Shown here: piece after piece, positions 1-64,000 of the stretch
How positions within the stretch are numbered: position 1 is the stretch's first letter
Layout: every line of letters begins with the position of its first letter
Source of the DNA: Patescibacteria group bacterium
GTDB taxonomy: Bacteria; Patescibacteriota; Microgenomatia; UBA8517
Assembly (NCBI GenBank): GCA_041742135.1
Contig: JBGSJG010000008.1
Span: 162,902 to 226,901 of the forward strand
Length of the DNA stretch: 64,000 nt
Reading direction: 5' to 3'
Position numbers and translations under genes: made by a program
The notes under the pieces: generated by a model
Told to the model about the DNA's origin: nothing
What the model saw: only the letters and a program-made list of their open reading frames with translations
The model's database searches: none

Positions 1-489
1 ACTCATGAAGAAAGTGTTCATTTGGTTAATTGGCCGCAGGCTGATGTTAATTCGATAAACAAAGATCTGGAGGAAAAAATGCAATTGGTCCGTGAAATTG
101 TCGAAAAAGCTCACGCTATTCGAAAAGGCAAGCAAATTAAAGTCCGTCAGCCACTTTTGAAAGTTGTTGTAAAAAACAGTTCAAACTTAGAGGCTTTTTA
201 CGAGCTTTTGAAAGATGAACTAAATGTTAAAGGGGTCGATGAAATTCAAGGTAAAGGTGAGCTTGAAGTAGACCTTGTACTTGAGATCACGCCTGATCTT
301 AAAGCAGAAGGTGAAGCTCGAGAGATAGTCCGCCAAATTCAAGACGAAAGAAAGAAGTTGGGAACAAGGCTTGATCAGCAAATTGCAGTGAGTTTGCCTT
401 CTTGGCCAGCCGAGCACGAGGAATACATCAAATCAAAAGCCATAGTTTCTGATTTATCGACAGGAGAATTTAAAGTCACGCCTCAGTAA
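1..489 (+). CDS. ileS: Isoleucyl-tRNA synthetase, C-terminal fragment (5' end outside window)
   Basis: The reading frame is open from base 1 (THEESVHLVNWPQ...). The KVRQPLLKV motif and the C-terminal anticodon-binding region are typical of IleRS (eukaryote-like type-2 flavour). Confidence 0.6.
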   Translation, partial: THEESVHLVNWPQADVNSINKDLEEKMQLVREIVEKAHAIRKGKQIKVRQPLLKVVVKNSSNLEAFYELLKDELNVKGVDEIQGKGELEVDLVLEITPDLKAEGEAREIVRQIQDERKKLGTRLDQQIAVSLPSWPAEHEEYIKSKAIVSDLSTGEFKVTPQ

Positions 490-1553
490 TGCTTAGGAAC
501 AACTTTTTCTCGGTTTACAAAAATGAGCCGGGGTTGATAGTGGGCTCGATTGGACTCATGGTGATTGGCATTATGACGCTTCGAGCTATCGCGCCTGTTC
601 TTTTTCCTTCTTATTTTGTTTATATTGTTGCTGGAGTTGCGGCTTTCATTTTTTTCTCAAAGATAGACTTTGATATTTTGGGGCTGTTTTGGAAGCATTT
701 CTACATACTTAGCATCGTTTTTTTAATACTGCCTTTGATTATCGGAGAAGTGACTCGCGGAGCTACGCGCTGGATTCAAATTGGCACGATTACTATTCAG
801 CCAACGGAACTTATTAGGCCATTTTTAGTTATATTTTTTGCACATTTTTTGATTAGCCGCGAACTAACTCGTAAAAACTTGATCATAGCTTCAGCGCTTC
901 TGTTTCTCCCAGTGCTTCTGATACTTCTTCAGCCGTCCTTGGGGGTGACAGTTTTGACAATTGCCGGTTTTATTGGCGTTAGCCTCACTCTAAGGTACAA
1001 CAAGCGAATACTGCTTTTTTTGGGTTTGGCAGGTGTGGCACTAAGCCCTTTGTTTTGGTTTATTTTAGCGCCGTATCAAAAAGCGCGCGTGCTTTCGTTG
1101 GTGTCTCCTGTAAGCGATCCAAGCGGGGCTGGGTATAACAGCATCCAGTCAATGATTGCGGTCGGGTCGGGAAAACTGTTTGGTCGGGGGCTCGGGGAGG
1201 GTGTGCAAACTCAGTTATCCTTTTTACCAGAGCGCCATTCTGATTTTATTTTTGCGAGCGTCGCCGAGGAGATGGGGCTTGTGGGAGCAGCGCTTGTAGT
1301 TGTTTTGACGTTTTTCGTTTTGTATAGAATCATCGTGATTTTGGAAAATGCCAAAAATCCCGAAGCTCGTGCATTTGCGGCGGGTATTTTTACTGCGCTT
1401 TTTTTACAAGTTGTTACTCATATTGGTATGAACATGGGGCTACTGCCAATTACCGGCCAACCCTTACCGCTCGTTAGTGCAGGGGGAAGCTCTCTCGTGG
1501 CCACCCTCGCAACCCTCGGAATGCTTATCCAGGTGAAGAAAACTGGGGATTAG
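489..1553 (+). CDS. SEDS family peptidoglycan glycosyltransferase (RodA/FtsW)
   Basis: Multi-TM protein with the SEDS signature region GAGYNSIQSMIAVGSGKLFGRGLGEGVQTQLSFLPERHSDFIFASVAEEMG. Confidence 0.8.
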   Translation: MLRNNFFSVYKNEPGLIVGSIGLMVIGIMTLRAIAPVLFPSYFVYIVAGVAAFIFFSKIDFDILGLFWKHFYILSIVFLILPLIIGEVTRGATRWIQIGTITIQPTELIRPFLVIFFAHFLISRELTRKNLIIASALLFLPVLLILLQPSLGVTVLTIAGFIGVSLTLRYNKRILLFLGLAGVALSPLFWFILAPYQKARVLSLVSPVSDPSGAGYNSIQSMIAVGSGKLFGRGLGEGVQTQLSFLPERHSDFIFASVAEEMGLVGAALVVVLTFFVLYRIIVILENAKNPEARAFAAGIFTALFLQVVTHIGMNMGLLPITGQPLPLVSAGGSSLVATLATLGMLIQVKKTGD

Positions 1554-2482
1554 GCAGCTATTGCCACATTATCTACGTCGAAAGTAATATCAGCCTCCAT
1601 GAACGCTTGGCGCTGCGTTGCGATATGTAGATTTAACTCTTGAAGATTATTAACTTCAGCAAACAAATCAATTAGCACTCTATCAATTCCCTGCCCAGAG
1701 TTTAAGGGATCTGAAACTGCTGAGGAAATTAAATGTATACCTTCTGGAAGGTCAACTTCGCCTCCGCGTGTTCTCCTCGCTAAAGATTCCATCTGCGCTT
1801 GCTCTACCTGACACAAATGCTCCGGATTTGCCAGTCTGAGTTCAGACATAATTGCAAGGGTTTCTTCTTGGAAAAGCCATTCTGATTGTTCAAGTGAAAG
1901 TCTGTCTTCCTCGTTCTTCTCGCCACGCTCAAATCTTGCTCTAGCCTCTGTCAGTCTTTGGAAGTGCGATTTGTGATATGGATTTAAAAAGACTTGAGTT
2001 GCTTCTGCTTGTTTTGCAGCAGATGTCGCAAAATTAGCTGCATTTGCTCGATTAGCTTCAGACCCATACAAAAACGCATTTTTTTTGTCGAGTGGAGTAT
2101 TTTCATGCTGGAACTCATGCACAAGCACTCCAAAGAGAACTATTGGTTTTAGGTTCTCTTTGTGTTTGTAAATATCAAGAGTCCCTTCATCCTCTCCTCT
2201 ATAAGTAAATGAACCTAATACATCCTTTGTCTCACGAGTATTCGATGAACTTCGAAGCCGGCTAATATTGTCAACGGGAAAACCTAGCTGAGCAGCACGA
2301 TCCTTTATCCACCCAGAATTACGCCCAAAGCCAACAACTTCGACGTTTTCATCTAAGTGCCTCCTCCGCTCAGCTTGCCCTTCAGCGCGCTTGCGCGAGA
2401 CAGCAAGGTCTTCGATGTACCTAGTACCATTTGTCCGTTCAGACATCGAGGTATTATAGCAAAAACTTGTATTTGCCGCCAT
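1550..2482 (-). CDS. Hypothetical cytosolic protein with HExxH (HEFQH) motif, possible zincin-like metallopeptidase
   Basis: 310-aa ORF with a hydrophobic stretch followed by VLVHEFQHE. No signal peptide. Tightly packed between the SEDS gene and rplU. Confidence 0.5.
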   Translation of the reverse strand: MAANTSFCYNTSMSERTNGTRYIEDLAVSRKRAEGQAERRRHLDENVEVVGFGRNSGWIKDRAAQLGFPVDNISRLRSSSNTRETKDVLGSFTYRGEDEGTLDIYKHKENLKPIVLFGVLVHEFQHENTPLDKKNAFLYGSEANRANAANFATSAAKQAEATQVFLNPYHKSHFQRLTEARARFERGEKNEEDRLSLEQSEWLFQEETLAIMSELRLANPEHLCQVEQAQMESLARRTRGGEVDLPEGIHLISSAVSDPLNSGQGIDRVLIDLFAEVNNLQELNLHIATQRQAFMEADITFDVDNVAIAA

Positions 2483-2502
2483 TTCCGGCTAAAATACACT
2501 TC

Positions 2503-2805
2503 ATGAACTACGCAGTTATTCGTATCAACAAGGCACAGTATAAAGTAACCGAGGGCGAGGAAATTTTGGTGGACAAACTTCCAGAAGATGACAAGCTTGA
2601 AGCTGAAGTTCTTCTTGTTCGAACTGATTCAGAAACTAAAGTCGGTGATCCTGTTGTTGCCGGTGCTAAAGTTACACTCAAGAGGCTTACTGAAGAAAAA
2701 GGTGTGAAAATTCACGTTTTTAAGTACAAATCTAAGTCTCGCTACAGAAAGAAAATTGGTTCAAGAGCGAAATTTACGAAGCTTCTAGTAGAAAAGATTA
2801 AATAG
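2503..2805 (+). CDS. rplU: 50S ribosomal protein L21
   Basis: MNYAVIRINKAQYKVTEGEEI... matches the L21 N-terminus. The ORF-track start at 2431 adds a spurious 24-aa extension; the ATG at 2503 is the likely start. Confidence 0.85.
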   Translation: MNYAVIRINKAQYKVTEGEEILVDKLPEDDKLEAEVLLVRTDSETKVGDPVVAGAKVTLKRLTEEKGVKIHVFKYKSKSRYRKKIGSRAKFTKLLVEKIK

Positions 2806-2834
2806 TCTACATCAATATATATAGAAGTGATCTC

Positions 2835-2863
2835 TTGACATGTGTGAAAACTTTATCTAAACT
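2835..2863 (+). promoter_or_regulatory. Candidate sigma70-like promoter for rpmA (-35 TTGACA, 17-nt spacer, -10 TAAACT)
   Basis: TTGACA at 2835-2840 and TAAACT at 2858-2863. The ATG at 2870 implies a near-leaderless transcript. Confidence 0.3.
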
Positions 2864-2869
2864 TTAAAT

Positions 2870-3118
2870 ATGTCTCATCATAAAGCAGGTGGTAGTAAAG
2901 CCAGCCAACATATTAGCCCAAAAGGTAAGCGTCTTGGCGTAAAGCTTTCCGATGGTCAGCCTGTTAAGCCGGGAATGATTTTAGTTCGTCAACTAGGCAC
3001 AGTTTACAAAGCTGGCAAAGGCGTCGGAGTCGGCCGTGATCATTCGCTTTTTGCTCTTTTGGAAGGGAAAGTTAAATTTGAAAGTTCGTTGGGCAAGAAA
3101 ACAATTACGATAGTTTAA
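2870..3118 (+). CDS. rpmA: 50S ribosomal protein L27
   Basis: [25 protein letters not shown]... is the classic L27 N-terminus. Confidence 0.9.
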
Positions 3119-3119
3119 T

Positions 3120-3965
3120 ATGGCCGAAGAGATTATTCAGATCCCAGTAGAGGAACTCCAACCAAATCCTCTACAGCCTCGAGGTGTTATTACCCCAGAA
3201 AGTTTGGTCGACTTAGTAGATTCTATCAAAGAGCATGGAATTTTGGAGCCTTTAGTTGTTGCCAAAACTCCGGCGGGTTTTCAAATTATCGCAGGCGAAA
3301 GGCGATGGCGCGCTTCAAAGCTCGCTGGGCTTACACATGTTCCTGTAGTTGTCCGAGAAACAAGTCCTAAGGGCATGCTTGAGATGGCTTTGGTTGAAAA
3401 TGTTCAGAGAGTTGATCTTAATGCGCTTGACCGTGCCAAGGGATTTGAACGCCTTATGAATGAATTTAGCTTAACAACAAGCGAAATTGCCGCAAGAATC
3501 GGAAAATCTGTAGCTTATGTATCAAATTCCATGCGTCTCCTGGCTCTTCCAGACGCCCTTAAAGATGGTCTCTTGTCTCAGTTGATATCCGAAGGCCATG
3601 CTAGGGCCCTCGCGTCAATTGATGACCAGTCTTTGGTAATTGAAGCTTATAAAATAATTCTTCGTGAAAATGGATCAGTACGGCGAGCCGAGGATTTGGC
3701 TCGTAGAATGCGTGCAAAAGCAGGGGAGGGACCAAAGCCCAAGTCTCAACAGCGCCATATGCATATGATTTCTGAGGAAATCGACAATATGCAGGCAGCA
3801 CTTTTGAATTCGCTGGCGGGGGACAACGATGCTGTGAAAACTCAAGTGAAACTAATGCGCTCAAGAAGCCAGACCAAAATTACATTTGTCTTTAAAGGAA
3901 CCCCAGAAGAAACAGAAGAAAGACTTCAAAGAATATACCACGGAGTTGTTCCTTCTCAAGGCTAA
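3120..3965 (+). CDS. parB: ParB/Spo0J chromosome partitioning protein (no adjacent parA)
   Basis: ParB N-terminal domain with the GERRWRAS box II motif and an HTH region. Confidence 0.8.
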   Translation: MAEEIIQIPVEELQPNPLQPRGVITPESLVDLVDSIKEHGILEPLVVAKTPAGFQIIAGERRWRASKLAGLTHVPVVVRETSPKGMLEMALVENVQRVDLNALDRAKGFERLMNEFSLTTSEIAARIGKSVAYVSNSMRLLALPDALKDGLLSQLISEGHARALASIDDQSLVIEAYKIILRENGSVRRAEDLARRMRAKAGEGPKPKSQQRHMHMISEEIDNMQAALLNSLAGDNDAVKTQVKLMRSRSQTKITFVFKGTPEETEERLQRIYHGVVPSQG

Positions 3966-3977
3966 GCCTTAATTTTT

Positions 3978-4538
3978 TTAGAAGAAATAAACAGGAGACT
4001 TCACTGTTCCAGCTTCAGTTACAGGCCAATAAACAAGCCATGCGCGGCCGGTGATGTATTGCCTTTCAACCGTACCAATGCTTCGAGAATCAAGAGAATG
4101 ATCTCGATTATCGCCAAGGACAAAGTATGAATCTTCAGGGACTTTGACAACTTCGCCCTCTGGGGTAAAGCGCCCCGCCATTATGTAAGTGTCGCTAGGC
4201 AAATACTTTTCTTCGAGAGCTCGCCCGTTGACGTAAACTTTTCCACCTTCCACTTTAATTTCTTCGCCTGGGAGGCCGATTATTCGTTTGATGAATTCAT
4301 CACTATAGCTGGGAGGCGCCCTAAAAACCACAACATCCCCACGCTTAGGCTCTCCAAGGCGATAGCTTACTTTATCGGTAAGTAAATACTCGCCATCATG
4401 AAAATTTGGCTCCATCGAGGCACCCTTTATTTTGTGTGGTTGGAGAATTAAAAGATATACGAACAAGAAAATCGAGATCGCAAAAACGACAACCTGAAGA
4501 AGCTCGAGGACAAATGATGTTAATTTTTGCATACTCAA
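3978..4538 (-). CDS. lepB: Signal peptidase I
   Basis: N-terminal TM, GDVVVFRAP, KRIIGLPGEEI, VLGDNRDHSLDSRSIG catalytic boxes. Confidence 0.85.
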   Translation of the reverse strand: MSMQKLTSFVLELLQVVVFAISIFLFVYLLILQPHKIKGASMEPNFHDGEYLLTDKVSYRLGEPKRGDVVVFRAPPSYSDEFIKRIIGLPGEEIKVEGGKVYVNGRALEEKYLPSDTYIMAGRFTPEGEVVKVPEDSYFVLGDNRDHSLDSRSIGTVERQYITGRAWLVYWPVTEAGTVKSPVYFF

Positions 4539-4578
4539 ACATTATAGTATTCTAGGCCCTGCCTCTCAAGCCCGGCTT

Positions 4579-4587
4579 TGGTATAAT
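4579..4587 (+). promoter_or_regulatory. Extended -10 promoter element (TGgTATAAT) upstream of tRNA-Val
   Basis: The sequence ctttggtataatagg ends about 10 nt before the tRNA 5' end. The -35 is weak. Confidence 0.4.
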
Positions 4588-4596
4588 AGGCGTAAG

Positions 4597-4669
4597 GTCG
4601 ATTAGCTCAGTTGGTTAGAGCGTTGCATTCACATTGCAAAGGCCGAAGGTTCGAGTCCTTCATCGACCA
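4597..4669 (+). tRNA. tRNA-Val (anticodon CAC)
   Basis: Cloverleaf read by hand: acceptor GGTCGAT/ATCGACC, anticodon stem TTGCA/TGCAA with loop TTCACAT, T-arm GAAGG-TTCGAGT-CCTTC. No encoded CCA. Confidence 0.8.
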
Positions 4670-4697
4670 CACTCGAAGCATTTGATATTATTGTCCA

Positions 4698-5918
4698 GTG
4701 GGATACTTCAAAACTGCAGTCTACGGCGTAAGTTGGGTAGGGGCTTTTCGAATGTCGACACGGGGCATTGCGTTTGTGCGCACTTTGATCTTGGCTCGCA
4801 TACTTAGTCCAACTGATTTCGGAATTTTTGGCATTGCTTCGCTAGTAATAGTTTTTTTGGAAATATTAACCGAAACGGGGATTAACGTCTTCTTGATTCA
4901 GCGCAAAGAACCAATAGACAAATACTTGGGAACAGCCTGGATTGTGTCAATCGCTCGCGGTATCGCGATATTTTTAGTGATTCTTGCATTAGCATCGCCC
5001 GTTTCAGTGTTTTTTAATTCACCCCAGAGCAAAAACGCCATAGAGCTCATAAGCTTGGTCGCACTGATTCGGGGCTTCATAAATCCCGCAATTGTGAACT
5101 TTCAGAAAGATCTCCGTTTTTCAAGCGAGTTTTGGTTTAAGTTTGTTGTTTTTATGTTTGATTCTACTGTCGCCGTAGCTTTGGCTGTCCATCTTGGATC
5201 TGCAATCGGAATTGTTTGGGGTTTAGTCGCCGGAGCAGTGCTTGAACTCGTGATGTCATATTTATTTGTCCGCCCATGGCCAAGACTGGCGTTTGCCAAA
5301 AGCCAACTGCGAGAAATAGTTTCAAAAGGTAAATGGCTTACGGGAGCTGGAATTTTTCAATTTCTTTTTAGGCAAGGCGACGATGCTGTGGTGGGGAAGA
5401 TGCTCGGAGAAGGCTCGCTCGGCATTTACCAGGTAGCATACAAAATCGCGACGCTTCCAATCTCTGAGGTAACTGATGTTGTAGGCAGAGTCACATTACC
5501 CGTATATGTAAAGATTTCTGGCGATACAGTGAGGCTTAGGAAAGCATTTTTCAAGAGCACAGCGGTTATTTCGCTACTCGCACTTGCCTTAGGTACAATT
5601 TTACTGATTTTTGGTGAATTTATTGTCAATGTATTTTTGGGGCCTTCTTGGGTAGAAATTGTTCCTCTGATTAAAATTCTGGTAGTTTTTGGTGTAATTC
5701 AAGCAATTACAAATTCTTTCAACTCTTTAATGTTGGCGCAGGGGAAGCAAAAGTTTGTAAGTGCGGTGACACTGCTTAACATTTTTGGTTTGGCGATCTC
5801 AATAATTCCATTGACTCAAAACTTCGGATTACAAGGTGCTGCTCTTTCTCCCTTGGTGGGTAGTGTATTAGGCTTGCCTGTTGCCGTATATTTAACCAAC
5901 AAATGCTTACGAGCGTAA
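4698..5918 (+). CDS. Polysaccharide biosynthesis protein / oligosaccharide flippase (MOP/Wzx-like)
   Basis: A 406-aa polytopic membrane protein of Wzx-like architecture, immediately upstream of a GT2 and a ligase-like gene. Confidence 0.6.
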   Translation: MGYFKTAVYGVSWVGAFRMSTRGIAFVRTLILARILSPTDFGIFGIASLVIVFLEILTETGINVFLIQRKEPIDKYLGTAWIVSIARGIAIFLVILALASPVSVFFNSPQSKNAIELISLVALIRGFINPAIVNFQKDLRFSSEFWFKFVVFMFDSTVAVALAVHLGSAIGIVWGLVAGAVLELVMSYLFVRPWPRLAFAKSQLREIVSKGKWLTGAGIFQFLFRQGDDAVVGKMLGEGSLGIYQVAYKIATLPISEVTDVVGRVTLPVYVKISGDTVRLRKAFFKSTAVISLLALALGTILLIFGEFIVNVFLGPSWVEIVPLIKILVVFGVIQAITNSFNSLMLAQGKQKFVSAVTLLNIFGLAISIIPLTQNFGLQGAALSPLVGSVLGLPVAVYLTNKCLRA

Positions 5919-6658
5919 TAATAGCCAAAAACGAAGAAGCCACTATAGCCAAAAGGCTGAAAGAGCTTTCTTTTTGTGATGAAAAAATTGTAATAGACGA
6001 TTATTCAAGTGACAAGACGATCGAGATTGCAAAACAAAACGCTGCAAAGGTGTACAAAAGACATTTAAATGGAGATTTTTCCGCTCAGAGAAACTTTGCG
6101 CTTACTCGGGCAAAAGGGGATTGGGTACTTTTTGTCGACGCTGACGAGTCGGTGAATTCGTCGCTTCGGGCAGAAATTAAAACGGCAGTAGAAAGCAAAT
6201 CGTGTGATGGCTATTATTTAAGACGTCAAGATAGTTTTGTGGGCCGCAATCTTACGGCGGGAGATTGGGGAGAGAAGAAACTGTTGAGACTTGCCAGAAA
6301 AAATGCTGGTACTTGGAGGCGAGCGGTGCACGAAGGGTGGGAGGTAAGCGGAAAAATAGGAACGCTTACTGCCCCACTACTCCACTCCCCTTTCGAAAAC
6401 TTACATGATTTTTTTAATAAAATAAGTTTTTACTTTCCCATCCACGCCATAAGTAACGCTCAGGAAGGCAAAAATGCGAATTTTTTTAAAATTATTTTTA
6501 TGCCTTTTGCTAAGTTTGTTTGGGTTTTTGTGATTAAAAGGGGATTAACAGACGGCACTCACGGGTTTGTGTATGCTACAGGAATGTCATTTCACTCGTT
6601 TTTGGCTTGGAGTAGTTTATGGCTAGAATCACGAAATCAAAAATCCAGGACGCGCTAA
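5903..6658 (+). CDS. Family 2 glycosyltransferase
   Basis: VIIAKNEE...IVIDDYSSDKT...FVDADE matches the GT2 DxD-type N-terminal fold. Confidence 0.75.
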   Translation: MLTSVIIAKNEEATIAKRLKELSFCDEKIVIDDYSSDKTIEIAKQNAAKVYKRHLNGDFSAQRNFALTRAKGDWVLFVDADESVNSSLRAEIKTAVESKSCDGYYLRRQDSFVGRNLTAGDWGEKKLLRLARKNAGTWRRAVHEGWEVSGKIGTLTAPLLHSPFENLHDFFNKISFYFPIHAISNAQEGKNANFFKIIFMPFAKFVWVFVIKRGLTDGTHGFVYATGMSFHSFLAWSSLWLESRNQKSRTR

Positions 6659-7764
6659 CGCTATTAACTTTGGCAATTTTCCCACTAGGCCAATTGCCAG
6701 GGGTATTAATGCAAAACATTCTTGCGACCGGCTTTCGTATCCACTTGCTTGACGTTTTAGCACTCTCACTTTTGATTTCATATCTTGACCGTAATTCCTT
6801 GGTTAAGCTTAAAAAAATGCTGCTGCCAACTGTCGCAGTCCTTGTGTTCTCGTCACTATTGTCACTTGCGACTGGGTTTTTTGGCTTTGAAGGGATGATG
6901 TATTTAGTTAGGCTCTTGGTTTATCTGAGTTTGTTTGTGGTTTTTCCAAAACGTAATTTAGCCACACCCCTACTTCTGACTAGTATTGTCCTGGCCTGTT
7001 TTGGATGGCTTCAGTACTTTGTTTTTGCCGATCTTACGGCGCTTAAGTATTTTGGCTGGGATGATCATTATTTCAGAATGGTCTCGACATTTTTGGACCC
7101 AGCATTCTTCGGAGTTCTAATGGTTTTGTTTACACTTCTTTCAATTGAGCGCTTTATAAAAACTCGAAGTGCAGTGTTTGTAGCAACTTCATTATTTCTG
7201 TTAACCACACTGGCTTTTACTTACTCTAGGGCAAGCTTCCTAGCTTTTGCACTTGGAGTAATAATTTTACTCTGGCGTAGGCAAAAATTACTCATACTGG
7301 GTTTTATAGCGTTTTTAGTTTTAATAGTAAACCTGCTCCCAGTGAGCCCCGGCGGGGAAGGAGTTAATTTAGCCCGAACTAATTCGATTTACCAAAAAAT
7401 TGATAACTACCGCGAAAGCGCGCAAATAATCGGACTTTCTCCTGTTTTTGGTGTGGGCTTTAACAACGTCTGTACAGCAAAAAATGAGCGTGGTTTTGTG
7501 TCAGGTGTCAATTCGTGCCACGGATTGGATAATAGTGTTTTGTTTACTCTGGCAACAACTGGAGTTGTCGGTTTGGCAATCATATCGCTTTTCATCGCGA
7601 AAACTATGAAAAGTGCAATTTTAGCTTCTAGTCGAGGCTTAATAACATCATCGATGTCTGCAGTTTTACTACATTCCATGTTTTCTAACACCGCCTATTA
7701 TCCCTGGGTATTGTTTTATTTAGTAATATTACTTAGCTCAGAAGAGTTTATTGAGCGTAAGTGA
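6619..7764 (+). CDS. O-antigen ligase/polymerase-like membrane protein (Wzy/WaaL family)
   Basis: About 10 TM helices with a TYSRASFLAFALG block typical of O-antigen ligase family loops. Confidence 0.55.
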   Translation: MARITKSKIQDALTLLTLAIFPLGQLPGVLMQNILATGFRIHLLDVLALSLLISYLDRNSLVKLKKMLLPTVAVLVFSSLLSLATGFFGFEGMMYLVRLLVYLSLFVVFPKRNLATPLLLTSIVLACFGWLQYFVFADLTALKYFGWDDHYFRMVSTFLDPAFFGVLMVLFTLLSIERFIKTRSAVFVATSLFLLTTLAFTYSRASFLAFALGVIILLWRRQKLLILGFIAFLVLIVNLLPVSPGGEGVNLARTNSIYQKIDNYRESAQIIGLSPVFGVGFNNVCTAKNERGFVSGVNSCHGLDNSVLFTLATTGVVGLAIISLFIAKTMKSAILASSRGLITSSMSAVLLHSMFSNTAYYPWVLFYLVILLSSEEFIERK

Positions 7765-8467
7765 GCTTAAGTTCCAGCTCGGTTTTGTTCCCCGCCTCGT
7801 CAGTTGCCACAATTTTAAATATATTTTCTCCACCTTGAAGTGTTACGGGGAAGTTAAACTTGCCGTCGCTTCTGACGATCGCGATTCTGTCGTTTATTGT
7901 TACACGAGCATGTTGCTCGGATTGACCTTCGATTTGGATGTTTTTTTGATTTTGGCCAAATAAGCTTTTTCCGTTTTCTGGGGAAATAAGCTCAAGCACA
8001 GGCTCGGTCTTGTCTAAAACCACAGTAAATTTATCAGTTTCGGTGCTTTTTTGGCCTCTGTTGTCTTCAACTTGAGCATAAAGTGAATTTTCTCCGAGGC
8101 TTAAGTCAAACACGCTTGTGAACTCGCCATTTGCATTTGCGAGTACTTCTGTTTTGTCGTTATTAAAGAAGATGATTACATTCTGGCCAGCCTTAGTAGT
8201 CCCAGTAACTTTGAGCTTGTCTTGGTTTGTGTTTTTAGGAAGGGTGTTAATTGCTGGCGGCGGTGGCGGAGGAGTATTTGCAGTGTAGTCAACTCCAGAG
8301 CGCGTGATGTTGCCAGTCAAGCTTGTGAGCTTTGAAAGCGCGGGCACGCCAAAAATAGCCAATAAACCCACGGCAGCCACAGTCAGCACTATATAAAAAG
8401 CAGTTGACTTTACTGCTCGCCGTTCTTCAAGACGTTTTAGCCTGGATGGACGTGTGTTGTATGCCAT
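7748..8467 (-). CDS. Membrane-anchored surface protein with Pro-rich linker and Ig-like beta domains
   Basis: N-terminal TM, a PPPPPP linker and beta-rich repeats. No family assignment possible by eye. Confidence 0.45.
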   Translation of the reverse strand: MAYNTRPSRLKRLEERRAVKSTAFYIVLTVAAVGLLAIFGVPALSKLTSLTGNITRSGVDYTANTPPPPPPAINTLPKNTNQDKLKVTGTTKAGQNVIIFFNNDKTEVLANANGEFTSVFDLSLGENSLYAQVEDNRGQKSTETDKFTVVLDKTEPVLELISPENGKSLFGQNQKNIQIEGQSEQHARVTINDRIAIVRSDGKFNFPVTLQGGENIFKIVATDEAGNKTELELKLTYAQ

Positions 8468-8473
8468 ATGATG

Positions 8474-8546
8474 AGCCTACGGTCGGATTCGAACCGACGA
8501 CCCACGGTTTACGATACCGTTGCTCTACCAACTGAGCTACGTAGGC
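8474..8546 (-). tRNA. tRNA-Thr (anticodon CGU)
   Basis: The reverse complement folds as GCCTACG...CGTAGGC with anticodon loop ATCGTAA. Confidence 0.8.
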
Positions 8547-8579
8547 AATCTGCCATGATTGTAGCACAGCCACAAATTG

Positions 8580-8650
8580 AGCGGGATACGGGAGTCGAAC
8601 CCGTCTCTCCACCTTGGGAAGGTGGCATTGAGCCGCTCAACTAATCCCGC
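8580..8650 (-). tRNA. tRNA-Gly (anticodon CCC)
   Basis: The reverse complement folds as GCGGGAT...ATCCCGC+U73 with anticodon loop TTCCCAA and T-arm ACGGG-TTCGACT-CCCGT. Confidence 0.75.
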
Positions 8651-8677
8651 CTAAGTAAGATATTATATCAAAACTAC

Positions 8678-9376
8678 TTACAAGGCTGGGATTGTCAGCA
8701 CGTTACCTGCGTGAATTACACGAGGATTAACCAATTCATTTGCACTAGCAATTTCAGTCCATTTAAAGCCGTCTCCGTAAGCTGCTTCTGCAATGTCCCA
8801 CAAATTATCTCCGTGGACCACTGTGTACTCACTTCCTGCTTGAATGCTTGTCGTTGCCTCACCTATAACTGCTTCAGGTTGAGCTGTAATTTCTGGCTCA
8901 ACTTGGGCAATTGGTGCTAAGGTAGCGATTGGGCTTGGGCTAGGAGTAACTGTAGGTTCCGGTGTGATAGTGACAGCAGGTGTAGCTTCGGGAGCTTCGG
9001 GAGTAGTATTAGCTTCGGCCAAAGTATCTGTTATTGAGCGTACTTCGACGTCAGGTATTACTAATTCTTGTCCCTCAGCAATGTCATTTGGATTATTTAT
9101 GCTGTTTGCGTCCCTGATGTCAACCCAGTTGTACCCTGAACCATAAACCTTTTCCGAGATGCTCCATAGAGAGTCACCTGCGGCAACAGTGTATGAATCT
9201 GGCCTTCCTGCTTCTTCAGTTTGAGCGCCAGAAGGGAACGTTTGTCCCTCATCAAGGTTTCTGAAGTAGTTAACGACCAAAAGACCAACAACGACTATAA
9301 CTAGAAAGCCTAGAATTGTGCTAATTGTTGATTCGTGTAGTTTTAAATTTTTAAGAAAATCTTTTATTGCACTCAC
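8678..9376 (-). CDS. LysM peptidoglycan-binding protein (two LysM domains, N-terminal TM anchor)
   Basis: Two LysM repeats: YTVAAGDSLWSISEKVYG...ELVIP and YTVVHGDNLWDIAEAAYG...NVLTIP. Confidence 0.8.
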   Translation of the reverse strand: MSAIKDFLKNLKLHESTISTILGFLVIVVVGLLVVNYFRNLDEGQTFPSGAQTEEAGRPDSYTVAAGDSLWSISEKVYGSGYNWVDIRDANSINNPNDIAEGQELVIPDVEVRSITDTLAEANTTPEAPEATPAVTITPEPTVTPSPSPIATLAPIAQVEPEITAQPEAVIGEATTSIQAGSEYTVVHGDNLWDIAEAAYGDGFKWTEIASANELVNPRVIHAGNVLTIPAL

Positions 9377-9618
9377 CCCCTCAAACGGGGCAGTTTAAGT
9401 TCACTGAATTTAACTCAATAGGAGTACAAAGTCAATAGACGTTTTACCGAGTTTATGGGAATATATTGACAGATCTTCGTGAAAACGTGTGTGAAAAGGT
9501 TTCCATCAGAATTTAAAATGTTAATCGACAGAAAAAGTTGACTGTCATAGACTATAGGACTGTTTAATGTTATACTGCCTAGCGAAAAAGTCGGTATTAT
9601 AGACCCTTTCGCATAAAT

Positions 9619-10845
9619 ATGGAAATTCTTTTAAACACTATAACTGTACTATCTTGGATGTTACTATTTGGACTTGGAGCTAAAGTTTTTGTCTTTATAG
9701 TGCTGTCTGCAAAACATCATAAAATGTCTGCCCTCGGACGGAGACGGCTTGGAAAATACAGGCCGTTGGTTTCAATTTTAGTGCCGTCTTACAACGAAGA
9801 GCTCGTCTTGGAAAACTGCATTATAAGTCTTCTTAATCAAGATTATTCAAACACCGAGATAATAATAGTAGATGATGGGAGTAAGGACAAAACGAAGCAA
9901 ATTGGAAAAATGATAGCAAGGCTACACCACGGTAAGGTTAGGTTATATTCAAAGGTTAATGGTGGCAAAGCATCTGCTCTTAATTTTGGAATATCAAAGG
10001 CCAAAGGCGATATAGTTGTTAGTATGGATGCTGATTCCATGTTTTTGAGAAATGCGGTTAGGAATTTAGTCTTATCTTTCTATGACCCTAACGTTGTAGC
10101 AGTAGGCGGAAGCGTAAAAGTGGCAAATAGATCCAAATTTATTAACAAGCATCAGGCTGTTGAGTACATAACTGGTCTGAATCTGCAACGGCGCGCCTTC
10201 GCGTTTATGGGTTGTATGCAAGTAATTTCTGGTGCTATTGGAGCGTTTCGTAAGGATGTTATTGTTTCTATTGGTGGCTATTCTGAAGACACGATAGTAG
10301 AAGATATGGATGTTACTTTGTCGATGGCCATGACTGGTGGTGTGGTTGAGTACAATGGTAAGGCTATTGCTTACACGGAAGCCCCAGAGTCAATTAAGGA
10401 TTTCATTAAACAAAGATATAGGTGGACTTATGGCGGATTCCAGGTCCTTAAAAAACACAAGAATTTGATTTTCAATCGAAAGCATAATAGCCTTGGATTG
10501 GTTGGTATTCCTTACTTCATGATATTCCCGTGGATAGACGTGATGGTGAGTTCGCTGTTTGTGGTAGCAATCCTAAAGGTAATAGTCGGAGGAAATGTCC
10601 TTGAGTTAATGTTGTTTTATACATTTATGTGTTTAGTGCAAGGGTCTTTACTACTCTACTCGCTTGTGATGGACAAGGAGGACAAAAAATTGGTCTTTCT
10701 GGCAGGCATAGATAGTTTGTGGTATAACCATTTGATCAGCTTTATTACCGCTAAAGCTGCCTTCAATTTCCTTAGGGGTAGGGCTACGGGTTGGAACAAA
10801 CTTGTTAGATTGGGGAAGAATTACGCTCCATTATCCGCTTCGTAA
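9619..10845 (+). CDS. Processive family 2 glycosyltransferase (NodC/PgaC/IcaA-like polysaccharide synthase)
   Basis: N-terminal TM, SILVPSYNEE, DDGSKDKT, DADS, QRYRWTYGG (QxxRW) and C-terminal TM helices. Confidence 0.75.
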   Translation: MEILLNTITVLSWMLLFGLGAKVFVFIVLSAKHHKMSALGRRRLGKYRPLVSILVPSYNEELVLENCIISLLNQDYSNTEIIIVDDGSKDKTKQIGKMIARLHHGKVRLYSKVNGGKASALNFGISKAKGDIVVSMDADSMFLRNAVRNLVLSFYDPNVVAVGGSVKVANRSKFINKHQAVEYITGLNLQRRAFAFMGCMQVISGAIGAFRKDVIVSIGGYSEDTIVEDMDVTLSMAMTGGVVEYNGKAIAYTEAPESIKDFIKQRYRWTYGGFQVLKKHKNLIFNRKHNSLGLVGIPYFMIFPWIDVMVSSLFVVAILKVIVGGNVLELMLFYTFMCLVQGSLLLYSLVMDKEDKKLVFLAGIDSLWYNHLISFITAKAAFNFLRGRATGWNKLVRLGKNYAPLSAS

Positions 10846-10911
10846 GCCGAGTGACGGTTGAGTTTGGCACAAATTGAATCGGAGGATCGACAAACTCGCG
10901 AACAAAGTGAG

Positions 10912-10985
10912 CGGGGTTGACGAGACTCGAACTCGCGACCTTCCGCGTGACAGGCGGACGCTCTAACCAACTGAGCTACAACCCC
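10912..10985 (-). tRNA. tRNA-Asp (anticodon GUC)
   Basis: The reverse complement folds as GGGGTTG...CAACCCC+G73 with anticodon loop CTGTCAC. Confidence 0.8.
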
Positions 10986-11158
10986 GTGTCGAAACTGACT
11001 GCACTTATCGCAAAATGCTTGCGCTTTTGCTTATCGTTCCGTCGTTTCTCCTTTTCAAAATTGTTTATACAATTTTGGCAAAGACACGTAAACGAATTAT
11101 AGCAGAAATTAAGCTCAGTACAATTTCAGCTTCACAGTTTATAATAGAATAGATAGGA

Positions 11159-12937
11159 ATGAAAATAAGTAAGAACATGACTAATGGGGAAATTGCAGAA
11201 CTTCTGCGAGCTGTTGCGGCCTCTTACCAAATTGAAAATGAGGCTAAAAATAAGTTTAGAATCATCGCTTATAATCGCGCCGCGGATGCAATTGAGCACC
11301 TTGGAACCGAGGCCAAAGACATTTGGGACGAGGGGAATTTGGATGACGTTCCCGGAATTGGCGAAAGCTTGGCGAAACATCTGGAGGAAATTTTCAAAAC
11401 TGGCAAATCCAGCCATTTTGATAAAATTCTTCAAGGCATTCCAAAAGCTGCGCTTTCGCTTTTAGATCTTTCTGCAATCGGCCCAAAGCGGGCGTATAGA
11501 CTTGCGCGCGAGCTTAATTTACCAGAAACGGGAACGCTTGAAGCACTTAAAAAACATGCTCTGTCCGGAGACATTGCAGCATTGGACGGTTTTGGTGAGG
11601 AGATCCAAAGCGATATTGTAACGGCGATAGAAGAATTTAAGCTCAAGCCTCCAAGCCGAATGCTTTTGTCCGAGGCTGAGGAATACGCTCAAAGTCTTAT
11701 TGAGTGGATGCAAAAAATCCCTGAAGTACTGCAAATTGATACACTGGGAAGCTTACGAAGAAAAGCTCCCACAGTGGGGGACGTGGATTTGTCCGCCGCC
11801 ACGCGTGAGCCAGCAAAAGTTATTAGTCGATTTGTTGAATACCCAGAGAAGATTCGTGTGCTAAATCAAGGCGAAAAATCGGCTTCAATTCTTCTTCCGG
11901 GGAATGTTCGTGCTGACTTAAAAGTAGAATCACCCGAGACTTATGGTGCGCTTCTTCAGCATTTTACAGGCTCGAAACACCACAACGTTGCGCTTCGAGA
12001 ATTTGCGCTCAAAAAAGGTATGAGTTTGTCGGAGCATGGGATAAAAACTCAGGGTAAAACTCAAAAGATTGAATCAGAGGTCATGTTTTACAAAAAACTG
12101 GGAATGGCTTGGATTGCCCCTGAGCTGCGTGAAGGCAAAGATGAAATCCAAAAAGCGCTTGATGGTGAATTGCCTCAGTTAGTTGAACTAGCAGACATTA
12201 AGGGTGATTTACAGATTCACTCTGATTTTGATATCGAGACAAGCCATGATGTGGGAGCCTCGTCGATGGAGGAGATAGTTAAGCTCGCCGGCAGTCTTAA
12301 TTATGAATACATAGCTTTTACGGAGCACAACCCAAGCCAGAAAGGGCACAACCAAGCTCAGATAAAAGAGTTGCTTGAGAGAAAGAGGTATAAAGTTGAT
12401 CAACTTAACGACTCCGTGAAAGGTATGAAAACTAGCGTACAAAAAGTATTCAATAGTTTAGAGGTCGACATTTTGCCTGACGGAAGCTTGCCAGTTGATG
12501 AAGACGGGCTCATGAGCTTGGATTTTGCTTTGGTATCTATTCATTCTAGTTTTAAACAAGATCGCGGCAAAATGACCGAGCGAGTTTTGCGAGCACTCGA
12601 TCACCCAAAAGTTAAAATCTTCGCTCACCCCACAGCTAGGCTTTTGGAAAAAAGAGAAGGCATCGAGCTTGATTGGGATAAGATTTTTGATTTTTGCCTC
12701 AAGCACAATAAATGGATTGAAATTAATGCTGACCCCCACAGGCTTGACTTGCCTGACTTTTTAATCCGCGATGCAGTTCGCCTTGGCGTAAAGCTAACTT
12801 TGGGTACAGACTCGCATCACAAAGACGGCTTACTTAATATGAAGTATGGAGTTGCGATGGCGCGACGAGGCTGGGCTACCAAAAAAGACATTGTAAACAC
12901 TTTGCACTTGCATGAGTTTTTAGACATGTTAAAATAA
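11159..12937 (+). CDS. Family X DNA polymerase with C-terminal PHP phosphoesterase domain (PolX)
   Basis: N-terminal HhH / pol-beta-like region (IAYNRAADAIEH, DVPGIGESLAKHLEEI) and a C-terminal PHP domain with a His-rich block (FTEHNPS, HPTARL, DSHH). Confidence 0.8.
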   Translation: MKISKNMTNGEIAELLRAVAASYQIENEAKNKFRIIAYNRAADAIEHLGTEAKDIWDEGNLDDVPGIGESLAKHLEEIFKTGKSSHFDKILQGIPKAALSLLDLSAIGPKRAYRLARELNLPETGTLEALKKHALSGDIAALDGFGEEIQSDIVTAIEEFKLKPPSRMLLSEAEEYAQSLIEWMQKIPEVLQIDTLGSLRRKAPTVGDVDLSAATREPAKVISRFVEYPEKIRVLNQGEKSASILLPGNVRADLKVESPETYGALLQHFTGSKHHNVALREFALKKGMSLSEHGIKTQGKTQKIESEVMFYKKLGMAWIAPELREGKDEIQKALDGELPQLVELADIKGDLQIHSDFDIETSHDVGASSMEEIVKLAGSLNYEYIAFTEHNPSQKGHNQAQIKELLERKRYKVDQLNDSVKGMKTSVQKVFNSLEVDILPDGSLPVDEDGLMSLDFALVSIHSSFKQDRGKMTERVLRALDHPKVKIFAHPTARLLEKREGIELDWDKIFDFCLKHNKWIEINADPHRLDLPDFLIRDAVRLGVKLTLGTDSHHKDGLLNMKYGVAMARRGWATKKDIVNTLHLHEFLDMLK

Positions 12938-12940
12938 ATT

Positions 12941-13522
12941 ATGCCTTTTTTAATTCTTGTACCACTAGTTTTAGTAGTCGTTTGGGTAATTTCCCAATAT
13001 AACTTCTTCGTCTCGAGCAAAGCCAGAATTAAGGCTGCGGTGCAGGAGATTGGCAATCAACTTAAGCGTCAAGCCGACCTAATTCCGAATCTAGAAGCTT
13101 CTGTTAAAGGTTACATGAAGCAGGAGACAAAGGTCTTTACGATGTTAACCGATGCCAGAAAGCAAATCACCTCGGCAGTGGCGTCAGGCGATGTTCAAAA
13201 AATGTCTGATGCAGGATCTCAATTGGCTGCGGTTTTGCCAAAGCTTCAGATTGCAGTTGAAGATAATCCAGAAATTAAATCTGATACAGTTGTGGCTCGC
13301 CTTATGGATGAGCTTCGTGACACTTCAGACAAAGTAATGTATGCACGACGACTAGTAATTGACTTGACTGCGGACTACAACGTCAAGCGCGCCGTTTTCC
13401 CAACAAATTTGGTTGCTAATATGTTTAAATTCGAAGAGCAAAAAGGCCTTATCACTCCAGATTCCGGAGAGCACATGGAAGTCAGTGCCTCAGAAACTAG
13501 TTCTCCAAAAATTAATCTTTAA
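12941..13522 (+). CDS. LemA family protein
   Basis: N-terminal TM plus the conserved LemA region. Classic pairing with the downstream htpX. Confidence 0.85.
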   Translation: MPFLILVPLVLVVVWVISQYNFFVSSKARIKAAVQEIGNQLKRQADLIPNLEASVKGYMKQETKVFTMLTDARKQITSAVASGDVQKMSDAGSQLAAVLPKLQIAVEDNPEIKSDTVVARLMDELRDTSDKVMYARRLVIDLTADYNVKRAVFPTNLVANMFKFEEQKGLITPDSGEHMEVSASETSSPKINL

Positions 13523-13525
13523 GTA

Positions 13526-14446
13526 ATGCAGAACATCTACGAAGTAGCTGCCGCCAATAAGCGCAAAAGTTTTATTATCATGGGGCTTTTTGTCGTGTTT
13601 GTGACAGCTGCGGTCTATTTTCTTACTCAGGCTTTTTCTTTGTATTTTGGATACGAGGCAGGAGGATTGGGGTTTGTGGGTTTGGCTTTAATTATCTCGG
13701 GAATTTCCAGTATTGGTAGTTACTACTATAGCGATAAAATCGTCTTAGCAATAAGCCGCGCTCGCCCGGCAGACAAGAAACGAGATTATCATTTCTATAC
13801 GGTGACTGAAAATTTGGCGCTCGGTGCAGGACTACCTATGCCTAAACTCTACGTCATCGAAGACACCGCAATGAATGCTTTTGCAACGGGCAGGAATCCG
13901 GAGCACGCTGTAGTTGTTGCAACAACCGGACTTTTGTCTTACTTAAGTAGAACCGAGCTTGAAGGTGTAATCGCTCACGAGCTAACACACATTAAAAATT
14001 ACGACATACTTTTAATGTCGATTGTCACGGTGCTTGTTGGAATGATTGCGCTTTTGGCAGATATGTTTCTTCGGATGAGTTATTTTGGTGGAAGTAGCCG
14101 AAAAAAAGAAGGAGGGGGAGCACTTGTTCTCATCGGTTTTGTCTTCGCTCTTTTATCGCCATTTATTGGCCAGCTAATTAAGCTTGCAATTTCCCGGCGC
14201 CGTGAGTTTGTAGCCGATGCTGGCGCGGTAGCTATTACTCGTCAGCCTGCAGGGCTTATCTCTGCGCTAGATAAAATTGCCCATGATCACGAGCCTTTGG
14301 AAGCGGCAAATAAAGCCACTGCCCATCTTTATATTGAGAATCCATTTAAAAATAAGATAGGTGATGCCAGAGGCAACTTTGCCAGTCTTTTTAACACGCA
14401 TCCTCCAGTTGAAGAACGAATAAAAGCTCTTCAAAAAATGGCTTAA
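13526..14446 (+). CDS. htpX: Zinc metalloprotease HtpX (M48)
   Basis: HELTHIKNYD (HExxH), four TM segments and the EFVADAGA region. Confidence 0.85.
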   Translation: MQNIYEVAAANKRKSFIIMGLFVVFVTAAVYFLTQAFSLYFGYEAGGLGFVGLALIISGISSIGSYYYSDKIVLAISRARPADKKRDYHFYTVTENLALGAGLPMPKLYVIEDTAMNAFATGRNPEHAVVVATTGLLSYLSRTELEGVIAHELTHIKNYDILLMSIVTVLVGMIALLADMFLRMSYFGGSSRKKEGGGALVLIGFVFALLSPFIGQLIKLAISRRREFVADAGAVAITRQPAGLISALDKIAHDHEPLEAANKATAHLYIENPFKNKIGDARGNFASLFNTHPPVEERIKALQKMA

Positions 14447-14470
14447 ATAGTCTAAAAACCTCTTGTTTGA

Positions 14471-14800
14471 GTGAGCTTTGGGAAGTATCATATTGAAGTA
14501 ATGCTAAGTAACACCGACATCTTGCACTTGGCCGCACTTGCGAACCTCGACCTAACTTCCGCCGAAATTGAAAAACTAAAAGGCGACCTTTCAATTGTAA
14601 TTGAGCATTTTGCAGATCTTAAAAATTTAAACACAGATAATCTTATGCCAACCAGCCAGACAACTGGTTTAATTAACGTTACACGTCAAGATGAAGTAAA
14701 CCCTGATTCTATTTTGCCTGTCAGTTCGGCAACCAGTGGCACAGATACACACAACGATTATTTTGTAGTCTCTGCACTACTGGATAAGGACGCAATTTAA
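14471..14800 (+). CDS. gatC: Glu/Asp-tRNA amidotransferase subunit C
   Basis: DILHLAALANLDLTSAEIEKLKGDL...IEHF matches GatC. The true start may be the ATG at 14501. Confidence 0.75.
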   Translation: MSFGKYHIEVMLSNTDILHLAALANLDLTSAEIEKLKGDLSIVIEHFADLKNLNTDNLMPTSQTTGLINVTRQDEVNPDSILPVSSATSGTDTHNDYFVVSALLDKDAI

Positions 14801-14801
14801 A

Positions 14802-16199
14802 ATGGATATACCACTTACGATAGACGAGCTTCACAAAGGCTTTAAAAATAAAACTCATTCGATTTCTGGGGTTATTGAGCAATATTTATCTCGGATCGAA
14901 GCGTTTGATAAAAATCTTAACGCTTTTGTCACCGTTACTCACGATTACGCTCGCGAGCGTGCAAAAAAATTAGAAACAATATTGGCAGATAACCCAAATG
15001 CATTTGAGGAATTTCCACTTTTGGGAGTTACTATGGCAGTCAAAGATATGTACTTAACGCGCGGAGTAAGGACCACAGCGGGTTCAAAAGTGCTTGAGAG
15101 CTTTATTCCTGAGTATTCTTCAACTGCCTTTGAAAGGCTTGAGGCAGCTGGGGCGATTTTGGTTGGCAAAGCCAACTGTGATGCATGGGCGCATGGAAGT
15201 AGTGGTGAAAATAGCGATTTTGGTGCCACACACAATCCCTGGAATTTGGATTATGTACCGGGTGGGAGCTCGAGCGGATCGGCGGTAGCAGTAAGCTCTG
15301 GGATGAGCATGTTTTCGATGGGCACCGATACTGGCGGTTCAATTCGGCTTCCTGCTAGCTTTTGTAACGTCGTTGGCCTAAAGCCTACTTACGGCGCAGT
15401 CTCGCGCTACGGCGTAATAGCCATGGCCAGCTCGCTTGACTCGATGGGGCATTTTACGCGTAGCGTCAAAGACTCTGAAAAGATCTTCAAAGTTACAAGA
15501 GGGACTGATGGCCACGATGGAACACTTCGAAATGCTGACTATGCTCATAAAAATGTGAAAAAGATTGGTCTTCCGCGCGAGTACTTTTCAGACGGGTTGA
15601 GCGAAGAAGTCCGGGAGAAAACAATGGCTGCTGTCGATGTTTACAAAAAGGCTGGTTATGAAATTGTCGATGTGAGCATCCCGTCAACAAAGTATGCGAT
15701 ATCAATTTATTACATAGTCATGCCTGCGGAAGTAAGTTCAAATCTTGGCCGCTATGATGGGATCCGATACGGCAATAAACGTGATTCTTTCGGCGCCGAG
15801 GCCAAAAGAAGAATAATGCTCGGTACACACGTACTATCCAGTGGCTACTACGATGCTTATTACAATAAAGCAATGAAAGCCAGAACATTACTTAGAAATG
15901 ATTTTGACAAAGTATTTACGGAAGTAGACGCGTTAATTGCTCCAGCATCGCCCACGCTTCCATTCAAATTAGGTGAAAAAATGGATAACCCACTTGAGAT
16001 GTACTTAGCTGATATATTCACAGTATCTGCCAACTTAGTTGGAATCCCGGGAATTTCAATCCCCGCGGGCTTCAGTGATAGTGGGCTTCCGATCGGTTTT
16101 CAGTTATTTGCACCTCGCTTTATGGAATCAAGTCTTTTTGAGCTGGGAAATTCTTATCAAAGCATGACCGATTTTCATCTCAAAACACCGAGTTTATGA
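14802..16199 (+). CDS. gatA: Glu/Asp-tRNA amidotransferase subunit A (amidase)
   Basis: Amidase signature GGSSSGSAVAVSSG with the Ser-cisSer-Lys context. Confidence 0.9.
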   Translation: MDIPLTIDELHKGFKNKTHSISGVIEQYLSRIEAFDKNLNAFVTVTHDYARERAKKLETILADNPNAFEEFPLLGVTMAVKDMYLTRGVRTTAGSKVLESFIPEYSSTAFERLEAAGAILVGKANCDAWAHGSSGENSDFGATHNPWNLDYVPGGSSSGSAVAVSSGMSMFSMGTDTGGSIRLPASFCNVVGLKPTYGAVSRYGVIAMASSLDSMGHFTRSVKDSEKIFKVTRGTDGHDGTLRNADYAHKNVKKIGLPREYFSDGLSEEVREKTMAAVDVYKKAGYEIVDVSIPSTKYAISIYYIVMPAEVSSNLGRYDGIRYGNKRDSFGAEAKRRIMLGTHVLSSGYYDAYYNKAMKARTLLRNDFDKVFTEVDALIAPASPTLPFKLGEKMDNPLEMYLADIFTVSANLVGIPGISIPAGFSDSGLPIGFQLFAPRFMESSLFELGNSYQSMTDFHLKTPSL

Positions 16200-17473
16200 A
16201 GGAAATAAGAAGTTTATTATCAAATCGTAATTTTGTGCATCTGTGGGCATCACAGATCATTTCGCAAATTGTCGTGAACACTTTGAGCTTTTTGCTTTTG
16301 GTTTATCTTTTTGAAAAAACTGGCTCAACCATTGCAACGTCGTTAATCTGGGTGGCATACGCTTTGCCGGCCGTAGTATTTGGCCCCATTGCTGGGGTCT
16401 CTGCTGATGTGGCCAATAAGCGCAAAGTTTTAGTTGTTACGTTGATGGCAGAGGCGGCGATAGTTTTTGTGTTCGCGTTTTTATATTCTCGTTATCTATT
16501 TTTGGCTTATGGAATCGTGTTTTTCTACTCAATGGCAAATCATTTTTATATTCCTGCCGAAGCAGCCTCTCTTCCGATTCTTGTCAAAAAGAAAAGCTTG
16601 GCATTCGCAAACAGTTTGTTTTTCATGACCACTCAACTGGGTTTGGCTGTTGGCTTTTTGTCTGCGGGAGTTTTATATGAGAGCTTCGGCCTTCGCTCGA
16701 GTCTTCTGATTAGCTCAATACTCTTGCTTCTTGCGGGCACGTCTGTAAGTTTTTTGCCAAAGCTTAAGTCCACCACCAAGTTGCCAAAAGGCTTTTCTGC
16801 AGGTGTCAGCAAATTCTTTGAAGAATTCTTGGAAGGCTACAGATTTATTAAAGATACTAAGAAAATTTTTCTTCCGTTTTTACTTTTGATCGGACTTCAG
16901 TCCGCACTTTCTGTTCTCATGATCACTGTGCCTGTTTTGGCCCGAGATATTGTTCATGTACGCCCAAGTCTTGCTGGCGTAACAATTATTGCGCCTGCAA
17001 TTATCGGAGCAGTTTTGTGCAGCATATTGATCTCAAAGGCCATTGCCAGAGGGTTTTTGCAAAAGCGGATTATTGAAATTTCTTTGTTTTCACTTTCTCT
17101 AGCTCTTGTGCTTTTGGGAGCTATTGTTCCGAGCTTGCATTTTTGGGCGGGGCGCACCGCCGCAGTTGTGATATTTTTTATAGCTGGAGCGGCTTACGTA
17201 GGAACGCTTATTCCGACACTAACACACTTGCAAATATCAACCCCAGAAGATAAATTAGGGCGTGTTTTTGGAAGTATTTGGTTTATTACCACAGCAGCCA
17301 CGGTTATTCCTGTTTTGTTCTCAGCAACCATCACAGAAGTTTTTGGAGTAGGTTTAACAACGACAATATTGGGACTTTTCGGCTTTAGCATGTTCTTTGT
17401 TTCTGAGTTTGCCGAGCCTGGGGCATTGCAATATCGATTTCAGCAAATTTTCAAAAGGAGGAAAAATGACTAG
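16196..17473 (+). CDS. MFS transporter
   Basis: 12-TM architecture. Its start overlaps the gatA stop (ATGA) and its end overlaps gatB. Confidence 0.65.
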
Positions 17474-18785
17474 CTATAAACCTGTAATCGGCTTAGAAGT
17501 TCACGTAGAGCTTTCTACAAATTCTAAAATGTTTTGTGGTTGTCCGGCTGATCATTTTGGAAAAAAACCTAATACGCAGGTTTGCCCTGTTTGTTTGGGT
17601 TTGCCAGGAGCTCTTCCTTTTACTAATCATAAAGCGATTGAAAGCTGTATCAAATTTGGTTTAGCACTGGGGAGCCGGATCGCCAGTTTTTCAAAATTTG
17701 ACCGCAAGCACTATTTTTACCCTGATTTGCCAAAGGCGTATCAGATTAGCCAGTACGATCTGCCGCTTTGTGAAGGTGGCTCGTGGACTTCTAGCGCCGG
17801 CAAATTGGTAAGAATTCGCAGGATTCACCAGGAGGAAGATACGGGAAAGCTGGTACATGCTGAGATAGATGGCAAAAAGGTTAGTTTGGTTGATTTTAAT
17901 CGTAGTGGAGTTCCTCTTGTTGAGCTAGTCACTGAGCCTGATTTTGATTCAGTCGAGCTGGCTGACGAGTTTTTAAGAGAAATTCAAATGCTTGTTCGGT
18001 ATCTTGGAATTTCAGGAGCGGACATGGAAAAGGGCTCTATGCGCCTCGAGGCCAATATCTCAGTTAGACCGGAAGGTGCGACTGAGTTGCCAGATTATAA
18101 AGTTGAGCTTAAAAACATTAATTCTTTTAGATTTTTACAAAAAGCAGTTGCGGCAGAAATCGCTCGCCAGTCTGAGATTTTGGAAAAAGGGGAGAAGGTT
18201 AAACAGGAAACCCGGGGCTACGACGAAGAGCGCGATCGCACTTTTTCTCAGCGTAGCAAAGAGGAAGCAAAAGACTATCGCTATTTTCCTGAGCCTGACA
18301 TTCCGCCGCTTGAGCTGGCAGAAACGCAAATTAAGCAAATTCGAAGTTCCTTGCCAGAGCTTCCCGGGGCAAAGCGAACGCGGCTCATGCAAATACTACC
18401 CGCAAATTATGTGGATGTGTTGATTGCCGATCCTGGGCGCTGTGAATACTTCGATAAAGCGGCTAGTCTGGCCAGTCAGCACAATATTTCTCCTAAAGAA
18501 ATAGCTGGAGTGATGGTGAACCAAAATCTTGATCGCGAATTCCCCGAGCCCGTTGGCTTAATTAAGAAACTCTTGGAGCTTCAAAATGTGGATTATGCAT
18601 CAGCTTCTGAAATTGAGTTGGCTATTCGTAAAGTGGTGGCTGAAAACCAAAAAGCAGTCACTGATTATAAATCTGGAAAAACTCAAGTTTTGGGCTTTTT
18701 GGTCGGTCAAGTACAAAAAGAGCTGAAAGGCAGGGGAGAAACAAAATTTGTGGTATCTCAGTTGATGCAGGAGCTTCAGCATTAA
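17466..18785 (+). CDS. gatB: Glu/Asp-tRNA amidotransferase subunit B
   Basis: [25 protein letters not shown]-terminus. The start is taken at the ATG at 17466, because the ORF-track extension overlaps the MFS gene. Confidence 0.85.
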
Positions 18786-20707
18786 CTCTTTGCATTCAGC
18801 CAAGCAATTACATGTTTCCAGCCAGGAAGAGCAAAATCTCGACTAAACTCGTTGTATCTTTCTTCTAAAAATATATTTAAATCAGTTTTGTCTTCGAGTA
18901 TGTGAGCGTAAACTGCCAAACAAGAGTTAAGATTTTCGTCTAGAAATTGTACATATTCCTCTGGGCTTGCAAAATCTTCTGGGTTTTGTAAGCCAATGTT
19001 AGTTATCCAAGGAGAGAATACAATTGCTCGTGAGACGTAGGTTTCCCAGCACGTATCAGTAGAATCTCCTAAAAAAGGTCGTATCTTTTCTTTATATTCA
19101 TCGGCAGAACGGTTAAGCTCGTCAACACTTGTGGTCCCGGTGTGTGGTAGGAGTTGCGGTATAGTCCAGTCGAGGCTGCCGATATCTAGCCCTGCTCCCG
19201 CAAGCCTTACAACCCAAGCTCCGTATGGTTCCACTGTTCCGTCATTAAAATCTTGAGCAGAGACCTCTCCTCCGGACATCCATTCTTGGTAGTGGCCATC
19301 CAAGTTGTTTAAAATATTTGCAACTTGCTCGCTAGTAGCTATACCCGTGTTTGCGTCTTCTTCTTGGTTTAGCCGCAATCTCCATCCACCAGACACGTTA
19401 ACTGCTGGGTTTACAAGAAAGTGTATTAGTTGATCAAAGCCATAGCCACTTAACCTAGTAAGAGTTGCGATTTCAGATTCGTTTAGTGCTCCTGACAGAT
19501 CTCGCGATTTGGTTTCATGCAAAACTGCCAACAATACTGAGCCTGCGGGCGCAATGGCGTTCAAGTGTGAGAAAGTTTGCCTAGATTGATCTGCGGACAT
19601 AGTCATAAGTTCTTCGATGTGCTCTTCTGACCCTTCGTAGGAGATACCAAGTTTGCGAGCTAGATTAGCAAGAGATTCCAACTCGGTTTTTGATATAACG
19701 GACTCTTGTTCTCTCATGACAGTAGAGCTGGCAAGAAATGAATTGGTTGCAATATCATCTCCAATTGACGCGATTTCTCCCGCAGATTCTATCGTACGAC
19801 TAAAAAGCTTAAACGTTTCTTTTAAAGGCGCGTTTTCGACAAGGTCTGTGAAATTTCCAGATCCATCAAACAACTCTAGCCAGTTTACTTGGGGATAATG
19901 TTTAAGCTCATGAAAAAAAACTTTTAAGAAATCACGATCAGTTTGAACTTCCACAGCCCTCTCTTGACGATGTGCGACGCCAGCATAAGACCCAACTGTC
20001 TCAGTTATATCAGCTGTCAACCGGACTTCCCGTAGGCCTGAGGCAATTACAGGGTATTTACCAACCAGGATATCCTCTTTTAAGACATTTGCTGTCTCAG
20101 TCCAAGAGTCGTTCCATTCTGGGTCGCTCGTCAAACGACTACTTGCTTCACCTAACGACACAGAGATTCCAATTGTCCCTCGAGCTTGTTCTCTTAGGTT
20201 TTCCAGGTGATTTGGATCAGGATAAAACCTATCATTTTCAAGTTTTTTAAGGACTTTAACAATCCTTTCGTGATCTTGACCTTCAATTGGCGTTTGTACT
20301 CGCCCGTCGAGCCTGTCCTCGATTAACGAGGACAAGTAAGCAATCTCGCGAAATATTGGAACGCGTAGTGTATGTTCTTGGTGAAAACCTTGCCGAATTT
20401 CTTTTAGTGCGTTAGCCGTGAGTTCTTTGATTTCGTTGAAATCAGCGATTGCGCTCTCTGTATGCCCTGGCTCTTCAAATATGTCTACAAACTCATCAGG
20501 CAAGCGGCTTATTGGCTTTTTTATAGTTTCAAAATCCTTATATATTTTCGTTCCCGGCTCCAAATCGTTTCCGTAGTCAGTTCTTACTTGAATTCTGTCC
20601 CATCCTGGGGAAGTATGATTTGGAAATTCTTCTGCTATGACTCCTTCGCTTTGTCTAAGACCCGGAATACGGCCTAAGACTAGGAGTGCCGCAGTATTTT
20701 TCCCCAT
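18782..20707 (-). CDS. Large hypothetical cytosolic protein (641 aa), no recognisable family
   Basis: Long uninterrupted ORF on the strand opposite to both neighbours. Acidic, with no TM or signal peptide. Contains an HELKH motif that may be chance. Confidence 0.55.
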
Positions 20708-20788
20708 TCTTAGAAAGTCTCTTCGAGAAATTCTATTAGTTTGTGGGCTTTCTAGGTCGTCTGCCGTTAAGATATAATATCACTGACA

Positions 20789-23700
20789 ATGGCCAATAAG
20801 TTTGTTCATCTTCATCTTCACACGGAATACAGCCTTCTTGATGGGCTGACTAAAATCAAAAAACTCACATCTAAAGTTAAGGAAATGGGTATGGATACGG
20901 TTGCAATAAGCGATCACGGGTCGATGTACGGCGCCATCGAGTTTTATCGCCAGTGCCAGAAGGACGAAGTAAAGCCAATAATTGGAATGGAAGCTTACAC
21001 ATGTTTAAACGACCACAAAGAGCGCCCTGCCAAAGGTGAGAAGTTTCAAAATTACCACTTATTGCTTCTGGCTAAAGACGAAGAGGGGTACAAGAATTTG
21101 ATGAAAATTGCATCAATTGCGCATTTGGAGGGCTATTATTATAGACCCAGAATTAGTAATGAAATTTTGGCTAAATACTCAAAAGGGCTAATCTGTACCT
21201 CAGCTTGCCCAGCTGGCGAGATGGCATCTCATTTGATTGATGGAGATTTTGACGGAGCTCGAAAGACTGCCAAGTGGTTTGTGGACGTTTTTGGTGATGA
21301 TTATTACCTGGAGGTGCAAAGACATAAGTATGACCAGCATATTACACCTCAGATGGATCGGGAACTTCGGGAGGAGCAGGAAAAGATGGTCAAGTATGAA
21401 AAACTGATTAACGAGGGAGTGGTCAAAATTTCCCACGAAATGGGAATTCCGATTGTAGCCACAAACGATGCACATTATCTTAACCGTGAAGACGCAACAG
21501 CTCAGGATGTTTTGGTCTGCGTTGCAACAGGCAAGCAAGTGTCTGACACCAAAAGAATCCGCTTTATTGATACGCCCGAGTATTACGTTAAGTCACCTGA
21601 GGAAATGGCGGAGCTGTTCCCTGATTTGCCGGAAGCGATTAGTAACACCGTGAAAGTTGCCGAAAAATGCAACTTGGAAATTACAACTCTGGGAAAATGG
21701 TTCTTTCCAAAATACGAAGTGCCTGGGGGTGCGCCACCAGATGATTACTTGCGAGAGTTGGCCCACACTCGACTTTTGGAAAAGTTTCCAGAAGCGGGGG
21801 ACTTTGAAAAAGACCGACTTGAGCACGAGCTGGGAATAATTTGCGGCAAAGGCTATGCACCATATTTTCTAATCATGATGGAGATGGTCAACTGGGCGAG
21901 TGATCAGGGCATTGTAACTAACACTAGGGGCTCCGCTGCTGGCTCTTTGGTATCGTTCGTTTTAGGGATAACAACAGTGGACCCGTTAAAATATTATTTG
22001 CCCTTTGAGCGCTTTTTAAACCCTTTCCGCCCTACTCCTCCTGATATTGATTTTGACGTATCAGACGTTCGCCGCGATGAAATCATTCATTATATTGGCG
22101 AGAAGTACGGCCACGACCGCGTGGCTCAAATTTGCACCTTTGGACGAATGCTAGCCCGAGCCGCGGCGCGTGATGTGGCTCGTGTTTTGGGCTACGAATA
22201 CGCAGTCGGGGATAGAATTTCAAAATTAATACCTCCTCCAAAGCAAGGATTCCCTGTAGATGTTCTTAAGGCCTTAAACGAAAGCCCTGAGCTTAAGAAT
22301 CTTTACGATTCTGATCCCGATGCGAAAAAAATCCTCGATCTCGCGCACGAGGTCGAAGGAAGTGCAAGGCATATTTCAGTCCATGCTGCGGGAGTAGTCG
22401 TTGCACCAACTGCACTTACTGATTTTACGCCGATTCAAAAAGATCCTAAGGGGGACAAAATAATTACTCAATATGAGATGCATGCGGCGGAGGATGTGGG
22501 CTTAATAAAGTTCGACGTACTTGGAATAAGAAATTTATCCATTTTGGGTTCATGTGTCGATATAGTCGAACAAACTCGTGGCAATCGTGTAAAACTTCGA
22601 GAGATTCCATTAGACGACAGCAAGACGTACGAAATGCTTGGCCGGGGGGAAACAATGGGTGTTTTTCAGCTTTCCAGTAGCGGCATGACAAAATGGCTGG
22701 TTGAGCTTAAGCCCGAGCGCATTGAAGACTTAATGGCGATGGTGGCACTTTATCGCCCCGGCCCGATGCAGACAATTCCTGAGTATATTGAGCGCAAACG
22801 CGATCCTTCTAAAGTAAAGTTTTTAGATCCCCGAATGGAAAAGTTTTTAGGTGCTTCGTACGGGCTAATTGTGTATCAGGACGATTTGCTGTTTTGCGCA
22901 CTTGATTTGGCGGGCTACACCTGGGAGGAAGCAGATAAGTTTAGAAAAGCTGTTGGTAAAAAAATCCCCGAGGAAATGGCTGCTCAAAAAGAGAAGTTTG
23001 AAACTGGCATTGTAGCTCACGGCCAGACCGTGGAGTTTGCTGAAAAACTCTGGAAGCTTTTTGAGCCCTTCCAGTCATATGGTTTTAACAAAGCACACGC
23101 AGCAAGCTATGGAATGGTCGCCTATCAAACTGCATACATGAAGGCCAATTACCCAGTGGAATATATGGCAGCTTTGATGAGCGCAGAATCGGGAGATTCG
23201 GACAAAATTACAGCAGCGATTTCTGAAAGTAAACGAATGGGGATAACAATTTTGCCTCCAGACATAAACGAAAGCGACATTGGCTTTAAGATTGTCGATG
23301 ACAAAGAATCCCTTGACGGGCGAGCGATTCGTTTCGGTTTTTCTGCAATCAAAAATGTGGGAAACGCCGCGATTGAGGCTATTTTGGCCGCGCGTGGAAG
23401 CCGTCAATTTGGGTCCGTGGCGGATTTCTTTGCACGAGTGGACACCCGAAAGGTAAATAAAAAAGTAGTTGAAAGCTTGGTTAAAGTTGGTGCATTTTCT
23501 TCATATGGAGCTCGTGCAGCACTTTTGAAATCGATGGATGAAATTCGCGCAAAAGTTAAGCCAGCCAACGCAATTGATGGCCAACAGGATTTATTTGCTA
23601 CGGATGACCCCAAAGAAGTTGAGCCTGTGAGTCAGCAGATCATAAAGATTGTCTCTAGCGTTCCCGAGTTTCCCGATCCAGAGCTTGAGGCACTCGAGCG

Positions 23701-24277
23701 AGAACTTCTTGGTTTTTCTCTGTCTGCAAGACCCCTTGAAGAGCTTTTTGGGCCATTAATTGGTTTTAGAACGCACAGGATTGATGAAATTAGTGTTGAT
23801 TCGGTTGGCAAAAGTCCTGTAAAAATCATTGGAGTTGTCGCACAAATTCGAAAAGTTGTTACTAAAAAGACTAGTGCAGAGATGGCATTCATTAGCGTAA
23901 AAGACGAGACCGGCTCCGTAGATGTGGTTATTTTCCCGAAGCTTTATGAAACTGCCAAGACACTTTTGGATAGTGCGGAGGCAGTTTTGATTACAGGCAA
24001 AGTTGACGATCGGGACGATAGCCTTTCGATTTTGGCGGATACCGTAGAAACTGAGGTGGATTTTCGTGATCAAAAGCCGGGGGTTTTTAGCGTGATGATT
24101 CCAAAAGGAGTGAACACCGATACGCTAAAGGAGCTGAAAAATATTCTCGCTGAGAACAAAGGTGATGCTGCGGTGGATTTGGTTTTTGAAGGAAATGGGA
24201 ATTCGCCAATCAAAGTCCCGTTCGGAGTTGCCTGGACCCCTACTCTTTCTGCTACAATAAGCGCTCTTTTACGATAA
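20789..24277 (+). CDS. dnaE: DNA polymerase III alpha subunit
   Basis: PHP N-terminus HLHLHTEYSLLDG, polymerase core and a C-terminal OB domain. 1162 aa. Confidence 0.9.
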   Translation: MANKFVHLHLHTEYSLLDGLTKIKKLTSKVKEMGMDTVAISDHGSMYGAIEFYRQCQKDEVKPIIGMEAYTCLNDHKERPAKGEKFQNYHLLLLAKDEEGYKNLMKIASIAHLEGYYYRPRISNEILAKYSKGLICTSACPAGEMASHLIDGDFDGARKTAKWFVDVFGDDYYLEVQRHKYDQHITPQMDRELREEQEKMVKYEKLINEGVVKISHEMGIPIVATNDAHYLNREDATAQDVLVCVATGKQVSDTKRIRFIDTPEYYVKSPEEMAELFPDLPEAISNTVKVAEKCNLEITTLGKWFFPKYEVPGGAPPDDYLRELAHTRLLEKFPEAGDFEKDRLEHELGIICGKGYAPYFLIMMEMVNWASDQGIVTNTRGSAAGSLVSFVLGITTVDPLKYYLPFERFLNPFRPTPPDIDFDVSDVRRDEIIHYIGEKYGHDRVAQICTFGRMLARAAARDVARVLGYEYAVGDRISKLIPPPKQGFPVDVLKALNESPELKNLYDSDPDAKKILDLAHEVEGSARHISVHAAGVVVAPTALTDFTPIQKDPKGDKIITQYEMHAAEDVGLIKFDVLGIRNLSILGSCVDIVEQTRGNRVKLREIPLDDSKTYEMLGRGETMGVFQLSSSGMTKWLVELKPERIEDLMAMVALYRPGPMQTIPEYIERKRDPSKVKFLDPRMEKFLGASYGLIVYQDDLLFCALDLAGYTWEEADKFRKAVGKKIPEEMAAQKEKFETGIVAHGQTVEFAEKLWKLFEPFQSYGFNKAHAASYGMVAYQTAYMKANYPVEYMAALMSAESGDSDKITAAISESKRMGITILPPDINESDIGFKIVDDKESLDGRAIRFGFSAIKNVGNAAIEAILAARGSRQFGSVADFFARVDTRKVNKKVVESLVKVGAFSSYGARAALLKSMDEIRAKVKPANAIDGQQDLFATDDPKEVEPVSQQIIKIVSSVPEFPDPELEALERELLGFSLSARPLEELFGPLIGFRTHRIDEISVDSVGKSPVKIIGVVAQIRKVVTKKTSAEMAFISVKDETGSVDVVIFPKLYETAKTLLDSAEAVLITGKVDDRDDSLSILADTVETEVDFRDQKPGVFSVMIPKGVNTDTLKELKNILAENKGDAAVDLVFEGNGNSPIKVPFGVAWTPTLSATISALLR

Positions 24278-24281
24278 TACT

Positions 24282-24758
24282 ATGCCAGAGCGTATCAATG
24301 CGGGTGCTGAATTTTCTAGAGTGATGTCTGATGAGTCGTACCGCCAATGGCGCCGATGGTCAGGGGTTGAGGCACGCAACAATGGGCTTCAGGTAGAAAG
24401 AACCTACGATCCAACGAATGGCCTTATCCGAGTCAAAACGGGGCCTATTGGGAGAACCCTGGAAATAGACCCTGTAGATAGCTTGATAGTTGCAAAGATT
24501 GAAATCCCTATAGAAAAGTGGGAGCTTACCAGTTGGATAGAAAGCGGCAAACCATGGTTAAGAATGTTTGTAACGGAAAAAACGCCAAAACCCCAAATAG
24601 CGACTTCTTACGCTCAAATGCATGTTGAGCGCAGCCTTGTATCTCTTACGCTTTTGGGTAATCACAAGATCACCCGTGCGGATTTAGAAGCCATGACTGG
24701 GAGATATGGTTTGATTTACAATGCAGCTCTTAAAATGGATTTTAACCCTGGTTCTTGA
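24282..24758 (+). CDS. Hypothetical protein (158 aa) immediately downstream of dnaE
   Basis: The ORF begins 4 nt after the dnaE stop. No family recognised. Confidence 0.45.
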   Translation: MPERINAGAEFSRVMSDESYRQWRRWSGVEARNNGLQVERTYDPTNGLIRVKTGPIGRTLEIDPVDSLIVAKIEIPIEKWELTSWIESGKPWLRMFVTEKTPKPQIATSYAQMHVERSLVSLTLLGNHKITRADLEAMTGRYGLIYNAALKMDFNPGS

Positions 24759-24790
24759 GCAAATGAATCAATTCAGATATAATAGCTTCC

Positions 24791-25237
24791 ATGGCATTGA
24801 CCGCAACAATTAAAGAAACTAATTTTGGTGTTGGCGACGTTGTTCGCGTCTTCACTATAATCCCTGATAAGTCCGCTGAAGAGAAGGGCTCTCGTACTCA
24901 ATTTTTTGAAGGAACTGTGATTGGAATTGGGGGAGACGGTATGGGTAAAAGTTTTACTGTTCGAAGAATTGGTGAGCAGAAAGTTGGGATCGAGCAAATT
25001 TTTCCAGTTGCTTCTCCTTTAATTGAAAAGATTGAAATAATTCGAGCTGGCAAGCGTGGTGTGAGGCAGGCAAAGCTTTACTACATCCGAAGCAAAGCTA
25101 ATCGTGAAATTGAAAAGATCTATACCCGCGCGCGCGTTCGTGAGGCTTCCATAGCAAATAAAACTACTCCTAAAGCTAAAAAAGCCGTTAAGAAGGTAGT
25201 TAAAAAAACTTCAAAGAAAGCTTCTAAGTCGAAATAG
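24791..25237 (+). CDS. rplS: 50S ribosomal protein L19 with Lys-rich C-terminal tail
   Basis: GDVVRVFTIIPDKSAEEKGSRTQFFEGTVIGIGGDG...TVRRIGEQKVGIEQIFPVASPLIEKIEIIRAGKRGVRQAKLYYIR matches L19. Confidence 0.8.
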   Translation: MALTATIKETNFGVGDVVRVFTIIPDKSAEEKGSRTQFFEGTVIGIGGDGMGKSFTVRRIGEQKVGIEQIFPVASPLIEKIEIIRAGKRGVRQAKLYYIRSKANREIEKIYTRARVREASIANKTTPKAKKAVKKVVKKTSKKASKSK

Positions 25238-25239
25238 GC

Positions 25240-25267
25240 TTGCTTCTTTTTTTATTCGGGTTATGAT
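25240..25267 (+). promoter_or_regulatory. Candidate ruvC promoter (-35 TTGCTT, -10 TATGAT) with TTCGGGTT motif in spacer
   Basis: TTCGGGTT at 25255-25262, about 15 nt upstream of the ruvC ATG. The same 8-mer occurs in the lexA and uvrA promoters. Confidence 0.35.
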
Positions 25268-25276
25268 GAATGTAGA

Positions 25277-25777
25277 ATGATTGTACTCGGGATTGATCCC
25301 GGAACCGCCACTACGGGATATTCGATCCTTGAAGTCAATGGACACGGGCTAATTCCTTTGGAATTTGATCTTATCGAAACGGCCAAAACCTTCACCCACG
25401 CCGAAAGGTTAAGCATGATTTATGATCACACTAAAGAGATTATTCGCGTCAATCATCCTGATGTAATGGCTATCGAGAAAATCTTCTTTTCAAATAACGC
25501 AAAAACTGCAATATCTGTTGGCCAGGCACAGGGAGTGATGTTTTTGGCTGCGGCTGATTTTAAGCTTCCCATTGCAGAATACGCTCCGGGGACGATTAAG
25601 AAAATTGTATCGGGCAACGGGCGCGCAGATAAAAAAGAAGTACAACGTGCGCTAAGAGAAATTTTTGGCGCCAAGGTGAGAAGCAAGGCTAAAAAGAAGA
25701 CTCATTTCGACAACGCGGCAGACGCCTTAGCGGTGGCCTATTGCCATGTTATGATTACTCACAATGCGCAGGCGTAA
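25277..25777 (+). CDS. ruvC: Holliday junction resolvase RuvC
   Basis: MIVLGIDPGTATTGYSILE..., AIEKIFF and DNAADALAVAYCH catalytic acidic residues. Confidence 0.85.
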   Translation: MIVLGIDPGTATTGYSILEVNGHGLIPLEFDLIETAKTFTHAERLSMIYDHTKEIIRVNHPDVMAIEKIFFSNNAKTAISVGQAQGVMFLAAADFKLPIAEYAPGTIKKIVSGNGRADKKEVQRALREIFGAKVRSKAKKKTHFDNAADALAVAYCHVMITHNAQA

Positions 25778-26165
25778 AGCTCACGCTCCAATCAAATGGG
25801 AAAGGGCAGACGATATCAAGCTAGAAGTAAATCGTCTGGTCAAGAAAATAAAGCTCGACTGGATAGATTTAGATAAAGTTTATTGCGTCCGCTCTGTAAA
25901 CTCCACCGCTCGTGCATATGCCCGAATCTGGGGAATGGGTAGAATCTGGCAAGAGACCATAGGCGTGCCGCCGGTTTACTGTATTGAAGTAATCTCTGAA
26001 AAGTTCGACCATCTTCCCGAGCACAAAAAAATAGAAGTATTATTTCACGAGCTGGCACATATACCAAAAAACTTTTCTGGGGCGCTTTTGCCTCACACCC
26101 ACCACAGCGTGGGCAGCTTTCACGACAAGCTCAAAAATTTTCTAAACGCGTATAAAAAAGCTTAG
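25764..26165 (+). CDS. HExxH-motif protein, putative SprT/DUF45-like zinc metallopeptidase
   Basis: HELAHIPKNFSG near the C-terminus; 133 aa, basic. Overlaps the ruvC end by 14 nt. Confidence 0.4.
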   Translation: MRRRKAHAPIKWERADDIKLEVNRLVKKIKLDWIDLDKVYCVRSVNSTARAYARIWGMGRIWQETIGVPPVYCIEVISEKFDHLPEHKKIEVLFHELAHIPKNFSGALLPHTHHSVGSFHDKLKNFLNAYKKA

Positions 26166-26166
26166 T

Positions 26167-26838
26167 ATGAAAATAGTTGTTGTCTACGGTGAAGATGAGG
26201 CGAAGGCGCGAGAGCGCTATTCTCAAATTATTTCAGCTGTTAAGAAAAAAAATTGGCAGGTAGCCGATGTTTCCACGGTTGGTAAATTTAGCCTTCCCGA
26301 GCGAATTTCTTCAATGACCTTGTTTGGTGACAACACATTGTTTACTCTTGATAGCGTCAAAAAGCTCACGCCAACCGAGATCAAGTGGCTTGCCAAAAAT
26401 TTTGATAAATACGAGGGAAGTTTGTTGATTTTTCAAAAAGGAACACTGCCTGCTGATATTAAAAAAGAATTTCCAAAAAGTACAACTTACGAGCAATTTG
26501 AAGTTCCTAAAATAATTTTTATCTTTCTAGAGTCATTTTATCCTGGCAACGCTCAAACTTGCTTAAAGCTTTTGGACAAATTTTTAAATGAAGCTGCGCC
26601 TGAAGCGGTTGTTGCAACGTTGGGCAGACATTTGCGAGATTTATATTGGGTTCGCGTGGGTGGCCTCGAGCTTCCCGCTTGGCGGCTGGGAAAGCTTAAA
26701 AATCAAAGCCAAAAGTTTACAAAGGAGATCTTGGAGGATACAATTAACGCACTGAGTGACATTGATATTGGTAGCAAAACAAGTAGTGTGAATACAAGAT
26801 TTTTACTGGAGCTTTTAATAATCGAAAAACTGGGATGA
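26167..26838 (+). CDS. Possible DNA polymerase III delta subunit (HolA-like), short form
   Basis: 223 aa with weak resemblance to the HolA N/C regions, in a replication-gene context (dnaE, ruvC). Low confidence. Confidence 0.35.
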   Translation: MKIVVVYGEDEAKARERYSQIISAVKKKNWQVADVSTVGKFSLPERISSMTLFGDNTLFTLDSVKKLTPTEIKWLAKNFDKYEGSLLIFQKGTLPADIKKEFPKSTTYEQFEVPKIIFIFLESFYPGNAQTCLKLLDKFLNEAAPEAVVATLGRHLRDLYWVRVGGLELPAWRLGKLKNQSQKFTKEILEDTINALSDIDIGSKTSSVNTRFLLELLIIEKLG

Positions 26839-28259
26839 ATATAGTACAAATTGATCCTTCGATATTTCGAGGTTACGACATTCGAGGGCTAGTTGGTGAA
26901 CAATTAAGTGAAGACGCGATTTACACAATCGGGAAAGCCTACGCTACATTTTTATACGGCAGGCAAATACGAGAATGTGTGGTGGGGCGAGATATTCGTG
27001 AAACTTCTCCGGCTTACCAAAAAGTTTTTATGGAGGCGCTGCTTGAGTCTGGTGTGGATGTAATCGACATTGGCATGACTCTGACCCAGATCATGTATTT
27101 TGCGCAGTATCATTATCTGTCTAAGGGCGGGACCATCATAACCGCATCGCACAATCCTAAAGAGTTTAACGGCTTGAAGTTGGCTGTTGGCTTTTCAGAT
27201 ACTTTGGTCACTCAAGAAATCGCTGAGCTTCGAGAAATTGCCAATTCTGGAAACTTCAAGACTTGGGGAGAAAAAGGAAATTACCGTGAAGATGACGTTT
27301 TTCCAGCTTACAAAGCGGACTTGTTTAAAAGGGCACGTATTCACGATTCAGGATTAAAAGTTGTCGTTGATTCGCTTAATGCCACAACTGGAAAGTTCTT
27401 GCCAGAAATTTTGCGTGAGGCGGGGTGCGATGTAGTTGAGCAAAATACAAATTTGGATCCAAGCTTCCCCCTTGGAACTCCAGATCCAACAGAGAAAGAG
27501 GTTCTTGATCGCTTGGCCAAGCGAGTAAAGGAAGAAGGGGCAGTTTTGGGATTAGCTTATGACTCAGATGGCGATCGCGTTGGGTTTGTGGACGAAGATG
27601 GTAGTCCAGTTTGGAACGATGTGTTAGTGGCGCTCTTTGCCAAAGACATTCTTCATTATCTCCCAGGAGCCCCGATTGTTTACAACGCATTATGCTCAAA
27701 AGCTGCTTCTGATTCTATAGCAGATGCTGGTGGAAATGGGATTATGTGTATGGTTGGCCACAGTTTTGTGAAGGCAAAAGTGAAAGAAGTGCGTGCGCCT
27801 TTTGGAGGAGAGCTGTCCGGCCACTTTTTCTTCATGGATAATTTCTACGGCCATGACGACGGTGCTTATGCAACTCTCAGGCTTCTGCAATTTTTAAAGC
27901 GGACCGGAAAATCGCTTAAGCAGGCAGCCAGCGAGATGCCACAGTATGTTTCAAGTCCGGAAATTAAATTGGGTCTAGCTGATGATCTTAAGTTCAAGCT
28001 TATCTCCGAAGAAATCTCAAAAGACATCAAAGAGTTAATGCCAAGCGCAGAGTATACCGATATTGATGGTTTTCGTGCTGACACAAAAGATGAAATGGTA
28101 ATTGTTCGCGCCAGCCAAAACGGGCCTTACATCACCATTAAATTTGAAGGCCGCAGTCAAGAGCAGTATGACACTCTTAAAGTTGGGATCAAAAAATTGC
28201 TCCAAAAATACAATCAAATTGATTGGAGCCAGGGAGTAAATATTCATGGATTTGAATAA
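26835..28259 (+). CDS. Phosphoglucomutase/phosphomannomutase
   Basis: TASHNPKEFNGLK active-site serine loop and a four-domain alpha-D-phosphohexomutase layout. Confidence 0.85.
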   Translation: MNIVQIDPSIFRGYDIRGLVGEQLSEDAIYTIGKAYATFLYGRQIRECVVGRDIRETSPAYQKVFMEALLESGVDVIDIGMTLTQIMYFAQYHYLSKGGTIITASHNPKEFNGLKLAVGFSDTLVTQEIAELREIANSGNFKTWGEKGNYREDDVFPAYKADLFKRARIHDSGLKVVVDSLNATTGKFLPEILREAGCDVVEQNTNLDPSFPLGTPDPTEKEVLDRLAKRVKEEGAVLGLAYDSDGDRVGFVDEDGSPVWNDVLVALFAKDILHYLPGAPIVYNALCSKAASDSIADAGGNGIMCMVGHSFVKAKVKEVRAPFGGELSGHFFFMDNFYGHDDGAYATLRLLQFLKRTGKSLKQAASEMPQYVSSPEIKLGLADDLKFKLISEEISKDIKELMPSAEYTDIDGFRADTKDEMVIVRASQNGPYITIKFEGRSQEQYDTLKVGIKKLLQKYNQIDWSQGVNIHGFE

Positions 28260-29259
28260 AGACGTACTCGATACAGTAAATTTTCTACCTGATCAGTTTT
28301 GGGAAGCGTGGGAGCAGTCTCGAAAAGTTAATCTTCCAGAAAATTATAAAAACTTCAAACGAGTTTTAGTTTGCGGTATGGGAGGCTCAGCCTTGGGAGG
28401 CCGTGTGGTTAAAGCTTACGCAGCCGATAAATCAAACGCCTGCATTGACGTTCTCACGGATTACAACTTACCCAAGTATGTAGACGGCGAGACACTCGTC
28501 ATCTTATCAAGCTATTCGGGAAACACCGAAGAAACGGTTAGTTGTGCGCATGAGGCACTCTCAAAGCATGTCCCTGTGTATTTTGTAGCAGCTGGCGGAA
28601 AATTGGCAGATCTTGCCGAGGCGAATAACCTCCCCATTTATAAAATTGATCCGCATTTTAATCCGTCCGGACAGCCTCGGATGGCTGTTGGCTACTCGAT
28701 AGGTGCGATTTTCGGCGTGATGGCGCGTGTCGGAGCTATCACTGAGACCGATGAGGAGATTGTGGCGGTTGTTGATTTTATCAAGAGCAATCAGCCGAGC
28801 ATTAAATCCCGAGCTGAAGATTTGGCAAAAAACATACAGGGCAAGTTGCCAATTTTGGTGACCAGCTCGTTTTTGTCAGGCGCGGCACACGTTTTTAAAA
28901 ACCAGATTAACGAATCAGCCAAAAGTTTTTCTATGAGCTTTGAGTTACCCGAGCTTAACCATCACTTGATGGAAGGCCTAAAAAATCCGAGTGAAGCCAC
29001 TTCAAAACTCCTTTTTATTTTTTTTGAGTCAGCACTTTATGCCGAACGCATTCAAAAGCGCTATCCTCTGACGCGCGAGGTTGTCGAGAAAAATAATGTG
29101 GCGACTTACGAAGCTCATCTTGAAGGAACGAGTGAGTTGGCGCAGGTATTTGAACTTCTACAGCTTGGAAGCTACACCCAAGCGATGCTTGGAAGTTTAT
29201 ATGGGGAAGATCCAATTGCAATTCCTTGGGTAGATTATTTCAAAGAGAAGCTCGCTTAG
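28246..29259 (+). CDS. Bifunctional phosphoglucose/phosphomannose isomerase (SIS-domain PGI/PMI)
   Basis: VLVCGMGGSALGGRV and a second SIS half. The size, about 337 aa, is typical of archaeal-type PGI/PMI. Confidence 0.7.
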   Translation: MDLNKDVLDTVNFLPDQFWEAWEQSRKVNLPENYKNFKRVLVCGMGGSALGGRVVKAYAADKSNACIDVLTDYNLPKYVDGETLVILSSYSGNTEETVSCAHEALSKHVPVYFVAAGGKLADLAEANNLPIYKIDPHFNPSGQPRMAVGYSIGAIFGVMARVGAITETDEEIVAVVDFIKSNQPSIKSRAEDLAKNIQGKLPILVTSSFLSGAAHVFKNQINESAKSFSMSFELPELNHHLMEGLKNPSEATSKLLFIFFESALYAERIQKRYPLTREVVEKNNVATYEAHLEGTSELAQVFELLQLGSYTQAMLGSLYGEDPIAIPWVDYFKEKLA

Positions 29260-29614
29260 CGATTTTTGAAAAATAAGCTTTGTAATAATCCAAATCTTCA
29301 CTTTTAACTATTCCGTCTTTAAAGTCTTTATAAAATTTAACCGCTGAAACAACTGATGCCGAGGCCAAACTGATGTCTTTTGGTGAAAGTGTTTTTGAGA
29401 ATTGGCTGAATGAGAGTTTAACATCCAAACTTGCTAGCTTTTTGTCGTCAAGGTCTTTTTGCGTGACGCTTGTGCTGACAATTGCTTTTTCTGAAGCTAC
29501 TTGAAAAGTTAACAGTTTTTTAAAGCTGTTAGTTTTTATTGACAGCTTCATATGCGCCTTGCCAAGCTCATTTTTGAGAAAGTCAGAATATAGTTTGTCT
29601 AGCTTGTTTGCCAT
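29240..29614 (-). CDS. Hypothetical small protein
   Basis: 124-aa ORF in the gap between the PGI/PMI and ppsA genes. Lys-rich, no family. Confidence 0.3.
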   Translation of the reverse strand: MANKLDKLYSDFLKNELGKAHMKLSIKTNSFKKLLTFQVASEKAIVSTSVTQKDLDDKKLASLDVKLSFSQFSKTLSPKDISLASASVVSAVKFYKDFKDGIVKSEDLDYYKAYFSKIAKRASL

Positions 29615-29660
29615 AGGTGTATTTTACATACAAATCAACTTCTTGCCATATGTGGTTTAA

Positions 29661-31937
29661 GTGTTTAATATGAATGTGATGGCATCTGTCCGCCCAATAG
29701 CAGTATTTTTTAAAGAAATAGACAAAGACGATATCCCTTTGGTGGGTGGCAAGGGCGCTAACCTCGGCGAGATGACTCAAGCCGGGTTTCCTGTCCCTAA
29801 CGGTTTTGCGGTTACCGTGGAAGGCTACGAGCGTTTTTTGGAAGAGAATCAACTTCATCAGTATCTAATTGACGTATTAAAAGACACAGACGTAGCTAAC
29901 CCCGAAAGCCTTGAAAATGCTTCACGCAAAATTCAGCACAAAATTGTGACCTGCTCGATGCCGGATCTGGTTGCTCATGAAACTATAAAAGCTTACAAAA
30001 AGCTTTCGGGACCATTTAAAAAAGCCCTCGTGGCAGTTCGCTCAAGCGCTACTGCTGAGGATTTGCCCGGAGCCAGTTTCGCTGGTCAGCAGGCAACTTT
30101 CCTCAATATCAAAGGTGAGGCTCACTTGATGCAAAGTGTCAAAGAGTGCTGGGCTTCACTTTTTACTGCTCGCGCGATTTTTTATCGAAATGAAAACAAA
30201 ATTGACCATCCTAAGGTAAAAATTTCGGTTATTGTCCAAAAGATGGTTCAGTCTGATGTCTCGGGCGTCATGTTTTCAATTGATCCTGTGACCAACGACA
30301 AAGAGCGAATCATTGTTGAGTCTGTTTGGGGGCTTGGGGAAATGATTGTCCAAGGATCAGTTGTCCCTGATACCTACATTGTTCAAAAAGGAACTTTCGC
30401 CATCCTTTCCAAAGAAATTTCGGATCAGCGTGTACAGCTTATCCGAAAGGGTGACAAAACCGAAGAGCGCGAGGTTCCTGAAAAACTTCGCGATAAACAA
30501 AAAATAACAAACGAGGAAGTTGTTGCACTGGCCAAGCTCGCTAACCGCTTGCAGGAACATTATTACTTCCCTCAAGATATCGAGTGGGCCAAGGAGGGCA
30601 AAAATCTATTCATTACACAGACTAGGCCAGTTACTACTACTAATAAGCGAATGTCCAAGGCAGACGAGAATTTCAAATCTGCTGAGACCCCGGTTTTGCG
30701 AGGTGCGGCGGCTAGCCCAGGGATAGGATCGGGAACAGTCAGAATTCTAAAATCTCCGAAAGAAATCGGTAAAGTAGCCGAAGGTGATGTTTTGGTAGCC
30801 CCCATGACTTCACCCGATTATGTTCCCGCAATGAAGCGCGCGGTTGCAATCGTGACCAACGAAGGAGGGCTCACTAGCCACGCCGCGATTGTAAGCCGTG
30901 AGCTCGGTGTTCCTTGTGTGGTTGGAACCAAAGAAGCTACAGCAAAGCTTCGAGATGGTGACATGGTCACTGTGGATGGGGCTAAGGGCTTAGTTTACAT
31001 GGGAGCACGGGTAGTTAAAGAAGAAGAAAAGATTGCTCCAAAGGTTTATAAAAAAGTTCGAACTGCAACTCGCGTTTATGTAAACCTGGCCGAGCTTGAC
31101 CGGGCAAAAGAAATTTCCAAAAGAAATGTTGATGGAGTTGGTCTTCTTCGAGCTGAATTTATGATTGCTGGCATCGGAATTCATCCAAAAGAAGCGATTG
31201 CCCAAAAGAAGCAGGGCGAGTTTATCGATAAGCTCGCAGCTGATTTGGAAAAGTTTTGCAAGGCTTTTTCTCCACGCCCAGTGGTTTACCGGGCAACGGA
31301 TTTTAAAACAAATGAGTATAGAGCACTTCCAGGAGGAAAAGCGTGGGAGCCCGAGGAGCCAAACCCACTGATGGGTTTTCGAGGAGCTTTTCGATATGTT
31401 ACTCAGCCGGACGTTTTTAACTTGGAGCTTCAGGCAATCAAGAAAGTTCGCGCGAAGTACGACAACTTGTGGATGATGATTCCTTTCGTGCGGTCTCCCG
31501 AGGAACTGGCTCGTGTTCGCCGCCTAATTTCCGCCGAGGGCTTTTTTGAAAGCACCAGCTTCAAGCTTTGGATGATGGTAGAGCTTCCAGTAAACGTTAT
31601 TCAACTTGAAGATTTTATCAAGGTTGGAATCGATGGAGTTTCGATTGGAAGTAATGACTTAACCATGCTTATGATGGGTACGGACCGAGACAATGCTGAG
31701 GTGGCCGAAGCCTTTAATGAAAGGTCAAAAGCTGTTCGCTGGGCACTAAGGCGCGTTATCAGAATTTGTAACAAACACCACATAAGCTCTTCGATTTGTG
31801 GTCAAGCCCCGTCCACTTATGACGACTTGGTTGAGCGCTTGGTTCGTTATGGCATCACTAGTATTTCAGTTAACCCCGACGCGATAGAGCGCGTCCGTGA
31901 AGTTATTGCAAATACAGAGGCGGATATTATTAAATAA
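29661..31937 (+). CDS. ppsA: Phosphoenolpyruvate synthase (PEP-utilising enzyme, PpsA-like)
   Basis: N-terminal ATP-grasp region PLVGGKGANLGEMTQAGFPVPNGFAVT, phospho-His domain GGLTSHAAIVSRELGVPCVVG and a C-terminal PEP-binding TIM barrel. Confidence 0.85.
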   Translation: MFNMNVMASVRPIAVFFKEIDKDDIPLVGGKGANLGEMTQAGFPVPNGFAVTVEGYERFLEENQLHQYLIDVLKDTDVANPESLENASRKIQHKIVTCSMPDLVAHETIKAYKKLSGPFKKALVAVRSSATAEDLPGASFAGQQATFLNIKGEAHLMQSVKECWASLFTARAIFYRNENKIDHPKVKISVIVQKMVQSDVSGVMFSIDPVTNDKERIIVESVWGLGEMIVQGSVVPDTYIVQKGTFAILSKEISDQRVQLIRKGDKTEEREVPEKLRDKQKITNEEVVALAKLANRLQEHYYFPQDIEWAKEGKNLFITQTRPVTTTNKRMSKADENFKSAETPVLRGAAASPGIGSGTVRILKSPKEIGKVAEGDVLVAPMTSPDYVPAMKRAVAIVTNEGGLTSHAAIVSRELGVPCVVGTKEATAKLRDGDMVTVDGAKGLVYMGARVVKEEEKIAPKVYKKVRTATRVYVNLAELDRAKEISKRNVDGVGLLRAEFMIAGIGIHPKEAIAQKKQGEFIDKLAADLEKFCKAFSPRPVVYRATDFKTNEYRALPGGKAWEPEEPNPLMGFRGAFRYVTQPDVFNLELQAIKKVRAKYDNLWMMIPFVRSPEELARVRRLISAEGFFESTSFKLWMMVELPVNVIQLEDFIKVGIDGVSIGSNDLTMLMMGTDRDNAEVAEAFNERSKAVRWALRRVIRICNKHHISSSICGQAPSTYDDLVERLVRYGITSISVNPDAIERVREVIANTEADIIK

Positions 31938-31942
31938 TACTC

Positions 31943-33226
31943 ATGACAAGAATACAACGAGTTTGGGCAAGAGAAATTTTAGACTCTCGAGCAACGCCTA
32001 CAATTGAGGCGGCGGTCCAGCTGGACAGTGGAGCAGTTGCAGTTGCATCCGTTCCTTCTGGAGCTTCAACTGGGGTTCATGAGGCATTGGAGCTTCGCGA
32101 CAAAGACACTTCACGCTTCCGTGGCAAAGGAGTATTAAAAGCAGTTAACAATGTAAATCAGTTGATTGGCCCGGCTTTGGTTACAGCTGGAGTAGATCCG
32201 GTGGACCAGCAAGGCTTGGACAATCGGCTTATTCAGATGGACGGAACTGAAAACAAGTCTAGAATGGGCGCCAATGCGATTTTGGCAGTTTCAATAGCCG
32301 CTTGCAAAGCTGCTGCGATGGCGCAAAAAATGTCTGTTTATCAATGGGTCCAAAAGCTCGCTATGGCCAAAGGGGTCAAATCTCAACTGCGTGTGCCTAC
32401 TCCTCTTTTTAACATGATTAATGGAGGTTTGCACGGAGCCGGCAACTTGGATTTTCAAGAGTTTTTTGTGATTCCTGCTACTACAAAACAGTTTACCGAA
32501 GGCCTTCGCCTCGGAGTGGAAGTTTACATGCTTATTGGCGAAAATTTGTCTCATCGCGGAGCCATTCACTCGGTTGGAGATGAGGGGGGCTATGCTCCGA
32601 ACTTATTTACTAATGCGGATGCTTTGGAAGTTTTAGTTGAGGCAATTCGCCAAACTTCTTATCAGCTTGGCCGAGATGTATTTTTGGGGCTAGATGTTGC
32701 TGCCAGCACATTTTATGAGAATAATGTTTACACCATTCGTGACAAGTCGGCACCCCTCAATGAAGACATGCTGATTGAGTACTACAAAGAGACTAATGGA
32801 ATGTATCACTTGGCGATTTTAGAAGACCCGTTGCACGAAGATGCGTGGGAAGGGTGGAAAAAAGTGAGGCAAGTGTTGGGCAATCAAGCTACGATTGTTG
32901 GCGATGACTTGTTGGCTACAAATCCAAAACGGGTACAAAAAGCTATTGCGGAAGGGGCTTGCAATGGAATTTTGGTAAAACCAAACCAGATAGGCACACT
33001 TTCGGAAACGCTCGACGTCATCAAGATGGCTAGAGATGCTAATTGGAAAGTTATTGTGTCGCACAGATCAGGTGAAACCAATGATGCCTTTATTGCTGAA
33101 TTCGCAGTTGGAGTAGGTGCTGACTTTGTTAAGTTTGGAGCTCCAGCGCGCGGTGAACGTGTGGTCAAGTACAACAGGTTAAGCTCCATCGAGGTTGAAT
33201 TGACCCTTTCTCAAAATGCTGGTTAA
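31943..33226 (+). CDS. eno: Enolase
   Basis: IQRVWAREILDSRATPTIEA..., SGASTG and the C-terminal SHRSGETND motif. Confidence 0.9.
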   Translation: MTRIQRVWAREILDSRATPTIEAAVQLDSGAVAVASVPSGASTGVHEALELRDKDTSRFRGKGVLKAVNNVNQLIGPALVTAGVDPVDQQGLDNRLIQMDGTENKSRMGANAILAVSIAACKAAAMAQKMSVYQWVQKLAMAKGVKSQLRVPTPLFNMINGGLHGAGNLDFQEFFVIPATTKQFTEGLRLGVEVYMLIGENLSHRGAIHSVGDEGGYAPNLFTNADALEVLVEAIRQTSYQLGRDVFLGLDVAASTFYENNVYTIRDKSAPLNEDMLIEYYKETNGMYHLAILEDPLHEDAWEGWKKVRQVLGNQATIVGDDLLATNPKRVQKAIAEGACNGILVKPNQIGTLSETLDVIKMARDANWKVIVSHRSGETNDAFIAEFAVGVGADFVKFGAPARGERVVKYNRLSSIEVELTLSQNAG

Positions 33227-34877
33227 TAAGCCGAATCTCGTCCTTCTCGTTGTTTTGGATGGCTGGGGAATAGCGCCACCAGGTCCCGGTAATGCGATCG
33301 CAACTGCGAATACACCTAACTACAATCGATTTTGGGCAAGCTACCCTCATACTGAGCTTCGAGCCTCTGGGGAAGCTGTGGGGCTACCTACAGGAGAAGT
33401 TGGAAACACGGAGACGGGCCATCTAAATATTGGTGCCGGAAGGATTGTTTATCAAGATTTGGCTAGAATTAACATAGCGATTGCAGATGGATCGTTTTTG
33501 GAAAACGAAGCGTTCACCGCTGCTTGCGACCATGCTAATCAAAATAATTCGGCACTTCACTTGATGGGGCTTTTGGGTGCTGGTGGAACGCATTCGAGTA
33601 TGGAGCATTTGTTTGCGCTCATCAGTCTTGCTCACTCTAAAGGAGTCAGCAAACTGTTTATTCACGTTTTTACCGACGGTCGCGATTCCCCTCCCAACTC
33701 GGCACTTTCTTATATATCCCAATTGGAAGATGTTTTAAACAAAGAAGGAGTTGGCAAAATTGCAACGATCATGGGGCGCTATTTTGCGATGGACCGGGAC
33801 CAGCGGTGGGAGCGAACTGAAAAGGCATACGAGTGCCTAACTGAGGCCAAGGGCGATAAGGTAAAAAGCGCCCAAGAGGCAGTCAGCCGTGCTTATGAAA
33901 TGGGATTAACCGATGAATTTATTGTCCCTACGGTTGTTACCGATGAAGCTGGGCGTCCGCTGGGTACCGTGGGTGATAATGATTCTGTGATTATTTATAA
34001 TTTCAGAATTGATAGGCCGAGGCAATTAACGTATGCTTTTATTGGAAACGAGCAGCATGATAGTAGTGCTACTTTCGATTTTGATCCATACTCCATCGTT
34101 TACGAACATACCCATTTAGCACAAAAAAGCTTAAAAACACTTTTCCGAGGTAGAGCGAAGCCAAAAAATATTTTTGTTGCTACGATGACCGAATATACCA
34201 AACTTTTTTCAAAGCTAGGTGTATCAGTTGCGTTTCCACCAGTGCAGATTAGTATGCCTCTGGGAAAAGTTTTGTCACAGCACAAGCTGCGGCAGCTTAG
34301 AGCCGCAGAGAGTGAAAAAGAGCGTTTTGTAACTTATTATTTTAACGGCCAATCTGAGCGTGCCGATGAAGGTGAGGAGAGGCTTATTGTGCCATCTCCG
34401 AAGGTGGCAACTTATGATCTCGCGCCAGAGATGTCGGTTGAGGCTTTAACCCAAGAAGTTTATACACGCCTTGCAAGCAAATCTTACACTTTTTGTGTAG
34501 TTAACTTTGCCAATCCCGACATGGTTGGCCACACTGGAAACTTTGAAGCGGGAGTAAAGGCTGTGGAGTCGGCGGATAGGTGTATCGGAAGACTTGGCAC
34601 GCTTGTGTTGGCACTAAACGGTACCATGTTAATCACTGGAGATCATGGCAATGTGGAAGAGATGGTTTCGCTTGCGACTCACCAAAGAGACACAGAGCAT
34701 AGTAGTAACCCAGTACCGTTTATTGCTGTTTCCAAGCAGTTTTTAGGCAAACCAGTTACGCTGCCATCCGGGATATTAGCCGATATCGCTCCAACCGTGC
34801 TTGCTTTGATGGGAATTGAAAAACCAAATGTAATGACAGGTCGCAATTTACTTGCAAGTTTGATGAAGAAGAGATAA
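33216..34877 (+). CDS. gpmI: 2,3-bisphosphoglycerate-independent phosphoglycerate mutase
   Basis: LVVLDGWGIAPPGPGNAI, TDGRDSPP and GDHGN metal-site motifs. Confidence 0.9.
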   Translation: MLVNKPNLVLLVVLDGWGIAPPGPGNAIATANTPNYNRFWASYPHTELRASGEAVGLPTGEVGNTETGHLNIGAGRIVYQDLARINIAIADGSFLENEAFTAACDHANQNNSALHLMGLLGAGGTHSSMEHLFALISLAHSKGVSKLFIHVFTDGRDSPPNSALSYISQLEDVLNKEGVGKIATIMGRYFAMDRDQRWERTEKAYECLTEAKGDKVKSAQEAVSRAYEMGLTDEFIVPTVVTDEAGRPLGTVGDNDSVIIYNFRIDRPRQLTYAFIGNEQHDSSATFDFDPYSIVYEHTHLAQKSLKTLFRGRAKPKNIFVATMTEYTKLFSKLGVSVAFPPVQISMPLGKVLSQHKLRQLRAAESEKERFVTYYFNGQSERADEGEERLIVPSPKVATYDLAPEMSVEALTQEVYTRLASKSYTFCVVNFANPDMVGHTGNFEAGVKAVESADRCIGRLGTLVLALNGTMLITGDHGNVEEMVSLATHQRDTEHSSNPVPFIAVSKQFLGKPVTLPSGILADIAPTVLALMGIEKPNVMTGRNLLASLMKKR

Positions 34878-34879
34878 GG

Positions 34880-35509
34880 TCAAATAGCCTGATACTTCCG
34901 GATTAACCCCACCACTTTTCCTTGAATTGTTACGTTTTTGACAAAGATCGGAGACATTGCGCTGTTGGCCGGCTCCAAGCGAATTCTGGTTGCTTCTTTG
35001 AAAAATCTTTTGAGTGTTGCTGTACCATTTTCTAAAAGCGCAACAACTATTTGGCCGTTCCTGGCTTCAGCAGTTTCTTCGATTACTACATAATCTCCGT
35101 CACGAATCTGCTCTTCGATCATCGATTCGCCCCGCACTTGCAAAACATAAACTCTTTTTTTGCTGGATACAAACGATGGTCCGATTGTCATTTTTGCGTG
35201 CGGATCAGTGTGAGGCTCGATTGGCCTTCCTGCCGCGATAAATCCTAGGATTGGAACTTCGACGGCTTTCTCTGAAACGAAATCAACGGTTTTATCTACA
35301 AGTTCGATTCCGCGGGTTTTGCCGCCTTTGCGTTTGATTATCCCTTTGGTTTGAAGTGATTCCAAGTGTTCATGAACTGTTGCCAAAGAAGAAACTCCGA
35401 TTGCATCTGCAATTTGGCGAAGTGTAGGAGCTGTTTGGTTTGCCTGAATGAATTGCTGAATAAAATCAACTATTTGCCTTTGGCGCTTATATAAAATAGG
35501 TGCTTGCAT
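34880..35509 (-). CDS. lexA: LexA repressor
   Basis: wHTH N-terminus (LTKRQREI-like QRQIVDF, TLRQIADAIG), S24 peptidase domain GESM, and cleavage-site region AAG at PILGFIAAG. Confidence 0.85.
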   Translation of the reverse strand: MQAPILYKRQRQIVDFIQQFIQANQTAPTLRQIADAIGVSSLATVHEHLESLQTKGIIKRKGGKTRGIELVDKTVDFVSEKAVEVPILGFIAAGRPIEPHTDPHAKMTIGPSFVSSKKRVYVLQVRGESMIEEQIRDGDYVVIEETAEARNGQIVVALLENGTATLKRFFKEATRIRLEPANSAMSPIFVKNVTIQGKVVGLIRKYQAI

Positions 35510-35515
35510 ATAAAC

Positions 35516-35544
35516 ACTCTACAAACAAAACCCGAAGTTGTCAA
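35516..35544 (-). promoter_or_regulatory. lexA promoter (-35 TTGACA, 17-nt spacer, -10 TAGAGT, leaderless) with TTCGGGTT motif in spacer; shared divergent region with the NTase-uvrB operon
   Basis: The minus strand reads TTGACAACTTCGGGTTTTGTTTGTAGAGT and ends 7 nt before the lexA ATG. The 12-mer ACAAAACCCGAA is identical to the uvrA upstream site. Confidence 0.45.
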
Positions 35545-35575
35545 TAATCAAAATGGGTCTTGATATACTTTAGTA

Positions 35576-36142
35576 ATGAATAGAAAAGCTGAACTTCGGC
35601 AGATGCTGTTTTCCGACAAACGGCTGATGAGAATTTTGAGCTTGGCAAGAGAAGCTAACTTACCTAACTGGTATATCGGAGCAGGGTTGATCAGGAATTA
35701 TGTTTGGGATTTTTTACATGGGTGGCCTCAAAGAACACCGATCCGGGATGTTGATTTTATTTATTACTCTCCGGACGCAATTGATGAAGTGAGAGTTAGA
35801 GCAATGCTTGCCAAAAAGATGCCCAAGATAGATTGGGATTTAAAAAACTCGGCCTTTGTACACGCTTGGTATGCCAATAAGGGGATCGTGCGGCCCGCGC
35901 TTAAATCTTCCGAAGAAGATATCGACGGCTGGCCTGAAACCGCTTCGTGTGTTGGAGTACGTTTGCAGGCTGACGATGAACTTCTTATCTATGTACCTTA
36001 CGAGGTTGATGATTTGCTAAATATGGTTTTTAGAAGAAATAAAAATAATCAATATAGCGTAAACGAAGAAGTTTTTCGCAAAAGAGTTATTGATAAGAAG
36101 ATAAAGGAACGATGGCCAAAAGTTAAAATTATTTACGATTGA
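35576..36142 (+). CDS. Minimal nucleotidyltransferase-fold protein (Pol-beta superfamily NTase, function unknown)
   Basis: GAGLIRNYVWDFLHG...RDVDFIYY fits the hG[GS]x(9-13)DhD NTase signature. Divergent from lexA and 25 nt upstream of uvrB. Confidence 0.5.
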   Translation: MNRKAELRQMLFSDKRLMRILSLAREANLPNWYIGAGLIRNYVWDFLHGWPQRTPIRDVDFIYYSPDAIDEVRVRAMLAKKMPKIDWDLKNSAFVHAWYANKGIVRPALKSSEEDIDGWPETASCVGVRLQADDELLIYVPYEVDDLLNMVFRRNKNNQYSVNEEVFRKRVIDKKIKERWPKVKIIYD

Positions 36143-36167
36143 TTTTAGCTTTACTTTCGCATTATAT

Positions 36168-38201
36168 TTGGTATATAGTTCTTACGTGAGCAAATTTCAA
36201 CTTAAGTCCCGTTACAAGCCTGTTTATGACCAAAAGAGCGCCATAGAAAAATTGGTCAAGGGCGTTCGTGGGCAAAATCCATATCAAGTCCTTTTGGGAG
36301 TTACAGGCTCTGGCAAAACTTTTACAGTTGCGAATCTTATCCAAAGGCTTCAAATGCCCACATTGATTCTGTCACACAATAAAACTCTTGCCGCCCAGCT
36401 TTACCAAGAATTTCGAGATTTTTTTCCTGAAAATGCAGTTAGCTACTTTGTCAGCTATTACGACTATTATCAACCTGAGGCTTATATCCCCTCGACTGAT
36501 ACTTACATTGAAAAAGACTCTGACATCAATGAGCTTATCGACAAGCTTCGGCTTGAGGCCACCGCAAATCTCCTAACGCGCAAAGATGTAATCGTGGTGG
36601 CTTCGGTTAGCGCCATCTACAACATCGGCTCACCAAAGGAGTACGGCAAATTTGTATTTGAATTTGTTAGTGGTATGAAAATTAGCCGTGAGCAAATCAT
36701 CGATAGATTAATCGATCTTCAATACGAGCGAGGCGAATTTGGCTTTCACCGCGGCACTTTTCGTGTCCGTGGGGACACGATTTCCATCTTCCCTTCATAT
36801 CAGGATCAAGCAGTCGATGTGGAGATGAAGGGGGAGCGGATTGATACGATTACCATTAGCGACCCCATCACGGGTAAAATTTTGGAAAACTTGAAAGCCC
36901 CCTTTACGCTCTTTCCCGCGAAGCATTTCATAACTGATCCTACCAAAAACAAGACGGCTTACCAAGCAATACGAAATGATTTAAAGGATCGAATTAACTA
37001 TTTTAAATCCAACGGCCAAGAACTTGAGGCAAATAGGATCAAACAAAAAGTCACATACGACCTGGAGATGATGGAGGAAATTGGCTATGTTAAAGGCATT
37101 GAAAATTATTCTAGGTATTTTGACGGCAGATCTCCGGGGGACGCGCCAAATTCTTTGCTGGAATACTTCAATGAAGCTTATGGTAAAGACTGGCTTGTAG
37201 TGGTTGATGAGAGCCATATAGGTTTTCCCCAAATTCGTGGAATGTATGCAGGGGACTTGTCTCGCAAGAAAACTTTGATTGATTACGGCTTCAGGCTTCC
37301 GGCAAGTTTGGATAATCGGCCCCTGACTTTTGATGAGTTTATGCGACGAATTCCCGGATTTATCGCCACTTCTGCAACGCCCGCTGAGTGGGAAAAATCC
37401 ATGGCTGGAGAGAAAAATATTGTAGAAATGCTTCTTCGGCCAACAGGCATTCCCGATCCGGAAGTGGAAATTAGGCCAGTTAAAACTCAAGTAGCCGATG
37501 TGATCGAAGAGATTAAAAAAAGAAAAGCTTTGGGACAGCGAACTTTAGTTACTACTTTAACCAAACGAACCGCGGAAGATTTGACTGAATACTTAAAAGA
37601 ACAGGGAATTGATGTTCAGTATTTGCATTCGGATGTTCATACTTTGGACCGAACTGACATCTTGGACGATCTGCGAGCTGGAAAATACGACTGTTTGGTT
37701 GGAATAAATTTGCTTCGAGAAGGCCTTGATTTGCCCGAAGTTTCTTTGGTTGCAATACTCGATGCGGACAAGGAAGGGTTTTTGCGAAGTGACGTGACCT
37801 TGATCCAGACCATGGGCCGCGCAGCCAGACATATCGATGGCCATGTGATTATGTATGCTGATCGCATCACAGGCTCTATGAAGCGAGCGTTGGACGAGGT
37901 CAAAAGACGCCGTGAATATCAGTTCTCAGTTAATAAAAAGTACGGGATAACGCCGACTCCGATTACCAAGCCAATCAGGGAAAAACTGGTGGATCGAGAA
38001 GTGGAAGCGGCAAGCCTTGCAATGGAAGATCGGGATATTGTTTATGCCAGACTGCCGGATATTGATCTAAATGCACTAACTCCGATGGATAAGAAAAAAC
38101 TTGCCAAAAAGCTCAAGCGAGAGATGAAGATTGCAGCCGAGGAACTTAATTTTGAACTTGCTATACAAATTCGTGACAAAGTTCACGAATTGGAAAACTG
38201 A
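36168..38201 (+). CDS. uvrB: Excinuclease ABC subunit B
   Basis: Helicase motifs (GVTGSGKT Walker A, DESH), beta-hairpin and C-terminal UVR domain (ELAIQIRDKVHELE). Confidence 0.9.
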   Translation: MVYSSYVSKFQLKSRYKPVYDQKSAIEKLVKGVRGQNPYQVLLGVTGSGKTFTVANLIQRLQMPTLILSHNKTLAAQLYQEFRDFFPENAVSYFVSYYDYYQPEAYIPSTDTYIEKDSDINELIDKLRLEATANLLTRKDVIVVASVSAIYNIGSPKEYGKFVFEFVSGMKISREQIIDRLIDLQYERGEFGFHRGTFRVRGDTISIFPSYQDQAVDVEMKGERIDTITISDPITGKILENLKAPFTLFPAKHFITDPTKNKTAYQAIRNDLKDRINYFKSNGQELEANRIKQKVTYDLEMMEEIGYVKGIENYSRYFDGRSPGDAPNSLLEYFNEAYGKDWLVVVDESHIGFPQIRGMYAGDLSRKKTLIDYGFRLPASLDNRPLTFDEFMRRIPGFIATSATPAEWEKSMAGEKNIVEMLLRPTGIPDPEVEIRPVKTQVADVIEEIKKRKALGQRTLVTTLTKRTAEDLTEYLKEQGIDVQYLHSDVHTLDRTDILDDLRAGKYDCLVGINLLREGLDLPEVSLVAILDADKEGFLRSDVTLIQTMGRAARHIDGHVIMYADRITGSMKRALDEVKRRREYQFSVNKKYGITPTPITKPIREKLVDREVEAASLAMEDRDIVYARLPDIDLNALTPMDKKKLAKKLKREMKIAAEELNFELAIQIRDKVHELEN

Positions 38202-38317
38202 CTATTCCCGATTTTCAGTTAATTTTGGGCAAACTTCTGAAAGTCCCATTTGGATTACAACCTGAAGTTGGGTTTCTTTAATTTTACCCTTATGAAAATA
38301 TTACTTACAGAGTCAAA

Positions 38318-38548
38318 CTATTCTTCTCTTTTAGTCTTTTCTAAGGCTTCCCGCGCAGTTTCGATCGCTCTTTTGCTTGCGTCAAGTTGACTACGAAAAG
38401 CTTCTGCTACCAATTTAATTGTTGCAACCAAGTCATCCGGGTCTTTTAAAAGCACTAAGGTTGCATCACCTTCGTCATTTCCAGGCCGAATGTACTCTGT
38501 TTTAAAAAAACCTCTTTCAAAAAACATTTCGGGCGACTCATCTCGCAT
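38318..38548 (-). CDS. Hypothetical small acidic protein (76 aa)
   Basis: Same frame as the 38573..38917 ORF. Possibly the C-terminal part of an interrupted gene. Confidence 0.3.
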   Translation of the reverse strand: MRDESPEMFFERGFFKTEYIRPGNDEGDATLVLLKDPDDLVATIKLVAEAFRSQLDASKRAIETAREALEKTKREE

Positions 38549-38572
38549 TCTCAGTTTAAGGTGTGGAGAGGC

Positions 38573-38917
38573 CTAGCCGCGGTCAGCTGAATTTGTAATA
38601 AAACCTATGACCTCCTCTCTTGTTTCAGTGCTACCATTATTCAGGTCCAACCTGTAAAATCCAAAAGGTGTCATGACAAAATAACTTTTTGTGCCTTCCC
38701 ATTCTTTTGGGTTCGGAATGGGCATATTTGGGATAAGGGTTAGGTTTTCACCCTCGCCTAAACGAGCGAAAAACTTAACAATAGATTTTTCGTCTTGATC
38801 AGCAAAATCGGCAATAATTGATCGCATTTGCGCCGCCTCGTTTGTTGGGTCGTCCATGCCAAGAACTTCACCGTCATCACCAATTACCAAATCTGGAGTC
38901 ATACGGGGATTATACAC
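38573..38917 (-). CDS. Hypothetical small acidic protein (114 aa)
   Basis: ORF of unknown family. In frame with the downstream 76-aa ORF, separated by a single TAG plus 8 codons. Confidence 0.3.
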   Translation of the reverse strand: MYNPRMTPDLVIGDDGEVLGMDDPTNEAAQMRSIIADFADQDEKSIVKFFARLGEGENLTLIPNMPIPNPKEWEGTKSYFVMTPFGFYRLDLNNGSTETREEVIGFITNSADRG

Positions 38918-38964
38918 TACCGGTTAATTTTCCAAAATCGGATTTTGATGTGATAACATGACTT

Positions 38965-39195
38965 GTGGCAAAGAAAAACGGTAACGATCAATTTGTAACA
39001 AGGTCGATGTTAGACGAGGCAGTTGAGGCGATTCTGGCAGGTATGCAAAAAATGTTCGATCGTCAATCAAAAAGTATTGATAATTTAGAGGCTAAAGTGG
39101 ACAACGGATATGTGCAGTTAAGGCACGAGATTCGTGATCTACGCCATGATACCCCGAGTAAACAAGAATTCAACGATCTTAAATCTTCTCTGTAA
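38965..39195 (+). CDS. Hypothetical small coiled-coil protein
   Basis: 76-aa ORF directly upstream of the uvrA promoter. No family. Confidence 0.3.
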   Translation: MAKKNGNDQFVTRSMLDEAVEAILAGMQKMFDRQSKSIDNLEAKVDNGYVQLRHEIRDLRHDTPSKQEFNDLKSSL

Positions 39196-39200
39196 TTTAC

Positions 39201-39231
39201 TTACAAAACCCGAAACTTTTTGTGGTACAAT
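39201..39231 (+). promoter_or_regulatory. Candidate uvrA promoter (-35 TTACAA, extended -10 TGgTACAAT) with ACAAAACCCGAA motif in spacer
   Basis: The motif at 39203-39214 is identical as a 12-mer to the lexA site. The probable real start codon is the ATG at 39234 or 39243. Confidence 0.4.
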
Positions 39232-42164
39232 TTATGGTTGCAATGACCCAGGAGTATATACAGGTCAGAGGTGCACGCCAGCACAACCTCAAAAATATTG
39301 ATATCGATATCCCGAAGAACCAGCTAGTGGTTTTTACGGGAGTATCGGGTAGTGGCAAAAGTTCGATGGCTTTTGATACCATATACGCCGAAGGCCAAAG
39401 GCGCTACGTAGAAAGCCTAAGTACTTACGCCCGCCAATTTTTAGGAATTATGGGCAAGCCAGATGTGGATTCTATTTCCGGGCTTTCTCCTGCAATTTCA
39501 ATTGATCAAAAAACGGTTTCTCATAACCCCAGATCTACAGTCGGAACTGTTACTGAAATTTATGATTACATGCGGCTTTTGTGGGCGCGTGCGGGGCATC
39601 CTCATTGTCCGATTTGTGGCCGCGAAATTGCATCCCAATCGGTTGACCAAATTAAAGATGCAATTCTTGCGCTGATCAGATCGACCGCTAAGAAAGATAA
39701 ACGCGCGAGGTTTTTAATTTTGTCGCCAATTGCCCGCGACCGAAAAGGCGAGTTTAGCGCACTTTTTGAAAATCTCAAGGCCAAAGGCTACAAGCGCGTG
39801 CGGATCGACAACATAATTAAAGACCTTGATGAAGACTTCGTTTTAATTAAGACCAACAAGCACTCAATCGATGCTGTAATTGATAGAATCTCGGCAGTTG
39901 AGTCTGACTTGAAAGATGAAGTGTTTGCTAAAAACCTCGAGAATCGACTGGCTGACAGCATCGAACAGGCTTTGAAACTTTCCGAAGGCATGGTAATTGC
40001 GGCGAATATTTTAGACGCCGGGTTTGAAATGCCTGACTTTCCCAAGCAGTTTGAAAACCATCTTTATTCAGAGAAATTTGCCTGTCCGGTCGATAACATT
40101 AATTTGCCCGAAATTGAGCCACGAACGTTTTCCTTTAATTCCCCTCATGGGGCTTGCCCAGATTGTTCGGGACTTGGGAAAATTCTTAAAGTTGACGTCA
40201 AGCTTATTATCGCCCCCGAGCTTTCCATTATGGAAGGCGGAATTATTCCTTATGCCGGCTCGATGGAGCACGACACTTGGCTTTCGAGGCTTGTTTTAAC
40301 AGTGCTTCGCGAGAATGGCGTCGATACATCAATGCCTCTTAAAAAGTATTCCGACGAGCAGAAGAAGATTTTACTTGAGGGCACGGGAAATATAACTTAT
40401 CGAGTGGAAGGCAAAAATCGTTTTGGCAAAACTACTTATATCACTGAAGCTTGGCCCGGAGTTTTGACGGAGCTTGAGCGCAGATATGTTTCAAGTGACT
40501 CGGATTATATAAAGATGGGCATCGAGCGTTATATGACTGAGGTTGTTTGTAAAAGTTGCAGTGGTGCGAGGCTCAAAAAAGAAGCGCTTGGAATTACGAT
40601 TGATGGCAAATCGATTAGCGAAATTTCAGAGCTGTCGACTGTGAAAATGATTGACTGGATGGAGAAGCTGGCCACTAGCAAAATTCTGTCGGCTCGCGAG
40701 CATGAAATTGTGAGTTTGGTGATCAAAGAAATTAGAACCAGACTTAATTTTTTGGTTGATGTGGGCTTAAATTATTTGACTATCGCGCGCGCCGCTTATA
40801 GTCTTTCTGGTGGAGAGGCTCAGAGAATTCGATTGGCCAGCCAAATTGGCTCAGGTTTAACTGGAGTTTTATATGTCTTGGACGAGCCAACCATCGGCCT
40901 TCATCCGCGGGATAACGCGCTATTAATTTCCACTCTTAAAAAAATGAGGGATTTGGGAAATACGGTTGTCGTGGTGGAGCATGATAAAGACGTCATCGAG
41001 TCCTCAGATTATATTTTTGATTTTGGCCCGGGAGCTGGCAAGCATGGCGGGGGAGTTGTGGCCCAAGGCACTTTGACACAGCTATTAAGCGATCAAGACT
41101 CCTTGACTGCAAAATATCTAAGCGGCAGGCGTGAAATTCGCTTTGCCAAAACTAATAATCCCAATGTTACTGGGAAAATCACTCTACGCGGTGCCTCGCT
41201 GTACAATTTGAAAGGCATAGATTTTAGCTTTCCCTTGGGCAAATTTGTTGCAGTCACCGGAGTTTCGGGGTCGGGAAAGTCTACACTTGTTGTCGAAACG
41301 CTATACCACGCACTTGCCAAGTCGGTCAATAAATATCACAAAGAGCCCTCTGGAATTTACGAATCAATTGAGGGAACCCAAAATATTGATAAAGTAGTTC
41401 TGATCGACCAATCTCCAATAGGTCGCACCCCGAGAAGCAATCCAGCGACTTATACAAAAGTATTTGACTTAATTCGCGATGTCTTTGCCGGTACCCGCGA
41501 GGCTCGTGTGATGGGATTTAAAAAAGGTCGATTTTCCTTTAACGTCAAAGGTGGCCGTTGTGAAGTCTGCGAAGGGCAAGGAAAAATCAAAATAGAAATG
41601 CAATTTATGCCCGATATTTGGGTACCTTGTGAGCTTTGCCATGGCAGCCGCTATAACGCCTCAACTTTGGAAGTGACTTATAAAGGCAAAAATATTGCCG
41701 AAGTTTTGTCTATGACAGTCGAGGAAGCAGTTGAATTTTTCCATGTTTACAAGAACATCTCAGAGAAACTCGAGACTCTAAAGGAGGTCGGTTTAAATTA
41801 TATGGAACTGGGGCAATCTGCGACAACCCTTTCTGGAGGTGAAGCTCAGAGGGTCAAGCTTGCGACAGAGCTATCTAAAAAAGCTACTGGTAAAACAGTT
41901 TACATTTTAGATGAGCCGACAACGGGTCTGCATTTTGCAGATTTGGAAAAGCTTGTCGCCGTTCTTAAAATTCTTGTTGAGCGCGGCAACACTGTTGTTG
42001 TGATTGAGCACAATTTGGATGTTATAAAAAATGCTGATTGGGTAATTGAGATGGGCCCCGAAGGGGGAGACGGCGGCGGCAAAATAATCGCAGAAGGGAC
42101 ACCTGAAGATCTTGCTCGTATGGATACTCATACCTCGCGATTCCTTCGAAGCGTAGTAAAATAG
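39222..42164 (+). CDS. uvrA: Excinuclease ABC subunit A
   Basis: Two ABC ATPase modules (GVSGSGKSS... and GVSGSGKSTL), LSGGEAQR signatures and zinc-finger cysteines. The start is probably an internal ATG (39234 or 39243), not the GTG at 39222. Confidence 0.9.
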   Translation: MVQFMVAMTQEYIQVRGARQHNLKNIDIDIPKNQLVVFTGVSGSGKSSMAFDTIYAEGQRRYVESLSTYARQFLGIMGKPDVDSISGLSPAISIDQKTVSHNPRSTVGTVTEIYDYMRLLWARAGHPHCPICGREIASQSVDQIKDAILALIRSTAKKDKRARFLILSPIARDRKGEFSALFENLKAKGYKRVRIDNIIKDLDEDFVLIKTNKHSIDAVIDRISAVESDLKDEVFAKNLENRLADSIEQALKLSEGMVIAANILDAGFEMPDFPKQFENHLYSEKFACPVDNINLPEIEPRTFSFNSPHGACPDCSGLGKILKVDVKLIIAPELSIMEGGIIPYAGSMEHDTWLSRLVLTVLRENGVDTSMPLKKYSDEQKKILLEGTGNITYRVEGKNRFGKTTYITEAWPGVLTELERRYVSSDSDYIKMGIERYMTEVVCKSCSGARLKKEALGITIDGKSISEISELSTVKMIDWMEKLATSKILSAREHEIVSLVIKEIRTRLNFLVDVGLNYLTIARAAYSLSGGEAQRIRLASQIGSGLTGVLYVLDEPTIGLHPRDNALLISTLKKMRDLGNTVVVVEHDKDVIESSDYIFDFGPGAGKHGGGVVAQGTLTQLLSDQDSLTAKYLSGRREIRFAKTNNPNVTGKITLRGASLYNLKGIDFSFPLGKFVAVTGVSGSGKSTLVVETLYHALAKSVNKYHKEPSGIYESIEGTQNIDKVVLIDQSPIGRTPRSNPATYTKVFDLIRDVFAGTREARVMGFKKGRFSFNVKGGRCEVCEGQGKIKIEMQFMPDIWVPCELCHGSRYNASTLEVTYKGKNIAEVLSMTVEEAVEFFHVYKNISEKLETLKEVGLNYMELGQSATTLSGGEAQRVKLATELSKKATGKTVYILDEPTTGLHFADLEKLVAVLKILVERGNTVVVIEHNLDVIKNADWVIEMGPEGGDGGGKIIAEGTPEDLARMDTHTSRFLRSVVK

Positions 42165-42167
42165 ACA

Positions 42168-43967
42168 ATGCGTAAAGCGTTACTTGTCGCAATTATTCTT
42201 TTCTCTTCAATTTTTCCAGCTACTACAAATGCGTCCGAAAACTTTCTATTGGCTTCTGAGGTGACATATGAAGTTTTGGAATCAGGCAGCACTAAAATTT
42301 CTCACTTAATTTCTTTGACAAATGCGGTAACTGAGATTCACGCCACTGACTACACACTTGCACTAAAAGGAGCAAAACCAAGTAGTGTCGAAGCCTATGA
42401 GGATAAAGCGAAGCTTCAGACAGAATTAAGTTATGACGGAGACATGGCTTTAGTGAAAGTAATTTTTGATGAGCCGGTGGTTGGCGTGGGCCAAAAAAGA
42501 GAGTTTAGCGTGAACTACCTTGATGCTTCCATAGTTAAGTCTGCAGGTGACGTCGACGAGATTACGGTTCCTAGGCTTGCAGATGAAACTGAGTACGAGT
42601 CCTATCTCGTGCGCCTTAAAATTCCCACCAGTTTTGGCCGTGCCAGCTATGTTTCTCCAGAGCCGGACAATGTGCTTTCCGACGCAAGTGTCACAACATA
42701 TTACTTTAATAAATCGAAACTCAATACTGCGGGAGTAACTGCCGCAATTGGCGACTTTCAGATTTTTTCTTTCGACCTGACTTATCACCTTCAAAATCCG
42801 CTCGCTGTTGGAACCAAGATGGAAATCGCGCTTCCTCCAGATACTTCTTTTCAAAAAATTATGTACGAATCTCTTAACCCGCTACCGGACAATGTTTATC
42901 AAGACGCGGACGGCAACTGGATGGCAATTTATGGCCTTGCTGCGCGCGAGAGGCTTGATGTTCGGGCAATTGGAACCGCTCAGGTTTATGCTGCAGCCTG
43001 GATGAGCGACAAGTTAAGCACTGAAGACCGGGAAGATAATTTGAAGGAAACGGAGTTTTGGCAGGTGAATGATGAGAAAATTCGCGAAGTTGCAGGAACG
43101 CTAAAAAACCCTAAAGAAATTTACGATTACGTTGTGACAACTCTGACATATAATTACGAGAAAGTTACAGAGGGACCAAAGAGGCCTGGCGCTGTACAGG
43201 CTTTAGCAAACCCATCTCTTGCAATTTGTACGGAGTTTACTGACCTTTTTATCGCTCTGGCCAGAGCCTCTGGAATTCCTGCGAGGGAAGTTAACGGCTA
43301 TGCTTATACGGACAATTCATCACTTAAGCCGCTGTCTTTGGTTAACGATGTCTTGCACGCTTGGCCGGAGTACTGGGACCACGAGGCAAGTATATGGAGG
43401 CCGGTAGACCCAACTTGGGCTAAAACGACAGGTGGCATAGATTATTTTACAAAACTTGATATGCGCCATGTGAGTTTTGTAATGCACGGCAGAAGCTCGA
43501 CGACTCCGATTCCGCCCGGATCATACAAGCTTGGCGCCAATCCCCAAAAAGACGTTTTTATTTCATTTGGCCAACTTACCCCTTCCGCGACAAGCGCGCG
43601 GCTTAACTACTATCAAGAAACAACGCTTCCTTTCGACGGCGCGAATTTGGTAATTGATATCGTCAACCCCGGTCCTGCTGCGCTTTATTCTCAAAAAGCC
43701 TCGATATATTTCGAGGACGAGCTTTACTATGAAAAAGATGTCGAGATCTTACTTCCTTTTGAAAAGCGTAAGTTGGAATTCACGATTCCATATGGATTTT
43801 TGGGAAGCCAAATGCCCGAGAAAGCCAGAATAGTTATTGGCAACACTAGCCATGAGTATAAAACGGATAAAGCTCCAGCAGTATTTAGAGATTTATTTTC
43901 GATCCTATTAATCTCAGGAATTGGGCTACTTTCCGTGTTTATAATAGTCAAGAAATTAAGAAAATGA
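42168..43967 (+). CDS. Extracytoplasmic transglutaminase-like cysteine protease domain protein (signal peptide, C-terminal TM anchor)
   Basis: Core Cys-His-Asp context: CTEFTDLFIALARASGIPAR...HAWPEYW...VDPT. Also an N-terminal signal peptide and a C-terminal hydrophobic anchor. Confidence 0.65.
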   Translation: MRKALLVAIILFSSIFPATTNASENFLLASEVTYEVLESGSTKISHLISLTNAVTEIHATDYTLALKGAKPSSVEAYEDKAKLQTELSYDGDMALVKVIFDEPVVGVGQKREFSVNYLDASIVKSAGDVDEITVPRLADETEYESYLVRLKIPTSFGRASYVSPEPDNVLSDASVTTYYFNKSKLNTAGVTAAIGDFQIFSFDLTYHLQNPLAVGTKMEIALPPDTSFQKIMYESLNPLPDNVYQDADGNWMAIYGLAARERLDVRAIGTAQVYAAAWMSDKLSTEDREDNLKETEFWQVNDEKIREVAGTLKNPKEIYDYVVTTLTYNYEKVTEGPKRPGAVQALANPSLAICTEFTDLFIALARASGIPAREVNGYAYTDNSSLKPLSLVNDVLHAWPEYWDHEASIWRPVDPTWAKTTGGIDYFTKLDMRHVSFVMHGRSSTTPIPPGSYKLGANPQKDVFISFGQLTPSATSARLNYYQETTLPFDGANLVIDIVNPGPAALYSQKASIYFEDELYYEKDVEILLPFEKRKLEFTIPYGFLGSQMPEKARIVIGNTSHEYKTDKAPAVFRDLFSILLISGIGLLSVFIIVKKLRK

Positions 43968-45256
43968 AGACTTTTGCTGCTGAGAAAAAAAACGTTAAAT
44001 TGTTGCCACATGCTCCGGGAGTGTATATGTTTCGTGATGACCAAAAGGTAATTTACATCGGCAAGGCCAAGAACTTATTTAATCGCGTTGGCTCATATTT
44101 TATGAAGGATTTGGAACTTAAGACCTCGCGCATGGTGGCAAGTGCCAAGACGATTTCGTATATCCCCGTTGAGTCAGAATTTGAAGCCTTGCTTTTGGAG
44201 GCAAAACTCGTCAATAAAAATAAGCCTAAATACAACATCGAACTTCGAGATGACAAAAGCCCGTTATATATTGGTATAACCCGAGACGAACTGCCTCGAG
44301 TAATTTTGTTGCGCCAGAAAGAGCTGGCCAGCGCAAAGCTTAAAAATGTTTATGGACCTTTTATAAATTCAACAAGTCCCAAATTGGTTCTTAAAATGAT
44401 ACGAAGAATTTTTCCATTCGGGACACATAAGCCCACCAAGCGTGCCTGTGTCGACAACCAAATCGGCTTATGCAATCCCTGTCCTTCAGAAGTATTGGCG
44501 GATCCAAGTTTGCGCCGTGAATATTTATTAAATATTCGACGAACTAACGCGATATTATCTGGAAAATCAAAACAAGTATTATTGCAACTTCAATCATCTC
44601 GTGACAAGTTTTCAAAAGAGGAAAAGTTTGAAGAAGCTCGAGAAGTGTCGAGTAAAATTCGCGCACTCGAATATACTGTCAGCCGGCGTGAGCTAAATGA
44701 CTCATACTTGGAAAACCCCAATCTTTTGGAAGATATTAGAAAAAAGGAAACCGATCAGTTGGGCAAAATAATAAACAAATTTATAAAAACCCGTCAACTT
44801 AGGCGCATTGAGTGCTTTGATATTGCACATTTGTCTGGAACGTATCCGACCGCATCAATGGTTACTTTTGTCGATGGAGAACCGGACAAGAGTTTGTACA
44901 GACATTACAAAGTTTCCGAAGGCATAAAAAATGACGATCCGGGCTCTATGAAATCGGTTCTTGAGCGGCGAAAGTATAGATTTGATAGTTGGGGAAAGCC
45001 CGATTTAATTATTGTCGACGGAGGGCGTGGGCAGTTGTCCGCGGCTCTTGAAGTATTAGGGAACAGTGTACCGGTTGTTGGCTTAGCCAAAAAACTTGAG
45101 ACTTTGATTTTTATGACAGACAAAGGTTTTGAAGAATTTGTGCTGCCCGAAAGCTCAGCCAAAAAATTGGTTCAACGAATTCGCGATGAAGCACACCGTT
45201 TTGCTCGCTCGTATCATCACAAGCTCGTCAGTCGGGCAATTCGTGAGTCGAAATGA
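43964..45256 (+). CDS. uvrC: Excinuclease ABC subunit C, short form lacking C-terminal (HhH)2 domain
   Basis: GIY-YIG domain (PGVYMFRD...VIYIGKAKNLFNRVGSYF), UVR motif (FEEAREVSSKIRALE) and RNase-H-like endonuclease domain (IECFDIAHLSG). Only 430 aa. Confidence 0.8.
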   Translation: MKTFAAEKKNVKLLPHAPGVYMFRDDQKVIYIGKAKNLFNRVGSYFMKDLELKTSRMVASAKTISYIPVESEFEALLLEAKLVNKNKPKYNIELRDDKSPLYIGITRDELPRVILLRQKELASAKLKNVYGPFINSTSPKLVLKMIRRIFPFGTHKPTKRACVDNQIGLCNPCPSEVLADPSLRREYLLNIRRTNAILSGKSKQVLLQLQSSRDKFSKEEKFEEAREVSSKIRALEYTVSRRELNDSYLENPNLLEDIRKKETDQLGKIINKFIKTRQLRRIECFDIAHLSGTYPTASMVTFVDGEPDKSLYRHYKVSEGIKNDDPGSMKSVLERRKYRFDSWGKPDLIIVDGGRGQLSAALEVLGNSVPVVGLAKKLETLIFMTDKGFEEFVLPESSAKKLVQRIRDEAHRFARSYHHKLVSRAIRESK

Positions 45257-45267
45257 TATAATTTTCG

Positions 45268-45510
45268 ATGAATTTTAATGAGCGGGATTTTTGCCCGTAT
45301 CGTGTTACTAGAGATACTATACAAGAGCCCAAATTTGGGGCTGTTATACCTTTGGATCAGATTCCCGGAGAGGGAATATGCAATCTGAGCAACGACCGCG
45401 AAACCCCATGTCTCTATCCTCGCAGTGCTGAACTCTGCCCACTAAAACGAAACATGGATTTATGTGATAAAAGTTGGGCGAAAGATGCGCCAGACGCTCA
45501 AAGTTTCTAA
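45268..45510 (+). CDS. Possible small Cys-rich protein (80 aa)
   Basis: ORF with five Cys residues in the gap after uvrC. Competes with an overlapping antisense ORF, so it is uncertain. Confidence 0.2.
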   Translation: MNFNERDFCPYRVTRDTIQEPKFGAVIPLDQIPGEGICNLSNDRETPCLYPRSAELCPLKRNMDLCDKSWAKDAPDAQSF

Positions 45511-45896
45511 GAATTTTTCTTCGTTGCCTTTCGGATTTCTTCCTCACTCATGCCAAAGTGATGGCCAATTTCGTGATAAAGAGTTGCCTTAATTTGTTTA
45601 ACCAGCTCTTCTTCGCTTCGGCTGGCAAACATTAATGGCTGCATAAACAGAGAAATTTTATCTGGCAGTGCACCTCCTACGCCGTATCGGCCTCGGCGAT
45701 TTTGAGGTACTCCTTCATATAACCCCAAAAGATTTACGTGTTTCTCGCGCAATTTGAATTTGACGACTTGCTCTTGTGTGGGGAAGTTTTCAAGGAAAAT
45801 ATTAACATTATCAAGACGACTTCGAAATTCTTCAGGCATCTGCTCCAGCGCCAAGGCGATCGCATGTCTGAAATATGCTTCAGTCTCTGGCATCAA
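45507..45896 (-). CDS. Zincin-like metallopeptidase family protein (DUF1025/Zincin_1-like)
   Basis: The C-terminal LYHEIGHHFGMSEEEI motif and the preceding LLGLYEG region are characteristic of this small putative Zn-peptidase family. Confidence 0.6.
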   Translation of the reverse strand: MMPETEAYFRHAIALALEQMPEEFRSRLDNVNIFLENFPTQEQVVKFKLREKHVNLLGLYEGVPQNRRGRYGVGGALPDKISLFMQPLMFASRSEEELVKQIKATLYHEIGHHFGMSEEEIRKATKKNS

Positions 45897-45927
45897 TAAG
45901 CAATCCTACCAGCGGAGTGATAGCGGG

Positions 45928-46971
45928 TCAAGATGAAACTTTTTCCCAGGGGAGGCCGTCTTTGCCAAAGTGTCCATATGCTGAAGTAAGGTGATACAAG
46001 GGCATCCTCAAATTGAGCTTTTTAATGATTTCCAAAGGACGAAAATCATACTTAGAAGTTACAATTTTTGATAAATTTTGCCCTTTTTCGTTTACCGCGG
46101 TAACCATCAAAGGCTCAGCCTTACCGATGGCGTACGATACAGATACAAGCACCTTTTTGCCATGGCCTTGGGCAACAAGGTTTTTGGCTGTATAGCGGCA
46201 CATGTATGCGGCTGATCTATCTACCTTGGTAGGATCTTTACCAGAAAAACAACCACCACCGTGTGGGATTAACCCGCCGTATGTGTCTACCATAATTTTT
46301 CGGCCAGTTAATCCTGTGTCTGCTGCAAAGCCGCCAAGAACGAAACTTCCTGTTGGATTAACCAAGATTTCAATCCCCACAGCACTCCCGACAATTGGTT
46401 TAATAAGCTTATTGATTAAGTATTTTCTAATCTCAGCCTGAGATACATCTTTTTTATGCTGGGTGCTAACAAGGACTGTTTTAACATGACCATTAGTAAT
46501 AGTTACCTGTGTTTTGCCATCCGGCATAAGCCAGTCTGCGTTTTTGCGAAGTGTTTCAAGCCCGTGAGCGAGCTTGTGAGCCAGAACTACCCCAAGCGGA
46601 AGGTACTCGGGGGTTTCATTCGTAGCATAGCCATACATAATTCCTTGATCTCCGGCTCCTCCAATATCAACGCCCTGTGCGATATCTGGTGATTGTTTCA
46701 CTATGTGTGAAATTATTTTCAGTCTGTCGCGATAACCGATATCCGAATATACTTTTTTGGCAATTTTTTCGGCTTCAAAGGTTGCGTTTGTTGTCACTTC
46801 GCCAGCAACTACCAGCAGTCCGTGGGCGCCTAAGCACTCGATAGCGACTCGGGATCTGGGGTCTTGGGCCAAACAAGCATCAAGCACTGCATCGGAAATC
46901 TGGTCGCATACTTTGTCGGGATGTCCGTTCGTCACAGATTCGACAGTGTAGGTTTTATATTGAGGAATCAT
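45928..46971 (-). CDS. metK: S-adenosylmethionine synthetase
   Basis: YTVESVTNGHPDKVCDQISDAVLDA, GAGDQGIMYGYA and GGGCFSGKDPTKVDRSAAY motifs. Confidence 0.9.
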   Translation of the reverse strand: MIPQYKTYTVESVTNGHPDKVCDQISDAVLDACLAQDPRSRVAIECLGAHGLLVVAGEVTTNATFEAEKIAKKVYSDIGYRDRLKIISHIVKQSPDIAQGVDIGGAGDQGIMYGYATNETPEYLPLGVVLAHKLAHGLETLRKNADWLMPDGKTQVTITNGHVKTVLVSTQHKKDVSQAEIRKYLINKLIKPIVGSAVGIEILVNPTGSFVLGGFAADTGLTGRKIMVDTYGGLIPHGGGCFSGKDPTKVDRSAAYMCRYTAKNLVAQGHGKKVLVSVSYAIGKAEPLMVTAVNEKGQNLSKIVTSKYDFRPLEIIKKLNLRMPLYHLTSAYGHFGKDGLPWEKVSS

Positions 46972-47068
46972 GTATCTTTCTATTTAAGCTAGATTTGGCA
47001 CCGCTCTTTTCAAAGAAGGTTGCCGGTGGGTCATCGGGCTAGTTCCCTCGCCACACTCTTGATACTTA
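46972..47068 (-). promoter_or_regulatory. SAM-I (S-box) riboswitch in metK 5' leader
   Basis: The minus strand reads GTATCAAGAGTGTGGCGAGGGAACTAGCCCGATGACCCACCGGCAACC...AAGAGCGGTGCCAAATCTAGC...GATAC. This matches the SAM-I consensus blocks AUCAAGAG, GAGGGA, GCCCGAUGA, GGCAACC and GGUGCCAAAUC. The P1 3' strand GATAC abuts the ATG. Confidence 0.75.
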
Positions 47069-47091
47069 CTAATTCAGTTTAGTCGCAATTT

Positions 47092-47796
47092 TTATAAAGT
47101 CAAATACTTCTTGCGCGTATTTTCAGGAAATCTTTCAATTGCATAACGAAGTGTGGTTCTCGGAAGCTTACGAATGTGTTTGGTTAGAAAAGCCTCAAGA
47201 GCTTTTTGGTCCTTTTTGCCAGCTTCACGCAAAGCCCAGCCAACAGCTTTATGCATCAAGTCCTCGTGGTCGCCTAAAAGCATTTCGGCTATTTTATAAG
47301 TGTCCTCAGTTTGATTTTCGCGTAAAAAAGCAAAGGTGGAAACAATCGCGATTCGGCGCTCCCAAAGCGAGCTCGATTTGGCAAGCTTATACAAAATTTT
47401 TCGGTCACCATTTAGTAAATACTTGCCCACAATTTTGTGGCAAGTTACATCCACCAAATCCCAATTGTTCACATGCTTAGTGTTAGCAAGATAAAAATCA
47501 AAAATCAGCTTTTGGTCAAGATACCGTTTTTCAAACTGATCCACCAAAATTAAAAGCCCAATCATCCGCTCTTCATGATATGGGGACCCTAGCAAGGTCT
47601 TAATGTCTGTAAGAGAAAGGGCTGGGTACTTTTTGGCGATAGCTCTCATTTGGGGAACTGTATGGCCTAAAAAAACATCACCAAATCCGTATTGGCCTTC
47701 ACCTGTTTTAAAGAATCTCTGAGAATGCTGGGCACGAATTGGATCACCTTGGGATCGTATATCTTTTTGGATTTGAAGAAGTGCCATTTTATTCAA
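47092..47796 (-). CDS. DNA alkylation repair glycosylase (AlkD/AlkC-like HEAT-repeat family)
   Basis: HEAT-like repeat protein with DPIRAQHSQRFFKTGEGQYGFGD...ERMIGLLIL...NNWDLVD typical of PF08713. Confidence 0.7.
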   Translation of the reverse strand: MNKMALLQIQKDIRSQGDPIRAQHSQRFFKTGEGQYGFGDVFLGHTVPQMRAIAKKYPALSLTDIKTLLGSPYHEERMIGLLILVDQFEKRYLDQKLIFDFYLANTKHVNNWDLVDVTCHKIVGKYLLNGDRKILYKLAKSSSLWERRIAIVSTFAFLRENQTEDTYKIAEMLLGDHEDLMHKAVGWALREAGKKDQKALEAFLTKHIRKLPRTTLRYAIERFPENTRKKYLTL

Positions 47797-48532
47797 ACCT
47801 GACTGGAATTTCTAGTGCGTCATCGTTTTCGGGAAGCCCAGAGGGGTTATCCTTTTGAAGTATCAAAGCCCCGCGCTTACTAAAGTCTGCATCCCAGCTC
47901 GGGTTTTCAAAAGTAAGTGTTGCGCGAAAAGCTACAAATTCTTCAGTCATCCATTCGTCTTGGGCCTGCGCTATTCCCTCAGCAATAATTTTCCCATCCC
48001 AATCAGTTAAAACAATTGGGAAAGATGCTTCAAAAAACCAAGTCCCGCGTGCCTCACCTCGTATCTCAAGCGGGCTCGCTATAACTTGGTTTGGTTGTGG
48101 ATTTTGAACAGTAATTAAATCATTTTTAGCCTCAGGTGTGTGGGAGGTGTCGTCTACCGAGATAATGCCTTCGATATCATAAATTTTCCAGTGATCAGTG
48201 CTAAGTAGTTCAATCGGCGTAAATCTTCCTGTGATGTTTGTCGCCTGTCCCGCCTGAAAAATCGATGGATCAGCATTTGCTCCAAAATCCAATGCGTAAT
48301 ACTCACCATTTTCCGTTTTTAAGCCAAACGCGCATTCCATGGTGATAGGTCCCGAGGTATCGCGATGGGGAAGACAAACATACTCGCCACTTAGGCTTCC
48401 GTCATAGGGCAAGACATGCTCACTGTCAGCTTGTTTTTGATTGTAAATAAATTGGTTAAAAGTAAAGAAGGCAAACACTGCTGAAGCCGCAAGACCTAAA
48501 AATGCAAAAATAATTACAACTTTCTTATACAT
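47789..48532 (-). CDS. Secreted/anchored protein with C-terminal Gmad2-like Ig domain
   Basis: N-terminal TM. The C-terminal SPLEIRGEARGTWFFEASFPIVLTDWDGKIIAEGIAQAQDEWMTEEFVAF resembles the GerM-associated Ig-like domain. Confidence 0.45.
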   Translation of the reverse strand: MYKKVVIIFAFLGLAASAVFAFFTFNQFIYNQKQADSEHVLPYDGSLSGEYVCLPHRDTSGPITMECAFGLKTENGEYYALDFGANADPSIFQAGQATNITGRFTPIELLSTDHWKIYDIEGIISVDDTSHTPEAKNDLITVQNPQPNQVIASPLEIRGEARGTWFFEASFPIVLTDWDGKIIAEGIAQAQDEWMTEEFVAFRATLTFENPSWDADFSKRGALILQKDNPSGLPENDDALEIPVRFE

Positions 48533-48535
48533 AAG

Positions 48536-49081
48536 TTAGCGAATTGTCATGTCCTGAGTATTTGTGTTGAAACACTCCGGGATCATGCTTGTGGGAAAGC
48601 TGGGATATGAAGCTATGTCTTCACAAGTGATTATTCCATTGCCATCCCAAACAAGTTGCCACACGCCGTTAGTTTTTGCCGCAAACCACATGCCGCCTCC
48701 CATTCCTTCCTCGCTTGCTCCTCCTTGTGCATAATTGCCCTCGATTTTACTAACACTTACATTTAATCCTTGGGCATTTTGGCCGTGCTTAGCTATCAAA
48801 GCTGTTTTAATTCGTGTCTTTATAAGTTCAAGCTCCTTTTCCTGATTTTCAGCAATGCAAGGAGTTTCCCAAGGGCGCAGACATTCTTTTTTTGCTTCGC
48901 ACCATGAGTATCCAGCGGACAAAATACAGCCATGTTCGTCACGGTCACTTCCTAGAAGATTCTCTGAAGCTTCTGTGGCTTCCGGGGTCGGGACACTAGT
49001 CTGCGACTGCTTCAGAAGTGCTAAGCCTGCAAAAACTAATATGGCTATAATGATTGCTGGTACGATTTGTTTTATTTTCAT
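48536..49081 (-). CDS. Hypothetical secreted protein (N-terminal TM/signal, Cys-containing)
   Basis: ORF with a signal anchor, co-directional with its neighbours. Confidence 0.4.
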   Translation of the reverse strand: MKIKQIVPAIIIAILVFAGLALLKQSQTSVPTPEATEASENLLGSDRDEHGCILSAGYSWCEAKKECLRPWETPCIAENQEKELELIKTRIKTALIAKHGQNAQGLNVSVSKIEGNYAQGGASEEGMGGGMWFAAKTNGVWQLVWDGNGIITCEDIASYPSFPTSMIPECFNTNTQDMTIR

Positions 49082-49374
49082 TTTTTCTTTTTAAGCCCCC
49101 AGCTCCAGTGAGGTTTCTCGCCAGTTTTAAAGCATATTGCGATAAGAACAATGACTCCTAAAGCTAGCTTTGCGTAATAATCAACCAGTATGGTGTTGTT
49201 CAGTTCAGCTTCTACTGGGAGTGCGGAGCTGATCCACAAAAGATAGCCAAGGAAGATTGCGATTATTGCCCATCCTTGCCATGTTGCTGGTGTCCATCCC
49301 CAGCCATAGAGCTTGGCGCGAAACCAATAGCCTTTGGGGTTGTCCTTTATATATTTAATGTAAGACGCAAACAT
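49078..49374 (-). CDS. Small membrane protein (98 aa, Trp-rich)
   Basis: Two predicted TM helices. Its start overlaps the upstream gene by 4 nt. Confidence 0.35.
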   Translation of the reverse strand: MFASYIKYIKDNPKGYWFRAKLYGWGWTPATWQGWAIIAIFLGYLLWISSALPVEAELNNTILVDYYAKLALGVIVLIAICFKTGEKPHWSWGLKKKK

Positions 49375-49398
49375 AATTAATTATACTCCTTGGTACAA

Positions 49399-50040
49399 TT
49401 AATTCACTTTAAAGCTTAATATGCTTTTGTAAGCTTCCCTGGGGTCAAGAGTTGCTCCACTGTCGCCGCCAGAGTAGTAGCCAAGTAAATAAACATTTTC
49501 GTTAGAGTCAAAAATAAAGCGAGTCTCGGTAGTGCCTGCGGGAAACTCCCAAGGCCGCGTGTTTTCAAATACTTTGGCGCGCCCAGAATTAAAGCTGACT
49601 TCATCTACTAATGTGTAGGTAAACCAGTCGCCAAGATCAGGAACATCACCAGAAGCCAGATTCACACTATCGCCGATATTTGTAAGTGCAATAAGCTTAT
49701 TGAATTGCTCCGCATTGTAGTTGTATACATCGCCAAGAGCATCTCTCTTGTCCGGAGTTACTACAGATACATAAATAAAATTGGTTGGCCCTGCTCCAAG
49801 AGGCTGTTCTTTGGGATAAAAAAGCTTTGAATAATCTGACTGTTTTTCAGAAGTCATCGAGTTGGGAATATATATTTCATAGCCAAAATCAGGATCGGTA
49901 TAATTTGGCTCCAGTTCAGAAGAAGCACTAGAAGGCTCGGGGCTTGGCGGCGTGCTAGGCGTTGTCGGCTTGGTAACAAAAAATACCACTAGTACCAACA
50001 AAGCCACAGCTCCCAGAATTACGACAATAATCTTATTCAC
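49399..50040 (-). CDS. Hypothetical secreted protein (213 aa)
   Basis: N-terminal TM and a Pro/Ser/Thr linker, then a globular domain. Confidence 0.4.
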   Translation of the reverse strand: MNKIIVVILGAVALLVLVVFFVTKPTTPSTPPSPEPSSASSELEPNYTDPDFGYEIYIPNSMTSEKQSDYSKLFYPKEQPLGAGPTNFIYVSVVTPDKRDALGDVYNYNAEQFNKLIALTNIGDSVNLASGDVPDLGDWFTYTLVDEVSFNSGRAKVFENTRPWEFPAGTTETRFIFDSNENVYLLGYYSGGDSGATLDPREAYKSILSFKVN

Positions 50041-50072
50041 GAAAAAATTATAACATGAAAACGAGCGACATT

Positions 50073-50867
50073 TTAGTTATTTTCTGGTGATCTGAGGCTT
50101 TCAGCAAGGGCACGCCCAGTTTCATATCCAACCACATCTGTGCCATGGACACTCCCTTCGTGACGACATATGTTATATCTTAGTACTCTTGTCGCTTCCG
50201 GAATTGCCCACGACAAAGTGTCGATAGGTTTACCGCTTACTCTTCCGATCACCGAATCTATTTCCATTTGTCTTCCGGCTCCAACCAAACAAGCCTCCAA
50301 AAGATGATAGACATCACCTGCTGGATCCTTTGCAGTATATCGCGAGTTATACGCCATGCTTACAGACACGGCTTTTTGCCAAGCTTTCATCTGACGGGCA
50401 GTGACTGGAAAGGTAACTCTGGTGTCCTGGGCGCGCGCCATCTGTCTTGTTGCTGCTGCTAGTGTTATGAGAGCATTAGCAAAATTTCCGTCTGTTACTT
50501 CGAGTGCTGTTTCATAAAGACCTGCCACATTAACTGGCCCGTCTTTTGATTGTGCAAGAACACTTGAGACAAATGCGAGCGAAGCTTCCCGGTCAATATC
50601 AAAACCCAATGGAAGTCTGTGGAAATCAGTAAAACATGCTGCAAAAGCAAGTGCGCTTGTGCCAGATGGCATGTTGCCTATTTCACGAACTTTTGGATTG
50701 AGGCTTACCAAATCTTCAAATATTCGTTCTGGACTGATGCAATATTCAGAAGGCACGCCGGGGGAATCAGGTTTGATTACTTTTTGAAGTCTGTCTGGAT
50801 ATTTAATTTTTGCGCCATAAAGGATTGCGACAGGGGAAGTAACAAATCCTTCAAGTTCTTTCAGCAT
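50073..50867 (-). CDS. Hypothetical protein (264 aa) in GC-rich islet
   Basis: Long ORF with by-eye GC clearly above the flanks. No family recognised. Confidence 0.5.
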   Translation of the reverse strand: MLKELEGFVTSPVAILYGAKIKYPDRLQKVIKPDSPGVPSEYCISPERIFEDLVSLNPKVREIGNMPSGTSALAFAACFTDFHRLPLGFDIDREASLAFVSSVLAQSKDGPVNVAGLYETALEVTDGNFANALITLAAATRQMARAQDTRVTFPVTARQMKAWQKAVSVSMAYNSRYTAKDPAGDVYHLLEACLVGAGRQMEIDSVIGRVSGKPIDTLSWAIPEATRVLRYNICRHEGSVHGTDVVGYETGRALAESLRSPENN

Positions 50868-50923
50868 TTTATTACAAACGCCAGATACCTATAGTGTACC
50901 ACTATGAACCCAGAAGAGTATAA

Positions 50924-51442
50924 TTGGCCATGAGCCTAGTTGATCGATTGGCAGAAATACGTGGTGGCTATAAAGTTGCAGTTTGCCGTAACTCGAGCTG
51001 TCAAGGCTGTGCTGATTTTGCCAATAAGCTTCGAAGTAGTGCAAGTGGCCAAGAAGCACTTGATATGCGGTTTCCAGAGGGAAGTTGTGTCCACGATCCT
51101 TTTTCTGATGTTGAGCATGGAGGTGTTCGTGTTTGCTTGCGCAAAAACAGGGCAACTGTTCCTTCAGCCGTGGCTGATGGGCAGATAGATTCATCAGGCA
51201 CCACCGTGGCTGCCCACATCGGAGTAATACGTGACCCAGAAGAGAGAGGGAAAGGGTATGGAAGGATCGTCGTGATGGCACTAGCCCACGAGCTTAAGCG
51301 TAGAGGAGTTGCCGAGGTATGCGCAGAGATCGATGCTGAAAATTCTGGATCTCAGAAAATGGCATTCGCACTTGGAGCAACTCAAGATCTCGATTGCGTT
51401 GTTGACGAAAAAGATGTCGTGCGTTTTTTAAGAAAGCTTTAA
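50924..51442 (+). CDS. GNAT family N-acetyltransferase
   Basis: Motif A/B region VIRDPEERGKGYGRIVVMALAHELKRRGVAEVCAEIDAENSGSQKMAFALG. The true start may be downstream of 50924. Confidence 0.55.
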   Translation: MAMSLVDRLAEIRGGYKVAVCRNSSCQGCADFANKLRSSASGQEALDMRFPEGSCVHDPFSDVEHGGVRVCLRKNRATVPSAVADGQIDSSGTTVAAHIGVIRDPEERGKGYGRIVVMALAHELKRRGVAEVCAEIDAENSGSQKMAFALGATQDLDCVVDEKDVVRFLRKL

Positions 51443-51472
51443 TCGGAGTCTCCAATATACTACAATGATTCT

Positions 51473-51877
51473 ATGAAACGAATACTTCGCATTATTGTAA
51501 TAGAACTTGCGGCTTTGTATCTTACAACCCAGATTGCTTCAGGACTCGTGTTTGCTAACCAGCTTGAGGGCATTTTAATTACTTCAGTGGCTTTGGGAAT
51601 TGCCATGCACCTACTCAAACCCATCATTAACTTATTGCTTCTTCCCATAAACTTGGCAACATTTGGACTATTTAAAATTGTGGGCCACGCTATTACTGTC
51701 TTTATTGTTGATGTGGCTCTGACGCAGTTTGAAGTTGCTGGTTTTAACTTTCCGGGCATGACAACCCAGCTTTTTGACCTACCACCAATTGTCCTTGAAA
51801 AAGGCCCGTTGTCGTACCTTGCGTTTGCAATTGTTATTTCTGCAATTACCGGAATTATTAACTGGCTTCGAAAGTAG
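51473..51877 (+). CDS. Small polytopic membrane protein (phage-holin-4/DUF360-like)
   Basis: Four predicted TM helices, 134 aa. Confidence 0.4.
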   Translation: MKRILRIIVIELAALYLTTQIASGLVFANQLEGILITSVALGIAMHLLKPIINLLLLPINLATFGLFKIVGHAITVFIVDVALTQFEVAGFNFPGMTTQLFDLPPIVLEKGPLSYLAFAIVISAITGIINWLRK

Positions 51878-51889
51878 CTCTATAGTATA

Positions 51890-52111
51890 ATGAGCCCGAT
51901 GCATAATTTTCTCTTATTTTTTCAAATTATTATTTCAATTTTATTAATTGCCGTTGTCCTTCTTCAGGTCAAAGGAACTGGTTTTGGTCGTGTGTGGGGC
52001 GGGCTTTCTACAAGTAGCACGCGCCGGGGCTTGGAGGGAGTTATTTTTAAATTCACCTTCGTTTTAGTGTTTCTATTCATTATAATTTCACTGATCTCTT
52101 TATTAAGCTAA
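51890..52111 (+). CDS. secG: Preprotein translocase subunit SecG
   Basis: Two TM helices flanking VLLQVKGTGFGRVWGG, which matches the SecG LLQxGKG...FGG loop. Confidence 0.65.
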   Translation: MSPMHNFLLFFQIIISILLIAVVLLQVKGTGFGRVWGGLSTSSTRRGLEGVIFKFTFVLVFLFIIISLISLLS

Positions 52112-53430
52112 TGCGCATTCGATTTCGCTATTGGTTCCGCCTGATTGGAGCTTTTTTGGTTCGTTTTCGAGTCGTTTTGTTTGCAAGTGTGGTTTTTGGC
52201 CTTCTTTTCTTCGCCTTTTTGACTTACATAATGCCTCGAGCTTTTTCATCTAGCACAGAGTATGTAGGAGTAACTGGCAGATACAGAACCGACGAGCTAC
52301 CTGTTTCGATATTAAGCTTGGTAGGGGAGGGACTAACTAAAATTTCAGAGGACGGATCAGTTGTGCCGGGCTTGGCCGAAAGCTGGGAGACAAGTGAAGA
52401 TGGAAAAGTGTGGACTTTTCACCTAGCGCTCGGGCGATCTTGGCACGACAAATCACCAGTGACCGCAAGCACTATTCAGTATTCTTATGAGGACACCACG
52501 ATTGAGCGACCAGACGAGAAGACGGTTCGATTCATATTAAATTCACCATTTTCCCCATTTGCAGCCGTGGTTTCTCGGCCAACATTTAAACGTGGGCTTT
52601 TGGGCACAGGTGAGTGGAAAGTAACAGCAGTGAAACTTGCGTCACAGTATGTCGAGCGCATTACTTTAAAAAATGACAAGAACCAAAAACGGATAATCCG
52701 CTTTTTCCCGACCGAGGAAGGTACAAAAAATGCCTACATGCTTGGCGAGATTGATACTATTGCGGATGCTATTGATCCTGCGCCATTTGACTCATGGGTT
52801 AATTCTGAAATTTACGAGCACGTTCGCCGTGACCGAATAGTTGCTGTATTTTTTAATAACGAAGCTGAAGCTTTTAAAGGCCCGGGAAATAAGCCTTTGC
52901 GCCAAGCTCTTTCCTATGCCATCGAAAAAAACCAGTTCAAAGGCCCGAGGGCTTTAGGGCCAATCTCCCCAGAATCATGGGCTTATAATCCGCTCGTCAA
53001 AGACTATGCATACGATCTTGAGCGAGCACGCGAGCTTGTAAAAGATATTTCTGGCGTTGAAATTAATCTAACCACCACGCCTTCACTATTGCCAGTTGCT
53101 GAGACAATCGCAAACTCATGGAAAGAAATCGGCGTCACCACTAATGTTCAAGTTGTTTCAGTGTTGCCTGAGGACTTCCAGGCGTTTTTGGCAATTTATG
53201 ATATTCCACGCGATCCAGATCAATATGCTTTTTGGCACACGACTCAAACTTCCACCAATATCTCAAATTATTCAAACCCCAGAATCGACAAACTTTTGGA
53301 AGATGGCCGAGTTACCTTGAATCAGGAAGAGCGCAAGAAAATTTACCTTGACTTCCAGCGCTTTTTATTAGAAGATGCTCCTGCGGTGTTTCTTTATCAT
53401 CCGATTAGCTTTGAGATACACCGGAAGTAA
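52111..53430 (+). CDS. Family 5 extracellular solute-binding protein (ABC-type, peptide/nickel class), N-terminal TM anchored; no cognate permease/ATPase adjacent
   Basis: GLTKISEDGSVVPGLAESWETSEDGKVWTFHLALGRSWHDKSPVTASTIQYSY is a textbook SBP_bac_5 N-lobe. Confidence 0.65.
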   Translation: MRIRFRYWFRLIGAFLVRFRVVLFASVVFGLLFFAFLTYIMPRAFSSSTEYVGVTGRYRTDELPVSILSLVGEGLTKISEDGSVVPGLAESWETSEDGKVWTFHLALGRSWHDKSPVTASTIQYSYEDTTIERPDEKTVRFILNSPFSPFAAVVSRPTFKRGLLGTGEWKVTAVKLASQYVERITLKNDKNQKRIIRFFPTEEGTKNAYMLGEIDTIADAIDPAPFDSWVNSEIYEHVRRDRIVAVFFNNEAEAFKGPGNKPLRQALSYAIEKNQFKGPRALGPISPESWAYNPLVKDYAYDLERARELVKDISGVEINLTTTPSLLPVAETIANSWKEIGVTTNVQVVSVLPEDFQAFLAIYDIPRDPDQYAFWHTTQTSTNISNYSNPRIDKLLEDGRVTLNQEERKKIYLDFQRFLLEDAPAVFLYHPISFEIHRK

Positions 53431-53439
53431 TGTATCATT

Positions 53440-54111
53440 ATGAAAATGATTTATGCAGGTGTAGCGGTAATAATTGTGGTGGCAGCCGCTTTTTTGATGT
53501 TTCGCCAAAAGCCTAAAGCTAACTCGGAAGTCTCACAAGTGCCAACGCCGACACAAGAGGCGCAAAAAATCGAAGAAACCAAACCTATGACAGACTCAAA
53601 ATCTTTAGCCAAACCAGAAGTAACGCTTGATGCAACCAAAAGCTATTCTGCGGTTCTGCACACCACTGAAGGAGATATCACTGTTTCACTTAACACCACC
53701 CAAACTCCAATAACTGCAAATAATTTTGTTTATTTGGCCGAAAATAAATTTTATGACAACACTATTTTTCACCGCGTGATTGACGGCTTTATGATTCAAG
53801 GAGGAGATCCTACGGGAACTGGGACTGGAAGCCCTGGATACCGCTTTGACGATGAGCCTTTTTCGGGTGAGTACACCAAAGGAACAATTGCCATGGCCAA
53901 TTCAGGGCCAAACACAAATGGGTCACAATTTTTTATAATGCACGCGGATTATCCACTTCCAAAAAACTACGTAATTTTTGGCAAAGTGTCAGAAGGCCTT
54001 GAAGTGGTTGATAAAATCGCTACGGCACCTACCACAACCAGTATGGGTGGAGAAAACTCAAAACCAGTTAACCCAGTTACCATAAATTCAGTTGATATCA
54101 TCAAGCAGTAA
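53440..54111 (+). CDS. Cyclophilin-type peptidyl-prolyl cis-trans isomerase, membrane anchored
   Basis: FHRVIDGFMIQGGDP...GTIAMANSGPNTNGSQFFI cyclophilin core, plus an N-terminal TM. Confidence 0.85.
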   Translation: MKMIYAGVAVIIVVAAAFLMFRQKPKANSEVSQVPTPTQEAQKIEETKPMTDSKSLAKPEVTLDATKSYSAVLHTTEGDITVSLNTTQTPITANNFVYLAENKFYDNTIFHRVIDGFMIQGGDPTGTGTGSPGYRFDDEPFSGEYTKGTIAMANSGPNTNGSQFFIMHADYPLPKNYVIFGKVSEGLEVVDKIATAPTTTSMGGENSKPVNPVTINSVDIIKQ

Positions 54112-54595
54112 TAAGTACTATATTGTCCGTCACGGCGAGACTTTCGCTTCACTAAATTCGGTTCCATATGGAGATCAGCAAGAAACTGCCGAGATTCTAC
54201 CAGAAGGGGTTCCAGCCATAAAGCGCTTGGCGGAGTACCTTAAAACTGTCCCCACGGATATAAATTACACATCCCGTTTTCTTCGGTGCTTGCAAACTTC
54301 TCAAGCAATAAACCAAATTACAGGGAAAGAATTTGAAAAACACAAACTATTAGGTGAATATGTAGAGCCAACGTTTGATGAGTTTAAAGAACGGATGCAG
54401 ACTTTGGTCACAGAGCTTGAGCAAGCCGAAAAGACGACCTATTTGTTGTGTACCCATGGTGGGATTATTTCAGCTCTTAAGCACCTATTAATTTTTGGCG
54501 AGTATGAAGAAAGTGATTTGATGGATTATCCGGTCCCTGGAACTTTAATGATTATCTCCAGCAGTGGAAGTGAAGTGATTAACTTCAATCAATAA
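54092..54595 (+). CDS. Histidine phosphatase superfamily protein (phosphoglycerate-mutase-like)
   Basis: YYIVRHGET (RHG motif) and the downstream CTHGG motif. Confidence 0.6.
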   Translation: MISSSSNKYYIVRHGETFASLNSVPYGDQQETAEILPEGVPAIKRLAEYLKTVPTDINYTSRFLRCLQTSQAINQITGKEFEKHKLLGEYVEPTFDEFKERMQTLVTELEQAEKTTYLLCTHGGIISALKHLLIFGEYEESDLMDYPVPGTLMIISSSGSEVINFNQ

Positions 54596-56417
54596 TTGTA
54601 AGCCTGGGAACAGGAAAATCTGCTTGACCACTTAAATCTTTAATATATTTCCCATTCGGAGAAAATTGTGGATTTTTAATAACTTCGTTTGCAAGCCAAA
54701 GCCAGCTTGCAGTATGGCTTACTGTAAACACATCTGGTGAAATGTTCTTGGCATTTTCACTAAGAATGCTATATAGCTTGTCGTTGGTCATCAACTCAAA
54801 AAGCTTATCAGCCACAGCCTTGGTGTCGCCGATTTTGATTACAAAGCCGTTAACTCCGTCTGTGACTTGGGTTGGCATTCCTCCCACGCCGTAAATAATT
54901 ACCGGCTTGCCTTTCATTAACCCTTCGGCGATTTTAAACTCAAATCCTTCGTGATGAGAAAGCTGGAGCATGATTTTGGACTGTCTGGCGATTGTGTTCA
55001 TTAGCTGATCGTTGTGAGGAAGGCGAAGGACTTTGATGTCATTTTTAATCTTTCTGAACCTCGGCGTATTTATTACTTTGTTTATGAAATCTAAGATGGG
55101 AATTCCGTCTGGGTCGTCAATAGATCCATTTCCTGCAATTACAAGCTGGGGAATGGGCAAATTGGTGTTTTGGTACTTTTTAACAAGAAGCCGATATGCT
55201 TCAAGTAAGTCTGGTATTCCTTTAGATGGGTCAAATCGTGCAATCTGGGTAATATATGGCCGATTAGGATCAAGCGGCGTCTGTTTAAAAGATACCAAAA
55301 AATCATTTAGTAGCCGCATGTAGTAACTTTTTTGCTCGTCAGTGAGTTCTTTGTTTAAGCCATCCAATGGGTCTGTGCAAGGAGGAGCAAACACAACTTT
55401 TGAATTTGGAACGTTTTTGGGAACAAAGCTTCGAACAGGATGGCTCACAAACACGTCGCAGCTCTTAACTTTATTCCAAACAAAGTCCCAAGAAATCTTT
55501 TGTGTGCTGCCTATTTTTGTGGCTAATTTCGCAATTAGCTCGATATGAGAGCGAAAGATGATTTTGGCTGTCGGATTAACTCTTTTTATATATGGGAATA
55601 AACCTGCAGGTTGAGGGTCATCGATAATGATTACATCATAGTCGGGAAAAATATCTTTCAACTCTTCTGCATTTTTAGCACTCCACTTGTCAAAATAATC
55701 CATCTCATCTTGGGACAGGGATTCTCCGTCGGGAGCAACATTTTGAAAAATATTGTGAAACTTGCGTTTGGTTATGTTAAAAGCTTCTTCGTCATCCTTT
55801 AAAATTATCCAGTCGGCGTTAACGCCAAGGAGTTTTAGTAGTCTCATATTTCCATGTCTCATGATGGCAACGCCTCCTCCTTGGGGAGTCGCACTGATAA
55901 ACGCTAGTTTCCTTCCTTTAAATTCCCTCGCCTGATCTAAAAGAAATCGAAACTCCAGTGGGTGCGTTATCGCCTCGTAGTCTGAAAGTGCCACTAAGGG
56001 CGGGCTGTAAACTCTGCCATAGCCATTGACCTTTGCAGCATGGGAATTATCTTCACCAAAACCTGCCTTGCCAACAATTGCTGCGGCTTTTGACATTTCT
56101 TTGGGAGTTGATTCATCTGGGGAAACTTGGATTGGAACAATGTCTAGTTTCAGCCAAAGTTTTCGATAGAGGGTTTTCCATTTGCCACCTGAAATCCCCA
56201 TGGAAATAATCTTTTTATTTTTATCTGAAGCGTAGTAGTGTAGCCACGAGATGAAACCTGCAGACGTATTTGAGGTACTTGGAAAAGACTCGCAGGTATC
56301 AACGCGGCCCTTTTTGTCCAAGATCGTAACTGTGAAACCTTGCTTTGAAAAATGAACACCGCCAAAAACTGGAGCGGGAAGCGATACCTTCGGCAAGTCG
56401 TTCTGGTCTATTGCCAT
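54585..56417 (-). CDS. GT4-family glycosyltransferase (610 aa) with about 165-aa N-terminal extra domain
   Basis: C-terminal GT1/GT4 fold with the EX7E region HHEGFEFKIAEGLMKGKPVI. The GT4 N-domain starts near ISATPQGGGVA. The preceding 165 aa are unassigned. Confidence 0.7.
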   Translation of the reverse strand: MAIDQNDLPKVSLPAPVFGGVHFSKQGFTVTILDKKGRVDTCESFPSTSNTSAGFISWLHYYASDKNKKIISMGISGGKWKTLYRKLWLKLDIVPIQVSPDESTPKEMSKAAAIVGKAGFGEDNSHAAKVNGYGRVYSPPLVALSDYEAITHPLEFRFLLDQAREFKGRKLAFISATPQGGGVAIMRHGNMRLLKLLGVNADWIILKDDEEAFNITKRKFHNIFQNVAPDGESLSQDEMDYFDKWSAKNAEELKDIFPDYDVIIIDDPQPAGLFPYIKRVNPTAKIIFRSHIELIAKLATKIGSTQKISWDFVWNKVKSCDVFVSHPVRSFVPKNVPNSKVVFAPPCTDPLDGLNKELTDEQKSYYMRLLNDFLVSFKQTPLDPNRPYITQIARFDPSKGIPDLLEAYRLLVKKYQNTNLPIPQLVIAGNGSIDDPDGIPILDFINKVINTPRFRKIKNDIKVLRLPHNDQLMNTIARQSKIMLQLSHHEGFEFKIAEGLMKGKPVIIYGVGGMPTQVTDGVNGFVIKIGDTKAVADKLFELMTNDKLYSILSENAKNISPDVFTVSHTASWLWLANEVIKNPQFSPNGKYIKDLSGQADFPVPRLTIID

Positions 56418-56494
56418 GAACCCAAATCATAAACTGATACTGTGCGTTTGTCTAGGAACTAGAATAAGGCAAGCCACAGTTGAACTTTACTAGT

Positions 56495-57700
56495 TTAAAT
56501 TTGGCTAAGCACCCTTTTAATTACTTGTATATTTTGGTCAAGATATGCTTGGCTTTCTAGCCATTTTTCTTCAATTAAGCCAAGATGACCTAGATTTCTA
56601 AAATATCGCTGAACTACCCAACTAGCGACTTTTGGTAGTGAGTCTAGTTCTTCTTTTGGGTTTCCAGAGCGAATAGTTGATTCCGGATTTTTATATCTCC
56701 CGCCCCACTCGAAATCAAAAAATCTCAAGTCTGCTGATGTGTCTTTGGAGATACTTCCAGATACCCAAGAGGTAAGAGGATGCGAGAACCCAGTGGCTTT
56801 AAGGGCGCTTACGATATTGATTGCCTGAGAAATTTCTATCTCAGATATAAGTCTGTGTAGTAAAGCGCTTTGCTGGCCCGTGAGTTTTTCCCGTCCCACC
56901 AGAAGAGCAAACAAATGGCTCGCTTCACCTGTGGTTAATCCAGCATTTTTGCAACAATCGCCAATTTGAGGGTTTTCGGTGCATTCGATCGCTAAGTTGT
57001 TTAGCCCAACAAAGAACTCGTCTTGCTCAATGGACTTTTTTGCTACTTCGTTCGGATCAGCAATTGTACTGGTAAGCCGCTGTCTTGCGCCACTAAGCCG
57101 AAAAAGAATTGCTAATTCATCCCCATTTAGTTTTACGCTATTTATGTTATCAATTATTGTACTGACATTAAAACGGCCTTGTCTCCAGTTATTTTCCATG
57201 AATTTTAAAATTTCTCTAGAATCTAAAATCACGTAACCCAGAGCTAGAGAGGCACGGACCCCATGCTTAAGTAGCGTGTTGCTGGTAGCTATGTCTGATG
57301 CGGCGTCAAAATCTCCAAAAAAACCTATGGGGTCGATATCTGACTCGACATACCGCGATCGGACGGCGTCAGCGTATTTTAAGCCAGAAACAAAACCTCC
57401 TTTAGCAGTAACCCAGTTTGCCCGCATCCCTGAGTACGAAACTGTATCGGGATTTAGAGTTGCTACTGGGACAGATCTTCCTTCGGAGGTGAGAGCATGC
57501 TTTATGGTAGAGTTATTTCTGCGTGTGTTACGAACACTCATTAGGCACGAGCCTTCAAGATATTCCGAGCTCGCAAAGTACCAGTTTTCCGGCGCCAAAA
57601 ACAATCTCGCATCAGTATTAACAACTGTTAGCTTGATCGCCTCGGGCGGCAAAGGCATGGTCGCCACCTCAATACCTCCATATTTTGTTCGCTCCCTCAT
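56495..57700 (-). CDS. Hypothetical protein, paralog A (401 aa) of tandem pair; unknown family
   Basis: Shares collinear blocks with paralog B: YSG..AN..TAKGG, DP.GFFGDFDAASDI, AILFRL.G.R.RLTS and F.FEWGG. Separated from B by 3 nt. Confidence 0.55.
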   Translation of the reverse strand: MRERTKYGGIEVATMPLPPEAIKLTVVNTDARLFLAPENWYFASSEYLEGSCLMSVRNTRRNNSTIKHALTSEGRSVPVATLNPDTVSYSGMRANWVTAKGGFVSGLKYADAVRSRYVESDIDPIGFFGDFDAASDIATSNTLLKHGVRASLALGYVILDSREILKFMENNWRQGRFNVSTIIDNINSVKLNGDELAILFRLSGARQRLTSTIADPNEVAKKSIEQDEFFVGLNNLAIECTENPQIGDCCKNAGLTTGEASHLFALLVGREKLTGQQSALLHRLISEIEISQAINIVSALKATGFSHPLTSWVSGSISKDTSADLRFFDFEWGGRYKNPESTIRSGNPKEELDSLPKVASWVVQRYFRNLGHLGLIEEKWLESQAYLDQNIQVIKRVLSQI

Positions 57701-57703
57701 ATT

Positions 57704-58939
57704 TTAGGTGACTAGCTCTCGGGATAGCTTGGCAGCATAATAATCTTGATCTTCCTGTAGGCGATCGAAGCTTTCCTGGGAGATCGATAAAAGGCCTAAT
57801 CTTTGAAGGTTTGAAATAAACTCTTCCACCATGCTTTTGGTTAAAAAACTCACATCATCTTGTGAATCAAATATTCCAGTGTCAATGTCCGAACTTGAGT
57901 CTGGTTCTTTATGATCCGGGCCCCACTCTAAATCGTGCAAAACTAAATCCTTCGAAATATCTTTGCAGCCAAGCCAGCTCCCATAGTTACGGACAGGATA
58001 AGCAAAGCGTGAATCCTCCATGGTTTTGAATAAGACGATTCCTTGGGCTATTGAAATTTCCCAAACTAACCTATGTATGTCTAGTGTTTCCTGTAAGTCA
58101 AGCGCCTGCATTCTGGACAATTTGCCTAGAATTTCTTGTGCCTTTTTTGGCTCTAATCCTGCTTGTTCAATATATTTAGTAATTCTTGGGTTGGAATAAA
58201 CCTCGTTTTCTAAATTGCTAAGACCTAGTGCTAATTCATTTCTGTTGGCAGAATTTGCACTTAGATCGTCCCCGCGAGTTGACCCAGATGTTAATCTGTG
58301 TCGTGATCCTATTAGCCTAAATAAAATAGCAGGCTCGTCCCCGTATTGGCTAACTAATTCATATTGTTGTTTTATAACGGCTCTGTTTGCGTTTGCGTCA
58401 TTCCACATAGACTCCACAACACCTAAAATCGCTTCTTTGTTGAGTGTGACGTAGCCCAAGCCTAACGTTGCTCTTCCTCCCATTTCTAAAATCTTGTTAG
58501 TATGAAAGATGTCACTAGCCGCGTCAAAATCGCCAAATAAACCCAAAGGGTCTGCCTCGGGCCCCCGATAAAGCTTTGGCTCGCTTGAGAGCAAAAAATC
58601 CCGATAAGTGTCTCCTGCCATGCCGCCACCTTTAGCAGTTATGTAATTGGCATTGAGCCCAGAGTATTTAACGGGTGCTTTAAAGCGAGCGACCGGCAAA
58701 CTTCTTCCCTCACCGAGCAGCGAATGGATTCTTTCGTGTGATCCCGGCCTTGGTTCTACTGAAATTCTTGCAAGGCTTGACAGGTAATCGGGATCAAGCA
58801 AGGCGTGATTGCTGGCATCTAGGTATGCTCTTGCTTCATGGTTTACAACAATCTGGGAAATTGCATCGCGAGGCAGGGGAATGGTTGATACCTCAACGTA
58901 CCCCCTTTCAAATTTTGGCAATCTATCTATACCACACAT
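57704..58939 (-). CDS. Hypothetical protein, paralog B (411 aa) of tandem pair; unknown family
   Basis: See paralog A. Conserved acidic motif GLFGDFDAASDI and Gly-rich ITAKGGGMAGD. Confidence 0.55.
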   Translation of the reverse strand: MCGIDRLPKFERGYVEVSTIPLPRDAISQIVVNHEARAYLDASNHALLDPDYLSSLARISVEPRPGSHERIHSLLGEGRSLPVARFKAPVKYSGLNANYITAKGGGMAGDTYRDFLLSSEPKLYRGPEADPLGLFGDFDAASDIFHTNKILEMGGRATLGLGYVTLNKEAILGVVESMWNDANANRAVIKQQYELVSQYGDEPAILFRLIGSRHRLTSGSTRGDDLSANSANRNELALGLSNLENEVYSNPRITKYIEQAGLEPKKAQEILGKLSRMQALDLQETLDIHRLVWEISIAQGIVLFKTMEDSRFAYPVRNYGSWLGCKDISKDLVLHDLEWGPDHKEPDSSSDIDTGIFDSQDDVSFLTKSMVEEFISNLQRLGLLSISQESFDRLQEDQDYYAAKLSRELVT

Positions 58940-58944
58940 AAATA

Positions 58945-59913
58945 GTGGTCGTTATTATAGCAATAGCGCGTAATTTATGCCATGATCAAGGACAAAACGG
59001 TTGTATCGGCATACTTGCTCCTAACATGGAATTGAATAATCGACTCAGGAGGATTAAAATACATTCTGTGCCAGAAGCAACCGAAAGAAAAATGGATGAC
59101 CAAAGAGTAGCTGAAATCGTAGAGATAGCAAAGCGGTGTAGGCGACCCATAAAAAAGGGTTCTATTAGTGTGTGTATCGACGATCGATTGGCCCATAAAT
59201 TTACCAAGCCAATTCCGACCGAGCAGCTTCAAGAGGTTTTTGTAACAAGTGAGAGTGAATCTGGGCCACAAATACCTGGAGCCTCAGCAGGAGTCTTGGT
59301 AGCGGTTGCAGAATGTGCCCCTGACGAAAAAAGCTTGGACTTTGATGAATTGAATACGATCACTCGCGAAGCACATGTTCGCGCGGGATTCGCATTGGGT
59401 GTTCATATGGATAATCATCACGATGAAGTTTCGGATGATAAAATTTTTGAAATGGTTGAAAGAGCGTTGGAAGACCCAGACAACACGGACCTTCCCGGTT
59501 GTGGCTACGCTGGTATGCTGGTCAATCCGGAAAACCCTCTGAATTTAAGCGCAAGGACGCACAAATTTGTTCGAAGTTTAAAGTTAGTTCCACGCATGTT
59601 AGCTGCCGGATCAAGGCTTGTTGAGCTAGAGGGACATCATGCTGAGCCAGACAACGGGGCGCTTGCAATAATTAATAATCAAGAAGGAACCACGCTTGAT
59701 CATGATGCGCTCAAGGCAGCAGGTGTTAAAGTGTATGGATTTGACCCTCGCGCAGTCGAAAAAATTATGAACGAGGCTGTCGAGGTTTTGGAAGCAAGAG
59801 GTGAAACTGATTGGGCAGAGAATGTTCGTAACAAGGGAGCTCAAGTCGTTACTCAACACCAGAGAATTGCAGCAGTAGCGCTGACAGGCCGTGAACCTGT
59901 TGAAATTGCTTGA
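58945..59913 (+). CDS. Hypothetical protein (up to 322 aa; start probably at an internal ATG near 59026 or 59092)
   Basis: ORF divergent from the paralog operon, acidic, no family. The ORF-track start lies 5 nt from the paralog B start, so it is probably over-extended. Confidence 0.4.
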   Translation: MVVIIAIARNLCHDQGQNGCIGILAPNMELNNRLRRIKIHSVPEATERKMDDQRVAEIVEIAKRCRRPIKKGSISVCIDDRLAHKFTKPIPTEQLQEVFVTSESESGPQIPGASAGVLVAVAECAPDEKSLDFDELNTITREAHVRAGFALGVHMDNHHDEVSDDKIFEMVERALEDPDNTDLPGCGYAGMLVNPENPLNLSARTHKFVRSLKLVPRMLAAGSRLVELEGHHAEPDNGALAIINNQEGTTLDHDALKAAGVKVYGFDPRAVEKIMNEAVEVLEARGETDWAENVRNKGAQVVTQHQRIAAVALTGREPVEIA

Positions 59914-59964
59914 GAGCTGTCGTAAAATAATCTAACCTCGATTTGATCTTGCGGTTTAGTCTAT

Positions 59965-60201
59965 ATGAAAAAGAATGAAGTAAGTGATTTGGTCGGCGCT
60001 TTTGGCGAAGCCACAAGCATTACTGGCAACTTGGTTGCTTTGCCGCTAATTTTTTTGATTGCAGGCTTTTTTCTTGATAAAACATTGTCTACTACCCCAA
60101 TTTTTATCTTTTTAGGTATAATTGTGGGTGTCGGGCTTGGAATAATGCGCGCTATGAAAATAAGCAAAAATTACAAATTTAAAAAATCTCCTAAAAAATG
60201 A
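59965..60201 (+). CDS. ATP synthase protein I-like small membrane protein (AtpZ/AtpI)
   Basis: 78 aa, two TM helices, immediately upstream of atpB and overlapping it by 4 nt. Confidence 0.5.
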   Translation: MKKNEVSDLVGAFGEATSITGNLVALPLIFLIAGFFLDKTLSTTPIFIFLGIIVGVGLGIMRAMKISKNYKFKKSPKK

Positions 60202-60950
60202 GTTCCCTTCACATATCAATTGCAGCCGAGCCAGTTTTTCATATCGGCGATTTTGCTGTAACTAACTCGCTTTTGACCACCTTTGTAGTTATGTTGCTTT
60301 TATTTTTAATTGCGGCTTCCGTAAGCTTAGCGCCAGTAACCACAGTCGGAGGCAAAAAAATTAAAAAAGTGCCAGCGTTGGTCGAGATGTTTGTTGGTGG
60401 TTTTTACAATTTCCTCTCACCAATTTTAGGTAAGCGAATCGAATCTCTCTTCCCACTTCTTATGACTTTTTTCCTATTCATTATTATTGGCAACTGGATT
60501 GGGCTTTTGCCGGGAGTTGGCCCGATTGGATTTACTGAACACACAGAACATGGAGAACTTTTTGTCCCGCTGTTTCGAGGTCCCAATGCGGACCTGAGTA
60601 CCACTTTGGCTTTGGCCTTGGTCTCCGTAATTGCGACACAGTTCTTAAGCATTAAAGCACTCGGTGCCGCGGGCTATATAAGTAAGTTTATTAATTTCAA
60701 AAATCCAATTAACTTCTTTGTTGGAATACTTGAGCTTGTTGGAGAAATTGCCAAGGTTCTTTCATTTTCATTCCGTCTTTTCGGCAACATCTTTGCAGGT
60801 GAGGTTTTACTTATCGTAATAAGCTTTTTGGTTCCAATAATTATGCCAATTCCGTTTTTGGGACTGGAGATATTTGTGGGATTCATTCAAGCTTTAGTGT
60901 TTACAATGCTGACATCGGTATTTATTGTAGTGGCGACGGAACATCATTAA
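60198..60950 (+). CDS. atpB: F0F1 ATP synthase subunit a
   Basis: FRLFGNIFAGEVLL with the conserved Arg, plus 5-6 TM helices. Confidence 0.9.
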   Translation: MSSLHISIAAEPVFHIGDFAVTNSLLTTFVVMLLLFLIAASVSLAPVTTVGGKKIKKVPALVEMFVGGFYNFLSPILGKRIESLFPLLMTFFLFIIIGNWIGLLPGVGPIGFTEHTEHGELFVPLFRGPNADLSTTLALALVSVIATQFLSIKALGAAGYISKFINFKNPINFFVGILELVGEIAKVLSFSFRLFGNIFAGEVLLIVISFLVPIIMPIPFLGLEIFVGFIQALVFTMLTSVFIVVATEHH

Positions 60951-61190
<240 letters not shown>

Positions 61191-61223
61191 TGTACACGAA
61201 CACAAAGGAGGTGTATTAAATTT

Positions 61224-61724
61224 ATGGAGAGTTTAGGAATAGATTTAAAAATAATTGGTTTTCAGATTCTTAATTTTGGAGTGCTGGTCTTTGTGCTTAA
61301 TAAATTTTTATACAAACCCGTGCTTAAGGCAATAAATGCCAAAAAGCAGGAAGTTGATGAAATAAATAAAAGCAAAGAGCAGATTGTAGTCGATAGCGAG
61401 AAATCGCAAGAGGCACAAGCATTACTCATGAAAAGTGCGCAAACCGAAAAGGCACAGGTTCTAAAAGATGCTAAGCTTGAGGCAGACAAAATTAAAAAAG
61501 CTGCCCGAGAAGAAGCCGAAAAGAAGATTTTGGCACTCGTTGAAAAAGCCAAAAAAGATTTGGAAGCTGAGAAGAAAAAGTTAGTACACGATTTTGACGC
61601 CGAAGTTTTAAGTGCCGCTTTTGCGGTTAATGAAAAAATTCTTGCTGATTTGTCGGACAAAAAAGCAGTTGAAGAAGCTTATAAAAAACTTGGGTTAGTC
61701 AAGTCGGTAATGTTTAGAAATTAA
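61224..61724 (+). CDS. atpF: F0F1 ATP synthase subunit b
   Basis: N-terminal TM followed by a long Lys/Glu/Ala coiled coil. 166 aa. Confidence 0.8.
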
Positions 61725-61725
61725 A

Positions 61726-63225
61726 ATGAAATTAGCTGAAAAAATAAAATCGGTTAAATTGACCGATACTAGAAGTGTTGGAGAAGTCGTTTCTGTGGGA
61801 GACGGAGTTTTGTGGATTAACGGACTTCCTGAAGCCATGTACGGCGAGATTCTTGATGTGGCAGGTACGGAAGCTTTGGTCATGAATCTTGAAGAAGATT
61901 CGCTTGGAGCCGTGGTTTTGGGAAGTTTTTCGCATATTAAACGGGGAGACTTAGCGCGCACAACAGGTAAGATTTTTGAAGTTGGCTCAGGAGAGGCGAT
62001 GCTTGGCCGAGTCGTTGATCCACTTGGAAAGCCGCTCGACGAGAAAGGCGAAATTAAGATTGCCAAAATGATGCCGATGGAAAAAATCGCTCCAGGAATT
62101 GTGGCTCGCCAACAGGTTAATACCCCGCTTGCGACAGGTATTATGGCAATTGATGCCATGATTCCAATTGGTCGCGGTCAGCGCGAGCTTATTATTGGAG
62201 ACCGTGGAACCGGCAAAAGCGCGGTCGCAATCGACACAATTATCAATCAAAAAGACGTAATTTCTATCTACGTTGCTATCGGCCAAAAGCGTGCAAAAAT
62301 TGCTCAGGTAATTGAGAAGCTTTCTGAAACTGATTCGCTTAAAAACACAATCGTGGTGGTAGCTTCCGCCTCAACTCCTGCAAGTTTAAGATACGTCGCC
62401 CCATACACAGCTACAGCAATCGGTGAATATTTTATGGATAAAGGAAAGGACGTCTTGGTAATTTATGACGATTTGAGTAAACATGCTTGGGCTTATCGCG
62501 AGCTCTCGCTTTTACTTCGCCGCCCTTCCGGCCGCGAGGCTTATCCGGGAGACGTTTTCTATTTGCACTCAAGGCTTTTGGAGCGAGCATGTCGCTTAAA
62601 TGAAAAACACGGTGGGGGGTCACTAACGGCCCTTCCTATTATTGAAACTCAGGCTGGGGATGTGTCGGCTTACATTCCCACAAACGTCATTTCAATTACT
62701 GATGGCCAGATTTATTTGGAAAGCGATTTGTTTTTCTCGGGAGTTCGCCCAGCACTCAACGTCGGGCTTTCCGTCTCGCGCGTGGGTGGAACGGCTCAAA
62801 TTAAACCTATGAAAAAGGCTGCTGGAAAGCTTAGACTTGATTTGACTCAGTATTACGAACTGGCAACTTTTGCGCAATTTGCTACAGATACTGATGCCGC
62901 AACACGCGAAAAAATTGAGCGAGGCAAAAGAGTGGTTGAGTTACTTAAGCAACCACAGTATCAGCCAATTCCGCTCGGGCAACAGGTTGTAACAATTCAC
63001 CTGGCCAACTCTGGAGTTTTTGACGGTGTGGAGCTGGATGACATAAATGACTTTCGCGCCGAAGCGCTTTCGGCAATTGCGAAAGCTCACAAAAATCTCT
63101 TTGACAGCATTGAGGAAAAAAATGAATTTAGCGAAGACGATCAGAAGAAAGTCGTTGATATTGCAATGAAAGTGCGTGAAGCTTTTATTTCAAAGGAGTT
63201 AAATGACAAACCAGAAACAAATTAG
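61726..63225 (+). CDS. atpA: F0F1 ATP synthase subunit alpha
   Basis: Walker [19 protein letters not shown] and alpha-specific C-terminal domain. Confidence 0.9.
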
Positions 63226-64000
63226 AAAAAGAGTAAAGTCTATTAAAAACATTGGCAAGATTACCTCGGCCTTGGAGATGGTCGCTGCAAGCCGTGTGCA
63301 AAAGGCCCAAGACGCAGCGCTTCGCAGCAAGCCCTATGCAGACAAGGTCTATGAACTCGTCTCAGCAGTTAGTGGTGAGCGCGAAAATGCAGACCTCCCT
63401 CTTCTTCGCCAACCTGAATCGGTTAACCGCGATTTATATATTCTCATAAGTTCCAACAAAGGCTTGGCAGGTAGCTTAAATACAAATCTTTTGGGGAGTT
63501 TAAAGAAACATTTGGACCAAACCAATATCCCTCATTCATTTATAACTCTTGGAATAAAGGGTAGGAATTTGACCCTTAAATACGGAGATTTGGTTGCAGA
63601 TTTTTCAGAGATTGAGCCATTTTATAAAAACATTCCATCGGTAGTCGACACAATGTCCGATTTATTTATAAGTGGGCAGGTTGACAGAGTTTATTTGGTT
63701 TATAGCGATTTCAAAACTATCATGACGCAGGAGCCGACAATCAAACAGCTTCTTCCAATTGTTGCGGCAGACTCTGAGGCGATTAGTACGCCGTACGTTT
63801 TTGAACCTACCTCTCGCGAGGTTTTGGAAAATTTATTGGTTTTTTATATTGAAAATCAAGTTCGTGATGCAATGCACGAGGCCGAGGCAAGTGAACACGC
63901 GGCTCGTATGATTGCCATGAAAAATGCTAGCGATAACGCACATGATTTGTCAGATGCTTTAAGTCTTGAATACAACAAAGTGCGACAATCTGCCATTACT
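63203..64000 (+). CDS. atpG: F0F1 ATP synthase subunit gamma (3' end beyond window)
   Basis: Translation from the ATG at 63203 gives [36 protein letters not shown]... The ORF overlaps the atpA end and is open to the window edge. Confidence 0.8.

Follow-up and report, generated by a model that had tools for sequence, protein, structure and literature searches.

LexA has changed its binding site many times. The classical SOS boxes are palindromic, reading CTGT-N8-ACAG in E. coli and GAAC-N4-GTTC in Gram-positive bacteria, and the alphaproteobacterial LexA box, GTTC-N7-GTTC, is a direct repeat. A direct-repeat LexA motif (TTACACATATTTTWTACATA) was obtained for the Balneolaeota from comparative genomics of lexA promoters and was confirmed by gel shift (PMC7739468). 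For the Patescibacteria, an SOS network was described by Sanchez-Osuna, Barbe and Erill (Environ Microbiol 2017, 19:3465, PMID 28618189), and that study is cited among the independent origins of the direct-repeat LexA motif. Two LexA proteins, one from Ca. Collierbacteria (Microgenomates) and one from a Parcubacteria genome, are entered as experimentally validated in a later paper from the same laboratory, which cites PMID 28618189 for them; as listed there, the reference LexA set includes Microgenomates, the group that also holds the Woesebacteria. No text quoting the consensus of the Patescibacteria motif was found in the literature searched.

The window analysed here is a stretch of 64,000 nucleotides with a G+C content of about 43% across its whole length, and its LexA showed 87% identity to the LexA of a Candidatus Woesebacteria MAG. 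Pfam upheld the gene identities previously read from the DNA for lexA (34880-35509, minus strand, 209 aa; PF01726 and PF00717), an NTP_transf_6 nucleotidyltransferase, hereafter NTase (35576-36142, plus strand; PF06042), uvrB (plus strand, ending at 38201), uvrA (plus strand, ending at 42164) and ruvC (25277-25777, plus strand). It also identified rplS (24791-25237), a transglutaminase-like gene (42168-43967) and uvrC (43964-45256), all on the plus strand. The LexA protein contained a winged-helix DNA-binding domain and an S24 peptidase domain, an Ala-Gly cleavage site (IAAGRP), and the catalytic Ser and Lys in GESM and LKRF, respectively, and it matched solved LexA structures over its full length (Thermotoga maritima LexA 3k2z, E = 1.4e-30). 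The LexA of the window is thus canonical.

The 8-mer TTCGGGTT in the lexA promoter is, with a probability of roughly 85%, the high-information half of an approximately 18-bp direct-repeat LexA operator in this Woesebacteria-like bacterium. The lexA promoter lies on the minus strand and consists, as it had been read before, of a -35 element TTGACA (35544-35539), a 17-nt spacer and a -10 element TAGAGT (35521-35516), and a promoter scan gave 10 of 12 consensus matches. Only 6 nt separate the -10 element from the ATG at 35509, which fits a leaderless mRNA and agrees in appearance with the leaderless promoter proposed earlier. In the putative operator, TTCGGGTTTTGTTTGTAG (35519-35536, minus strand), the heptamer TTCGGGT is followed at an 11-bp interval by TTTGTAG in the same direction. 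The operator takes up the promoter spacer, extends over the -10 element's first two bases, and lies at -27 to -10 relative to the leaderless start (the A of the ATG, 35509). Operator positions were counted throughout from a transcription start set 7 nt after the -10 element.

For comparison, the 80 best-matching lexA loci were taken from a genome collection; these were labelled Woesebacteria, Microgenomates, Pacebacteria or Patescibacteria, and the remainder were obviously mislabelled bins of the same kind of bacteria. The element TTCGGGTWWTRTTYGTA was found between TTGACA and the -10 element in 47 of the 80 orthologous lexA promoters, and the spacer site, which an earlier note had put forward as a candidate SOS operator, is very likely a LexA operator. 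When the related promoters were aligned, information content was higher in the spacer columns than in the -35 hexamer; conservation is not normally seen in promoter spacers. An unbiased count of every 8-mer within 90 nt before lexA at 76 loci, with the expectation taken from the rest of the same loci, showed that TTCGGGTT was the most frequent word (27 of the 76 loci against 0.0029 expected).

The earlier note had started from a repeated word. The 8-mer AACCCGAA, which is TTCGGGTT read on the other strand, was indeed present in exactly three copies in the window, at 25255-25262 (minus strand), 35529-35536 (plus strand) and 39207-39214 (plus strand), and the 12-mer ACAAAACCCGAA was located as claimed at 35525-35536 and 39203-39214. 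In 100 dinucleotide-preserving shuffles of the window, the frequency of the 8-mer, described before as far beyond chance, turned out to be ordinary, with three copies against 2.46 expected and at least three copies in 46 of the 100 shuffles. The 12-mer was beyond chance (two copies against 0.02 expected), and 0 of the 100 shuffles reached two. The lexA and uvrA sites were identical at 15 of 17 positions, and the unit of 8 or 12 bp first described has to be replaced by a real unit of 17-18 bp.

The operator consensus was TTCGGGTWWTR-TTYGTA, a direct repeat of 17-18 bp composed of two TTYGKRT heptamers whose starts are 11 bp apart. In the alignment of lexA sites, heptamer self-similarity peaked at 0.515 at a shift of 11 (TTCGGGT against TTYGTAT) over a background of about 0.25, and the best inverted arrangement reached 0.33; the direct symmetry thus outscored the inverted one, in line with the earlier observation that the motif is not a palindrome. 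The arrangement TTCG-N7-TT(Y/A)G was present in 34 of the 47 related lexA sites. The first half (TTCGGGT) was long and strongly conserved, and the second heptamer was degenerate. A palindromic reading, ACAA-N9-TTGT at lexA and ACAAAA-N9-TTTTGT at uvrA, had spacings that differed between the two sites (9 and 13 nt from the same ACAA) and was rejected, the alignment being without inverted symmetry. Up to four such units in tandem were observed at more distant Pacebacteria-like loci.

A 17-column weight matrix was built from the related lexA promoter sites, with 100 shuffled windows as background, and a symmetric half-site model, in which both heptamers were treated alike, was scanned over the 128,000 strand positions of the window. 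With the matrix, the lexA and uvrA sites scored 27.9 and 23.0 bits, respectively, above the maximum over the 100 shuffled windows (19.8 bits). The ruvC site scored 9.4 bits and the uvrB site 8.7 bits, and shuffled windows gave about four matches of at least 10 bits. In the symmetric model, the four best matches were all intergenic and directly upstream of lexA (20.9, top), ruvC (16.8, second best), uvrA (15.3) and uvrB (13.8, fourth best). As controls for this model, 177 other genes in related CPR loci were scored over the 100 nt before each gene, and no such region reached 13 (maximum 11.4); a score of at least 13 was reached by 80% of the lexA and 65% of the uvrB upstream regions in relatives.

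Further matrix matches at 4858, 18388, 11896, 5131, 61072 and 44705 were all within coding regions, had noise-level scores and were not taken as sites. Three other genes of the window identified by Pfam, PolX (11159-12937), a DNA alkylation repair gene (47092-47796) and dnaE (20789-24277), had no upstream match among the top scores. A tblastn search with an E. coli RecA query found no recA, which would be the most diagnostic of the SOS genes, in the window or in any of the fetched loci. As a negative control, a huge unrelated viral collection was scanned with the degenerate 17-mer, and the 55 exact matches obtained were about the number expected by chance by a rough estimate. None of the 55 had TTGAC upstream or a LexA or Uvr neighbour, and the two matches examined were inside capsid-like genes of large viruses.

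The uvrA operator, TTCGGGTTTTGTAAGTAA (39197-39214), is on the minus strand and thus in the antisense orientation with respect to uvrA; from about -41 to -24 it extends over the -35 region and into the spacer's upstream part. The earlier placement of the 8-mer in a -35/-10 spacer at uvrA was not borne out, as the consensus promoter scan found no sigma-70-type promoter there and only an extended -10 element was visible by eye (TGGTACAAT, 39223-39231, plus strand). The candidate start codons of uvrA are the ATG at 39234, which is the database call, and the ATG at 39243 (MTQEYIQVRGARQHNL); the database UvrA protein, P0001, has 976 aa.

Eight orthologous uvrA loci were fetched via UvrA homologues. 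Two of them (L162 and L172) carried the 17-mer of the window unchanged, TTCGGGTTTTGTAAGTA, before uvrA, scoring 23.0 bits, and together with the score of the window's own site and its match to the lexA site this confirmed that uvrA shares the operator. In the same antisense orientation as in the window, the upstream regions of L171, L164, L161 and L165 scored 20.0, 13.0, 12.4 and 11.1 bits, respectively. L163 scored 7.0, its single TTCGGGT being on the opposite strand and joined directly to the -10 element, and no match was found upstream of uvrA in L166, where uvrA overlaps the preceding gene and so has no promoter of its own. A score of at least 11 bits in the same orientation was thus reached by about 6-7 of the 8 relatives, against a chance of about 0.015 for such a region (an estimate from shuffles), and uvrA is therefore a conserved target.

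All eight uvrA loci were syntenic, with PPDK, enolase, iPGM, lexA and the divergent uvrB followed by uvrA, the transglutaminase-like gene and uvrC, and the order of the last three genes was kept in 8 of 8 relatives. There are almost no gaps between uvrA, the transglutaminase-like gene and uvrC, which therefore probably form one operon. Where the run from uvrB to uvrA is interrupted by inserted genes, as in the window, uvrA has a separate operator.

In relatives of "class A", uvrB is directly divergent from lexA across a very short intergenic region, and the lexA operator, shared by the two genes, lies 50-60 nt before the uvrB start. In the window, the place held by the uvrB promoter in these relatives is occupied by the NTase promoter, with an extended -10 element TGATATACT (35561-35569, plus strand) followed by 6 nt and the ATG at 35576. 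Relative to this promoter, the lexA operator is at -57 to -40; it probably also acts here, though repression of the NTase promoter is uncertain because the operator is upstream of its -35 element. The divergent region had been proposed to drive an NTase-uvrB operon, and the part that stands is the NTase promoter; uvrB is not driven from there alone, having its own start, promoter and candidate operator in the gap between NTase and uvrB.

Orthologous UvrB proteins all begin with M-x-K-F-K-L-K-S, and the window reads GTG-AGC-AAA-TTT-CAA-CTT-AAG-TCC; the start of uvrB is therefore the GTG at 36186, and the same N-termini ruled out the TTG at 36168, the start of the mechanical open reading frame. 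The candidate uvrB operator, TTCGCATTATATTTGGTA (TTCG-N7-TTTG; 36156-36173, plus strand), spans -30 to -13 within the 43-nt gap between NTase and uvrB and has the TG of the extended -10 element in common with the promoter. The uvrB promoter (36169-36188, plus strand) reads TGG-TATATAGT, with the -10 element TATAGT at 36174-36179, then 6 nt and the GTG at 36186. This geometry of a -10 element plus 6 nt was common to lexA, NTase and uvrB.

A sense TTCG-N7-TTYGG repeat was present 23-38 nt before the start in 13 orthologous uvrB promoters, the window's own being at -30; examples are TTCGCATTAACTTCGGGT (L004), TTCGGATTACTTTCGGGT (L009) and the repeat at -30 in L028. Upstream regions of uvrB scored at least 12 in 22 of 49 relatives. 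The TTCG-N7-TTYGG pattern was found three times in the window against 1.79 expected, a count that is not significant alone. What points to the putative uvrB site is its positional conservation, its score under the lexA-derived matrix (8.7 bits) being weak.

These sites suggest a simple mechanism. A LexA dimer would sit on both heptamers and on the same face of the DNA, 11 bp being one helical turn; because the second heptamer is degenerate, this picture of a dimer on a direct repeat has its basis in the period of 11 bp and in analogy. The putative operators overlap the cores of leaderless or near-leaderless promoters directly before the start codons, and bound LexA would for that reason keep RNA polymerase off. 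DNA damage would lead to RecA-stimulated self-cleavage of LexA at the Ala-Gly bond and to release of the promoters. The site in the lexA spacer would provide autoregulation, uvrB would be repressed from its own operator, and the uvrA promoter would probably drive uvrA, the transglutaminase-like gene and uvrC together. That LexA would be the binding protein, and that its binding would repress, is argued by analogy from LexA in other bacteria.

The third copy of the 8-mer lies upstream of ruvC, in the element TTCTTTTTTTATTCGGGT followed by TATGAT (25244-25267, plus strand), of which the site proper occupies 25244-25261. Its one perfect half-site is TTCGGGT at 25255-25261, immediately followed by a hexamer that resembles a -10 element (25262-25267); TTCTTTT, the other half, is a weak partner without the near-invariant G. 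The consensus promoter scan found no sigma-70-type promoter at ruvC, and a weak TTGCTT-N16-TATGAT was seen by eye. In E. coli, it is ruvAB, rather than ruvC, that is LexA-regulated.

For ruvC, 80 metagenome loci were fetched, of which only the best-matching ones, with RuvC at least 49% identical, were CPR-like. Fifteen CPR-like metagenome loci had the full N-terminus, and the closest protein homologues (80-84% identity) supplied another four loci; no RuvC homologue more than 84% identical was found in the protein collection. The control tally covered 19 full-N-terminus promoters among 20 CPR orthologous promoters. The motif was absent from 20 of 20 of these orthologous promoters, with a maximum of 7.5 among the 19 tallied (0 of 19 reached 13). 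The five closest relatives kept the frame CTTGCTTCTT...TAAGATGAAT...ATG, but in place of the window's ATTCGGGT they showed ATTTCATC, AATTCCTC, ATTTCCTT or AATTAGGC, or an insertion, and the ruvC spacer therefore drifts freely.

The copy at ruvC may nevertheless be a working LexA site that was recently gained in this lineage, with its weak TTC-containing partner 11 bp upstream. Its symmetric score, second best in the window, exceeds that of all 177 control regions, about 0.002 exact copies of an 8-mer would be expected in the 60 nt nearest to a given gene, and the same fusion of TTCGGGT to a -10 element occurs at uvrB in L014 and L041 and at uvrA in L163 (TTCGGGTAAAAT). Against this, the score with the 17-mer matrix is at noise level, the partner lacks the near-invariant G, shuffles reach at least 16 in the symmetric model at a rate of 0.28 per window, the orthologous promoters are without the motif, and the spacer drifts even in the closest relatives. 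A working site is thus a tentative reading, to which we give somewhat less than an even chance. The earlier inclusion of ruvC among the genes that share the operator was not sustained, there being a single half-site. Most likely, ruvC stands outside the conserved regulon, and its copy of the word would be a product of chance or of a lineage-specific gain.

A less likely reading takes the site as a strongly asymmetric direct repeat of a Woesebacteria type that differs from the motif published for the Patescibacteria. A single near-perfect TTCGGGT heptamer next to the -10 element would then suffice for control, and the ruvC half-site and the NTase inserted at the lexA promoter would be lineage-specific SOS recruits. 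We regard this as unlikely.

More improbable still is that the element is not a LexA site, and instead confers promoter specificity or is bound by some other regulator that happens to control lexA, uvrA and uvrB. The element is always inside or adjoining core promoter elements, and in lexA promoters it passes at its 3' end into the -10 element (TTTGTA-t), as this reading would have it. Its orientation, however, varies, being sense at lexA and uvrB and antisense at uvrA, and its distance to the -10 element is not constant from site to site, a variation that would not be tolerated in a promoter element; both orientations and a variable distance therefore argue for an operator rather than a promoter element. 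The element is also present in the repressor gene's own promoter in most relatives, a hallmark of LexA autoregulation, and two Patescibacteria LexA proteins are listed, in the later paper that cites PMID 28618189, as experimentally validated.

It is scarcely credible that a short word has turned up all three times by accident in AT-rich promoter DNA: the 8-mer count equals expectation and the degenerate 17-mer has its matches in the viral collection, but the 12-mer recurs beyond chance, the lexA and uvrA matrix scores are above all shuffles, and the motif is kept at orthologous lexA, uvrA and uvrB promoters over dozens of species where control upstream regions never score, so that chance can be regarded as refuted for lexA and uvrA and remains for ruvC only.

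Read as a direct-repeat LexA operator, the element makes a clean and well-supported case of inferred control by LexA in a CPR bacterium that is uncultured and has a reduced genome. The whole nucleotide-excision repair set, namely uvrB, uvrA and probably uvrC, appears to be under one repressor that acts at three short operators on leaderless promoters. The operator is duplicated whenever inserted genes break the ancestral lexA-uvrB-uvrA arrangement, and the corrected start codon of uvrB is of value for annotation.

Compared with known systems, the nearest counterpart is the Patescibacteria motif (PMID 28618189), which belongs to the same superphylum and is, by the description given in the citing literature, likewise a direct repeat, the two being compared by description only. 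The earlier view that this lineage uses an operator of an unknown, different type gives way here, since a direct-repeat LexA motif has, as cited, already been reported for the superphylum; the site is therefore a new instance and not a new operator class. Distinctive of the window is its arrangement, with NTase inserted between lexA and uvrB and with separate operators for uvrB and uvrA.

The alphaproteobacterial box shares with the present operator the 11-bp period and a TTC core in both halves. The consensus here is TTCG-N7-TTYG, and the lexA site of the window reads CTTC-N7-GTTT. The statement in the earlier note that the motif does not match GTTC-N7-GTTC thus holds for the literal consensus, which only 2 of the 47 sites match (the lexA sites of L036 and L037 read GTTCGGGTAATGTTCG, a literal GTTC-N7-GTTC), but it overlooks the direct-repeat period that the two have in common. 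The Balneolaeota motif (PMC7739468) is also a non-palindromic direct repeat, but it differs in sequence and length and comes from an unrelated phylum. In contrast to the classical SOS boxes, the operator of the window is direct and not inverted, its sequence differs, and its promoters are leaderless or nearly so; the logic is the same, with a canonical LexA and a site placed over the core promoter at the repressor gene, uvrA and uvrB.

The start codon of uvrB was placed at GTG 36186, which gives the N-terminus M-S-K-F-Q-L-K-S as in all orthologues; TTG 36168, the first in-frame candidate, was rejected because the orthologue N-termini fit GTG 36186. The gap between the NTase gene and uvrB is 43 nt (within window 36143-36188, which also takes in the start codon) and contains a whole leaderless promoter, in which six nucleotides separate the -10 element from the start codon, together with the predicted operator, a putative LexA-binding direct repeat.

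The slot between lexA and uvrB contained different small genes in different relatives, and in most relatives lexA and uvrB were directly divergent with no gene between them. The occupant in the window is the NTP_transf_6 nucleotidyltransferase gene (35576-36142), while the slots of the relatives L161 (6178-7243), L165 (4070-4510) and L172 (1666-2103) hold unannotated ORFs of 43-165 aa. This position resembles a variable cargo site downstream of a putative SOS-controlled promoter.

The interval between uvrB and uvrA (38318-39195) contained three small ORFs without Pfam matches, at 38318-38548 (-), 38573-38917 (-) and 38965-39195 (+); in relatives the interval carries different genes or no gene at all. 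This insertion separates uvrA from uvrB and accompanies uvrA's own predicted operator. Between uvrA and uvrC, with hardly any gaps, lies a gene (42168-43967) for a transglutaminase-core protein of about 600 aa. The window shares this arrangement with all eight relatives examined (L161-L166, L171 and L172), and the gene is probably transcribed together with those for excision repair.

The 3' end of ruvC is overlapped by a gene (25764-26165) matching "putative phage metallopeptidase" (PF18894), whose position is kept in three relatives (L167-L169) in the order dnaE, rplS, ruvC, metallopeptidase and holA-like. The high-G+C ruvC loci (L103-L160) are unrelated and encode RuvC proteins about 40% identical. 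Many of them share, in the last 45 nt before the ATG, GGCAGGCGTCCG, about 10 nt and then GCGCAGAATC directly before the ruvC start, a conserved element that is a putative promoter or operator belonging to a different phylum.

No recognisable LexA site lies upstream of two other repair genes in the window, those for a PolX-type polymerase (11159-12937, +), which has a DNA polymerase beta thumb and a PHP domain, and for a DNA alkylation repair enzyme (47092-47796, -). The S-adenosylmethionine synthetase gene (45928-46971, -) has a SAM riboswitch directly upstream (46969-47068, -; Rfam RF00162, 64 bits). The greedy ORF map showed no gene at 16197-17400; rather than being an intergenic gap, the region reads like an unbroken hydrophobic reading frame, that of a membrane protein from ATG 16197.

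Two other layouts were seen in the lexA promoters of L049-L056, L069 and L070, some 50-95 nt before the gene, and of L045, L046, L057 and L064. Pacebacteria-like promoters contained four tandem units (TTTG-N7-TTCG-N7-TATG-N7-TTCG), while in Paceibacterota-like promoters an inverted repeat (TTCGGG-N9-CCCGAA) came after TTCG-N7-TTCGG. The predicted operator layout clearly varies between CPR groups. Both groups of loci also carry a Shine-Dalgarno sequence (AGGA), and the Woesebacteria-like lexA genes, unlike these, look leaderless.

Follow-up and report, generated by a model that had tools for sequence, protein, structure and literature searches.

A predicted LexA operator of the direct-repeat type at the uvrA promoter of a Candidatus Woesebacteria genome

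In Escherichia coli, LexA acts at an operator that overlaps the uvrA promoter and at another through which lexA is autoregulated, and RecA-stimulated self-cleavage of the repressor brings about derepression. For the Patescibacteria, Sanchez-Osuna, Barbe and Erill are said to have described an SOS regulon and its LexA-binding motif in 2017 (reportedly in Environ Microbiol 19:3465, doi 10.1111/1462-2920.13826). As to the sequences recognised, the E. coli SOS box belongs to the class CTGT-N8-ACAG and the alphaproteobacterial LexA box to GTTC-N7-GTTC (PMC8565304), and a passage of PMC7739468, which comes from the same group as the 2017 work and cites it, describes the motif recognised by the LexA of Patescibacteria as a direct repeat. 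We have analysed a stretch of 64,000 nucleotides (the window) from a genome of Candidatus Woesebacteria (Microgenomates, Patescibacteria/CPR), in which a short site upstream of uvrA is, in our judgement, quite likely to be a LexA operator of the Woesebacteria type that represses the uvrA promoter.

The genes concerned are found in the order lexA (minus strand), an NTP_transf_6 gene, uvrB, three small ORFs, uvrA, a transglutaminase-like gene and uvrC. The lexA gene (34880-35509, minus strand) matches the TIGR00498 LexA model with 198.5 bits and its product is full length, with the wHTH (LexA_DNA_bind, PF01726) and Peptidase_S24 (PF00717) domains. There are thousands of homologs of this protein, the closest being 72-91% identical and belonging to Woesebacteria where they are named, and the A93-G94 cleavage site as well as the S129 and K167 dyad are invariant in 13 LexA homologs. 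Divergent from lexA, on the plus strand, are the NTP_transf_6 gene (35576-36142, named after its domain match) and, 3' of it, uvrB (36168-38201). The arrangement with lexA divergent from uvrB and uvrA further on is widely conserved, with uvrB directly divergent from lexA in nearly all relatives; it is only in the window genome that the NTP_transf_6 gene appears between the two, an insertion that shifts uvrB away from the shared operator.

Directly upstream of uvrA there is a small ORF of 76 aa (38965-39195, plus strand) with 36% identity to a 100-aa ORF in the same place in the relative L163, and without a family match in NCBIfam/Pfam-type domain searches. The uvrA gene itself (39243-42164, plus strand, listed as 39222-42164 in the ORF track) matches the NCBIfam UvrA equivalog with 1391 bits. 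It is followed after 3 nt by the transglutaminase-like gene (42168-43967, plus strand; 599 aa; PF01841, E = 1.6e-17), which uvrC (43964-45256, plus strand; GIY-YIG and UvrC RNase H domains) overlaps by 4 nt. Packed so tightly, the transglutaminase-like gene and uvrC are probably co-transcribed with uvrA in one operon. Read-through into uvrA from the upstream small ORF is possible. The order of the three genes is kept in about 50 related loci, which makes the transglutaminase-like protein a candidate excision-repair or DNA-damage-response factor. A search for recA within the window did not find it, and no Rfam families were found around lexA-uvrA.

The lexA promoter (35516-35544, minus strand; TTGACA-17-TAGAGT, 10 of 12 matches in a consensus scan) contains between its -35 and -10 elements the predicted LexA operator TTCGGGTTTTGTTTGTA (35520-35536, minus strand). 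The ATG of lexA lies 6 nt after the -10, so that its mRNA is probably leaderless. We compared 80 genomic loci around lexA homologs, all of them from Woesebacteria or Microgenomates, and found the promoter layout TTGACA-NN-TTCGGGTwwwrTTwGTA in 60, the box taking up the 17-nt spacer and running into the -10. The layout persists in four loci that have uvrB elsewhere (L023, L024, L031 and L051), and the motif thus belongs with lexA itself. The same box may also control the NTP_transf_6 gene and uvrB, but this is uncertain since it ends 27 nt upstream of the -10 of the NTP_transf_6 gene (TGATATACT). This latter -10, too, ends 6 nt upstream of its ATG, pointing to a second leaderless mRNA. In two close relatives (L161, 9982-9998, and L167, 9983-9999, both minus strand) the lexA leader carries, after the -10 and before the ATG, a second box in inverted orientation that forms a larger inverted pair with the primary one; the lexA leader of the window is only 6 nt long and has therefore no such second box.

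At uvrA, the preliminary description had reported the motif ACAAAACCCGAAAC (39203-39216) together with the strings TTACAA (39201-39206), TGgTACAAT (39223-39231) and ACAAAA-N9-TTTTGT (39203-39223), all of which are found at these positions. The motif is real, but both its extent and its strand had to be revised: the predicted LexA operator (SOS box) is the 17-nt sequence TTCGGGTTTTGTAAGTA, on the minus strand at 39198-39214, longer than had been described and beginning 2 nt after the stop codon of the 76-aa ORF. It has the form of a direct repeat, TTCGG-N6-TAAGT, that reads opposite to uvrA, and it is identical to the lexA box, also on the minus strand, at 15 of the 17 positions, with a second half-site (TAAGT) that is degenerate with respect to that of lexA (TTTGT). 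Within the window the 12-mer ACAAAACCCGAA is found unaltered exactly twice, beside lexA at 35525 and at 39203, 29 nt upstream of the uvrA start, and every further match needs 2 mismatches.

A weight matrix of 17 nt was built from 59 Woesebacteria lexA promoters, with the window and L001, the relative nearest to it, excluded, and both strands of the window (128 kb) were scanned with it. The lexA box was the top match with 28.3 bits and the uvrA box reached 21.8 bits, inside the range of the training sites (18.0-28.3 bits), while the next best match in the 128 kb had 8.6 bits. By exact calculation, 0.003 matches of at least 21.8 bits are expected by chance per 128 kb. The score given by a matrix of lexA promoters, along with the two exact 12-mers, bears out the earlier proposal that the second copy is the same operator as the one at lexA, and we presume, on the strength of the sequences, that the LexA encoded in the window is the repressor acting at both boxes.

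The three next-best matches in the window (8.3-8.6 bits) were rejected as boxes, as their scores are at chance level and all fall within coding sequence, two of them inside ORFs (18388 and 4858) and one inside the ATP synthase c-subunit gene (61072). We also rejected as an operator the half-site TTCGGGTTATG (25255-25265, plus strand) upstream of ruvC (25277-25777). It sits between a putative -35 and -10, with the second repeat missing; neither L163 nor L167 has kept it, its 7-mer turns up about as often as chance predicts, and it is probably no operator.

TTCGG is invariant at positions 1-5 of the training sites, whose positions 12-16 read TT[T/A/C]GT, and the second, uvrB-proximal sites of the relatives have the form TTCG-N7-TTCGG or TTYGG-N6-TTTGG. 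For these reasons the operator is, at the level of its sequence, a direct repeat, TTCGG-N6-TnnGK, whose period is 11 bp, in agreement with the direct-repeat motif in the passage of PMC7739468 mentioned above.

The predicted extended -10 of uvrA (39221-39231, plus strand; TGTGgTACAAT, that is, TRTGn and the hexamer at 39226-39231) lies 11 nt downstream of the box. This part of the promoter proposed earlier has held up well, as T.TG.TA.A.T is invariant in an alignment of 7 box-plus-promoter cassettes. The proposed -35 (TTACAA) has not: it has 3 of 6 matches to TTGACA and is separated from the -10 by a 19-nt spacer, outside what is canonical for sigma-70 (16-18 nt between the -10 and a -35 that matches in at least 4 of 6 positions), and a consensus promoter scan with 16-18 nt spacers does not call this promoter. 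The uvrA promoter looks like one of the extended -10 type without a good -35. The motif had been placed in the spacer between -35 and -10, a position that has to be abandoned as well, the box covering instead the place expected for the -35, from about -40 to -24 relative to the predicted transcription start. The idea that an operator situated here would occlude RNA polymerase stands, given that the predicted box overlaps the promoter at the -35 position.

From promoter geometry, transcription of uvrA would start at 39237-39239 (plus strand), 6-8 nt after the -10, leaving a leader of 4-6 nt without a Shine-Dalgarno sequence. Such a leader would fit this genome, as most genes of the window lack a Shine-Dalgarno sequence (something similar to one is present in only about 5 of the 49 larger ORFs); several genes of the window also have a -10 that ends 6 nt ahead of the start codon. 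The GTG at 39222 taken as the start in the ORF track had already been questioned, rightly in our opinion, for it lies upstream of the -10 hexamer, within the TRTG element, and the homologs begin at 39243. Among the two ATG codons offered in its place, the one at 39234 is unlikely, only 2 nt after the -10 hexamer, and the one at 39243 is most likely the start of uvrA, since the N-termini of the homologs align there (MTQEYIQVRGARQHNL in the window and MDYIKVRGARQHNL in L001).

LexA proteins 85-89% identical to that of the window led to closer relatives. The identical 17-mer is present at the same place before uvrA in L001/L163 and in L165, and L167 has there the variant TTCGGGTTTTATTGGCA (17.5 bits). 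In all of them TGnTATAAT follows exactly 11 nt downstream of the box, and the uvrA ATG 27-28 nt downstream. The flanks of the box have diverged among these close relatives, and the neighbour upstream is also variable, being a homolog of the 76-aa ORF, a divergent 256-aa gene or uvrB. Another relative, L161, has a box with TGTGGTAAAAT, at a spacing of 10 nt to its own extended -10 and about 173 nt upstream of the uvrA start. Between this box-bearing promoter and the start codon (about 5090-5215), the uvrA leader of L161 contains three tandem copies of a unit of ca. 26 nt, cctaaagcaaagcttgcgggcacg.

Further away, an independent box is found upstream of uvrA in each of L012, L015 and L039, and a weaker one (12.8 bits) in L042; like that of the window, all four read opposite to uvrA. 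A matrix scan of about 50 more distant relatives revealed no box upstream of uvrA, and the same is true of L082 and L083 (73% UvrA identity), the sole additions from a metagenome scan with UvrA. Hence LexA control of uvrA is, as predicted from the presence of the box, lineage-specific, and uvrA is not a universal member of the regulon in this group.

The same kind of cassette, a box followed by an extended -10, also precedes other genes. In L165 the identical 17-mer (7397-7413) is found before a Gp49/HTH_3 pair resembling the HigBA toxin-antitoxin system, and in L161 a near-identical cassette (box at 6594-6610) is found before the gene of a 434-aa protein, function not known. These occurrences suggest that membership in the regulon is variable and that cassettes have spread by duplication.

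Most other Woesebacteria have at uvrA, in place of the LexA box, a conserved stem-loop of the form CCACCGG-loop-CCGGCGGG, which comes just after TGnTATAAT and precedes the start codon by about 9 nt. It occurs, for example, in L064 (about 1001-1026), L021, L037, L040, L050, L059 and L069, and is absent from the window. Some of its pairs show compensatory changes (CTGG/CCAG, CGCG/CGCG), it matches no Rfam family, and the CCACC may sequester a Shine-Dalgarno-like sequence, the GGCGGG. L039 has both the leader hairpin and the LexA box. A separate observation concerns the GTDB records with lexA-uvrB-uvrA loci of the Woesebacteria type (L002, L003, L006, L010 and many more) that are titled "uncultured Gammaproteobacteria" or "Pseudomonadales", and that appear to be mislabelled submissions.

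Several other explanations for the uvrA site have to be considered. The box might be the operator of some other factor that co-regulates lexA, uvrB and uvrA and not be bound by LexA at all. In most genomes it is located in the divergent region shared by lexA and uvrB, so that association alone cannot name the binder. However, it stays with lexA in the four loci where uvrB is elsewhere, autoregulation through a site in its own promoter is the standard arrangement for LexA, the targets are classical SOS genes, and the LexA motif reported for Patescibacteria, as far as the passage in PMC7739468 goes, is a direct repeat; with all this we consider a different binder unlikely. What the spread of cassettes raises is another matter, namely that the box and extended -10 are a promoter cassette of ca. 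30 bp that multiplies by duplication and that the box was carried along to uvrA with little regulatory effect. Near-identical cassettes do precede unrelated genes, CACAAAACCCGAAACATTTGTGGTACAAT being found before both the 434-aa gene and uvrA in L161, and the Gp49/HTH_3 pair of L165 is a further instance. Yet from one cassette to another it is the 10-11 nt between box and -10 that change freely, the two elements themselves being invariant, as would be expected if each were selected separately, and the box persists in relatives with only 77% identity in UvrA, which makes a passive passenger quite improbable.

The inverted repeat ACAAAA-N9-TTTTGT, which the preliminary description had pointed out as appearing, with the core inside it, only at this place, could be the functional element, as an operator with two symmetric arms or else, downstream of the small ORF, as a terminator or a hairpin in RNA or DNA. 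It does exist, and 2 copies per window are more than the 0.06 expected, the second one being at 2068 and lacking the core. But L163, L165 and L167 lack the right arm, and this TTTTGT corresponds mostly to the -16 element (TRTG) that forms part of the extended -10 and to which its TGTG belongs; the arms are also spaced differently at lexA (ACAA-N9-TTGT) and at uvrA (ACAA-N13-TTGT). Besides, the stretch folds no better than shuffled sequences (z = -0.45), the minimum-energy structure does not use the repeat, and no terminator-like site was found there. A functional palindrome is accordingly very improbable. Nor do we give much more than nominal credit to a chance resemblance without function, in spite of the AT-rich, low-complexity sequence and of 7-mers such as TTCGGGT appearing at chance frequency (5 seen, about 8 expected), for only 0.003 occurrences of the full 17-mer are expected per window, uvrA, a canonical SOS gene, is no more than 45 nt away, and the fixed distance of the box to the -10 is conserved in several genomes.

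If the site is the LexA operator that we favour, a LexA dimer on 39198-39214 would block RNA polymerase at the -35 region of the uvrA promoter and keep the expression of uvrA low, and very probably that of the transglutaminase-like gene and uvrC too. On 35520-35536, LexA would autoregulate its own gene and might affect the divergent NTP_transf_6-uvrB unit. After DNA damage, RecA filaments on single-stranded DNA would stimulate LexA to cleave itself at A93-G94 by means of S129 and K167, and once the operator is vacated the operon would be transcribed with a very short leader and translated from the ATG at 39243. We infer from the sequences the physical binding of LexA, the direction of the regulation, the transcription start, the extent of the operon and the dependence on RecA.

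The preferred reading makes uvrA-tgl-uvrC (tgl being the transglutaminase-like gene) a well-supported predicted addition to the SOS regulon of an uncultivated lineage of the candidate phyla radiation. It also corrects the annotated start codon of uvrA and offers a concrete operator of 17 nt, with its promoter layout, to be used with purified LexA. Within the Woesebacteria there appears to be regulatory turnover, with a LexA box at uvrA in some lineages and a conserved leader hairpin in others. A much more ambitious interpretation, about which we are rather doubtful, is that a clade-specific, portable unit of ca. 30 bp (LexA box plus extended -10) replaced the leader hairpin of uvrA and placed the whole excision-repair set under SOS control, with an operator locked in its orientation. 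Were this so, uvrB would be under SOS control through the divergent region of lexA, and uvrA and uvrC through the uvrA box; the universally syntenic, uncharacterised transglutaminase-like protein would be SOS-controlled too, and the operator would always read away from the repressed repair gene. Such an orientation lock would suggest that the LexA dimer on its direct repeat contacts the promoter asymmetrically. The current understanding of the SOS response is not overturned by any of this, and the leader hairpin, the transglutaminase-like gene and the portable cassettes may reward follow-up more than the site itself.

Compared with the known systems, the outline is that of the E. coli uvrA box, with operators at the promoters of uvrA and lexA. 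However, the E. coli box is a 16-bp palindrome whereas that of Woesebacteria is a 17-nt direct repeat, and unlike the E. coli uvrA promoter, the one in the window is of the extended -10 type with, as predicted, a very short leader. The Woesebacteria box and that of the Alphaproteobacteria are both direct repeats with the same 11-bp period and a common TTC core, and the TTCG-N7-TTCGG of the uvrB-proximal sites in the relatives of the window can be set beside GTTC-N7-GTTC. It belongs to another lineage, though, the register of the repeat is shifted by one base, and its first repeat (TTCGG) is invariant and the second degenerate, which is not the case in the alphaproteobacterial box. Any evolutionary link between the two is speculative. 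Another close system is the SOS regulon reportedly described for Patescibacteria in 2017, from the same superphylum and with the same repressor family, whose targets are DNA-repair genes and lexA, as here. That work presumably did not cover this site and genome, and here the control of uvrA is limited to one clade and some scattered other lineages. The motif seen here, TTCGG-N6-TTWGK, agrees with the direct-repeat description in the passage of PMC7739468 and may correspond to that of the published regulon. Seen against these systems, and judging by its sequence, the uvrA box would be an ordinary, well-supported further case of a known type of switch.

Follow-up and report, generated by a model that had tools for sequence, protein, structure and literature searches.

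Two divergently arranged genes, one for a 264-aa protein and one for a GNAT acetyltransferase, lie between two longer strings of genes in the 64,000-nucleotide stretch of Patescibacteria DNA that was analysed as a whole (the window). The features concerned are as follows.

45507–50040, minus strand: string of genes downstream of the 264-aa gene, comprising u213, u98, u181, Gmad2, DNA_alkylation, metK and Zincin_1 (Pfam, Rfam)
50073–50867, minus strand: gene for the 264-aa protein (u264), an open reading frame with an ATG start
50868–50929, no strand: divergent intergenic spacer, read directly from the sequence
50924–51442, plus strand: GNAT open reading frame in its 172-aa version, with a TTG start
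50930–51442, plus strand: GNAT in its 170-aa version, from the ATG start called in public records (P0002)
51473–53430, plus strand: string of genes co-directional with the GNAT, comprising a PF04020 membrane protein (51473–51877), SecG (51890–52111) and an SBP_bac_5 protein (52111–53430) (Pfam)

Both open reading frames are present where the original prediction had placed them, and the gene junctions are reproduced with 100% identity in an independent Logan assembly. The start of the 264-aa gene at 50867 is supported because the initiating Met is invariant in an alignment of its family (alignment A1). The spacer, which had been put at roughly 56 nt, measures 56 nt from the TTG start and 62 nt from the ATG start of the GNAT. 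Its GC content is 35.7% (50868–50923), and a TATAAT can be read at 50919–50924, 5 nt upstream of the GNAT ATG. It also contains a 6+3+6 palindrome (ATAGTG-TAC-CACTAT, 50891–50905) of a size expected by chance. A promoter common to both genes may lie here; of the shared promoter region that had been proposed, the divergent spacer is borne out, but a promoter consensus scan of it listed none at the scan's threshold.

On its other side, the GNAT gene stands 30 nt upstream of the PF04020 (holin-like)/SecG/SBP string, no terminator is predicted in the 30-nt gap before the PF04020 gene, and the GNAT is probably cotranscribed as the first gene of that string. The PF04020, SecG and SBP_bac_5 genes directly follow UvrC in the Patescibacteria genome AP024680.1. 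The position of the GNAT is a synteny breakpoint; the gene is absent between UvrC and the holin-like gene in AP024680, and from the relatives L006–L010, in neighbourhoods of up to 17 kb per relative.

By eye, the two genes had been credited with a GC content in the low-to-mid 50s percent against about 40% in the flanks. Computation gives the 264-aa gene 45.2% (z 0.84, a level matched or exceeded by 21.5% of windows of its length) and the GNAT 48.6% (z 1.95; top 1.8% of equal-length windows), against 43.3% for the window and 41–45% for the flanking genes; the pair together reaches 46.1% (z 1.6; top 6.8% of equal-length windows), and 51000–51399, at 50.5%, is the sole stretch to attain 50% GC. 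The rise itself was perceived correctly, the GNAT being the gene with the highest GC among the 50 window genes of at least 150 aa, but its size was overstated, and the local GC peak at the GNAT is real but small.

Where this GC resides in the codons was resolved by ranking and scoring against the same 50 genes. The 264-aa gene ranks sixth and the GNAT first in GC1, and in GC2 the two rank first and second, an adjacency of the two highest values for which the chance expectation is roughly 4%. GC3 is 0.325 in the 264-aa gene (rank 49) and 0.357 in the GNAT (rank 44) for a mean of 0.392, and the synonymous-codon likelihoods are typical (z +0.84 and +0.51, respectively). The raised GC of the pair is a matter of amino-acid composition, expressed at codon positions 1 and 2, and not of foreign synonymous sites. 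Both proteins are rich in Ala, Gly, Arg and Val and poor in Lys, Ile and Asn, a composition that would give slightly higher GC without foreign DNA. Homologues of the 264-aa family in L004, L005, L007 and L010 are above average in GC2 and in A+G+R+P content too; only in L007 does the homologue top its listed neighbours in these measures. The inference from a compositional jump to horizontal acquisition is thus contradicted by GC3 below the mean and typical synonymous codons; in sliding-window GC the GNAT is a small outlier, but its codon usage is not atypical. In its tetranucleotides the 264-aa gene does not stand out from the window (similarity z −1.23), and the GNAT is slightly less similar to it than usual (z −2.07, bottom 3%); the tetranucleotide correlation of the pair falls in the bottom 1.9%, and deviations as large or larger occur at several further places in the window.

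Signatures of mobility are likewise lacking. A tRNA scan found none within 35 kb of the pair, the nearest tRNA having the coordinate 10.9 kb; the flanking direct repeats are imperfect, 12–25 nt long and of chance size, the flanking inverted repeats are short chance matches only, no integrase or transposase domain occurs among the neighbouring ORFs scanned, and tblastn of the GNAT against plasmids gave no match. The locus resembles genomic islands and islets in its local GC maximum and in having a lineage-specific GNAT at a synteny breakpoint. It differs from them in its native codon usage and GC3, in the apparent vertical inheritance of the 264-aa gene, and in being without tRNA, direct repeat, integrase or transposase.

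The assignment of the plus-strand open reading frame to the GNAT acetyltransferases is confirmed by three Pfam models above their gathering cut-offs and by an RGKGYG motif.

51245–51262, plus strand: motif A of the GNAT, R106-G-K-G-Y-G111 (R/Q-x-x-G-x-G/A), read from the codons

The matches, to PF13302 (26.5 bits, cut-off 25.4), PF00583 (25.7 bits, cut-off 20.7) and PF08445 (24.0 bits, cut-off 22.1), exceed the cut-offs by small margins and cover residues 92–154 only. Motif A, the acetyl-CoA pyrophosphate-binding loop that connects beta4 with alpha3, lines up with its counterpart in RimI (5isv) and YncA (3dr6), which are also the best PDB sequence matches, over residues 97–152 only. What the protein shares with this superfamily is the matched C-terminal half (beta4-alpha3-beta5-alpha4) with its R-x-x-G-x-G loop and a length, 170 aa, that fits a single GNAT domain; it departs from it in that the first ~90 residues match nothing and that the NCBIfam models of RimI, AAC(6'), ArsN1 and MshD all score far below cut-off. 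The N-terminal offset to RimI and AAC(6') amounts to 11–30 extra residues. The sequence is compatible with a full domain that would include the N-terminal arm beta1-alpha1-alpha2-beta2-beta3, and such a complete single domain would use acyl-CoA to acetylate or acylate the amine of some substrate. The protein contains seven Cys (4.1% vs 0.6% in window proteins), among them a C-x4-C-x2-C arrangement formed by C19, C24 and C27.

Two specific identities were considered and rejected: aminoglycoside 6'-N-acetyltransferase, all AAC(6') NCBIfam models scoring 12–23 bits vs cut-offs of 140–310 (the best, AacA48, 22.9 bits vs 300; the others 12–16 vs 140–310), and RimI (TIGR01575, 14.5 bits vs 86.4; PRK09491, 15.6 vs 173). 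Homology searches for taxonomic affinity led to Patescibacteria relatives for the 264-aa family but to no full-length relative for the GNAT. A word search of 5.8 billion proteins returned the GNAT itself only, and in a metagenome scan the matches were confined to the surroundings of motif A (residues 89–166), both searches being less sensitive than the exhaustive HMMER used for the 264-aa gene.

That the partner of the GNAT has no known function, as originally proposed, holds true: Pfam, NCBIfam, PADLOC and PHROG models match neither the 264-aa protein nor 41 members of its family. A word-indexed homology search with it returned a self-hit only. An exhaustive HMMER search yields 46 representatives at E≤1e-3, 25 of them at E≤1e-10; P0032 and P0049 are repetitive, low-complexity false positives in this list, and the credible distant relatives number about 44, two of them named as Woesebacteria and Patescibacteria. 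As members of the family, these two, MCX6706024.1 (Candidatus Woesebacteria) and BCX14886.1 (Patescibacteria group bacterium, AP024680.1), are 30–33% identical to the 264-aa protein over the full length and share the R, Y, H and G that are invariant in it, but are annotated 'hypothetical protein' only and are uninformative on function. Full-length members span about 260–305 aa, and a profile search of every open reading frame of 50 aa or more, in all six frames, detected no second copy or remnant in the window. Three conserved motifs emerge from alignment A1.

50418–50447, minus strand: motif 1, R141-x2-A144-R145-x2-D148-x-R150
50298–50327, minus strand: motif 2, D181-x2-G184-D185-x-Y187-H188-[FL]-[WLF]
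50115–50180, minus strand: motif 3, R230-Y-x9-H241-x2,3-D244-x2-G247-x3-G251

Invariant positions are R141 in motif 1, Y187 and H188 in motif 2, and R230, H241, G247 and G251 in motif 3, while A144, R145 and D148, D181, G184 and D185, and D244 are shared by 90% or more of the sequences; R150 (consensus 'DxR') is a majority residue only. With alignment A1, AlphaFold2 predicts a soluble, all-alpha protein of 12 helices (pLDDT 91.3, pTM 0.91; 36.8 is the pLDDT of the single-sequence model), and a fold search of the model against solved (PDB) and predicted viral (BFVD) structures found no neighbour. The invariant Arg, His, Asp and Tyr have the look of catalytic residues, and the protein would most likely, with low certainty, be an enzyme whose substrate is anionic or phosphorylated.

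Several candidate affiliations of the 264-aa protein were discarded. The order of its motifs (R / GDxYH / R..H..D) recalls that of PAP2/acid phosphatases (R...GxxH...R..H..D), with which it has no profile or fold similarity. A match to IdsB of the terpenoid/GGPP synthase fold (E 0.026, 13.6 bits vs a cut-off of 475) occurs in one of 41 members and is noise, and Foldseek TM-scores of the model are ≤0.19. PDB sequence matches to FaeG/K88 fimbrial and designed helical-repeat proteins are not significant, and membership in a defence system was dismissed for want of a recurrent PADLOC match.

The family does have a recognisable context, contrary to what had been stated for the locus. Its members in relatives stand beside Zincin_1, UvrC, DNA_alkylation, Gmad2 or the SecG/SBP block: they adjoin Zincin_1 and UvrC in L006–L009 and L011, sit between DNA_alkylation and Gmad2 in L010, and lie 2.3 kb from the holin-like/SecG/SBP/UvrC block in AP024680, L027. 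The genes of the u213–Zincin_1 string, in which a SAM riboswitch accompanies metK (Rfam), travel with the family in relatives, with tblastn identities to L010 of 68% for u213, 56% for u181, 56% for DNA_alkylation and 55% for Gmad2, and of 63% for Zincin_1 to L006–L009; a MetK query against contigs of species-representative genomes retrieved only unrelated genomes, at 47% identity. The 264-aa protein itself shows 38% identity where its neighbours show 55–68%, and 30% where most neighbours show 41–47% (UvrA 68%). Because its identity tracks that of the neighbours, and because the homologues share the Ala/Gly/Arg-rich composition and the same neighbourhood, comparison of these sequences indicates that the gene has probably been inherited vertically. 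Its position differs in every relative and L010 carries two paralogues; strict orthology is for these reasons not proven.

Taken together, the two genes are probably native to the chromosome of an uncultivated Patescibacteria (CPR) bacterium and independent of each other, adjoining at a local rearrangement breakpoint and forming neither an acquired islet nor a module. The 264-aa gene would then be vertically inherited and fast-evolving, one of a small Patescibacteria family whose proteins are soluble, all-alpha and ~265 aa long. That both genes arrived together as a horizontally acquired GC-rich islet, as originally proposed, is very improbable: the GC of the pair, its low tetranucleotide correlation and its first and second ranks in GC2 speak for it, but the 264-aa gene taken alone is compositionally unremarkable, Patescibacteria relatives retain the family in this neighbourhood, where it diverges in step with the adjoining genes, the bias in composition belongs to the family as such, and island boundaries are missing. 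Acquisition accordingly fails for the 264-aa gene and half fails for the GNAT, which has native codons and no orthologue seen in the neighbourhoods of relatives. The GNAT is a mild outlier in GC and tetranucleotides, without a detectable orthologue and at a synteny breakpoint, features that sit against a native origin and that an old, ameliorated transfer fits equally well. If the GNAT alone had been acquired horizontally long ago, or inserted in this lineage, where the rearranged minus-strand block joins the holin-like/SecG/SBP operon, and if its synonymous sites had ameliorated since, with a higher-GC donor signature kept at codon positions 1 and 2, this would account for its top ranks in GC and GC1, its second rank in GC2 beside native GC3, its low tetranucleotide similarity, the failure of the word search and metagenome scan to find a full-length relative, and its absence from the UvrC/holin-like junction in AP024680 and from L006–L010. 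Such a transfer is nevertheless unlikely, given typical codon usage (z +0.51) and GC3 below the genome mean, the lack of repeats, tRNA and mobility genes, and the want of any identifiable donor lineage, nothing resembling the GNAT; its orphan status comes from searches less sensitive than exhaustive HMMER, and a native GNAT paralogue diverging fast would look identical.

A functional link between the genes had also been suggested, as a resistance, modification or toxin-like module. Co-regulated from the shared spacer, the pair might be a GNAT toxin and an unconventional antitoxin, or an accessory enzyme might serve a GNAT that confers resistance, or the GNAT might modify the 264-aa protein or its substrate; the divergent arrangement over 56–62 nt, the poor characterisation of both genes and the AAC(6') models as the GNAT's weak best NCBIfam matches are in keeping with this. 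The TacAT, AtaRT, KacAT and ItaRT modules are co-directional operons in which a DUF1778/RHH antitoxin of ~90 aa lies upstream. The likeness to them is that a small GNAT adjoins a gene without known function, but here the neighbour has 264 aa, is all-alpha, is transcribed divergently and is kept in relatives with no GNAT beside it. Neither neighbour of the GNAT is an RHH/DUF1778 protein, the 264-aa protein having no Pfam domain and the downstream one being the PF04020 membrane protein. A module is unsupported because no GNAT stands beside other homologues of the family (none in 10 other distinct contexts, the second L010 copy counted separately, among loci L004–L013, L020–L025 and L027–L028; tblastn with the GNAT was negative in ≤17 kb of neighbourhood per relative), because the partner is not DUF1778/RHH and because PADLOC matches neither gene. 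With AAC(6') scores far below their cut-offs and the GNAT co-directional with housekeeping genes 30 nt away, there is scarcely any likelihood that the two work as a unit.

Two independent native genes thus remain the favoured account, and this is a useful negative: a GC rise seen by eye is traced to amino-acid composition, and nothing points to resistance, a toxin or a mobile element. At the same time, a small family of Patescibacteria 'hypothetical proteins' is delimited, with an alignment, candidate catalytic residues and a confident model that has no match among solved structures. On a bolder and rather doubtful view, though a conceivable one, the 264-aa protein would found an enzyme family confined to Patescibacteria, in which both the all-alpha fold and the active site of invariant Arg, His, Asp and Tyr are new; across the lineage the family would be kept near UvrABC/SecG and evolve faster than the genes around it. 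Taken furthest, this view would have the Cys-rich orphan GNAT next door functionally tied to the 264-aa protein in this genome. CPR bacteria hold many dark-matter proteins of this kind, and as a by-product of modest value the 264-aa family may prove tractable for structural or biochemical work.

The two divergent genes are probably independent native genes that meet at a rearrangement breakpoint. Both ORFs of the original prediction are real and lie where it placed them; its divergent arrangement with a spacer of about 56 nt is borne out too, the distance being 56 nt from the TTG start of the GNAT acetyltransferase and 62 nt from the ATG at 50930 used in public gene calls (P0002), which give 170 aa.

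50073..50867, minus strand: 264-aa gene of an uncharacterised family, ATG start, 264 aa
50924..51442, plus strand: GNAT ORF, TTG start, 172 aa

Over 2,413 nt across the 264-aa gene/GNAT/holin-like/SecG junctions, a Logan assembly (run SRR28170474) matches with 100% identity, which excludes an assembly artefact for the gene arrangement. No Shine-Dalgarno sequence is evident upstream of either gene. Between 50891 and 50924 the spacer holds a 6+3+6 palindrome, ATAGTG-TAC-CACTAT, and a perfect TATAAT that ends 5 nt upstream of the GNAT ATG, neither being statistically significant alone; the position of the latter would render the GNAT mRNA leaderless or nearly so.

By eye, the pair had been put at low-to-mid 50s % GC against about 40% in the flanks, which was taken to suggest horizontal acquisition. 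The computed value is 46.1% (z 1.6), with flanking genes at 41-45% and the window at 43.3%. The 264-aa gene has 45.2% (z 0.84 against equal-length windows) and the GNAT ORF 48.6% (z 1.95, top 1.8% of such windows), while 50.5% is reached at 51000-51399 only. There is a small GC peak centred on the GNAT, but no step up from 40% to values in the low-to-mid 50s.

Codon-position GC and codon usage (ranks among the window's 50 genes with 150 aa or more)
GC1 rank: 264-aa gene 6, GNAT 1
GC2 rank: 264-aa gene 1, GNAT 2
GC3 (mean 0.392): 264-aa gene 0.325, GNAT 0.357
GC3 rank: 264-aa gene 49, GNAT 44
Synonymous-codon likelihood z: 264-aa gene +0.84, GNAT +0.51

Synonymous-codon usage, proposed as a check on foreign origin, is typical for both genes (window mean -0.08, sd 1.08). 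Ala, Arg and Val are over-represented and Lys, Ile and Asn under-represented in the two proteins, and Gly is also over-represented in the GNAT; the GC bias is therefore one of amino-acid composition. It is partly a trait of the 264-aa family, since homologues of four genomes (L004, L005, L007, L010) share the tendency, with GC2 and A+G+R+P above average, and top among neighbours in L007 only. The tetranucleotide z is unremarkable for the 264-aa gene (-1.23) and that of the GNAT is a mild outlier (-2.07, bottom 3%); regions around 8-10 kb, 19 kb and 58.6 kb depart by at least as much. The stretches least like the remainder of the window in tetranucleotide usage (correlation 0.60-0.65) are 8000-10000, which contains three tRNA genes, and 18800-20400; both deviate more than the reported 'islet'.

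Nor do the surroundings resemble an island boundary. The four tRNAs of the window all lie at 4.6-11 kb, a search for flanking repeats around the pair returned only imperfect, scattered matches of 12-25 nt, and no integrase or transposase domain occurs among the ORFs scanned between 36 and 63 kb. The region belongs to the core chromosome (UvrB, UvrA, Transglut_core, UvrC, metK, SecG, cyclophilin, ATP synthase). With typical codon usage and neither a compositional island nor a boundary tRNA, repeat or mobility gene, the acquisition of a two-gene islet is very improbable. Elsewhere in the region, a SAM (S-box) riboswitch (RF00162, 64 bits, 46969-47068, minus strand) lies immediately upstream of metK (45928-46971, minus strand), a textbook arrangement. 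Tandem paralogues of 401 aa (56495-57700) and 411 aa (57704-58939), both on the minus strand, share 38% identity over 375 residues (E 6e-75); neither these nor the adjacent divergent 322-aa ORF (58945-59913, plus strand) has a Pfam domain.

Gene order in the window and at loci of other genomes (u213, u181 and u98 are minus-strand genes near the 264-aa gene in the window)
Window, left part, plus strand: UvrA, Transglut, UvrC
Window, middle, all minus strand: Zincin_1, metK, DNA_alk, Gmad2, u181, u98, u213, 264-aa gene
Window, right part, plus strand: GNAT, holin-like, SecG, SBP
L006-L009 (P0006): PDDEXK_1, 201 aa, Zincin_1, homologue; convergent with UvrC and Transglut_core
L011 (P0008): Zincin_1, homologue
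L010 (P0007): u213, NERD, u181, further genes, divergent paralogue (minus strand), PDDEXK_1, DNA_alkylation, homologue, Gmad2
AP024680.1 (L027): UvrA, Transglut, UvrC, holin-like, SecG, SBP_bac_5, 85 aa, LytR_C, homologue

By tblastn, neighbours in L006, L007 and L010 are 55-68% identical and the 264-aa family member 37.5-38%; in L027 most neighbours are at 41-47%, UvrA at 68% (C-terminal part) and the family member at 30%. The 264-aa gene thus diverges in step with its neighbours, but faster. The same landmarks lie within a few kb of the family member in relatives, and this, together with the identity trend, is the pattern left by vertical inheritance combined with local shuffling. In the Patescibacteria genome AP024680.1 a gap of 35 nt separates UvrC from holin-like/SecG/SBP_bac_5 (L027 11975-13755), whereas in the window a mostly minus-strand block of about 6.2 kb (45257-51472; the genes from Zincin_1 through the 264-aa gene together with the GNAT) parts UvrC from holin-like. 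Relative to AP024680.1 this block marks an insertion or inversion breakpoint, and because UvrC directly precedes the holin-like string there, the GNAT sits at the block's right-hand junction.

Since L006/L007 and L010 differ in content there, the stretch beyond UvrC looks like a variable hotspot of the lineage. In the closest relative, a defence-like cluster (RhuM, GmrSD_N/HNH, a Gp49 + HTH toxin-antitoxin pair, PDDEXK_1; L006 529-4712, L007 987-2896) adjoins Zincin_1 and the 264-aa family member; L010 has NERD and PDDEXK_1 at the corresponding place. The UvrC/Zincin_1 slot, filled by the family member in that closest relative (L006/L007), holds in the window an 80-aa Cys-rich ORF (45268-45510, plus strand) that overlaps the Zincin_1 3' end by 4 nt and has no Pfam match; profile search found no family remnant in the gap. 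L010 carries two family members 1.6 kb apart (7604-8428, minus strand; 10001-10798, plus strand), of which the minus-strand one is a strongly diverged paralogue (profile E 1.7e-25, and no tblastn match with the window protein); the family has thus undergone local duplication.

The 264-aa protein has no match in Pfam, NCBIfam, PADLOC or PHROG, and a word-indexed search returned only itself. Exhaustive HMMER searching of 1.84 billion representatives yielded 46 proteins at E<=1e-3 (two of them repetitive false positives) and 25 at E<=1e-10, the best 39% identical (E 7e-49); full-length members have about 260-305 aa. The two with source names, MCX6706024.1 (Candidatus Woesebacteria) and BCX14886.1 (Patescibacteria group bacterium), are both annotated as 'hypothetical protein', and the rest derive from assembled metagenomes (JGI, ENA, Logan), with groundwater as the label of one record. 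An alignment of 41 members shows M1, F79, R141, Y187, H188, R230, H241, G247 and G251 invariant and L122, A144, R145, D148, W163, D181, G184, D185, G196 and D244 nearly so. With its invariant Arg, His, Asp and Tyr residues the family may be enzymatic, and its substrate could be anionic or phosphorylated. No Pfam, NCBIfam or PADLOC match recurs across the 41 members, and the profile found nothing meaningful among PDB sequences. AlphaFold2 modelled the single sequence poorly (pLDDT 36.8), and with the alignment gave 12 helices at pLDDT 91.3 and pTM 0.91. Foldseek matches to this model were at best E 0.73 (TM below 0.25) in the PDB and E 0.88 in BFVD (viral); the predicted fold has no solved relative in the PDB. 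PAP2, prompted by residue order and noise-level matches, was rejected (hhalign probability 0.65%), as was a terpenoid/GGPP synthase, based on an IdsB match in one of 41 members.

Three Pfam GNAT models exceed gathering scores over residues 92-154 of the neighbouring protein, and its R106-G-K-G-Y-G111 motif lines up with the loop that binds acetyl-CoA in RimI and YncA; all function-specific NCBIfam models fall far under their cut-offs. Its 170 aa and the RimI/AAC(6') offsets are compatible with one complete domain whose N-terminal half, on the substrate side, would have diverged. Cys accounts for seven residues (4.1%, against 0.6% in the window's proteins), and the C19-x4-C24-x2-C27 cluster (residues 19-27) may be a metal site; that region weakly matches two small uncharacterised PHROG families (E 0.002, 0.017). 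The word-indexed search gave no full-length relative, metagenome matches were confined to the surroundings of motif A (residues 89-166), and searches of plasmids and relatives' loci were negative. The GNAT lies 30 nt upstream of the holin-like/SecG/SBP string in the same direction, with no terminator predicted in the gap.

In the main rival reading, unlikely in our estimate, only the GNAT was acquired, long ago, and has since ameliorated: this would leave GC1 and GC2 high and GC3 native, as observed, but a native Ala/Gly/Arg-rich protein would show the same equally well. The toxin, resistance or modification module that had been proposed is just as improbable as the islet, because the pairing occurs in this genome only among the contexts examined, the 264-aa partner is not antitoxin-like, and defence and resistance models gave no match. 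In those contexts no GNAT stands beside more distant family members, whose neighbours vary (FMN_dh, M23 peptidase, Amidase_3, SpoU methylase, a pilin-like gene), and no functional partner is conserved.

In its original form the finding is an ordinary one: a GNAT from a known superfamily beside a hypothetical protein, without a compositional island. Under the reading of two native genes at a breakpoint, the GNAT would be an orphan acetyltransferase, and the 264-aa gene would have been inherited vertically as part of an uncharacterised family of Patescibacteria. The interest lies in that family, which is rare, has a confident model without a PDB neighbour, is confined to Patescibacteria among its named members, and shows enzyme-like conservation.
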